The notes beneath the pieces were generated by a model. That model searched no databases. It was not told where the DNA came from and saw only the letters and a list, made by a program, of their open reading frames with translations. Positions 1-64,000 of a stretch of DNA of 64,000 bases are shown piece by piece. Each line of letters begins with the position of its first letter. Position 1 is the first letter of the stretch. The position numbers were made by a program, and so were the translations under genes. The DNA is from Bispira polyomma. Taxonomy: Eukaryota. Location: NCBI GenBank assembly GCA_965649765.1, contig OZ287748.1, forward strand, positions 67,084,001 to 67,148,000, in the 5' to 3' direction.

Positions 1-409
1 GTGTGTGTGTTTAACAAAAAAACTAATTCATTCAAACTGACACTCAAGTATTCCTTTTTCTAGTGATGTATAATATTTTCATATTGTTTCCTTCTTGTGT
101 GTGAATTGTGTCATGTTTGTGAAGCATGTTTTTAAAAAATATTAACCATTTTAGTTACAATTTTACACACTGCCATAAGCATTGTACGTCCCAATATACA
201 TAATAAAATGACACATATGATATATAAATTAGCACATAATTAAAATATAAATCTTTCTTTATTATTTCTACTCATGAAAAGGTAAATACATTATTCATAA
301 ATCGAGTTTAAGGTAGAAACATAAAAGTTGTGCAGTTTGTGAGAAGATCAAACAAACACACATAAAGTGATTATCGGTAGCGCATTTATGGGTTTAGGTT
401 CATAGCCCC
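1..409 (+). mobile_element. Right part of a related TTAA-flanked element
   Basis: Colinear similarity to ~59030-59420 (aaaaactaattcattcaaa, gttacaattttacacactgc, ctactcatgaaaa); ends CCCC+TTAA. Confidence 0.75.
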
Positions 410-1059
410 TTAAATAATTCTACAAATATTACCTGATTAAATTAAAAACACAATTGAAACAAAAATATGTCATAAGGGTTTGGCAAAAACAACAAAAGTA
501 AATTGAAAGAGTAAAAACCCAAAACATAGTAGAAGCTTAACTTTTTTGGATTTACCCACATAAACTTCTTTACAGTAACTCCTTTATAAAAAAGAAAGTT
601 AAAATAAATTGACAAACACCAGCTTTATTATAATAAAAGAAAAACTCTACCTTTAGTGTATATTTTTATTCTATTTTTTAAACATATTGGCTTGATTAGG
701 AATAAACTTTGAATATCACTATATTAGTGAACAAATGTTATATTATTATTATTATACATTTAAAAACAAAAAATCACATAATTGAAGCACATTGAGTTGT
801 GTGCAGCATTTCCTAGAAAACAAAATTTATTTTGTTATTTAAGAAATAAATTATTCCATTGTTGGTACATTTTTTTTCAAATTTGCCCTAATGTACTTAT
901 ATACTAATGGGTTAGTATTATTTTTAGCTATACCAATATAATTGATCAGTGCATTTTAGTTGCATAACCATTGCTTGTTAGTATACAAAATATCAATACT
1001 CATACCGAAGGGGAATGTTAAAATCTTACGAAAGAGTATAAGCGCCATAGTAAAAGCAT

Positions 1060-1950
1060 CTTAATATTGTCAATATTGGTGGTGAGGTCTATTTTTAGTA
1101 GTGTTTGCGGTTAATAAGTCAACAATTTTACTTTAAATCTAAAATATTGACTTTATATTGGGAGTGTGGGTGGTCTATAAGTCAATACTTTGACTTTAAA
1201 TTCAAAATATTGACTTTATATTGGTAGGGTTGGCAAAAAAACCCCAGTAGTATTTACAAAAAAAGCAGTAGTGTTGGCGAAAAAACCCAGTAGAGTTGGT
1301 TACAAAAACAGTGGTGTTGACGAAAACAACATTAGTGTTGGCGAAAAAACAGTAGCGTTGAAGAAAAAACAGTAGAGTTACTGAACTTTTTAGTGGTGGT
1401 GGCAAATTTTTTCAGTACTGTTGGCGAAAAAAAATGAAATAACAGTAGTTTTGGTGATATTTTCTGCAGTGTTGGTGAAAAAAAGAAATAACAGTAGTGT
1501 TGGTGAACTTTTTATGTGGTGTTGGCGAAAAAAAAAATAACAGTAGTGTTGGTGAACTTATTTAATAGTTGGCGAACTTGTTTTTAAAGTGTTGGCGAAC
1601 TTTTATAGTAGTGTTGGCAAACTTTTTCGGTAGTGTTGGGGAAAAGAAAGAAAGAACAGAAGTGTTGGTGAACTTATTCAGTAGTGTTAGGGAACACTAC
1701 TGAGTTTAATTAGCCAACACTACTATTTGTTGTAGCCAACACTACTAATACAAAGCCAATATTTTGGGTTAAAGACAAAATATTGAGTTATAAACCGCCA
1801 ACACTACTAATATAAAGTCAATATTTTGTATTTAAAGTTAAAAAATTGAGTTCATAGCTGCCAACATTACTAATATCAAGTCAATATTTTGGGTCAAAAT
1901 ATTAAGTTAGACACCGCCAGCGCTACTAAAAATATAACACCACTACTGTG
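1060..1950. repeat. Foldback-like repeat: AGTAGTGTTGGCGAA minisatellite arms in inverted orientation
   Basis: Many cagtagtgttgg units up to ~1690, then ccaacactact units; the outer arms (aaaatattgactttatatt / aatataaagtcaatatttt) are complementary. Confidence 0.75.
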
Positions 1951-2682
1951 TCGCTTATACTCATTAGTAAAATCTCAACCCAACCATACATGTAGAAAAG
2001 CTAACAGTAAATTTGCTAAGCCTAGTGGTATGCAGGTAAAAAATATTGTTGGTCCTTTGCCAATTTTATACCATAATTTTGCCTCTTTTTATATTTCCTG
2101 AATACAGGCCTACAGGTTTGAAGGCATCACATTTTTTGCACTTTATATTTGTAATTCAATCAGCAGGAATAAACTAAGAATAATTTATCTGCATACTGAA
2201 AGGGTTTATTTTCTTTTATTTTTGCCTGCTCTGTATCTATTAGGTCCGTAAAAATGTTTAATTTCTTAATTTGCCCGACTCGTTTTTAAAACTTCATACA
2301 ATTTGAAATCTAGCTATTATTATTGTGCAATCCATTTAAAGACATAAAAAACATTTCATTCAGACCCATTTGATGATTATTCAGAATCAGAACTATCTTA
2401 AGAAAAAAAATGTAGCCTGGAAACATTGACCTGAACTTTAATAATCTTGCCTGTAAGTAATTAGTAAACCCTTTGAAATCCTAAAACTACCCATTCCGAA
2501 CCCCTGCAAGTGAATTTACATCCGTAGGGATTTTGTGGTACACAATTTTCTCTAAGGACATTAACAGTTTTCCTATACTGCAGTTAGAAAACACGAAATA
2601 CTGTACCATGGAAAGTGAAGTCACATATTATTAGAATGTCTACACATTATGATTGGAAGGGAATCATGAACAATTGACTTAC

Positions 2683-2774
2683 TGAAGAAATCGCCGATGC
2701 TGTATCCAATTGTCTGTTCTGTTTTGAAGTACTTAATTTCTCCAAAGTACACATCGACTTGCATTACATTCTCT
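2683..2774 (-). CDS. DEG/ENaC exon: palm beta11-beta12 up to the DEG position before TM2
   Basis: (R)ENVMQVDVYFGEIKYFKTEQTIGYSIGDFF; cttcag acceptor, gtaagt donor; phase 2 matches the donor at 26067. Confidence 0.92.
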
Positions 2775-5700
2775 CTGAAGAAGAAAAATAATTTGTTTCA
2801 TGTTCACAAGATCAGGTGAGGTCAGATCTGTTTTATGAACTGAACTTTGCCCTTCATAATAAATAAATCTAGGCAAGTAGTAAATATAGGTTTTATTAAA
2901 TGGTGTACTTATGATTAGTTTTCAAGTAAAAATGTTATACAAATATTATTTAAATTACACCCGTGGTGGCCGAGTTGAATGGTTTTTGAGCTGAAAGATA
3001 ATTCAGCATACGTCACAAATAAAGCAACATAACGTACCTTATGTTCGTATAATCATTGGAAAAAGGTAAAACATGGTGAATTTGATATCCTCACATGTAT
3101 ATTTAATAGGATTCAGCACTTATTTGATAATAGAGCACAACAACAGAAAAGTTTTTCCATGTCAGTACATAGCCATCTTGGTGAAGTTGATGTCATATTC
3201 AGAATTCATTTTCGTACAAAATAATATTAAACATCAAACTTAAAATAACTTCTTCTGTCCTATAAACACAAACACAATAATACTTTTATTTATTTTAGAA
3301 ATAAAATATCAAATAATATATCAATAAAAAATAAGCTGATGTGGCATTTACATTATACTAATAGACTACAAAATAACTGTTGTGACGTTATGGGATTTCC
3401 CTTTTGTTGACAGTTGATTCTTTCCGTCTGTAAATTATGCAATTTTGTTCACTGTAAGTATGAACTATATTTATTCGATTGAGTAAAATGTGTTACATTA
3501 CAGTCATAGATCATGAAAAGTATTTTTTGGCATTTAAAATGTAGTTGGTTCTTTGTTAAATTCACTATGTTTACGGTCAACACATGCATTTGTTTACAAA
3601 CATTCCAATTCACGTCTGGGTAATATTTAAAATAATTACCGTAATATGCGAAAAATGTGCCATTGTACCGGAAAATTTAAGTTTATTGTTTAATGTTTGC
3701 AATATATTTTTTTAATTGACGCAATAATTATTTCAGAAGATGATGTCATTAAAAGAATGAAAACAGAAAAAGAGCGGCCATATGATGAAGAAGCTTTCAT
3801 AAATGCTGTTACAGCAGTAAAGTAAGAATAGTGATGAAGTTTTATGCAGGACAATAAAAACATAAGTTCTTTTAAAAATAGATACATTTTACTGGGGAAA
3901 GTATGTTTATAATGTAGCGGGCCTATGTATTTTCAAAATTTTGATTGAATTGTGATAGCATGCAATATTAGCAGTCAAGGCTCAAACACATAAACCAGGT
4001 ATTAGTTTCAAAATATTACCTGTTGTATAATTAGGTTTCCAGTATATTATGCCTCTTTATACTGTTATGAAACTTGGTATATCAAACTGTATATGTTAAT
4101 AAATGTTGATCAACTATGAGATATATCTAGCCCAACCAGATAGTATTCTGATAAACCCTAACAGGTGCTCCCAGTGCAACCACTATATCAAGGAGCCACA
4201 GGTTATTACCTGGATACAGAAATTATATACCCACAAGCCTGCTCACCTTGGTGACTAACTACCCAGAACTGGTCTCAATTCAAGTTCACCCAATATACAA
4301 ATAAACTATGGAATATTCAACAATTGGGCAATCAAACACAAAGCCACAAGATTATTCAAAGCCAAATGTCATATGGGGTTTAACCAGCAAGGTCAATCAA
4401 TGGTAACGAAAGGTTAAACTGCCATATTATACTTTATATATATATTGTACTATTTAACATATCACACAATGTGTGGCCAATAATATTTAACTGTTTCAGT
4501 GAAACTTAAGTATAATTTATATGGATTATCTTGCTGCTATCTCCACTCAGTTGGCTGCTACTTTGAGTGGGAATTTAAGATGCGCACCAGCTTCAGATCA
4601 CCTGCACATCAACCAAGCCAAGCAAAGAAAGAGACAGATTTCTAACTACTCTTAATTTATTTTAGATATAATAGCACACAATTTTGTGATAGGGGTTATA
4701 GAAATAGTTATAAAGGTGTTAGACACACATACAAATTCACAATTATGTGGTTTACGAATCTAACTTTTAGTTATTTATCAGTGAATGTTGCAACTATATT
4801 TACTTCAAAATCATTCACATACTAGTATTAGAATTATCACAAACTAAAACATTTGTCACAAGTTAATATCTAAATTAATTGACTTTTAAAAGTATATACC
4901 GACTAGCATAAAATAATTCAGAGTACAAATTATTCTGAGGACTACAAAATTACCAATTTAGCAACTTATAAATATTACCAGTACAGCTTCAAACTTGTAG
5001 AATACGATAGATGGTTAAGAATTCAGTCAAAAATGTATAAAATCTAAACAAGCTCAATTCCAGGCCAGGTCAAGGACAAATAAATGTTAGTTCCACATAA
5101 ATCAATTATCTGTAGTTTCATTGGCTGAATATTCAGGGCTAGTTTATATACATAGTTTGCATTTCTTTATTAAAATTGTTGGACTTCGGACAAAAAGAAC
5201 CGCCATATCGGCGCTCCGTGTTTTAGTATACACCATTCTTGCTTCCTCTTCCTCTGTTTCCGGTATTACACCAGCGGTGCATTTAATAGTTATGTATGTT
5301 TGTATAATCAGTGAAGATGGACTAAATAAAATGTTATAGAAGTAATCCACTGAATCTATGTATTAATCATGTTTACCCCACACGTTTAAGTGCATTTCAC
5401 CTCAACAGGTTATGGCCTCAGGACTGCAAGTGCCACTAGCGTGACCAGGGGGCTGTTTTTCAATGGTGATGTTGATAATTATGAACTGTGGGAGGTTAAA
5501 TTTATGGGACATATGAAACTACAAAAATTGCACAAGGTTTTTGAAGGTCCCCCAGATAGTGTGGGTGCAGAGGACAATGCTTATGCTTTTGCTGAGTTAG
5601 TTTATTGACGATCGGAGTCTAAGTCTTATCATAAGAGATGCCAGGGACGATGGTAGAAAAGCGGTAGAAATTGTGCGTTAACATTATATGAGTAAAAGCA

Positions 5701-8700
5701 AAAACAGAATAATCGCACTGAATTAACTTGCATGAAACTCGAAGAATGCCAAGACCTGACTGACTATGTAATCAAAGCGGAAGCAGCTTCGAACACATTA
5801 AAAGAATTGGGTGAAACAGTAAGTGACAGTTTGTTAGTAGCCATGGTCTTGAAGGTATTACCCAGCAATTTCCAGAAATTTTGCACAATCATAACACAAA
5901 GGGAGAAGGAAATAAGCTTTTCTGAAGTCAAAGTTGCACTTAGATCTTATGAAGAAAATGAAAAGGGAAGAGAAAATCCAACAGGGGAGTCTGTCATGAA
6001 GATAGAAGAAAACAATGCAACAGCTGATACAAAACCTAAGGTGATCTGTTATTCCTGTGGCCGACCTAGCCATATCCAATCCTCGTGCAGGGAGAATCGA
6101 AACAGGAATAACCAGACCGGTAACACAGGCCGTGGACGTAACCGTGCTTGTTGTTTTGGCCCCTGTCTGCGTGGTAAAAGTTACAGAACAACAAGGTCCG
6201 GAGGTACGTCACATCGAGGAGGTCACTATTCCTACTATAGCGATGCACAGTACAACACTGCACGGATGCTACATGGTGAATCACAGAGAGACGGCAACGA
6301 CAATGAGTTTTTGTTTAAAGTTGGTTATAACTGTGACTCTGTAAATGTCAATGATCATATGGTATTGGTTGACTGTGGTGCCACGGCACATATTGTAAGT
6401 GATAAGTCTTGTTTTGTTAAATTTGACCAAAGTTTTGATTCAGAAAGGCACACAATTAAACAAGCTAATGGCAGCCGACAAAAAGGGGTTGCTCATGGGA
6501 AAGGAAAGTTAAATTCTTGATTCAGGACAAAAATGGTTTTGTAAGGGAAATTCAATTAGATAATGCCCTGTTTGTCCCTACATATAAGCAAAATATATTT
6601 TCCACCAGCTGCCACCAGCAAAGGTGCTTGTGTCAATTTTACCCCACATAGTGCTGAACTAGTAACGAGAAATGGTTCAAGGTTTGGTATTGAAAAACGT
6701 GGCTGGTTGTATTATCTGAATTCACTAAAAAACTTTAGGCCATTGTTTAATTTATTAATTAATTTGGATATTTAACGTCCACTCTAGTACCTGTTTAGGT
6801 TATATTGGGATGGGTAGTTGGAAACGCTGGAGGAAACACTGCATGCAGTTGATCAAGGTTCTGCACTGAAACCAGCGGCCTACAGAAAGGAACTACCACC
6901 TTTCCCACATAGGCATCGACGGGATTCAAACTCACGCTGCCCAGAGGTGAGAAACCAGTGATTGTGAAGTGCAATGCTTGCTAACCACTAGGCCACCACG
7001 GCCCCCAATAGACTATGAATTGTATATTGAACAACCAAAGGGGTTCAAGAAATATGATGTAGAAATAATGTGTTGGTATGTAGACTCAAAAAGTCGTTGT
7101 ATGGTCTCAAACAAAGTGGTAGAAATTGGAACTGTATGTTGCATAATCTATTGATCAGTGATGGTTTCAAACAGTCTTTGTCAGATACTTGCATGTATAC
7201 TAAAAACACTTGAGACTTTAAAGACAATTATTATTGTTTGGGTTGATGACATTATCATAGCCGGTTCAAACACTGATATTGTCATGGTTCCTGAACATTC
7301 AGTTTATGTGTGAGGGAGGTTCAATAAAGATGAACCAAAACCAAACTCATTGAACAAATTATTGTGAAGTTCAAATGGACAAATGCAAACCAAAGGCAAT
7401 CCCTTGTGACCTTGCAGCTAATAAATTAAGTGAAACTGATTCAGTCCCTTTGGAAGATGCAAGGCTGTATCAATCTACAGTAGGCAGTTTAATATACATT
7501 GTGACCTGTAGTAATCTAATCTAATCTAATCTAGTCGTACTTTTATAGCGCTTAATCTTTGTACAACAAATTCTAAGCCGCAACAAACCCAAAACGTTAA
7601 TCGAAAATCAAAAATAGTGGGCGGATGGAAGTCGTAACCAGGGAGACTACCGTAAATGGTTGCGACGGCTAAGGTGGAAAAACCTGTTCAAAAAGATAGG
7701 CCTTCAGCTTACTCCTGAAAGAGGAGAAAGTTTGAGCCAGGCGAACATGATCAGGTAGGCTGTTTCAAATGAGGGGGCCATCATGAGCTAGGCAGTGATT
7801 GAACTGAACTTTGGATTTGTGGATGCTAGGGTCGAAAGTGGGAATGTTAAGGTATAATTTATCAGGGTTACTGCGCCTTGTCCTGGCTGAGCATGTATAT
7901 TTGGATAGATGGGGGCTAAAATAAGTGGGTAATCCAGAATTTAGAAATTTATATATTATTGTTGCTGTTTTGAAAGCAACACAATATTTTATTGGGAGCC
8001 AGTGCAGTGACTTCAGTACAGGAGTAATGTGGGAAAATTTAGGAGTTTTGGTCACAATACGTGCCAATGAGTGTTGAATATTCTGAAGGCGTCTGAGATC
8101 ATTACAAGATAAGGAACAGAACAGAGAGTTGCCGTAATCAAGCCTGCTGCTGACCAAAGCATTGGCAACAGTGATTGCAGTGGATTTGGAAAGATAGCGT
8201 CGAATCTGCCTGAAATCACGGAGGCCAACAAAACAATAGGTCATTAAATATAGTATTTTTAATTATTTTTTTCTGTCATTAAATTGGTATGCCTGGGCAT
8301 ATGGGTTCCACACTAGCTACATACCTGTAATAGAATTACTATTGTCTGTCTTAATATATTTAATTTGAGGTTTTTTTATTTAAAAATGTGCCTGTGAATT
8401 ATGTACCTGTGAATTATTTAATTATATATTAATTGCTGTCTATAAATTTACAAGTTTTTGTATTGAATGCACAACATGGTGTTTTGTGCATTATTTAAGA
8501 AGTATACTACATCTGTGGTCGTTACTTCGGCCGGGTCAATACTTTCGGCCACTACCGTGATATACAAACCACAATATTCACAATATTCAAACCCCTTTCG
8601 GCGAAAGCTAAGTCACATTAAGTTTGAAACTATTGAAGGTAGTGCTAGAAATGTCCTCTGGAAATTAGGTATAATATTTTATATGGTCACATAATTTTTT

Positions 8701-11700
8701 TATTTGTGTGACTGAACTTGTGTAGACATATTCTACAATATTTAACTTTAGTTACAACACCAACATGGCCGAAAAAATTATCACTGAAAAAAAGAAAAAC
8801 TTAACGCATTTCAATGAACAGTTACCGAGAACTTGGAGGCATGCAATCTAGTGTTTTATTATGTAATTATAGTTTAGTATGAAAGAGGCATCATATTGTA
8901 ATGATCGATTATCACTAAAAAGTGGCCGAAGTAACGTCCACTGATGTACCTCCAATGAAGCTGTGTGAGTACTGCTGTAAGTTCGGAATTTACTTTCAGA
9001 AATGGTCATTTAACATGTGGGAAAGCAGCGACGTTGTATGGTGTCCCCAAAACAACAGTCTGGCTCCACGTACAGAAGTGGAACAAGCTAGGCGTACAGC
9101 CAGGCTTAATAAAATTGGGGGGAATTTACAGCCTGACTGCTGAAGAAGAAACCAGTCTCGCAGAATACATGAGGTGACTTTCACTTAATTTATAAATAAC
9201 ATTATTCAATTGTTGGGCTGCCTCATAAGGCAATTTAGAGTACAATATGCGAGAACTACAAACAGGGCTAGGTGTATTTCTATATATTGTGTCCAAATGT
9301 GGAATTCTTTAGATATAAATTGAGGAAAATGTAACTCGTTATACAAATTTTAAAAAATTCTTAAAGGTAAACTCATTAATGAGTATTAGATATTTGTCTT
9401 ATTCTTTTGTGATGTATTGATAAGTTTTTTAGTCTGGTTATGTGTATTTATAATTACTATTAACTTTGTATTACATAAGCTAGAAGTAATTAATTTTGGG
9501 TAGCTATATTTGTATCCCGTTTATTCTCAATCTCAGTAATATTATTTTGTGTATGTATGATAATTTTATGAATGGCCATGTTAATATTATAACAACAGAT
9601 ACAAACAAAATTGTGTAAGTATTTTAGCAACTTCATCTGTCCTTGTAAAAATAATTCAATGTTGCTTTATTTCAGTGTTTTATTTTGATAGTTAAATTTA
9701 CACACAGTAATCACCAAAGTGGATATGGACAAAGGCGCTAATTCAGCATTCATTCAAGAAAACAGGTTTGAATTAAAACATGATTATATATATTGTTTGT
9801 ACAGTGAGATATCATAGTAGTTTGTATAAGTTATCAGTATGTGTTTAAATGAAATGGACCCCTTCTAACTTTTGCATTATGTACATAATCTTGATCAGTA
9901 TTCACAGGGAGAACTGTCAATATAAAGTATTACAACCATATTCAGTAGAAACTCCATTTTCCGAACATGCTGGGAGTGCAAGGTTTCGTTCAGATAAGGT
10001 TTGTAAAATAGAAGAGACATTTCTGTATTAAACAATAGCAAAACATAAATTTGATAGAGTAAAATGGTGTCTAAATTGAATTGTGATAACAGAAGTTCGG
10101 ATAATAGAGGTTGTACTGTATATGTGGAACAATAATTAAAATTATTTTGTCAGTATTATTATTGTGAATTTTAATAGTGCTTTATTGATGCTAGGTATCT
10201 TCTTAAGTGCAACAGCAGAATCATTGATGTAATCGCAAAATCTGTGGACATAGCAAAGCCGTAAGGAAGGAAGTAGGAGCGCGCACAAGGGAAGCTAAAG
10301 TGGGTAGGCAAGGTTAAAAAGATAGGGTTTTAATTCTATGTTCTTTGTTCAAAGGTATGTATCCTCCAAGTATTACATTTGTGCTTTAGATGGTGCGAAA
10401 ATGTTTCAATACCCTTTATGTACGAGCTACTGAAGGTATTTGCCTATGAGATTCTAGCAATACGTGGAACAGGTAAAAAGGTACATTTTACAACTTTCAA
10501 TAATGTACTCATATATCCATATTGTGTTAATTATCAGGTATATACTTAATTAGCTGAATTTATGAGCAGTCATATTACACCTAATTTTTTGAAATATTGC
10601 TACACTACTGCCCTGGTTCGTCCGAGCTATAGTATGTATGTAAATTATCATAATGTAGTAAACACAAACTCTTTCTTTTTTGTAATTTATCAAACAACTT
10701 TCAATAATGTACTCGTACAGTCCTATTGTGTTTGGGAATGTTCGTGGGGTAATGTTAATCTGCAATTTTATTAATAATTAAATTACTAATTTATTTTATT
10801 TATGTGATTTTCAATTGTCTCAAACATGGACTTACTGCTTTGCAAAGAGGCACAACTTCTCTGCCAGAAAGCCAAGGCACATTCCGTGTGATAGAGAATG
10901 GGCCTATTCTGACCCAGACAATGTTGTCCATTATTTCAAGTTGCTTGAGCAGCAAATGAAGAAATTGAACCTTTTCGCCAAACCACATTGTGTGTGGAAC
11001 GTTGATGAGAAGGGCTGGTCGAAGGAACAGGCACTGCGGCAGCCTGTTCTCTGCACTATTGGACAGCACCAAGTTAGTTGCAGTTATAGTATTAATATGA
11101 CAATATAAGACTGCACTAAATTGCAGAAGACATCTAAAGTTTATGCAATGTAGTATAAAGTAGACATTAAAATTGTATGAAAACCTATAGGTCTATGCCT
11201 ATACTGTTTAGGATTTGCGTGAAAGTCAATCACAAGAAAAAAAACAAAACATGTATTACTGTTGATGAAAAGGAATGGTACAATGATCAAAGTTTGCAGC
11301 GGCCTGTTCTTTGTACGGTTAGACATCACCAAGCTAGTGATAGTTTCCGAAAATGTCATTGTTCTGCAAGTAATGCATTAACTAAATATCATGTGAAATA
11401 TGTAATTTCATTGATTTGCAAAAGACAGAGAATGAAATATGCAATAATTTGTTGAATAGAAAATTTAAACTTGATACAGCCATTTTTTTTAGGTAAGCAC
11501 CATGTATGTGTATGTATGTGCATATAATTTCAATTTAAAAGAGGTTCCTGTAATGTCACTTGAGTGTTTAACATTTAAGCAAAGTATATGAAATATTAAA
11601 ATAAATGTCTTATTTTTTAGGCAAAAACAAGACAGATCTTCATCAACGAGCACATTACGACAGTACACTGTATCAGTGAAAGTGGTGCAGTAATACCACC

Positions 11701-14700
11701 ATACATCATCTTCAGCAAAAGATTACCTAGTGACATTGTCGTCGCAGATTTGCCCGACGCGTGGAACTTTGGTTGTTCCGAGAGTGGCTTCTCGAATAAA
11801 GAGCTGTTTTCCCTTTGGTTTAAGTAAGAGAATATTTTTAGTTATATATGTTAAATACTCACCATAAAATTAAACATATGCATTATATGGCTTAATAACA
11901 GCAATAATTTTTATGTAATATTATATTTAATAAATATATTTAGGTATAATTTATGTTGTTCAGTCATTTGAGGGAGTAACATTAGATCATATATAATACA
12001 AAGTAAATGTCATTGGGATAACGCTTTACATATAATGTCTGTTTCACAAAAGTAAATCTGCATGTAAAATTTAAGGTAACATTAATACATAAAAACTCAT
12101 TTAAAAATATAATGTGTGTTATATTACATCTATTATTGTGTCATTTAAAAAGATATTTATTTGAAAACAATTGAACCCTTTTAATTGAAAACCAAACAAC
12201 CTGGTAAGGAAATATGCAGTCTGATGAAGAGTTTTTCTCTAAAGGGGTTCAGTGCTCTATTTGACAACTTTGGCAAATATTTCTACCGAACATCAGAAGA
12301 GAGAGGCCTCAATTGCTGATTTATGATGCAGCATCTTGCCACATATCGTTAGAAATAGTGCAGGTCGCCATAAAGGAGAACATATCGATTATTACACTGC
12401 CAGGCAAATCAACTGCCTTTTTACAGCCAGTTGACCAGATCCTGGCAAACCTTATGTCAACATTAACTGACTAGGCCTTTAACCTATCTTTTATGTAGAC
12501 TGACTTCCTAGTTAGACCAGGAAATTTTGCCCCAGTTCTCAAACAAGCCCTCCAAAAATCGTGGACAAAGGCGCTAATTCAGCATTCATTCAAGAAAACA
12601 GGTTTGAATTAAAACATGATTATATATATTGTTTGTACAGTGAGATATCATAGTAGTTTGTATAAGTTATCAGTATGTGTTTAAATGAAATGGACCCCTT
12701 CTAACTTTTGCATTATGTACATAATCTTGATCAGTATTCACAGGGAGAACTGTAAATATAAAGTATTACAACCATATTCAGTAGAAACTCCATTTTCCGA
12801 ACATGCTGGGAGTGCAAGGTTTCGTTCAGATAAGGTTTGTAAAATAGAAGAGACATTTCTGTATTAAACAATAGCAAAACATAACTTTGATAGAGTAAAA
12901 TGGTGTCTAAATTGAATTGTGATAACAGAAGTTCGGATAATAGAGGTTGTACTGTATATGTGGAACAATAATTAAAATTATTTTGTCAGTATTATTATTG
13001 TGAATTTTAATAGTGCTTTATTGATGCTAGGTATCTTCTTAAGTGCAACAGCAGAATCATTGATGTAATCGCAAAATCTGTGGACATAGCAAAGCCGTAA
13101 GGAAGGAAGTAGGAGCGCGCACAAGGGAAGCTAAAGTGGGTAGGCAAGGTTAAAAAGATAGGGTTTTAATTCTATGTTCTTTGTTCAAAGGTATGTATCC
13201 TCCAAGTTTACTGGAGATCAGTAAAAGTCCTCAATTAACGAAGGAATGCAGGGAAAAACTGCATGCCCTTTGTACACAGGAAGATGACTGTAGTTCACCT
13301 CAACATGTAGAACCAGAGGACAACAGTAATTCCAACATAGAAAGCACTCACACTGATCAGCTGCAGGATGAAATTTGTGCATGTGGGAAAATAATTGATG
13401 ACCCCTGTCTGGACTGTATACACAGATACAAGGTTTATCTTTATATAACAGATTAAATAAAACAAATTAATGAACTGTACACAAATTTTAAATTAGCTTG
13501 AGTGTATAATTACTTTGGACAGTCAGTTTTTACATAGTGGCACTTGGCTGTTACAATATTTCTATTTAAGAGTTTAATGGTTCATTTATGTTTAATTCAT
13601 CTGGCCTGTACGCCAGTATAACATTAGAAAATGTAATTTATTAATTGTCCTAAATATGTGTTGTAAGTTATACATTACATTACGTATGTGATTAAACTAA
13701 GCAAATGTTATTTTTTAATACTTTGGTTTAGAAACTACACGATCCGCTATATAAAGCAGGGATCATTACTGAAGGGCTGTCAGACTTGGATGCCACAGGA
13801 AAGAAAAATCCTGGCCACAGTCCTTTATAATAAGCTAAGAGTCATAATTGACCCCAATGGGTCATGGTGGCTGACCCCAGGTATTATATCATTTTTGACC
13901 TTGATGGGTCATTGCAGTTAGGTGCCTTAATCGGCTGATACTTTAAATGTGGTATTTACTGATGTGTGATGTACTTGAAATGAGGAAGTCAGATGCAGGT
14001 TTGGGAGTTTATTTTAAAAGCCTTCTATTTACAGCTGTACAGAATTTTAAAAGTTACATTTTAAAACATGCCAAGGTCAAAAAAGCTTAAATAGAGGGGG
14101 GGATGATGGCAGCGAAAGTAGAAGGAATAATGGATGCTGCATGTGATGTTGATTCTAAGTAGGCCCAAACCGCATCTGACTTCCAACATCCATGTTTTTG
14201 AATGTCTTGAAGTTTTATGTTCTGATTGAACGCTAGGGAGGCTCCTGATCGACGGAAGCAGTGAAAAGAATGACCTTGTAATGGAATATTTAAAAAAGAA
14301 AGGATTTGTCTAAGTACTCCTCTGAGTTTTGTGTCCGTTATGCATTTACCACTTTATTGTGGATCAGGTAATAAAGGAAATACTGAAGGTAACTTGTATG
14401 ATCTAAACAGGGATGAAACTGCTTCCACCGGACAGAGCCAAGGGTTTTGAAGTTTTGGTAGTTGTATGATGTTAGGTGATGTTCTGTTTTGATTAGTTTT
14501 TGACCATTTAAGAATGAGATGAATGCCAGGAGGAGCAAAAATGATGTCTGATCTGGTAAGGTGTCTGGTGGGGTCAAAAGGTTGACCAGATGAGGGGGTG
14601 AGGTTAGATATTCTTTAAAACCCGAAGTAGGCTATGAGGAAAGCAGCCCTGTATAGCTCAGGGAAGTCCAGTTGAGAACATGCCTTAGATATGTTCTGTA

Positions 14701-17700
14701 ATTGCTGAAGGTCAAATATACCTTTGACCTTAGGTGTGAAAGGTGTTGTGATTTCAAGAGATCTAGTGTATAGTGAGATCCTGGCATCATAAAGATCAGC
14801 GTGCTGTATGTTTAGCAGTTTGCAATTATGTCTAATTGCTGATAGATAATTGTTTATGGATTTAGGAGAGATGTTTGAGTGATGTAGAAATTCTAAACAA
14901 GATACAATGGTGCTGAAGCTGAAAACTTCAGTGATTTGGAAGTATGTCACAAACGAGAGATATAGTCTAAACTGTCCGTCATACATCTTCTTTGTCCTGG
15001 GTCTGTGGCTGTCTGTCATTCTCTGTTCTGCTTTTAGTAGTAACGGTCTAACAGAAGGTGAATTACCTACAATTAGAAGGTATTGTCCATTAAAAACATG
15101 TCGAGTGTAATCTCATGGTCTTTAAAATTTCTTAGTATTATTTCTTTACTAAGTTCATTGTTATGTCCTATGTCGTACCACCTAGATAGTGTATCTGCAA
15201 GGACATTGTCCTTGCCCCTTATGTGGTTAATGTCAAGTTCAATGTTAAGTGTTGCGCATATAAGCCATAAATTTCTGATGCATAAAGCGAGGTAGCTATC
15301 TCTTGTTTTTGACGACTGCACGACAGAAACCACTGCTGAATTATCCGACTTTACTTTAACCTTTTTGTCTCGCAGTTCTGTTCCCCATAATTTTAATCCT
15401 ATTAACACACCCAACATTTCGAAGTGTACGATAGATAAATCGCTTGTAATAAATGTGGGTATAGGAGTTTTAAACACATTAGTGTTATATGCACCCCCTA
15501 TTCCAGTAAGGCAAGCGTCTACGTATATCGTTGCTTCGTCTTCTCTATTATTGCTACTATATTTAGCTGTGCCATTAAATTGATGAAGGAATGTCAAAAA
15601 CCAATTGAGGTCTTTTCGGAAGTCGCTTGTGAGAGTGATCCATTTGCTACTTGTCGAATCACGTAATAGTGACAACATGCGGTTCATAAATACTCGAGAG
15701 GGTTTAATAACCCTGTGTACGTATAGGAGCTTTCCTAAAAGTGATTGGTATTTGTTTTTTCTCACTCGCTTTAAAGTTGTAAACTCTGCACAAGTTTCTA
15801 TTATTGTTTTCATCTTTTCGTCGTCTATACTAAGAGTTTTGTTACCGATGTCAATTGTGATGCCCATACATGTCACCTTTTTACTGGGGGCCACGAGTTT
15901 GTTTCTATTTATGGGAAGTCCTAGATCATCGAGTACTTGCTGCAAAGTGTTATAGGCTAAGGTAGCCTTATCTTCACTTTCGCAAATGATAAAACACCGA
16001 TGTAGTTGTACACACAAAAGCCTTTTTGTTTTAAAATATGAGTGACTGTGTCAGAAACCTTCATAAATATAGAAGTGCCTGTGTGAGGCCGAATGTTAAA
16101 CTAAGATCGATGTAATATTTGTTATCCCAAAAATAACCCAGTTTTAGGCAATCCCATGGGTCAACTCGAATATTTCTAAACGCGTTTTTTATGTCTACCT
16201 TTGCTAATGTTGCCTTGTCACCTAGACTGAGTAGTGTTGTCGTAATTTGGTCTATTGTTGGTAGTTTCAATGTGAAATCTATGTCGTCATATTTGTTCTT
16301 TACAGTCCAGTCATTGACAGAGGAGCCCTCAGGGTGTGAAAGATTTAAAATTAACCTTCTCTGGTTATTATCTTTTGGGCGGGTTAAAAGGGGAGAACAA
16401 TGAAACTCAGTGTCGATTGGTTCTTCAATGGGGCCAATAATTGTACCCTTACTTGTTTCCTCTGTGAAATATTTATCAATTTTTGTTGGGTATATAACAG
16501 CTGAATGATGGTTTTTAATCAATTTAGTATTTAGTCTACTTCTATCATATAGGGATATTGGCAACCAAAATTCGATGTAATCTAATATGGACTTATCTTC
16601 ATGATCTCTTAAGTAGTCTTTCCAACTATCCACATTAAGGTTAGACTTAACTGGGATTCTAGCCATCTTATAGTTGGGTAATCCTGTCGACTTAATAATG
16701 TCAGTCACTTGTATTAGTTTGTCGTATGAATTAATTTCTACAGGTTCCCTTGTAGGACCAACAAATTGTTCATACTTATTGTTATGCCCTATAAAACCAA
16801 ATGTCTTTTTTCTATCTGGTTTTCATGTCGAGTGTCTGTGTCATTGTTGTCGTCCTGGTTCAAGGTCAGTAAACTAACAATGTCTTGATGATGTGTAGCT
16901 CGTGTTGTGTGATTGTTTGTTTTCTCTAATTGAGGGCCACTTTTGAGTAACGTGTCATTCTGTTGTTTTAACAATTGCGAGTTGTTGTTTTGTTGTGTGT
17001 GTTTTGTGTGTATTTTATTTGTGATTGTATTCTGTGTCAAAGCCATACTCTTGTTATCTTGTTTACAGATCTCATCAATTATGTTGATGTAGTAATTAGC
17101 ATGGCTTACTTTGGTTTGTTTGTGTACTCTGGTCTTAATTTGGTTTCATGCTTTTGTATTTGTATGATTTTTTGCGTATGGTGGTTGAGTGTGTATATTG
17201 TACAGGCCATATTTGTGATATGGTCTGTGAAGTTTTATTCCACCAGACGTTTTCACTGTCTGTGATCTGTCTATATACCCCAGATATAGAGGGTTCTTTT
17301 GCACAACTTATATAAAATAATTCACTGGAACCATTCATAATACAGTCTGATCTAACATATATGTCTACATTATAATACAACATATTATCTATAGTGTTAG
17401 TACATGCAGGTAGTTGGTTAGACATTTGGTCAGACACTTTATATACACACAAATCATTACACCTCGGTTTGTTATTAATTGCTGTGTTAAGCTGTCTATT
17501 TTTTTTGTCTATAATCTACCTCTATGTCCCTTCTCTGGGAACAATGCACATTCTCAAACTTATCTACTTCTACTATATTATCATTGTTCTCAACGTCTGT
17601 CCCTAACTTTTCACTGTTCACCACGTGTTCCATTATTATATTCACATTACTACTATGTTCTTCACTATCGTACACTTGGAAAGGTATGTTTGGACTGGTC

Positions 17701-20700
17701 ATCATATCACTTTTAAATACACTCTCATTGTTCGTCCCTGCATTGAAACTATTATTAGACATAATGTACTCATATGGTGTTTCAAAATTAACATTATGTT
17801 TGCCTATATTCACACTAATATCAAGACTGGTTGGAGCAGTGGGTGCTGTCGGCAGCTCGTGGTCCTATTGAGGGGTTGTAGTAGGTGTTGGTTTTCCATG
17901 TAACTTGTAACACTGACTTTCGGGATGGGGATTTGCTCTTTTGTTCAACTTGTAACAGTGTGCGCATATATGACGGTATGTCATGGAGCCATTCTCGTGA
18001 TCAGCCTTATGTTGACATGTGTTCTTCTGGAAGTGTTTACACGGGGACTCGTTTTTGTTATTATCGGAATTGGTGGTGGTAGAATGAGAGATGAGAGCTT
18101 GGGAGTATGAGAGACGATTCATGTTCCATCTCGCTTTGTCATCCCAGGTTAACTGACCCTCCTCGATGTCATGCATATTGTGGGCGTACACGCCCTTGGC
18201 TACTTGCCATGATATGTTGCTCGCGTCTCTTAATGTATCCCCCAGCTGTTGTAGCATTGCTCGAGATGTTATAGGGTTTTGTGTTTCTAGAATGTTGCAA
18301 ATTTGTCCCGCGGCGAACTGTGAAACAGTTAAATCATCATAGGGGACTCGTTTTTTTGTGGATCCCGGTCAGGCATCCCTCATTAGGCCAACGGAATGTG
18401 GAATCTGAGGAACATATCTCGGAAACGTTATAATGGCCGGATTCCTTTTTGGTGTGCAGCTTACCCTGTAGTTGGTCTCCTGTTGCCCAGGCCTCATACT
18501 GAGCAAGTCGTCGGTTCACTTCTGTCTGTATAATGGAAGAGTGCCTTAATACATCAGCGGTGGGTAGGATTAGATTGCCTGCAACGTCTCGTGATGTGTT
18601 GTTCTGGGGGGTCGCGTGTGAGAGACCCTGTGTGGGGAGGTTATAGGGGTAAGACACATCCCCTGGAAATGTGGTGGGCTGCTGGATGCCCTGCAGAAAA
18701 TTATGTGTTGTTGACGTCGTACGTCTTGGAGCTGGAGTTGGTTTTGGACGCTGTGTTTCTGTCGCTTGTCTGTGACCGAACTGAGGGTTTTGTAGAGTAA
18801 AGGGGGTGTTGTGATGCTCAACACTTGGTGGCTTATTATTGGCAGTCTTTATTTCGGACACGTCCTGTTCTAGTTTAGAAACTGTTTGAGTAACGAGTCC
18901 ATCATGGTTTGTTGTTGTTTAAAGAAATCATGATAAATGTCGTTATTACTCACACTAGTCGTTGAGTCGGAAGGTAGATATTCTGCTCCTTCTATTATAG
19001 ATTCACTGTCTGTATCTTGGTTTTCTTCAATGTCTGTATTGATGGTCATATCCTGTAGTTGGCGTGTACACCTGTTACCCACTGGATGAGAGTGAGAAGT
19101 TAAACATCTAGAACATGATACTCCTGGTTGTGTTTTTTCTTTCCCCTTCCCATGTTAGCAATTTACCACACTATTATATCACAGTACAGAAATAGTAACT
19201 ATAACAGGATAAAAACTCTTATGTAAAAACTAAAACTTGTAAAACTTGATTGTGTAAAACGTAAATGCTTTTTTAAAATCCGATATGGCTTCCAATAGAA
19301 GAAAATTATATATGTTTACTGCTTGGTTTCAAGCTTAAAAGTGAACACACAAAGAACAGGCAGCAAAAGCCTCCAGTAAACAACTTACTGATACATGATT
19401 TTGATTGGTGTTTACATAAATAAATAAGCAGGTAACCAATCCATACAGTAAGCTACAGAAAATAAGAATACAGTAATGTCTTAATTATAAGGACTGAAGG
19501 GCCATGCTAATAAATTCGCAGTGACGTCTAAAGTCATCTTTTGAAGGCGAAACACATCACACATCAGAAAAATAGTACCATTTTTATATTACATCTGAGG
19601 TATGACAAATTTAAACGCTGTCTTAAAAGGAAAGTAGAACGGAATATGCATTATACTGATGCATTACACATTATTCATGGGCAAGTAATTGTCTTCAATG
19701 TAACAAGTAACATCAATTTTAATTTGACATACAGTTAACATATACCTGTACGGAGCTGTGTATGCCAGATTACTTTAGATTCCTTTAGGATCATGTACAC
19801 ATATTTACATTAATTGCTTTTTTTCTGACAGGCTTGTACGTTATGTTATTACAGTGCCTGATGTTGCTCAGGATTTAAAAGAAAGAGCTAAGAAGAAGGA
19901 AGAAAGACAAAGATGGTGGAGATTGAAAAGAAAAAAGTGGCCAAACTGAATGCCCAGCAAAATGAAAACCAGAATGGTAAATACGGTCATACCCATTTAA
20001 GTAGAGCTCTGATAAGTGGAAATACCTATTAAGTAGAGTTTATTGTGAAGTGGCATTGCTATATTTTTTGTTTAAATTTACACTGGTAAAAACAACACAT
20101 TCGTAAGGCCCCCTCAGATTCGACCTTACAGAGTGTCGCTGTGAGTACAATAAGTACAACTCTGTTAAGTTTATTTCCTTATAAATGTAGAGAATACTCT
20201 ATGGTTTCCAAAGGTCTTTTCTGATGATATCTAAGAATGTTGCTTGGAAAACCTTCTTTAATTTGACTGGACATGCTTTACTTCTATGTACAACATCTTA
20301 AGTGTAGCATAATCTGACAGTTTTATTAATATTGCATATTTTAGATGAAGAAGTTACCTTGACAGGCTTGACTGACCAGGAACAGACAGTATCCACAGAA
20401 ATGACTGTCACTGATAAGAAGCAGTATGATAATCTTGGTAACAATTATATCATTTATCAATAATGTAATACAAACATGAAGCTTATTATTGTAATATTTA
20501 AGAAATAAGTTGTTTTATGCATATACTGGTGTTTGACATAAAGGTGTTCATTGAGTAACTTACAGCTGAACCCTGTTAATTAGAACTCTGTGAAGTCAAA
20601 TTTACTTTTATGTGAAGTAAAATCAGTATTTTCACTGAGTCATTCTCAATTAAAATCTACCCCGTTTTGTGGAATAAATACTGCACTTGAACCCCTTCAG

Positions 20701-23700
20701 GTAGAACTATGTTAAGTAAAGTATCTTTTATGCCGAGAGAAGTCTGCAGTCTTACAAATGCCCTATATTTTGTAATCTAACCTGTTAAGTGGAAATCCTG
20801 CTTAAGAAGATGTCTTCTGATCCCTTGATGTTTGACATAAAGGTGTTCAACTTGATTACATATTTGTACCTCATACATTTATATAAAGTGCTAAATTACA
20901 AATATAAGTGGTATTTTACAGATCTTCCTGATATACAGCCAGTGAAAAGGAAAAAAAGAGGAAACCATCGAAGTTCATGCGGTATAATGAAATATTAAAT
21001 ATTTTTCAAAACAGTCAATTCATGAATTTTATAATAGTGAATAAGTCCTACAATTATTGGTGATTTAAGTTTGCAAGTGCTACACCTTATTAATGCGATG
21101 CAATACATGTATTAACAATTTTATTTACATTTACGATACAATTTTATTTACGTTTACAATAATTGAGTATCATTTCAGAAAATGTATTCTTGATTTTATG
21201 TAATGCATTTCAGATAGAGTGACAAATGAAATATATAACTGCCTTTATTGATGTAAATAATATTTATATAGTTATATAAATCCACACATATTTTTACTTT
21301 TTTTCTTTATATTTAGGTAAACCACTGAAGAAAGCCAAAAAGAAAACATTTACTCCTCCATTTCTTGATCCACATAGAAAAAAACCTCAGTAATATGTTT
21401 TTTTAAAACTTTAAAATGTACCAGACTTATATTGTACTGTTTATCTACGTTCGTCATATAAGTTAAACAACTTCTGTATGTTCCTGTATCTCTCATATGG
21501 CAAATTAAACTTTACCCCTTTTAAGTAGAATTTCTGTTCAGTAGAAAACATTTGGTGGTTCCTTCAGATTTGACTTGTTTTTTCATTAAAATATAATTGA
21601 TTGTTTTGTCAAAATTTTTATAAATAATAACACTTCCTATACTGTATTAATTTGTTTATTTTTGTACTTCACAATTGACGAGATGATAACTTTATTATCA
21701 GAACTACAGAATCCGACAACAGAGGACAGTAAAGAATCATTGCCAAGCACATCAAAGCATGTAATGATCCAGCAAGGTACTTACCTTCAGATCTTTAGTA
21801 TATGAATATAATTACATTATATTTTGCAACATTTAAAAGGAACTTTTCGTTTTGGAAGAAATTTAAAACTTATATTCTTATGACAAGGATAATTATGAAT
21901 AAGTTTAATTTTTAGTTGTTAAACTTTATTTGTAAACTTTAATAAATACCAAATTTTACAGCAGTTTCTCAATTCAATTATTTTTTTGTGGATTTCCTTT
22001 AAAAATTGATTTCAGAATGTTATTCCCAAATGGTCATTATATGTAAATAGATTGGCCTTTCATTTCAGTAAAAAACAAAAGGGTGTCCTCCAGAAAATCC
22101 ACCAAGTTGAATTATACAGCCTTAGACAATGGCGAGACAGAGAACATAGTTCTGGTGGTTTGTCCTACATGCCAGCTAATACAGAGGAGGATGAACTATT
22201 AAACATCCTTTGGTATGAGTGTGACTTTTGCCCACGGTGGTGGCACAGACATTGCTTGCCAGGACCACTACAAACAGAAGCTGACCTGTCAATTATCGAC
22301 CAGGTCAGCAAATTCAGATGCCCTGCGTGTCCTGCGCAAGCTATTTGTGCTAAGTGCTTTGCATGTTTATCTAACCTGGAAGCGGCCCAATGTACTCTTT
22401 GCCTTGCACAATATCATTTTCAATGTCTTCCAGAACAATACCAAATTGAGTATAGTATTTGTTTACAATATAGAAGCAAGTGCTACTGCGGAAAATGCTA
22501 TGAAGAATAAATACTGTAATATCTGTAATAAAGGCCCCCAGGGCTTTGCATTTTTTAAAAACAGGGGCTACTATTAAAGAAAACAATGTTAATATCTGGT
22601 GGCGTAACATAATATTAAGAAATCATATTAATATATATAAAACATGTAAAAAGCCTCCTGTAATATCTGAATGTAGACCCATGAAAGCTGTATTTTCATA
22701 CAATTATCTACTACATACAATTCACTATTTCAGCATTTTCAACACAGATATCTGATGACATTTTAGTGTAGCACCTTCTGAAATATTGTATTACTTTGTA
22801 ATTTAAATATAGAAAGTGGGTCTTTATTACAGGGAATATGGTATTTATCTTGACCACTTGCTAGATAAAACTGTTGTTAATTTCTCTTATTAAAAATGTT
22901 ACTCAGATTCAAAAAATTATTTGTAAAAGCTCTTTCGATGGTACATTTGTATTCGTTTATATTTACATTTCTACTTCTATGGTATTGACAGCGCTAATTA
23001 ACCATTTCTTGACTGTAATACTCAAATACATCATTTCCAGTCATTCTAATGACTGAAGAGAAAAAGTTTGAGGATGACCATTTATAAAAGTCTCCAAGGA
23101 TCTTCAGCCTGTCACTTATTCTTCAGTGGTCACATCTATGTGGCATTAGCTAGATAGAAGGAGCTACATAGTTAGGGATACTTGGAAACTTTGACCTATT
23201 TGTCTGCGTTCATGCCTACGGGCCATTTATTTATTTGGATAAAGAAATATATCTAGTTATTATTTATACCATTTAACCTGTAATTATTTGGAGTAAATTT
23301 TTTAGTGTGTTATTTCTATGTATATTCAACAGTAATATATTGAAACGTGGCAAAAAGTTACTATGGCTCTCCAGTACGTTTATCCGGTAGCATGACTGAA
23401 CACAGTTTCTGAACACGGTTTCGCCGAAGAAGCTCATCAGACGTGTTACACCTGCTTAGTTCGGGGTTAGTTGTAGGCTAACTGAGTGGAAATTTCCCCG
23501 TGAGTAGGGAAAACTGTTCATTGTAAAATAGTTTTTGTATACAGTATGGGATGGTTTATCCAAGTTCCACTCGTGTCTCATGATACCACGGTGGTGTTGA
23601 CCAATGGTGTCCTTATTGTTTTTGAAAGTGATGTTGTAAAAGTGACCTTGAAATCTGTTCATTAGTCTTCTTTTGGGTTGATTAACATACTGTGATTTGC

Positions 23701-26700
23701 AAGTTTTACAAGTGATACAATATATTAAATTTCCGCTTATATTCAATAGTAAGGTAACAAATACAGAGGGGGGACAGCGATTTGTGGTGAACAGCGTTTT
23801 GCCATAAATGTCAATATTACACCTAATCACTGTATAAAATTCATTTTAAAGGAATTATTTCCTTATTATAATATCCATATAACATACACAGGTGTACTAC
23901 ACAAATATCGAAAGTATTGTCTGCCCAAATAACTTTTGAATAAATTTAAAGTAACAACACAGCTAAATAAACAGTGGTACTGCTCAAAATGTGAGGTTGA
24001 TAATTAGACTGTTCTTCTGATGAGTTATTGGACTGAATTGCTGAATTTTTTCTATTTCTCATATTTTGCATCATAAAGATAAACTATTTCATATTATCAT
24101 TATTATTGTTAATCAAGCTTACAAGTAATATTTTAATGCAAATATTTATCAGTGCTTGAAAATGGCGAAATGCTGTCCACTTTGTAACCCAGTCCCTTTG
24201 GTTAATAAATTGTGGTTAAAATTCAGCAGAAAGACCTTCATGTAACTGGGTACGAGTCTGATTTGCATGCAATAGAACAACCTTCACAAATTACTTGTGA
24301 TTTGCCTTAACATTTCTTTCTTTTGCTCACATTTATCGTATGTTGAAATCCATTTTAATAAAATGAAAACTCTGTTTGTTACAAATTATTTATTGTTTTT
24401 CATGTTGTTATCTACATTCATATGTAATCTATTAAACGCTCTTGTTCAAGAATAATGTACAGATATAATCATTGTTACCTATAATATTTAACATTGACTG
24501 TTTAAATTATTTTTTTTGTAACCGATTATTAAATTCTCTAGGTAATAAATAAGTATTGTTCTAGTCATTTTATTGGTGTAGTTTAATGTGTAATATTCTA
24601 ATTGCTTGTCATCAGAACATTAATTTCTTTGGATGAAGTTTAATATATGTAGTCATTATTCATACCATTTAACCTGTAATATTTATATTATTTATCATAT
24701 AATTTCTCTACATGAATTTGTTACTTTTCAAACGTAAATAAATGTTTCCAAATATACTTTTCTTATTTCTTTCATTGTTTATATAAATTTGACCAATGAA
24801 TCATCACCATCCAGATAAATCATACACTTTTGGATAAAGTAAGCTAATCAGTCGACTAAAGCATAACATCCATGAAGTGGATATTGAGTCGTGAGCCCAG
24901 TTGATCTGAATGGCTATTTTATATTGCCTTGAAGGTAATGGAAAAGTTTTGAAATGTAGAAATATCGCCAAAATAATACAAAACTGTTCTGCATGAGTAC
25001 ATTATGCACACAGGTAGATTCTATGTTCCTTACATCTAATATGACCTCATATAGTACATTTTCGGTGTAGCTATTACTTCATGTTTACTATAATTTAATA
25101 ATGTTATGACTAGCTTAATCTTATAAGAAAACTTTCCCATTACCTTCAGATCAACTAAAATTACTTTTTGATCATTACATGTAATTAAAAGTTAAATACA
25201 AAAACAAATCATCAAAATTAAACAATTAAAAGTCTATTGCATGCTAAATATAGCCTTACAGCAAGCTAAATTTCTTAATATTACAGTATGCCTCGTTTTG
25301 AAAACTAGCTTGGTATTGATCCATTGTGTACTGAAAACAACAATGTTCCATATATGGAAAGGGCGACCCCCAAAGCCTTCACTCATGATCAACAGATGAT
25401 CTGTTTGTTGTTTTGCTTGGACAAGGTGTCCCAGTATGCAAGTACCGTTCAACTCGAAAAATTTTGTGGTGCATAAACAATTTATGTATCATCATAGTTT
25501 ACTACAGTTTGTAAATTTATTTTTAAAAAGTGTGCATTTTATGGATAATACTCTCTTCTTCAGAACAGTACCAAAAAGTTTAGTATTACGCAAATAAATA
25601 GTTAGTTCTTGGCGGGTTTTCTTCATTTATCGTTCAACTCGGCCACCACGGGTGTACTTTAAATAATTGTAATTGTACTAAGACTTTTATCGCGCTTAAT
25701 CAAAGGGGACTCTAAGGCACACCAGCACAAAAGACAGTAATCCAATTTCCAAAATCAAGGGATAGAAAAGGTCAGCCTCGAAAGAGTCCCCTAATAATGA
25801 TTTAATATACATTTAGGTTTACTGAGTAAAATTAATTCCAATTAAAAAATTTGTACTTATTAAATATTCATTAGCAGAGATACCATTACAATACTTAATG
25901 ATAAAGATTAGGACCATTTTTCAGCATATGTGCAATGCTTAGTGTTCATTAACATTTTAATTAAAAACTACTTTTAAATTTATTTGGCCTACAATTCTAT
26001 TCAGTTAAAGTATACCTCTAGAATAAATTATATATTTGTGTAGAGAAATAAAAGAAGCCATCTTACCTTATAAAAGATGGGCCAAGTGCTAGCTCAGTTT
26101 TATGAGTCTGTAGTGCTTCTTTCAGATCAGCAACTGCAGACACTAATTTGCCCTTCACTTCGACAAAAGCTATTTGTAGTTCATCCAAATCACCAAATAA
26201 GCGGTTGAAATAGTCCTCAATGGATTTCTTTGCCAGCTTCCTCCCTTCATTTTCCAAGAAAGTGATTGGTCTATTTCCAACTAATCGCTTCACTTGTGCG
26301 AATGTGAGTAGGAAAGAGACAAAATCAGAATCTTCCACACTGGGTAAGGGTTTCCTGAAAAGGTGTAATTGTTTGATTGGGTTCCCATCGATGGTATAAC
26401 CCATATACTCAGCAAGTGCAAGGAAGTCCTTTACCATGATGTCATAGTTATCACGAAGAGATTCTTCTATGCTCTTCAACTGGGCCCGTGTTGATACAAT
26501 GGTTTCTTGTTCAAAGCGGTTACTGTATGCAGAAATCAGATCATTTAAGTTACTTAAAGAAGTAGTGTTGGAGCTTCCCTCAAGCAAGAGTTCATTGGCA
26601 AGATCCAGTTTGCTAATTTTATCGTCTATATACATACCATGTATTAGGTTCACTCTACTTTCTATGTCATCCAGAGCTTTTACATCAAGTGAATCTGTTT

Positions 26701-39400: not shown

Positions 39401-42400
39401 AATAAGAGTAGGGTTGTTAAGTGTCACTAAGTCAGCAGCCCCCTAAAGACATTGTGCTGTGTACACTTCCTTACCTACTCAGCACCAAACAAATTACATC
39501 AAAAAGTAAAATAGTTGTTCTATTTTTACAAGTGAACTGAAAAATTATAAATGCAATTTGGCATAGAATTTGTTTAGATTAATTAATATTAGGGCTGAAT
39601 AGGACATTAGAACGTCAAATAAATTTAACTACGATTATATTAATTCCATGTTTTGTTATAAGGTAATTAACCTTCAGTGTTGACGAGTTTGTATAATATC
39701 AGTATCAGTTGGTACAACTGGTGTTAAACTTGTTAGTGCAGAGTTGGCTTTAATGACGACTTAGCATGATACATCTCTACTACAGTCATAACTTCAGTGG
39801 ACTTATGTATAGAGAAAGACTTTTGAATTTGAATTTTTTTTTTTTAATTGGGATATTTAACGTCCACTCTAGTACCTGTTTAGGTTATATTGGGACGGGT
39901 AGTTGGAAACGCTGGAGGAAACACTGCATACAGTTGATCAAGGTTCTGCACTGAAACCAGCAGCCCATGGTAAGGAACTACCACCTTTCCCACATAGGCA
40001 TTGATGGGATTCGAACTCACGCCGCCCAGAGTTGAGAGACCAGTGATTGTCATCTGATCAGGGTTTAAAAGCTGGTGCCGGGTAATACAATCAACCATAT
40101 TACCAAGCGCCCTTGAAAATGTATATGAAAACTATAGTAATTACGGGAATTTCCAAGGTTTTTAGTGTCAATTTTGCGCAATATTTTGGATAGAATGTTG
40201 ATAAAAGGTGTGGGTAAGATAAAACACACAAGACTCGCCCTATCAGGCTCATATTGTACTGTTTGATCTTCTCTTATCATATATATTTTTGTATATACAC
40301 ATGTAACAGTAATTATGCAAAAAATTCAGTAAATACACATATTTATTTATTTTGTCAATAAAGTTTTCCCACAAGTCCTAAATTTTTGAGTAAATACGCG
40401 TATTTACTAATTTTTGGCCTCCATTATTTTACAAATTTACTGGTGGTTATTTCAGTAATGTGTAATGTGAACATTTCATTCAAGTTTTTCATTTACATTT
40501 AAAACATAAACATTAATGTTTGTTATTTCATCAGTCTTTCTCATGCATATGATTTACATGTAATATTATTTGGTCGTTTAACCAAAAGATAAGATAAGAC
40601 ACCAAAAGTACAGTTGCTCAGTATTTTTAGTAAGTGGCAAAACTTATGTCTAATGCTACTCCCACATGTAAAGTCGAGTTTCACTACACAAGTTATGCAA
40701 AGTTAAAACAAGTCTCCCACCTTCCAGAGATAGATACCAAGTTAACTTGTCAAAGCTTGTAATGGAGCTTTTGCTGACTTTTTGTTAAGTCATGGCAACT
40801 TGGTTTAAATCGTGGCAGCTCTGGGCCGGCTGAAAAAATGTGTTTTAGAAACTTATGACAACTCGTGCTTTTTTTTAAGGCCAAGAGAAAAGCTGAGGCC
40901 ATCCGAGTTTAATATGTGCTTGTCAGGAGTAATGTGGAATCCAGGCCAAGTTAAAACTCTAGCTTAGTTGGGCAAGTTAAGCATTAAACACTGTGTCTAA
41001 TTTAGGAAGGTGTGACACCCATATTAAAGGATAGAAGTAATCTTCTAAACTCTGCTTCTAGTCACTTGTCCACTTACCTGAAGTTTGAGTACTGATAAGG
41101 GTAGCCTGAAGTGTGTATATTGCCAATGCTGTCAAAGTACACATAGTTGTAATGGTCGCCTTTGTAGGCGAGGCATAGGTCACAATCTAAACAGCATAGC
41201 ATAAAAGGATGTATAAAAATAGGAATTAGTTGTGAACTATTCTAGCCAAGTAATTCACAGTGAAAATATTGATGTCGTATTAGTTTTTAAACTAAAAATG
41301 AGCAATAGTAAAATTAATTCCAATTCATGAAAATACTGAAATTCTTTCCCATCTAAAATTCCCCCTGCTAAATACAGTATATATGTATATAGACATACTG
41401 CTGTCTCTGTAACTTGGCAATTACATTTGATGTTTAATCAGTAGTACATTAAGTGCCTGTGATATAATATGCATGTACATCACCTCAAGGTTTGAATCAA
41501 GAAGTCAAATTAAATAACATAACAGAGATGGAACCTATATTTGACATGTCATACCACACACCATACACACTGTATTCAAGGATTAAATCAAGATGTAAAA
41601 TATAATAAAATGAGAGATTGATCTATTTATATGCTATATCATATAAGCACACCTCACAATGCACTGCAGGTGTATCTGTACAGTTAAAAAATAACCGAAG
41701 AGATATCTATAACTATTTTTGTCATATGTCATAGACTCACACCATACACTGTGTTGAAGGTTTATCTGTGAAGTTAAATTAAAATAAAAGAAGAAAGATA
41801 GAACTATTGATTTGATATGTCATATAATCACACAACACACTGTATTCAAACTGTATCTGTGAAGTTAAATTAAATAAAAGAGGAGAGGGTAAACTATTTA
41901 AGTGATATGTCATACTGACACACACACCACATATTTGACTGAAGGTGTATCTGTGATGATTACTGACCTTGATTTGACACCACATTCTCCCCAAGCAAGG
42001 ATGCACTCTTCTGTACAGTGTCATGTGATACAAAGATCCATTGCATGTAAATACTGTCAGCTAACTGGACATAAGGATGTTCCCCTAAATTGAAGTCTGT
42101 TGATACTGAGGCTTCAGTAGGAAACACTGCATAGAAACATAACAGTAAAATGTGTTCTGCAACACACCAAAAATTGTGTAGAATATCAACATTTTATGGA
42201 TACTACAGGTACATAATGATGGTATTGTGTAAGAGTATACAAACAATTTATGGCCAATTCATATTAATGTTAACATTTTAGCTATGTACATTGTATTTAC
42301 ATATAATGCAATATGCACTTGCAGAAAATCCACAAATACATATGGCCTGTTTAATTTATGTTTTCCTTAAACAACAATGAATATTCTACAAAAGGTAGGA

Positions 42401-45400
42401 TTGTTATTCCAAAACAGGTCTTGCAGGTATGTGTGACATTTTATTTTTATCTGTCCATTGCTTCGATATAACCATATATTTAGGGAAAGTAATGTCTTGG
42501 AAATTAATTTTACATATTCTATTCAAGCTCCACCAACATTGTTACAATAGTATCTATAAAATTCATATTTACTAACACCATATTTTTTTACATGGAACAA
42601 ACACTTTTTTTTCCTTTTTTTAAAAAAAATATTATCCTATCGTATTAAGACAGCGAGAGTAGAGAAACCGCCCATTTGGGAATTAACAATTTCTTTCAAA
42701 TGCAGTATAAAATTTTATACAACCAAGTATACAACATAACAATTTATGACATTTAAAATTATAGCGAAAATATAGTTGACAGAATAATTTTTCAGCTGCT
42801 TTTTTAAAGTTTTTGGTTTTCAGATAATAAATCAATATTGCACAGACTAAGAATATGGCTGTAGTCCACTATTTGTGTTACCTTTGTGTTTTCAATATTT
42901 GTCAAGTTTACAGTTGCTAATATACTGACTCTTCTCATTCTCCAGTTTTTACCTGTGTTGAAATCCTCTTCAGAGAGTGTACAGTTTTCTTCACTCAGCT
43001 GGATCTCATGAATATTGAAGTCATCAGCTGTTTGATAAATAGCTGCAATGACAAGTCTGTGGACCATGCCCTCTCCACCTGGTACACAGAAACTACACTT
43101 CACCAAGCCATCACGTGACTTTTCACAATTTGTGATATCACTGAAGTCATCCATGCCATTCGTTGTGACATCAACACCTTGTTGCATCACTGGGACTCTT
43201 GAGAAACCGTAGGTGCCTTCCAGCCAAACTAATATCCCATTATCTGATAGGTATGTTAAAGTTTGCATCTTTATGGTCAGTTTTTTATTTTTGCTGAAGT
43301 TTTCAGGTTGTGACAAAATGATGGCCGTTTCTCCTTTTACCGTTGAGGGCCATGTTGTCAAGTGAAGAGATGTTTCTGAAAGGTAAAAACAAAAAAAATT
43401 AGTTACAGCTGTATGGGATAGTAAACCTGGTTCCATTATAATACAATTATAATAGTCAATGAGCATAATGCACAAAAAACTTAACCATCAAATGCAGGCA
43501 AAAACATTTGAATTAGTTTTCTAACATCACAAACAAAAATATAATCGCTTGCTCCAATGCTAGCGCAGATGCAAGCGCAAATTCTATGAGAGTTTTCAGC
43601 CTTACACAACTGTCACAGTGCGATTTCAGTGCTCGACATCACTCGTGAACTGCTAATCGGCCCACTTTACAGAACAAAATGGATACTTAATATACTTACC
43701 ATAATAAATGTCATAGTCTGTTTTTTCCCAAGTTAGCTGATCGTGATTATTTAGCTGCCTATAGCCACATATGTACTTATCATCAAACCCACAACTGATT
43801 GTGATTTTGGATTCTAAAAGACAAAACCAGATATGGAAGTTACAAGGATCACCAAACCTCAGAACAAACAATCTCTATGTACAATATAGAATCTACTATG
43901 CTCTTACTGCTGTAAAAATAATAATAATAATTACATTTCTATACAGCATTTCAAGTTTTAGATAAATGTCTGTTCCAATGCGTTTTACAAACAATTTATT
44001 TTAAGACACATACTCTTATAATATATTTGTCAAGAAAGACAATAGTGGCACTAACTTTTTTAAATATATAAGATTTCAATTGTTATTTAAGACTTTCAAC
44101 AGATACTAAGGTCTTGGTGTCTTCTGGTTGTGGGTGTTCTATTTTGTTGGTGCTGCTACTGAAAATGCAGGACCATCAATTGTTTTGCATTTTGACTTTG
44201 GAATCGTGAGTTAGAGGTTTCCTGCTGGATCGGGTTATCTGACAAGATTTCTCTTTAGTTATTAGTATCACATTTATAGAACTATTACAATATTAACAGC
44301 ATTCATGAAGTGTATAGTATCAGTAAACAAAAAATGTTGTAAGCATTATAAATATTAGTTGTAAATATTGCACCTGCACAACAGCACACCTCATGTGCTA
44401 TCTTTATTACCATGTAGGCAGTCCTTATACTGGTATTATATCTAACATGTTGGTGATCAGTATACCATATTCTGTCTAATTGGTATGAAGCAGTCATCTT
44501 AGATTTTGTGTGGTTTCACAACACAATGAAGTACCTCTATAAGGATATTCACACTTACCACATACACTGGATTCGTCGCTCCAGTCATCACAATTGCGTT
44601 CATTATCACAGGTTTTGGACAGTGGGATACAGATACCATCCCCACAGGTAAATTCCTCCTCTTCATTGCATGCTAAAGTCATTACACATATATAATGAGA
44701 CATGCAATCCATAGAGCGCTAAGCATGTTATTCCATCAAAACAAGTATTCATTTAAAGTGTGTGACATCAAAGTATTGTCTTAATGTGATGTAACACAAC
44801 GTAACTTGTGCATACGTCACACCACTATTTCAGTGAACTTGGAATATAAATTTAGACAGACTGGACATATAATCAATTAGTCATTTTGGGCATGAGGTGA
44901 TATGAAATATTGGATAAAGGTTTGGTAAAGGTAATTTATTAAGAGCCAGGTACACAAATGTAATTATAATTTAATTTTGAAACAAAACATTTTTATGCTA
45001 CTACAAAATTAGAACTTACTTAAACATAAAAACATTTAGATGCTTCCTCTTTCTTTATACAACAAATGAGGTATTGATGGGTGGAATTAAATAATCAATT
45101 GGATAAAACTATTGCCAACTAAGGACAATTATAGCCAATTGCCTCCACAAATATGTTAAATATGATACACCTACCGCATCGGTCTATGTCACATGGTTCC
45201 AAATTCCAGTACCCATTGCTAGTACTGGTAAAACATGAAGGAAATGCTATGCCTTCGATGTTTATGTATCTACAATGATTTTCTAAGGTGTCAATACTGC
45301 TATCGGGAAATAATATTGTCATCAGTGCCTCTTCTTGATCAGGAAGATTGAACTCATGAATAATATCCGTCCAGGGCAAACATTGCCTCCCAGACACAGA

Positions 45401-48400
45401 GACTGATTTTGTGCCAATATATTCTAGTCCGACAACACTCTGGATGCATTCACGTTCTGTGGTGGTAGAATGAAACATGTTAAATAAGTATTGGCAAAAC
45501 TTGAGACAAAGCATCTTGGTAAACAGAAAGTCAATTCACAGGGTAAGTCAAGTTGGGTAACTTTTGCAATTAATCTGCGACTTTATATAAAAATCAACTG
45601 GAGATAATTTAATAATTGATTACATAATATTAAAAAATATCAGTACCTTTAAAAGCTTGAAAGTTTAAAAAAAAGAGTTTTGCTTTATCAGGAAGCAAAA
45701 GTTGTTTCATTCAACATAGAATAGTTATAAGTAGGTTTTAATAGTTAACAGCAATGGTCTGTGAGTGCTTTAATTATATGACATTTAAAAGAAAACGGTG
45801 TGGTACATATTTAGGATATCAGATAAATAAGATGTTATTCGTACATGATCATAATGCACTTCAGATGTTAACTATGTTCATGTCTATTATACAGTGTACA
45901 TTATGGCTTTCTATTTGTGCAATTGAACTAAATAAAAACCAAATATTAAGTCACCAAACAATTAATGACACTCACTCATTTCTTCACAATGGGTTATCTC
46001 AATATCATCCAACATAAAACTATTGGCTTCCTCTGACTGTTTTGCCTCCAATATCACTTTATGAACACCATCAGGAAATGTGTGGTACAGCCGTAGCCAT
46101 TGCTGTCCAAGCACGACATCCTCACCAAAAATCTCAGTACCATTGATAATGGCCTCCTCGGTAGTCATTAATGACTCTTTTTTCAGGCGAACACGGAAGG
46201 TCCCATCCCCACCGTATGTTTCATTTTGTGTCAACATAGACACAAAGAGGAAGATACAACGACCTGTGGTATTGATGTAATTTGTGGTTTCCATCTGAGC
46301 TGTTTTGCCTGCTGCTGCTTTTGTGTCACGGAACAACAAGTAATGTCCCATTGCTATATTGATAAAACAGATACATAATATTTGGATGATATGTTAAAAA
46401 ATAAGGTTCAATTTGAGTGATAAGCAACAACAGAGTGAAGGCTACATTGTGGCTTGACCAGATATCTACATTCTTGGCTGCACAAAGTGTAACTCTTCTT
46501 TTGCTTTTTGTTAAACAATGTCAAGGCTGAGTTCAGTAATGATTGTTCAAGATCATTATGAATTAAGGTTAATTGATCACAGTTTACTTAGTGGTTGTAC
46601 GCATCTGTGTTAATACTACCAACTTCTCACATCCAAGGGTATTGCAAATATGGCAATCCTGATTACTTTGTAGTGTGGGAACATTTGGTGATGCCATAGG
46701 ACTGTGGTTTCCTGAATATAGAATACCAGATTCCCCCACCAATAAATCTGGCCATTACAATGTAATCAAAGATGTTGAAACTGGCTTGAAACCAAAATAA
46801 ATTCAACCAATCCACCTAATCCAACTACAGTATAGACATGTTTGCTTTGCAACTTATGGCTGTCAGATTATGATGTGCAGTTGATATAAAAATATAAAAT
46901 GGCTACTTTTTGTCTTTGCTATTTTCACAGCCAGCTAGAAAACGTAATGTCTATTGACAGCTCAAGTTTGATGGCAATAACACCTCAATTACAAATGTAA
47001 TTGTTAGCATTTTTATTATAGCAAACATTTAATAGTGCTAAACTTGATGTCAAAAGAAAGCAGAATGGAATGCCACATTATACCTAATAAAAACCTTTAA
47101 CGAATGAGTTGGGAAAACATATAAAACCGCACAAAAGGTGGCTAGTGGGCGAGTGATTATAAAGAGATTTTAAACATGGTTCTCAAAGCAGTTCAACTTC
47201 AATTTTCAGGATAGTGTGCAAATATGTTACACTTACTACTGTTGTATGTAACATCCGGGTAACTTGCTGTGACTCTTTGCCATGTTTCTGCTTCACTTCC
47301 CAGTGTCGCAAACCGACAACGGGATTGAGAGTCTCCGGCATCATCTTCAAAGGTGCAATATATTCTGGAATTATCTGTAAAATATAATGTATAGTTGGTT
47401 TTGTTTGAAGGTATAGATATATGCAGGTATAGATAGATAGTTTTCTTCTATTTTTTGTAACAGTATTGATATCACATATTTGTAGGTAAAACAGTTCCGT
47501 TTTGGTTGTTCAAGGAAGTCCAACATAATACAAGGTAATTGCACACAAAAAGTTCCCAGTAATTCTTGATAACCCTCCCACAAAAAAAGTATTCAACGCA
47601 TGCTTATTTAGACAAGAGAGACAAATTAACGCATAAATTTGTACTCTGTGAAACCAGGAAGGAACAATTACAAAGTGGAAATTTCACTAAAATTTATTAA
47701 AATAGTATTATCAGGACTCATATATTCTTAGATTACAAAGAAAAACATTATTTTTGATAAAACATGAAGCAATACTCTTCCACTGAATTAATCTACCATT
47801 ATTTGCATATCTTAAGCTTTACACCTACCTATACATCTCTGCTTCCTGTAGAAGTGCCTCCTACTATTAATACAGTTTGTCTGTCTTACGTTTGCCTCTT
47901 CTTGGGTAAACCATTTTTCATCTTCACCCGTGAATGACGTCAACGTGCATGTTCGAGTTGTTGCATCATATAAAAACCCACTACACATTTCAGCTTCTAA
48001 GAGATCTGAACAAAGCCTTTGACATACCGACGCTGTTGTTTCGACAAAGGATCTCACAAATATGGCATTTGGTGGAATGGTACAAACTAGTGGGTTGAAC
48101 AAATAGGTTTCTTGACATTCCTGAGCTTCACCTGTATACACAAATATAAGACCAAAATAAAATGTCCGATCCATATATGATTTGGACACCAAACAGAACA
48201 TCTGCTATTCAATAGGTATCAGAATGATTACATTTTGATATCAATAAATTATTTGGTACAACAGTTAAGTAAATAAGAAACAAGTTCCAAGTAAATATTG
48301 AATATATACATACAATGTGGTGGTAGACACAGTGTAAAACAATATAACACAATAGTGCAACAAAAATAGCAACATACTGTAGCTGATGTGATATTTAACC

Positions 48401-51400
48401 AGAACCTTACTTGTGTGGTGTTTCTGTGAGTCATATATGTAAGTCGTGATGTCATATACCCCATATCTTTGTAGAGCAGCAAGCCTAGTAAACAAAAAAC
48501 CACAACAAATGTCTCATATATTTTTTATCAAAGTAAAACACATTCAAGTGCATCCAGATAGGTGTTTTTGTATGGTATTGTAGTTTAATACCAACAACTC
48601 CCTGTGTTCTGGGACTCAAAGCAATAATTTACCTTTTCCTGATTGCACATGGACAACCAACCAACCAGCAAAAGTAACTGCCATTCCACTAACTGAAGAT
48701 AGCTTCAGGATTGCCATTTATCAATGTTTCCAATGTTCTTTATAGCCCAGTCACACCTACACATGATAAAGTCCCGTAACGTAGCATAACAATAAAATCT
48801 GAAAATGTGGTTGTTTGTATCAATGTGACGTCATTTCCATGAAGGTGCAGTCGATTGTGACGTTGGTGACGATGTTGATGACGTTTTGTGACAATTTTAG
48901 TACTTTTACACACGGACCCGGGAGTAAAAAACAGACTTTACTGGTATGATATCACTGGCTACTACTACATAGATTTACTGTATGCTACTTACGGCTGCGT
49001 TATGGTGTGTTTTGCTATCGTTTACGACGAATATAGACAAGTGGAGACGATCTCATTACTTACTGCTACATTATGGTAGTTATACAGATGAGTGGAGACA
49101 TCCTCGAGAAATGGAGAGCTCTTTCACGATTATTTCGCAATAATCATGGCAACAGACCAAAAGAGACGTTACCGGAAGGATATCATCCATTAACCAACGT
49201 CACAAACGCACCAGGGATCCTCACTTTTGCATTACCTCCTACTACGTTTGTACTAGGTTTAAAAACAACTGAAAACGTCACCCAAATGTATCTCCAGCAC
49301 ATGTAGGTTTGACTGGGCTATTAGCCTGCCCCTGAGGGTGGAATTCAAAGCAGGTGGCAGATGACTACAATTTCAAGTGGTTATCCTAGCCACTATATAT
49401 CTGCATGTGCCTGGGCTGAAATCAAATCCAGGTCCACTGCATACCCACTAGGCAACAGTCGTCTTGCAACAAACTAGATCCTGGAAAATAAACTTGCTTC
49501 ATCTGGTATGCAACAAGAACAAATACCAGATAAAGAATGATATATGAGAGATAATTCTAGATAGGTTATGTTACACTTTACACAGCAGGACCCTTTAGGG
49601 GCCTGATACTTCAGTCCACTTACAAACCTTTTAACTTTCATCACAACCTTAATTTCGGTTATACCAACAATATATGTAGCTATTTACTGGGCTACTAGCC
49701 AATCACAGCCCACACACTTGTTGTTTAGGCTTCACTTTCCAAATCACCATTTTGAATCTACATTCAAGCTATAGAATTCAAAGCAACAACAAGTGAAAAA
49801 TATTTTATGAAATAAATGAATTGTATTTAGGCGATTTTATTATTTTAACTTGGTTTTTATGACACATTGTGTGCTACATATTGTGAATCAATCGACATGG
49901 GTCGTACTAAGAAAACGCCCACACACAGCTCAGTTAAAAAATCGACCAAGAAACCACTTACAGCAAGAAAGACAAAGGAAAGGCAAGTAGTTGATTCTCT
50001 CGTCTTGGACCTCGACGGTCAATTATCACAGGTAGCGGGCCCCTCTAGTACTGACAATTCTTTTCAACAGATAAATAGCGATGCCTCGCCAATGATGGCG
50101 ACTCGGGGGCCCCTACTTAGGCCGGGTTCTGACACAACCAGCAGCCAGAATTCTGACCAAATGCTTGCCATTCTCATGAGGCTTGAAGCTTCTAACACCG
50201 ACTTAGCTGGTCGTTTGCAGAAAGTAGAACAACAGGCATCGACTAACGCATCCATGTTACCTACCCCATCTCTCCTCGGGACGGGTCACACACCGGCCAT
50301 CGGGCAGATGGGAACTACAGCTTCACTTAACGTGCAGGGTACATCTGCATACAACCAACCTGCTACAGGCCACCACGGTCAGATCGCTGCCGGATCACTA
50401 CCACAGACGGGTTATCCTCCTCAACAACCAGCACAGGGCAACGCTGCGTTCGCGCTTCACACTCAGTCAGGCAATATTGCATCAGCTTATATGCAGAACG
50501 CTAGACCAGACATCCCCGTAGCAACACACACGGGCTACGCGGGTCACGATTACCAACGAGAAGGGATCGTACCGAATCTAGGTGCTTTAAGAACCTTACC
50601 TCACGTCCAGGCGGAAGTTACCAGACAACTTGCTCAGTATTCAGCACTTGCACAGCGAGATATAACACAAGGTAAGGCATCTCTTAAGCATAAATCGGGA
50701 CGGTTCAATAACACAGACGTCACTTCCATGGATCCCAGGCTAAGGTGGCCTAACGAAGGGTGGGTAGGGGGTTCTTCAAAGAAGAAGCCAACGTTCAATG
50801 AACTCACACTGCCGCAGTGGGCTGCAGGGCAGCTCGCTAACGCGCTATTAGTACCTAACCCTGCTGAAATGAAGGACATGGTAAGACAAATAGTATCAGC
50901 ACTCAGAGATGCTTCATCTCTTCCGTGGCACGTTGTCAGGACAGCCTGGGCTCTCAGTATGCACGAGGTTGAGGAGGGCCGGCTGTCCTGGCAGAACGAC
51001 ACCCAATGGTCACTGAATAGGCTCAGTGCTTCCCAGGTAGCCATGGTCAACAGTGCAAACGTAGGTATTAGCAACAGCAATTCTAGCAACGATTCTAAAC
51101 TTATTTGTAAGTTATATAACAATGATAAATGTACCCACAAGTCAGATCACGACAAATACAAACACATCTGTTGGCATTGTAGCCGAACCCTGGGAAAGGA
51201 CTCCAACCACCCCGAGTTCAAGTGTTACAGATCCAACAGTAAACAGCTGGACACTCAGGTAAACCAAGGAAAGCAAAGCTAGGTAATTCTTCAACAACCA
51301 GGAGAACGAACTATAGTTAAAGATAATTGCAAAGTAGAAATAAGAGATGAGTATGATAGTAACATTAAAATTGTAAAAGGTGAGCTTAAATCTAATGATG

Positions 51401-54400
51401 TTGATAATATACTGTGTTATGGTAATGAGAACAATGAACATATTAATGGAAATGAGCACATAATGCAAAACAATGTGAACAAAATGTACTCTAGTAATTT
51501 CACAAATGTTTCAAATGAGGGCATGATGACGGAGTACAACTGTATATCAGAGCATTATGACTTATTTTTGTATGACAGTGTGCAATCCAGATGCAGTGGT
51601 AGTAAAATGCAGTACTGCAACAGCGAGTTAGCTGGTTATGTTAATTCCCAATACTATGATGGTAATTTTAAAGAAAGAGAAAGTAAAAATCAGATAGAAG
51701 TAACAGTCACTGTCACCAATTGGCAACATTTTTGTAAAAAATGGTCCGTTTGGGCTCCAATAATATTCTTAAACTGTAGCTGCAATGAAATTGAAGGGTT
51801 TTACTACATATACCATCATAGTGGGGACAATGAAATGAAATACATGCCTGTGTTTAATATACCTCAAGGAGATCTGCAGGTCATACACAGATATGTCACA
51901 GCCATATATTATGATCTCACAGATAGATGCAAAAAATTACTAAGTAAGGTTAATCAGTGTAATGCTGAGGATATTGAACAGGCAGCCAATGTTTTCGACA
52001 ATTTCAGTAAAGATGAAAAGTGTTACAAACAGTATGGCTGCGACTATTCTGAATATATAACGAATATTATTGATATTATGTGTGATGATAACTGGAAAGT
52101 AGATGACAATGCAAGCAGTGCAGACAAATTCAATGTAAATACTGCAGCTGGACACGAAACTCCAAGGAGTGTGCCCTGCGATGAAATATACACATGTCCG
52201 ATTCGCGATTTCTTCTTCAAAACTGATGGGGTCAATGCTGGCACCAGTAAGAACATTAAGGAAAATTGTCATATCGCCCAATCAGGAAAATCAGTGGGAT
52301 TTATTCCATTATCTTCCACAAAATTTCAGTTTATTGGTCCTGATCAGGAGCCAGTAAAAGTTGATTCAGTCGGTAAAATGGAAAAAATTGCTGCTATAGT
52401 TAGAGGCACGAATCTCCCTAATTATAGGCAGGCTAGAATTCCTTTAATTTCGGGATTACACCACACAGCGTGGGAGGAAATGCTTACTGACTATTCGGAT
52501 CAGCTATTAATACAATATATAAAATTCGGGTTTCCTCTATCTCTCACAGAACCAGGGAAACTAAATAATTCAAAAACTGTCAACCATTACTCTGCTTTGC
52601 AATTTACGAAAGAAGTCGGGCAATATCTTGAGAAAGAAAAGTCAATGGGGGCGATGTTAGGCCCAGTTAAGCAAGTGAACTCACCACACTATCACTGCTC
52701 ACCCCTTTTAACCAGACCCAAAGACACAGACAAACGTAGAGTCATTTTAAATCTTTCTTATCCACTGGGGCAGTCACTAAATGAGAATGTAGACAAAGCA
52801 CTGTTCGATGGGGTCAAATTCATATTAAAATTTCCTACTATTGACGACATCACAGAGGCAATTCGGAATACTCATGATCCAGTGCTGTTCAAGATCGACG
52901 TGGCCCGAGCGTTCCGTAACTTGAGAGTTGATCCAGCTGACGCACTGAAACTAGGCATACAATTTGCTGAAGGGCAGTACATTGACTCTGCGGTCGCGTT
53001 CGGGTGGATACACGGAAGCGCGGCTTTTCAGCGTTGTTCCGATGCCATAGCAGCCTATATGTCAGAACGCGGGTTTACAGTATTTTGCTACATCGATGAC
53101 TACATATGTGTATGTACTAGAAATAAGGCTGACAAGGGTTTCCGTATTTTGAAAGATTTATTGCTTAGGCTAGGTTTCCCAATTAACGATGATAAGCTTA
53201 CACCTCCCACAACTCGCCTTACATGCCTAGGCATAGACTTTGATATTACTGCCGGCACTATTAGCATACAGGAAGAAAAACTTATAAGCATAATTAAAAT
53301 GGTAAATGACACCTCTCAAAAATTGCACATTTCACTATTAGCATACAGGAAGAAAAACTTATAAGCATAATTAAAATGGTAAATGACACCTCTCAAAAAT
53401 TGCACATTTCACGTACTCAGTTTCAATCTTTATTAGGAAAATTATTATATGTTCACAAGTGCGTGAAACCTGCCAGAACTTTCATAAATAGATTACTTCA
53501 AGGTTTCAGAAGTGATCACAATGCTAAAAAATTCAAAATTTCTTCTGAAATGCGCCATGACATCGACTGGTTTCAAAAATTCTTACCTCAATATAACGGG
53601 ATATCATACATTAACCATAGGGACATTTCCCATATGGACGAGTTACATCTGGACGCCTGCCTATCAGGTTTAGGAGGTGTCTGGAACAAAGAAGTGTACT
53701 CTACACCATATTATAATGTTTATCAAAGAGAGCTTACCATAGTGCATATAGAGATGCTGAACATTGTCCTGGCTTTAAAAATTTGGGGTGAAAAATGGGC
53801 TCACAGTAGACTAATAATTCACTGTGACAACATGGCCGTCGTACTGGTTGTTGAAAGTCAGAAGACGAAGGACGAATTTCTAGCATTATGCTTAAGGAAC
53901 ATTTGGCTACTTATAGCCACATATGACATTAATATTAGCATTAACCACATTCCAGGCAAGAAAAACATAATAGCAGATGCCCTTTCTAGAATTTATTGCA
54001 AAACTCCTCCCAGCAGGGACATGTTATATAATTTATACAACAATTATGTTTGGAATCCAGTACTCATACAACATTTTGACCTAGATTTTTTAATATAATT
54101 ACAGGTGCTACTGCCATTACTCAGAAACTCATCACTTCAGCATGTGGAAGGATTGACACAGCACTTAGACCAAAGACTTCTTCTGCTTACGAAAATCAAT
54201 TTAAAACTTTCCTGGCTTTTAATGAATTTGCAGGCATTTCAAATACTTCGGTTCATTCAGTACTGGCCTTTTTGGAATATTTGACACAAAATAACATTTC
54301 CCTGCTGCGGTGTCAAACTACCTTTCTGCTCTAAAATTCATGGCTAGAAAGTTCAATTGGGATTTAGCTCCATTAAATCACAATTCTGTTGCATTATTCG

Positions 54401-57400
54401 TCAGAAGTATTACAATTAATTCACTATTTCGTCCCAGACACAAGGGATTGTTTGATATTGCACAGCTAGCACAGATTTCCATAGCATGTTCTATTCTAGA
54501 TGACCCAATATTATACAGATCCATATTTATGGTGGCCTATTTTGCTTTTTTGAGATTATCCAATATTGACCCTCACTCAAGGGCCACATTTGATAGATCT
54601 AGGCATTTTCTCAGACAGGACTTAATTTTTGGACATCCTGGGGCTCACATCATCCTAAAATGGGCAAAAAATTTGCAAAATAGGACAGATACACATATAA
54701 TACAAATTCCAAAACTACAAAATAAGACTATTTGTCCAGTATTGGCATTACAAACCTTACTAGCTTCCAGGCCCCTTCCTCCTGCTGCACCACTTTTTGC
54801 AGTAGCTAGTACACCACATCACACCATAGTACAAACACATGTAAGGACAGCTCTGGAAAAAGTCTTGACACACATTGGAATACAATATTCTTCACATGGA
54901 TTCCATACTTTCAGACGTTCTGGAGCTTCATTTGCATTTAATCATAATGTATCCCTACAGAATATAATGGCCCACGGGCTTTGGAGATCATCTTCAGTTT
55001 GGGCTTACCTCCAAAAAACCTCCCAGGCAGCATCAGTCGTGCCTCATACCTTTGCCTCTTCCATTCCTTCTTCTCTCTAGTTGGGCTTGGGGCTTAAAAT
55101 TTTCTGAATTTTAACCATTTTTACACTTGTTTCTCTGTACATATACCATTAACATGTATATATAAAATAAAGCTCAAACTGAACCGTTTTATTTACTTAC
55201 ACAAACATCACACTTGACTTAAAATCCATTACTTAACATCTTGAACCCAACTTACACCTTATAACTTAAGTGGACTGTACACAGCAGGACCCTTTAGGGG
55301 CCTGATACTTCAGTCCACTTACAAACCTTTTAACTTTCATCACAACCTTAATTTCGGTTATACCAACAATATATGTAGCTATTTACTGGGCTACTAGCCA
55401 ATCACAGCCCACACACTTGTTGTTTAGGCTTCACTTTCCAAATCACCATTTTGAATCTACATTCAAGCTATAGAATTCAAAGCAACAACAAGTGAAAAAT
55501 ATTTTATGACCCACCTCCTCCCCTATGACCACAGCCTAGTGCTTGACGAATAATCAGCGACTTAAGCTTTATGTTTCTTTAATATCATGTCACGACAAAG
55601 TGAATAGTCCACGTGGAAATACCGGCAAGTCACTACTATATTGGAATTGTAATCCGGTCGTTTCCAACAGGGAACTCGGCAACAGACCGGACGGCGAAGG
55701 TTCGAGCCGGTGGCCATGTGAAGGGGGGTTCCTGTCTCTTATGCCTCCACTGGGTCATATAATGCATCGCCAGGAGGGGGTATGACGGGCAGGATTTCCC
55801 CTTTGCTAGGCGGTTGGTGCCCTAGGCCATCGGTTCTAACGTTAGCCTGAAGCGCATGCCAATGGATGAAATTGAGGAAATTACTTGTGGTATCTTAGTA
55901 AATAATGCTAAATACAGGCATATAAACTGAGAGTTGTTGTAAATATTAAGCAATAATGAGAGAGTTTCTAACAATTAGCTATGTTGAACTTTAGTAATGA
56001 TATAAATGTGGTATATGGACTGTTTATGGCCATTGATGATGTAATTTATGTGTCGATTTATGCAAGATTTATTGTTTTATGTGTAACTTTTAGTATCTAC
56101 ATATTTCACTATATAGCTTGAAAGGTAACAAGAATGATACCAGTTTTAAGTTGTACTCTTACGTATATTGTATAATTATTTAATGGCTAGTCCGCATATT
56201 TTTATGTATTTATTATTGGCTAGTCCTTTACGACTTAAATCTCTGTTAGTCTTTAGTCCTCCTTGATTGGGGCTTAAAATTTTCTGAATTTTAACCATTT
56301 TTACACTTGTTTCTCTGTACATATACCATTAACATGTACATATAAAATAAAGCTCAAACTGAACCGTTTAATTTACTTACACAAACATCACACTTGACTT
56401 AAAATCCATTACTTAACATCTTGAACCCAACTTACACCTTATAACTTAAGTGGACTGTGACATATATCACCAATATCAACACAGCTTTTACATATCCATT
56501 ATGAAAGATCAGAATAAAGTGGGTACATAAACAATAGAAAGCTGACATAGAATCACATATTTAAATCCCAAGTGCTCACTTCTTACTACAATCATAGTAA
56601 AGGTCATTAGGAAATGGCACTAAGTGGTTAAATAGTATTTTGCAAACGGTATATGGTAAAGTGGTTAATTTTTAGTTTGAAGTTCATGTGTCCTGTTATA
56701 GTTCAACCATTGTGTTTTTATTGATTTTTAAAAGCCAGTCAAAGCAAACGCCTTAGGTAGGATTACTTGTGTAACTTGATTTATTTTGTGTGTGTTTTCA
56801 TTTGATTCTTGTTATCACTATATATCTGTGTCAAGCAGAGTATAAATAGCTCATACTAAAAAATGTAATTACTATTTTATATTGATCTATTGCTTGAGGT
56901 GGCACTTTATTTAATGACAAATGTACTAATTGTAGAAGGTTTTATTTACCGTCAAACAAATGGGTTGTCAACATAGACGTTTAGCAAGCCGTTGATGGAT
57001 TGAATGACTTATTTTTTTAGTTTACTTGTGAACCCTATCAGTGGTGTAGAAGCTATATCTAATGCCCTGTTCCTATGCATCGGACTGCATTCGGCCATAG
57101 TTATTTCCTCTGCTCTTTATATATTTTTTGTATTGTCACAAACATAACTGTATGCAATGTACCAACATAAATATATATACGAAATTGAGTTTAATATACA
57201 TCGTCCTGATAAGGCAAAATATATACATTTAATGTGCAGTATAATAAAAAATATCAAGATCTGAAAAAGGAACAACATATTTTAGACTACACTTGTTGAC
57301 AAGAAGCGGCTATTCCTTTCAAGTACCATTTGTTGAGTATTTCTAATAGAATTATAGTAATGACTTAAAGGGATATTTAACTATGATGTTATATTCAATT

Positions 57401-57935
57401 AAGCATTCTGAATATAAATTTAAAACATGTGCAGACCGAGGAATCAAAAACAGGGGTGCAGACGGTAAAATTTAGAGCAATCAGCCAATGAGGGTCAAGC
57501 CCAGCTGTTTATGGTATTTATTTTATCTGGTCTACAAATCCAACCATTCTACTCAGATACTCAGGGTCTGAAACTTAAACTCATTGTTGAACTTAAACAT
57601 CTCCACATTATAATTATGGAAATAATCATTAATTTTATATAGAGCTATTAATGAGGCAGTCAAACGTGTAGTCAGATTTTAAATATCCTTGTTCTACATA
57701 GAGATATTGCAGGATAAAGATGGAATTATATGACCCCCCCCCCCCCATCTCTCACTGATGTATTTACCTGTAAGGGTTCTGGTTACACATAGTGACAGTG
57801 GGGAATGGCACTCTGTCCAGGTATCCCACCTCCACTTCTATGTTGGAGGGGTACTTGTAGAAATGGACCAGTCTGTTAGCAATGGCATAAGTAAATATGA
57901 TGATTACTGATACCACCACAATGATCCAGGCAATT
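2683..57935 (-). CDS. Giant multi-domain DEG/ENaC (ASIC-like) channel subunit; 24 exons in window, partial at both ends
   Basis: Exons 5'->3': 57768-57935, 48411-48484, 47829-48131, 47237-47374, 45976-46353, 45175-45456, 44559-44672, 43700-43813, 42953-43375, 41968-42126, 41078-41186, 38630-38735, 38032-38197, 36370-36726, 34649-34744, 33711-34064, 32648-32869, 32162-32222, 31259-31386, 30202-30284, 29596-29694, 28552-28702, 26067-28260, 2683-2774. All are GT-AG with matching phases and no stops. DEG/ENaC motifs occur in the expected order: TM1 + FPTVTMCNQN, CSWDG..C, TDMGYCVSFN, GSEYGLRLTLN, VSPG, a 10-Cys thumb, ENVMQVDVYF. Confidence 0.88.
5177..7510 (+). mobile_element. Ty1/copia LTR retrotransposon, degenerate and 3'-truncated
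   Basis: 5' LTR TGTTG..CAACA (5177-5407) followed by a copia-type PBS GGTTATGG; gag (WEVKF.., UBN2-like, CYSCGRPSHIQSSC knuckle); protease LVDCGATAH; RT remnants (EQPKGF, LKKSLYGLKQSGRNW, VWVDD); stops and frameshifts; no 3' LTR. Confidence 0.92.
6747..7006 (-). mobile_element. tRNA-derived SINE, full length
   Basis: Minus strand begins GGGGCCGTGGTGGCCTAGTGG (A box), has GTTTGAATCC (B box) and an AT-rich tail; close copy at 39845-40050. Confidence 0.88.
7512..8240 (-). mobile_element. L2/CR1-group LINE, 3' fragment
   Basis: ORF2 C-terminus (SRLDYGNSL..LQNIQ..HITPVLKSLHWLPI); 3' end AAGCGCTATAAAA followed by an (ATTAG)n tail. Confidence 0.88.
8510..8946. mobile_element. TA-flanked MITE (Tc1/mariner-pogo type)
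   Basis: 23-bp TIR CATCWGTGGWCGTTACTTCGGCC (2 mismatches), TA on both sides. Confidence 0.85.
9726..10371 (+). repeat. 646-bp near-identical copy of 12562-13207
   Basis: Direct repeat at offset 2836; only about 2 differences seen. Confidence 0.95.
13930..19525 (-). mobile_element. Ngaro/DIRS-type YR retrotransposon (element 1), decayed, 3' repeats lost; boundaries approximate
   Basis: gag with Cys/His finger (17865-19150); RT (HCSPLLTRPK..RRLILNLS, KVDIKNAFRNI); RNase H (YVDAC..HFEM..SDN..ADTLSR); YR (HCFRRSGAS..HGCWKSDAVWAYL); multiple frameshifts. Confidence 0.92.
23390..23750 (-). mobile_element. Penelope-like element fragment (GIY-YIG endonuclease remnant plus terminal region)
   Basis: NLIYCITCKTCKSQYVNQPKRRLMNRFQGH, with a hammerhead motif downstream. 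Confidence 0.8.
23391..23445 (-). ncRNA. Minimal type I hammerhead ribozyme, probably degenerate
   Basis: ACGT-CUGAUGA-GCUUCUUCGGC-GAAAC..GAAACUGUGUUCAGUC-AUG; 13-nt tandem duplication in the GAAA/stem III segment. Confidence 0.65.
26067..28260 (-). CDS. DEG/ENaC exon: end of thumb, beta10, and a ~680-aa knuckle insertion
   Basis: 2194-nt exon, phase 1-2: ELCSLEDYLQC..SCDCPDACNQTSYDVQLSHSALS, then a long open helical/low-complexity region ending GPSFIR. Confidence 0.9.
26975..27205 (-). repeat. Coding 21-nt tandem repeat, about 11 units, (GDxE[S/T]NS)n
   Basis: Repeated tcacc(c/t)gaatttg(a/t)ctcc on the + strand; translates GDEESNS/GDGETNS. Confidence 0.95.
28552..32222 (-). CDS. DEG/ENaC core ectodomain exons (32162-32222, 31259-31386, 30202-30284, 29596-29694, 28552-28702)
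   Basis: DVDLEHFIKNISHVKENFLLS|CSWDGLPC..TDMGYCVSFN..RPG|SEYGLRLTLNIE..DSGIK|IHFA..P..GYAVSPGTHALFSL|..YGTC..YTTSHCVTEC..QCDCLVPYMP. Confidence 0.93.
30437..30499. repeat. (TA)n microsatellite
   Basis: Interrupted TA run. Confidence 0.95.
30717..30840. repeat. Short palindromic MITE-like repeat
   Basis: ~36-bp imperfect inverted arms, aggaat..tttatgcgcat / atgcgcataaa..attcct. Confidence 0.6.
32648..32869 (-). CDS. S/T/P-rich linker exon closing the finger cassette
   Basis: DLRETEEPPDVSPTVGHTITSSPVSTVEPTG..LLLASQ; phase 1-1. Confidence 0.75.
33711..34744 (-). CDS. MAM domain 4 (exons 34649-34744 and 33711-34064)
   Basis: NCNFEDINQCGY..W then LVSP..GCIKL..RFGITA..VISEIELTQSEC; phase 1-1. 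Confidence 0.8.
34330..34517 (-). mobile_element. Older related tRNA-derived SINE
   Basis: Minus strand GGGAGCAGCCGTAGTGGCCTAGTG (A box), TTTGAATCC, and 3' end ctgttgaaagcgacataaacccc; similar relics at ~37150-37380 (+), ~46650-46800 (+) and ~29185-29330. Confidence 0.7.
36370..36726 (-). CDS. MAM C-terminal-half exon (MAM domain 3)
   Basis: SRLITP..HCFSFEY..WRKAYI..LVIHG..VVLDNVLL..RC; phase 1-1. Confidence 0.88.
37400..37810. repeat. Degenerate intronic tandem repeat
   Basis: Recurring ttagatctggtt..tacaggcaaata..agtgaccatc units. Confidence 0.6.
38032..41186 (-). CDS. CUB domain (exons 41078-41186, 38630-38735, 38032-38197)
   Basis: GNIHTSGYPYQYSN | RNSAWLI..GERIKLTFLDFAVE..CGYDSL | HCG..P..S.GNTLIIRFSSD..KG..Y; phases 1-2, 2-0, 0-1. 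Confidence 0.92.
39845..40050 (-). mobile_element. SINE, 5'-truncated copy of the 6747-7006 family
   Basis: Close match to ~6765-6965. Confidence 0.88.
41480..41955. repeat. Degenerate ~90-bp intronic tandem repeat
   Basis: Recurring tgtcata..cacacca..cactgt..tgtatctgtgaagttaaattaaa units. Confidence 0.65.
41968..42126 (-). CDS. Cys-less MAM N-terminal-half-like exon
   Basis: VFPTEASVSTDFNLGEHPYVQLADSIYMQWIF..; clean splice sites, phase 1-1; F..Y.Q..W spacing resembles the other MAM N-halves. Confidence 0.6.
42953..43813 (-). CDS. MAM domain 2, divergent (exons 43700-43813 and 42953-43375)
   Basis: SCGFDDKYICGY..W then ..RLVIAA..IHEIQLSEENC; phase 1-1. Confidence 0.75.
44559..44672 (-). 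CDS. LDL-receptor class A domain exon
   Basis: [37 protein letters not shown]; phase 1-1. Confidence 0.95.
45175..45456 (-). CDS. Kringle domain exon
   Basis: ECI..GLEYIG..SGRQCLPW..ENHCR..PSCFT..EPCDIDRC with 6 Cys; phase 1-1. Confidence 0.92.
45976..47374 (-). CDS. MAM domain 1 (exons 47237-47374 and 45976-46353)
   Basis: YCTFEDD..CRF..W in the first exon; GHYLLF..CIFLF..W..HKVILEA..LDDIEITHC in the second; both phase 1-1. Confidence 0.85.
47829..48131 (-). CDS. PAN/apple domain exon
   Basis: CQRLC-x8-CSGFLY-x6-CTL pattern; phase 1-1. Confidence 0.85.
48411..48484 (-). CDS. DEG/ENaC exon: start of finger domain, linking the TM1 exon to the inserted cassette
   Basis: (R)LAALQRYGVYDITTYIYDSQKHHT; polypyrimidine + tag acceptor, gtaagg donor; phase 2-1 bridges NQNPYR to the PAN exon. 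Confidence 0.8.
48743..49320. mobile_element. PIF/Harbinger-type MITE
   Basis: TIR TAGCCCAGTCAMACCTACA (19 bp, 1 mismatch) with a TTA TSD on both sides. Confidence 0.85.
49897..51282 (+). CDS. Ngaro Gag-like protein
   Basis: Open ORF from MGRTKK; C-terminal CKLYN..C.H..H..HICWHC..HP..C finger; homologous to the element 1 gag. Confidence 0.88.
   Translation: MGRTKKTPTHSSVKKSTKKPLTARKTKERQVVDSLVLDLDGQLSQVAGPSSTDNSFQQINSDASPMMATRGPLLRPGSDTTSSQNSDQMLAILMRLEASNTDLAGRLQKVEQQASTNASMLPTPSLLGTGHTPAIGQMGTTASLNVQGTSAYNQPATGHHGQIAAGSLPQTGYPPQQPAQGNAAFALHTQSGNIASAYMQNARPDIPVATHTGYAGHDYQREGIVPNLGALRTLPHVQAEVTRQLAQYSALAQRDITQGKASLKHKSGRFNNTDVTSMDPRLRWPNEGWVGGSSKKKPTFNELTLPQWAAGQLANALLVPNPAEMKDMVRQIVSALRDASSLPWHVVRTAWALSMHEVEEGRLSWQNDTQWSLNRLSASQVAMVNSANVGISNSNSSNDSKLICKLYNNDKCTHKSDHDKYKHICWHCSRTLGKDSNHPEFKCYRSNSKQLDTQVNQGKQS
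51463..54098 (+). pseudogene. Ngaro RT-RNase H ORF, frameshifted by a 77-bp tandem duplication
   Basis: KIDVARAFRNL, FGWIHGS and YIDD RT motifs; RNase H D-E-D-D residues; duplication 53256-53412 splits the ORF into 51463-53364 and 53376-54098. Confidence 0.9.
54105..55080 (+). pseudogene. Ngaro tyrosine recombinase with a 1-nt frameshift near 54300
   Basis: Catalytic set FLRLSN..K..HTFRRSG..HGLW..VWAYL; the N-terminal part (ALRPKTSSAY..F) is in another frame upstream of 54300. Confidence 0.9.
57768..57935 (-). CDS. DEG/ENaC exon: TM1 and post-M1 FPxxTxCN motif
   Basis: IAWIIVVVSVIIIFTYAIANRLVHFYKYPSNIEVEVGYLDRVPFPTVTMCNQNPYR; tttcag acceptor, gtaaat donor, phase 2-2. Confidence 0.95.
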
Positions 57936-58560
57936 CTGAAAGAAAACAAATAAATAATAGAGTAAAACATGACATTGCTAACTAGTTAAATTTGTAGGAG
58001 TTTTGGAGTTATGTAAAAGGGGCATATTTCACATAAATATATATGCAAATGCTCAATTCCCAAAAAATTAAAAGTACCGCACGATGTGGTGTGTGTTTGT
58101 AGTTTGTTAAACACCTCTCCTACTAAAAAGGCGAAGTTACCCAGAGTCAGAACTCTTGGTTGACTCTGGAAAGTCCAAAATCGGATGACTTGGCAGTAGT
58201 TCTGGAGTCACTTATGAGCTAGGCATGAGCTCCAAAAAGTTGCCAAGACTTTACCCTGAGGAGCAAGTAGGTATGCATAGAGTATACCAGGAGTGGCCCT
58301 GAGTAAAGCCCAGTGTAGTAGGAGTTGTCTATAGCTCTCACAGAGTTTCTTGGAGTTAACAGGACATTGTCAGGGGTGTGTAATTGTAGGTACTATGAGT
58401 AGCTCCTGAGAGCTCAGGTTTAAGTCTAGACAAGCTCCTGGCAAACTAGTGAAGTTTAACCTTGGGTACTCTGGGTGAACTCCTAATATGCTCGTGACAG
58501 CTCGGGGAAGGATCTGCCTGACTTACAAATAGTTGTGTACAACTATTGACATACTCTTAA

Positions 58561-59427
58561 GGGTTTAGTAACGTAAACACACAAATACGTCGCCGGTAAA
58601 TCCTACTACATTTGCGCAAGTTTTTTTTTCACCTGTATACACACTATGGAAGCCTTAAGATGATTTTTAGTAAGGTTTTCACTTATTTTTATGTGTCTAA
58701 ACAATGTAAAATAGTAATACTTCGCTATAAAACTATTAAAACACCCATGTAACGATTCTTGTATTGTGACGTCACACAATTTGAACTCTATGGTGGAACG
58801 TCATATTTGTAAACAATTCTCTCAGAGAGCTCCTTCTATTGTGACACAATACGAGTATTGATCCAGCATATATAAAGATATTATATAGGCTACACAACTT
58901 TAAAAAACGTGTATGTTGCTTTGAATGAATTACATTTTTAAATATGTCTCCTTATGTTATATAAACGAAGAATACAAACTATCTTTCTATTTAGAAGAGT
59001 GTGAAAAAAAAAATTATCCCCGTTTTTGTGCTTTTATCAAAAAACTAATTCATTCAAAATATTGCTGATGATTTCCTCTTTCTAGTCATGTACAATACTT
59101 CAGTATTGATCACTCCTTGGTATATGAATTGTGTCACGTTTGTGAAGCATATATTTAGAAAATATTACCCATTATAGTTACAATTTTACACACTGCTATA
59201 TGTATTGTATGTCTCAAGATACATATTAAAATGATACATTAAATATATGAATTAGTATATAATTGAAATGTATGTCATTCTTTATCATTTCTACTCATGA
59301 AAATGTAAATATGTTATCCATAAATGAGTTTAAGGCCACAAAGAAAAAGTTGTGCAGTTTATTAGAAGCTCCAGCACACGTAACGTGATTATCCCGGATC
59401 GTTTTTTGTGTTTACGTTACTAAAGCC
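58561..59427. mobile_element. TTAA-flanked non-autonomous DNA transposon (Kolobok-like GG..CC ends)
   Basis: 21-bp TIR GGSTTTAGTAACGTAAACACA and TTAA TSD. Confidence 0.85.
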
Positions 59428-62094
59428 TTAACATGACTCTTGACAGACTCTTGATAAACTATGCATGCCTATGCTTAACTTTTAGCCTGGAAAGATTTGC
59501 AGACCTGAGTCTTGCCAAGCTAACTAAGTTAGTGTTAATTTTTAATTTCTATAGCGCCACAACCGATGACCAGGCATCCTCGGTGGTGCACTTCCCAAAC
59601 ATTATGCAAAAGAATAGTTTGAAAGATGACAAGGTTAACTCTGGATGCATCTCAGCTTTCAACTCATAATAATACAGATTAAATAAGTATGGATCTCTAT
59701 AATAATAAGTAAAATGTTTAAATACCATTGGTGTCACTGCAAAGAAAACTGGATTTATTATAACCACATATATATACAGTGCTACCTACTCATTTGTTAT
59801 GGCATCATCAACCACCAATGTTCTGCTTGTTCAGAAATATTTCTTAATAAAATGAGTAATCAGCATGTCTTTATACAGTAAATACTTTGCAAAATTGATG
59901 AAGTAATTAAAGAACAGAAAAAATACACTGTTCGCGAAAAAAAGGGGTTAAACAGTCTGTTAGAAGCTGTATCACAACGGTTCTATAGTAAAATTCGACC
60001 CTCTTGCAAGTTTTATGATCGATCATATAATCAATGTGATGTGACAATTGCTTTACTTATGTTACCTTGTTGTTGTTACACAGTTTTTAGATTAAACTGT
60101 CAACAAAGCACATTGTTTGCTCTCCTTCTTTTGTGAAGGTAAGAACCATTAAATGTGGCATATAAAGTGTCCATGAAAAAGTAGCACAATACTTTCTGAA
60201 TAATTTATTCATTCATTTTATGAACTTGGAAAAAAACAATACCCATCATTGAATCACTGAGTGGTCAAATATAAACAATGCTAAAGTTCTTTTTGTTGAC
60301 AAGTCATTTGTGTCTGTGTGTACATGTAACCCATTGGCAGGTGTTATTTTTTGCCTTAATAAAAAGATTGTCTATGTAAATACCATAAATGGTAGTATTT
60401 GTGTAGGCTACAGCCATTAAATAGTCACATACCATTTTTATGTCGTGAAATGCTTTTCCCCGATTCATTTACTGATAAAGAGATGTGGTCGGTGCATGTA
60501 TATATCGTTTGATGAATTTACATCAGGCAGCGGTGGTGATATGGCACATGGACCATTTACAAAACTAAAAGGGCATATCAGTAGAGTGCATACCTCGGCT
60601 AAGAGACTACAATGTGAACAAATGAAACAATATTCCTAGAACATTCCTACTATCCAGATCAACACCAAAATTTTAATGGATACTTTTTGTCTTGTTCCAT
60701 GTCCTGTGCTTTCATTTAAATTGGTTCAATAGTTTTCTGTAATCCTATTTGCAAACAAATCAATGGAACCAGGCAAAACATAATGTTCACTTTCGGTTTA
60801 GATAAGGGTATTGTAATGTTAACACTGAGATATACTTACAGGCAATTAACTAAATCCCCCCCATCTGTGGCAATATATTTTGTTTGAAGTTTCTCATCTT
60901 TTTACAAAGGATTTTTTTAATTATCACAATTTATCCAATCTATGCCCATGAAGTAAATGTCTTTCAGTAATGCCAATAGTAATGTCAATAAATAGGTCAA
61001 TTATTAGTTTTACAAGATTTTTATAAATTATATATAGGAATACCGATTAAAATATATTGTGGTTTTCTACCAGACATAAAACCTCCTGTGTGTCTTGTCA
61101 TAAAAAATATTACAAAAGAAGAATCTATGAGGCCCCCAACAATAAGATAAAATTAGCCATTCTTCCATTTTGATAAAGGATTTCCCCTTGAGAGATGCAC
61201 ACCATAGTGTGACCTAGATGGCATGTAATTAAATGGTGGAAAAAATCTTAACACTTTATTGAAAACATTGCAGACAAATATATTTAGTCGATTTTGGCAT
61301 TTACCAAATTCACCATAAAGCTTAGGTATTACACACAACAATTAAAGCTGTGAAAAGAAGTAAATCAAGATTCATGGAAAATCGTTGGGATGCTTCTTTT
61401 AATGCTAAAGTCAGTCAGACAACATTAATATCTTTAATATTTTACTCATTTTATTCACACCCACTTCCCCTACTACTTCCTCTGTGGTTCTAGCTATGCG
61501 TCGTCTGAGGGGCAAGGTGCAGACGAAAATACTGGTACATGATGTCTTACTTAACACCATGGCGCAGGGGTGTAAGGGGGTGTAGTGGCAATGATGGGCT
61601 TGTCCGTCTTGTCCATAATGGAGCCACTCCGGATTTGGTAGCTACTTTTGCAGAGGTTGCGCATCCTATTGTAAATATACTATTCTTAAATTGTGTGTGA
61701 TATATATGTCTTTACTACATTGTATATTACCTAAATGTTGTTAACATAATGTATGTTCATTGCATGTACCATAAGTATAACACAACTAACTCTGAGTCTG
61801 TAGTTTTAGATGTGTGTAAGGGAGTGTGACAGCAACTTCCTAGGCAGGACATGGACTTATGACAAAAATACCCATGGACCATGCTCAGCGAATTTACTCG
61901 ATTTCATGCAATTCACATCATTACTGTCAGTATGTTCTCTCCAACCATGGTTATTGTACTAGGGCCTAAGGTCTTCTCTGTTCTCTCTGTTTGATCATAA
62001 ACATGAAATTTAAGTCACAGCATACTCCAAAAACCACAACTTAACATTCGATGAAATAAAAGCTCGTGAAACTATTTAAAATTAAGACACATAG

Positions 62095-62470
62095 TTATAA
62101 CAAATTAAAAATAAAACAATCAAGCATTTTAGATAGCTTCAAACATTGATTTCCACACCAACCATTTTTTAATAGTTTAGATAGCATTTCCTGTTCTTCA
62201 TATTCTATCCTTAATATTTTGTGAAGATAGTATATATTCAAGTTCCTACTGCCTTTGACACACATAAGAATATAACATCTTGTCATTAATAAAATAAAAT
62301 TCAGAGGCCAAAAGTTTTCATCTTGAATTTTCATGGTGCTATCTAAAGCAATTTCAAATCCAATTTTTGCTTCAATCCAGTTTTGGACGTTTTTCCATAG
62401 AGTATTTACCTTATGACACTCTGAAAACAACAATTTTCCCTAACCTGTCCACAAAGTCTGCACAGGTTAC
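62095..62470 (-). mobile_element. L1/Tx1-like LINE 3' relic
   Basis: LFSECHKVNTLW..W..NFILL..R.YI resembles the post-RT zinc-finger region of Tx1-type ORF2. Confidence 0.6.
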
Positions 62471-64000
62471 AATTTACTACTTTATTTTTTTTAAATAGTG
62501 TCTAAGGGATTTTTAAATAGGGTTCAAGGTCCAAGGTCTTAGTGAGCTAGGATAAGCTGCTGTATCTTGGACACTTGATATATTGCATAGTGGAGGTTTT
62601 TAGATTTTCTTGCCAGTCGCCGTGATTTTAACTCTCTTTTATCTTTTTGGGGGGTATTGATATTCATATACTTTACATGAAATATAAGTGTGAAATATAA
62701 ATGTTTTGGGCCAACTTAGCTCTATCATATTAATGTGTAAACTAATGTATACATCTTTAATGAATACCATATGGTAACCTTAAAACTTTAAGGTTGTCCT
62801 AAAACTCAAACTCTATCTTAATCTAAGGTAGCCTTAGCAAATACCAAGGCTACCCTTAATCTAAAATCATATCTTCGGTCACCTTAACCTGAAAACTCAA
62901 CTTAAAGTAATCGTATCTTCCAAACTTAAGCTCATAGGGTTAAGGTGGCCCAACAATCAAGTATGTAAATAAATATTAGTGGCTAATATAGAAATTAAAC
63001 TAATGTCCCCACTCTACATCTTTTACTGACTTGTCTTGATATGAACTTGTTTCAAGGTTAAAATGATATATTTAGCTGTCATGTGCCATAAAGCACTGGA
63101 TATGGATTTTTATGGTAGCAATCCAAGGTCAATTGAGCCGTAAAGTAGGGTAAATATTTTTATCAGTAAATACAAATAGGTTACAGTTCACAAAAACATA
63201 CATGCACCCATTTTTTTCAAATATTACAATATTAACACTACATATCTATATAACTTTAACACAAAGTGTACCATTTGTATACAATATATATTAATTTACT
63301 ACAATAGCAAATATTTTTATAGCTTTGTATATTATAGTATTACTAGAAGGTGCCCATGCAACAATAGTGACCTCATGAAAAAGTATGTTGTGACGTTGGG
63401 TTACCAAGCTGACATCATTTACACATAATTAGGACTTCACTCTCACTTCCACTGGTGTCACTTTGGCAAACAGAAGTAGTCAAGTTTAGTATAAAAATAT
63501 GGGAGGAGTTTAGTAACCGCTCTCTAGCCAATAGGGATTTACTTAAGTAAATAGGGATAGCTTCTGAGTAAAGATCTATCTTCTTAGAGATGAGAAATCT
63601 CCGTATTGACTCTAGAGAAAGGCAATTTATTTTGTTCCCTAAATGGTTTGTACTGTTGACCCCATGTGATACATGACTCCTCCAGCCATCGGTGCCTGCT
63701 ATATGGAAACAGATGAAGTTAAAACACAAGATTTGTCTGACATCCCTAAGTTTTGCTGGGTAGATTTTTTTCCAACCAATCCATGAAGGCCTTAAATATT
63801 ATTTCCAACATATGGCAGCAATATGAAGCAGCTCCTGATACTATTAATCTGACAACCCCCAGTGAAGGCCTTACATATTATTATATATTTTTTTGCAACA
63901 TGGTGGCACTTTGCAACATGGCCACGCTCTTTTCAGAGTAGTAACAATAGCATGCTGCGCCGGTTAATAAGAATTGAATGCGTCAGCTACAGTGAAACAA

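Follow-up and report, generated by a model that had tools for sequence, protein, structure and literature searches.

A Ngaro-type retrotransposon of Bispira polyomma with predicted splice sites that would join the Gag N-terminus to the tyrosine recombinase

The window, the whole 64,000-nt stretch of Bispira polyomma DNA analysed here, contains element 2 (49580-56458, plus strand) and a degraded relative, element 1. The gag, RT/RNase H and tyrosine-recombinase (YR) ORFs of element 2 all lie on the plus strand, with YR last. Its gag (49897..51282) encodes 461 residues, ends in TAG and carries a C-terminal Cys/His cluster; it was assigned from position and homology, Pfam giving no family, and is homologous (24-27%) to the first ORF of three metagenome loci, L001, L004 and L009. 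The pol ORF (51283..54098; RT, RNase H) is in frame with gag behind that one stop, and its initial 337 codons form a spacer that is open though non-conserved, while the YR exon (54105..55080) runs for some 325 codons. Pfam matched RVT_1 (E 2e-11), RVT_3 (E 9e-6) and Phage_integrase (E 0.0017), the last of these at E 2e-10 in L001. Split direct repeats in the order A1 ... B1 A2 ... B2, examined in element 2 only, comprise A1 (49580..49810, its left end set by comparison with the B1/A2 junction), B1 (55087..55278, AATAAA at 55166), A2 (55279..55509), which abuts B1 to make a B-A junction, and B2 (56267..56458, AATAAA at 56346), the right end of the element. The 236-nt A repeat (49575-49810 and 55274-55509) is 100% identical between copies, and the 192-nt B repeat 99%.

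By its gene order on one strand, its A1-B1A2-B2 repeats and its missing methyltransferase, element 2 is a Ngaro-type YR retrotransposon; the tree of elements was built from the 15 found here, without named Ngaro references. The same features, namely gag, RT/RNase H and YR, split direct repeats and no methyltransferase, define Ngaro in excerpts of the published descriptions (PMC3783388, PMC4157794, PMC13465315). No Dam match followed RNase H in the elements examined with Pfam, and in 11 of the 12 elements checked for this, pol stops about 40 residues beyond the ADxLSR motif. Pfam also found neither an aspartic protease nor a DDE integrase in element 1, element 2, L001, L004 or L009, and the spacer of 77-337 codons before RT matches no family. 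A PAT-like or DIRS1-like identity was rejected for element 2 on the missing methyltransferase domain and on repeats that are direct, not inverted as in DIRS1-like elements; a VIPER/TATE identity, with the order gag, YR, RT/RNase H according to the ORF numbering in an excerpt of PMC6681497, was rejected because YR lies downstream of RNase H. DIRS1-like elements insert without target-site duplication at sites resembling the repeat junction (PMC3266345). The insertion of element 2, a single copy, fits: the left end reads ACTTT^ACAC, the B1/A2 junction ACTGT^ACAC and the right end ACTGT^GACA (^ marks a boundary here and a cut below), with no target-site duplication.

This copy of element 2 is broken, in two ways that the initial annotation did not mention. 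The RT frame is disrupted by a 77-nt tandem duplication (53256..53409), one unit of which is omitted by contigs from all three sequencing runs, and the YR carries a frameshift near 54290-54300. Element 1 (14087..19153, minus strand) retains gag, pol and YR with several breaks, and is 42% identical to element 2 over RT and RNase H.

The initial annotation had proposed that element 2 splices from the middle of gag into a YR frame that lacks a 5' ATG, and each sequence feature behind that proposal was borne out. The predicted donor in the Gag linker, AAG^GTAAGG (50669..50677), cuts at 50671/50672 (CAAG^GTAAGG) one base into a gag codon and 775 nt from the ATG at 49897, and is the only phase-1 site of the form RG^GTAA, RG^GTGAG or RG^GTATG in that ORF. 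The predicted acceptor, a T-rich tract followed by TTACAG^GT (54080..54106; TAATTACAG^GT), cuts at 54104/54105, again in phase 1 of the YR frame, and ranks 4 of 422 AGs by leave-one-out score. It lies just past the RNase H stop, the pol stop ending 6 nt ahead of the first base of the YR exon, whose first 77 codons contain no Met; the earliest is at 54340, about 78 codons in. The join would be in frame and would remove a GT..AG intron of 3433 nt (50672..54104) holding the 3' half of gag, with the Cys/His cluster of its zinc-finger region, and the whole of pol. Element 1 was likewise found to have the same pair, each in phase 1 and 3398 nt apart: a predicted donor AGG^GTAAGC (18459..18467, minus strand; CAGG^GTAAGC, cut 18465/18464) and a predicted acceptor TTGTAG^GT (15065..15090, minus strand; cut 15067/15066), 6 nt past the pol stop and weakly scoring (rank 45 of 389, leave-one-out). 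Both motifs are frequent in the window (RGGTAA 0.7 and TTNYAGR 1.5 per kb per strand), so a single donor/acceptor pair could be chance; what places these sites beyond chance is that relatives have retained their position, phase and consensus.

We assembled 15 elements for the acceptor, 13 metagenome loci and the two in the window, which amount to about ten lineages (L005 and L008 are near-identical; L003-L005 and L006/L007 are close); median YR identity is 36% over 105 pairs. A phase-1 YAG^R acceptor stands 50-77 nt upstream of the conserved RPxT motif in all 15, with T at -6 and -5 in 14 and Y at -3 and R at +1 in every one, and these bases stay while the residues encoded around them vary. 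A score blind to frame, in four variants, chose the phase-1 site alone in 14, 10, 14 and 12 of 15 elements. Of three control windows placed within YR, one showed a bias to phase 1 as well (12/15 in variant 1, mean score 6.9 against 8.8), so phase by itself counts for less than 1 in 3 per element. By leave-one-out score 12 of the 15 acceptors were in the top 4, L012, L013 and element 1 ranking 18, 25 and 45. Of 16 independent protein homologs with at least 22 residues ahead of the motif, 12 carried the acceptor signature in translated form between -18 and -22, as against 12.5% of background windows, a comparison that is partly circular, the signature having first been spotted in some of those same proteins. 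A branch-point motif upstream of the acceptors was not enriched (9/15, P = 0.21).

The structure predicted for a relative's YR exon has a Cre-like fold (TM 0.74, E 6e-10) with its first helix at residues 3-17 (pLDDT 91-93), so that in the model the exon begins at the first helix of that fold. The predicted product aligns over nearly the whole of Cre of phage P1, with a profile match from residue 32, at 16-17% identity; Cre, by comparison, is a free-standing protein. Could the recombinase then simply be expressed on its own, from a promoter inside the element or through ribosomes re-initiating at an AUG or near-cognate codon further downstream, the splice-like sites being by-products of AT-rich sequence? 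The window has 34.5% G+C and each motif is common singly, and three elements have an early Met in the exon, at codon 1 directly after the acceptor in L010, codon 17 in L011 and codon 16 in element 1; in L003 and L004 Mets lie just upstream of the acceptor. In 12 of 15 elements, however, the first in-frame Met comes after exon codon 25, and starting there would cost the first helix, or about 78 residues in element 2. Such a start would also leave the donor in 5/5 elements unexplained, as well as the retention of position, phase and the TTNYAG^R consensus in 14-15 of 15, and we consider it very unlikely.

The main rival to splicing is that ribosomes may shift by -1 near the end of pol in the two elements in the window, yielding Gag-Pol-YR in place of splicing or beside it. 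The open YR frame of element 2, which is -1 relative to pol, reaches 16 nt back into the end of pol, and the overlap in element 1 is 37 nt; the heptamers TTTTTTA (54086..54092, plus strand) and GTTTTTA, respectively, lie in the pol frame within these overlaps. The heptamer and overlap had been missed in the initial annotation. Two gene calls, P0001 and P0155, place RT, RNase H and YR together in a single frame, and an excerpt of PMC3783388 describes the YR ORF of fungal Ngaro elements as either in frame or frameshifted. Yet just two of the 12 elements have a slippery-like heptamer, runs of U are to be expected within a pyrimidine tract such as that of element 2, no stimulatory structure was found (z 0.13, 1.66, -0.73, 0.56, the first two for the heptamer of element 2), and both window elements, at 42% Pol identity, have kept the consensus at donor and acceptor. 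Among 12 elements the pol stop lies from 6 to 783 nt upstream of the YR exon and 8 have no pol/YR overlap, so that a single frameshift or read-through route common to all is excluded. A frameshift in the window's two elements seems quite unlikely.

At the other end, a phase-1 RG^GTAA donor is found 18-23 codons past the same Gag helix in all five elements that include gag. Given the amino acids, the probability of the linker donor is P = 0.0016, and 0-10% of same-length windows elsewhere contain a phase-1 RG^GTAA site. It is conceivable that the acceptor is real and is joined to another donor, in a short gag leader or in pol, which would give the recombinase a different N-terminus. The pairing of donor and acceptor is itself a prediction, and the gag ORFs of L001, L004 and L009 contain consensus matches of the same quality at other positions or in other phases. 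Against this, the acceptor is in phase 1 in 15/15 elements, and the linker site is the sole phase-1 RG^GTAA, RG^GTGAG or RG^GTATG site in four of five gag ORFs (in element 1 the scan covered gag downstream of its frameshift) and the first of two in L004. We regard another donor as unlikely, and use of both sites by the spliceosome, with the linker donor paired to this acceptor, as likely.

The gag-pol boundary is organised differently. In 4/4 elements with both genes intact at that place, pol follows gag in frame after a single stop, and the spacers of 77-337 codons stay open, whereas shuffled sequences were open in 0-4 of 5000 cases. The gag stops of five elements are TGA, TGA, TGA, TAG and TAG; no shared read-through signal and no unusual structure 3' of the gag stop was found. 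An arrangement of one donor with three acceptors was rejected here: the spacer is open, and in 5 of 6 elements no phase-1 TTNYAG^R precedes the conserved pol start (L006 has one). Nor did the long linker of L004 contain an internal gag acceptor.

Taken together, the recombinase is in our judgement probably made from a spliced RNA that joins mid-gag to the YR exon and yields a Gag(N)-YR integrase, a reading that draws on sequence conservation. After splicing, 258 codons from the start of gag would precede the YR exon, for a protein of about 580 residues. Unspliced RNA would be both the genome and the message for Gag, and Gag-Pol would arise where ribosomes read through the one in-frame stop of gag. 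The Gag portion of the fusion would stop at a predicted helix end, ahead of a disordered linker, and so lose the helical C-terminal domain and Cys/His cluster of Gag; speculatively, what is retained might tie the recombinase to the Gag particle or steer its targets. This switch between RNAs, as the initial annotation had envisaged it, gains support from the relatives, where the proposed check of conservation and phase gave the acceptor in 15/15 elements and the donor in 5/5 with gag, all in phase 1, and from the 12 of 16 homologs; splicing itself is a prediction from these sequences.

Searches for the protein or the joint gave little. A single-sequence search for an annotated Gag-YR protein of 458-2000 aa returned one match of 1448 candidates, an RT-RNase H-YR protein instead, and a profile search over 666-2000 aa (the expected size being 480-590 aa) returned three matches, none with Gag by inspection; with HMMER, the best 150 of 3249 matches were all of 380 aa or less. 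None of 10 clusters looked up had a name, Atlas searches gave unnamed clusters only or nothing usable, and viral and prokaryote collections yielded no loci. The Gag linker had no matches in a sequence search, and the predicted Gag model was of low confidence (mean pLDDT 58), with no clear fold match (best Z 5.6). The 50671-54105 joint was absent from the 15 joints listed of 56 in three runs of one study, which are probably DNA because cover is even across element and spacer, so this has no bearing on RNA.

In retroviruses and LTR retrotransposons, balanced splicing sets the ratio of genome to protein (env; foamy-virus pol; gag of Ty1/Copia). Those subgenomic splices yield Env, Pol or Gag alone, whereas the Gag-integrase fusion predicted for element 2 skips RT. 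The closest likeness that we can draw is to the MLV SD' RNA, in which, according to an excerpt of PMC10496198, an in-gag donor and a 3' acceptor place the Gag N-terminus in frame with integrase (P50), and which is also packaged and reverse transcribed. P50, as excerpted there, is an accessory protein that includes no more of a DDE integrase than its final 116 residues, whereas in element 2, which has no envelope and whose splice is predicted, splicing appears to be needed for the entire Cre-like recombinase. In the excerpted Ngaro descriptions the YR has an ORF of its own, either in frame or frameshifted, and neither a spliced Gag-YR mRNA nor read-through of the gag stop is mentioned; the literature searched, which was other than the primary Ngaro papers, held no description of spliced Gag-YR in Ngaro and no answer to how a start-less last ORF is expressed in YR retrotransposons.

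If this is correct, the Ngaro integrase would need to be redefined as a Gag-fused recombinase, with a bearing on target choice, particle assembly and recombinase biochemistry, the last because ORF-based annotations would place its start wrongly. We see an even chance that a broad Ngaro-type clade has an unrecognised retrovirus-like programme of Gag, read-through Gag-Pol and an obligatory Gag(N)-recombinase whose Gag domain serves packaging or targeting. Such a clade-wide programme would predict that reverse transcription of the spliced RNA leaves short, non-autonomous copies. In Cafeteria Ngaros, deletion of ORF1 accompanies a changed insertion site, according to an excerpt of PMC8547959, a link that a Gag-derived integrase domain would explain. 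Element 2 and its relatives would also join the few retrotransposons with a balanced spliceosomal intron while unspliced RNA is needed as genome. Also in the window, an exon of a host sodium channel has putative bounds in the same style as the predicted sites of the elements, TTGTAG^G and AAG^GTAAGA.

The tyrosine recombinase (YR) of element 2, a Ngaro-type retrotransposon on the forward strand (49580-56458), is probably made as a spliced fusion, Gag(N)-YR, of the 5' part of gag with the YR exon; both the splice and the pairing of donor with acceptor are inferred. The initial annotation had proposed such a splice, joining 50671 to 54105, from sequence alone. We found both sites at those positions, the donor (CAAG/GTAAGG, slash marking the cut) 775 nt past the gag ATG and in phase 1, the acceptor (TAATTACAG followed by GT) in phase 1 relative to the YR frame, so that they join in frame as claimed and the predicted skipped segment is 3433 nt. 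The YR frame indeed lacks an ATG at its 5' end, the first Met (54340) lying about 78 codons in. The same pair is present, as also stated there, in element 1, a degraded relative on the reverse strand (14087-19153) that is sister to element 2 in our tree (support 91/90) and shares 42% identity in RT and RNase H and only a single 66-nt DNA match. The conservation test suggested there gave the acceptor in 15/15 elements and the donor in the 5/5 that include gag, all in phase 1; the splice is supported by comparison across relatives, not by RNA. A single-sequence protein search spanning the expected size of the fusion (458-2000 aa) gave one hit among 1448 candidates, an RT-RNase H-YR gene call.

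The relatives came from metagenome contigs: a scan with an alignment of 13 YR sequences left 13 loci out of 403 pattern matches and, with the window's two elements, a set of 15. Median YR identity is 36% (105 pairs), and because identity reaches 98% between L005 and L008 and is 66-76% within L003-L005 and L006/L007, the set represents about ten lineages. At locus L003 a second gag start of the same family directly follows the first element (1722-1991), which suggests tandem copies.

In all 15 elements a phase-1 YAG lies 50-77 nt upstream of the conserved RPxT motif of YR, with the consensus TTNYAG/R (T at -6 and -5 in 14, Y at -3 and R at +1 in all), an in-frame stop upstream of it and none from there to RPxT; the first Met falls past exon codon 25 in 12 of 15. 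Ranked by leave-one-out against all AGs of their own locus, 12 acceptors placed 1-4, and those of L012, L013 and element 1 placed 18, 25 and 45. A frame-blind score chose a phase-1 site alone in 14, 10, 14 and 12 of the 15 (four variants), although phase is weaker as a sole argument because a phase-1 bias (12/15), at lower scores, also showed up in one of the three control windows placed within YR. No enrichment of a branch-point motif was found (9/15, P 0.21). Among the best 150 of 3249 HMMER hits, 35 were anchorable, and in 16 of them at least 22 residues precede RPxT; 12 of these 16 carry the translated phase-1 acceptor signature at -18 to -22, versus 12.5% of background windows, a partly circular test since the signature was first spotted in some of the same proteins. 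In a structure model of the L001 YR exon (77-row alignment, pLDDT 95) the opening helix spans residues 3-17 and the fold matches the phage P1 recombinase Cre (TM 0.74), which places the acceptor at the start of the modelled Cre-like fold.

The donor could be compared in the five elements whose sequence includes gag. All have RG/GTAA in phase 1, 18-23 codons past a common Gag helix motif, while the flanking residues vary: Q, E or S precedes the site and K or N follows it. In four of the five, gag has no other phase-1 site of this kind (for element 1, within a 193-codon open piece only). With amino acids fixed and codons drawn by each element's usage, the joint probability of these donors is 0.0016, and such a site occurs in 0-10% of windows of equal length elsewhere. 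In L001 the donor codon, 139, is the last helix residue before a disordered stretch (low-confidence Gag model). Gag opens with a Cys/His motif in L001 (96-200), L004 (305-410) and L009 (150-260), which would remain in the fusion and is absent from element 2 Gag.

In the 12 elements having both parts, the YR exon begins 6-783 nt downstream of the pol stop, and pol and YR overlap by 4 nt in two, by 16 and 37 nt in the window's two elements and not at all in eight. A -1 frameshift at the pol end, instead of or beside splicing, could produce YR in the window's two elements, whose overlaps contain TTTTTTA (54086-54092, element 2) or GTTTTTA (about 15091-15097, reverse strand, element 1), but we consider it very improbable: the other 10 of 12 elements lack a slippery-like heptamer there, and no stimulatory structure was found at either heptamer. 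In L005 (477-1259) and L008 (477-1256), the pol stop and the acceptor are separated by a stretch of about 780 nt that has no long ORF but more than 20 ATGs.

In L001, L004, L009 and element 2, gag and pol share a frame with one stop between them, and a non-conserved, stop-free spacer precedes the conserved pol start, of 257, 145, 77 and 337 codons, respectively (L001 1122-1895; L004 1562-2000; L009 1317-1550; window 51280-52290). Shuffled spacers stayed open in 0, 0, 4 and 0 of 5000 cases. The spacer product (77-337 codons) belongs to no known family, and five of six elements have no phase-1 acceptor ahead of pol. Read-through of the gag stop would be the simplest reading, and a common read-through signal at the gag stops was sought across elements and not found.

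Under the proposed splicing, with its mid-gag donor, single acceptor and uninterrupted gag, unspliced RNA would likely serve as genome and as mRNA for Gag and, by read-through, Gag-Pol, and spliced RNA would likely encode Gag(N)-YR, in element 2 a protein of about 580 residues (258 plus about 325 codons). Introns may have been reported in some fungal YR elements. A full-text literature search, with Goodwin and Poulter (2004), the 2005 and 2015 reviews and Repbase outside its coverage, did not turn up any description of a spliced Gag-YR RNA in the accessible portions of its sources (including PMC7192593, PMC9341512, PMC4157794, PMC3783388, PMC6681497, PMC8547959, PMC12477816, PMC5890265, PMC10496198, PMC3537659, bioRxiv 10.64898/2026.05.21.726589, PMC3266345 and PMC13465315); given such possible fungal introns and these works, prior mention is possible. 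The closest working analogue is the MLV SD' RNA, in which a gag donor is joined to a 3' acceptor to give a Gag N-terminus with an integrase C-terminus (PMC10496198). What the Gag part does within the fusion is speculation; in Cafeteria Ngaros, one report describes a changed insertion site where ORF1 was lost (PMC8547959).

Element 2 is like Ngaro elements in layout, repeats and lack of a methyltransferase, and its assignment rests on these features. Repeat A1 (to 49810) is followed by gag (49897-51282), pol (51283-54098), the YR frame (ending at 55080), B1 (55087-55278), A2 (55279-55509) and B2 (56267-56458), all on the forward strand. The 757-nt A2-B2 spacer (55510-56266) has no ORF of at least 150 codons and belongs to the element because high-depth contigs cover it. 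AATAAA lies inside repeat B, at 55166 (B1) and 56346 (B2); that in B1 could end mRNAs, whereas genomic RNA must continue as far as B2, which makes this a possible second point of control. The window copy has two breaks, one in RT (a 77-nt duplication) and one in YR (a frameshift), and at both, contigs from 3/3 runs differ from it. As 866-1049 contigs per run aligned, 123-223 of them at 99% or more, there must be multiple copies in the family, and the breaks are not common to all; the depth does not give a copy number.

Elsewhere in the window, a long host exon (26063-28285, reverse strand) begins with a match to an amiloride-sensitive sodium channel, pointing to an animal host, and contains a coding repeat of 21 nt (26955-27220). 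The forward strand carries a Copia-type gag fragment (5696-6520) and a frame with weak PHD-finger matches (22010-22510). A reverse-strand frame without Pfam match (7765-8262) resembles a non-LTR element's tail. Two 300-nt copies, offset by 2836 nt (9726-10025 and 12562-12861), are identical and are possibly LTRs or an assembly duplication.
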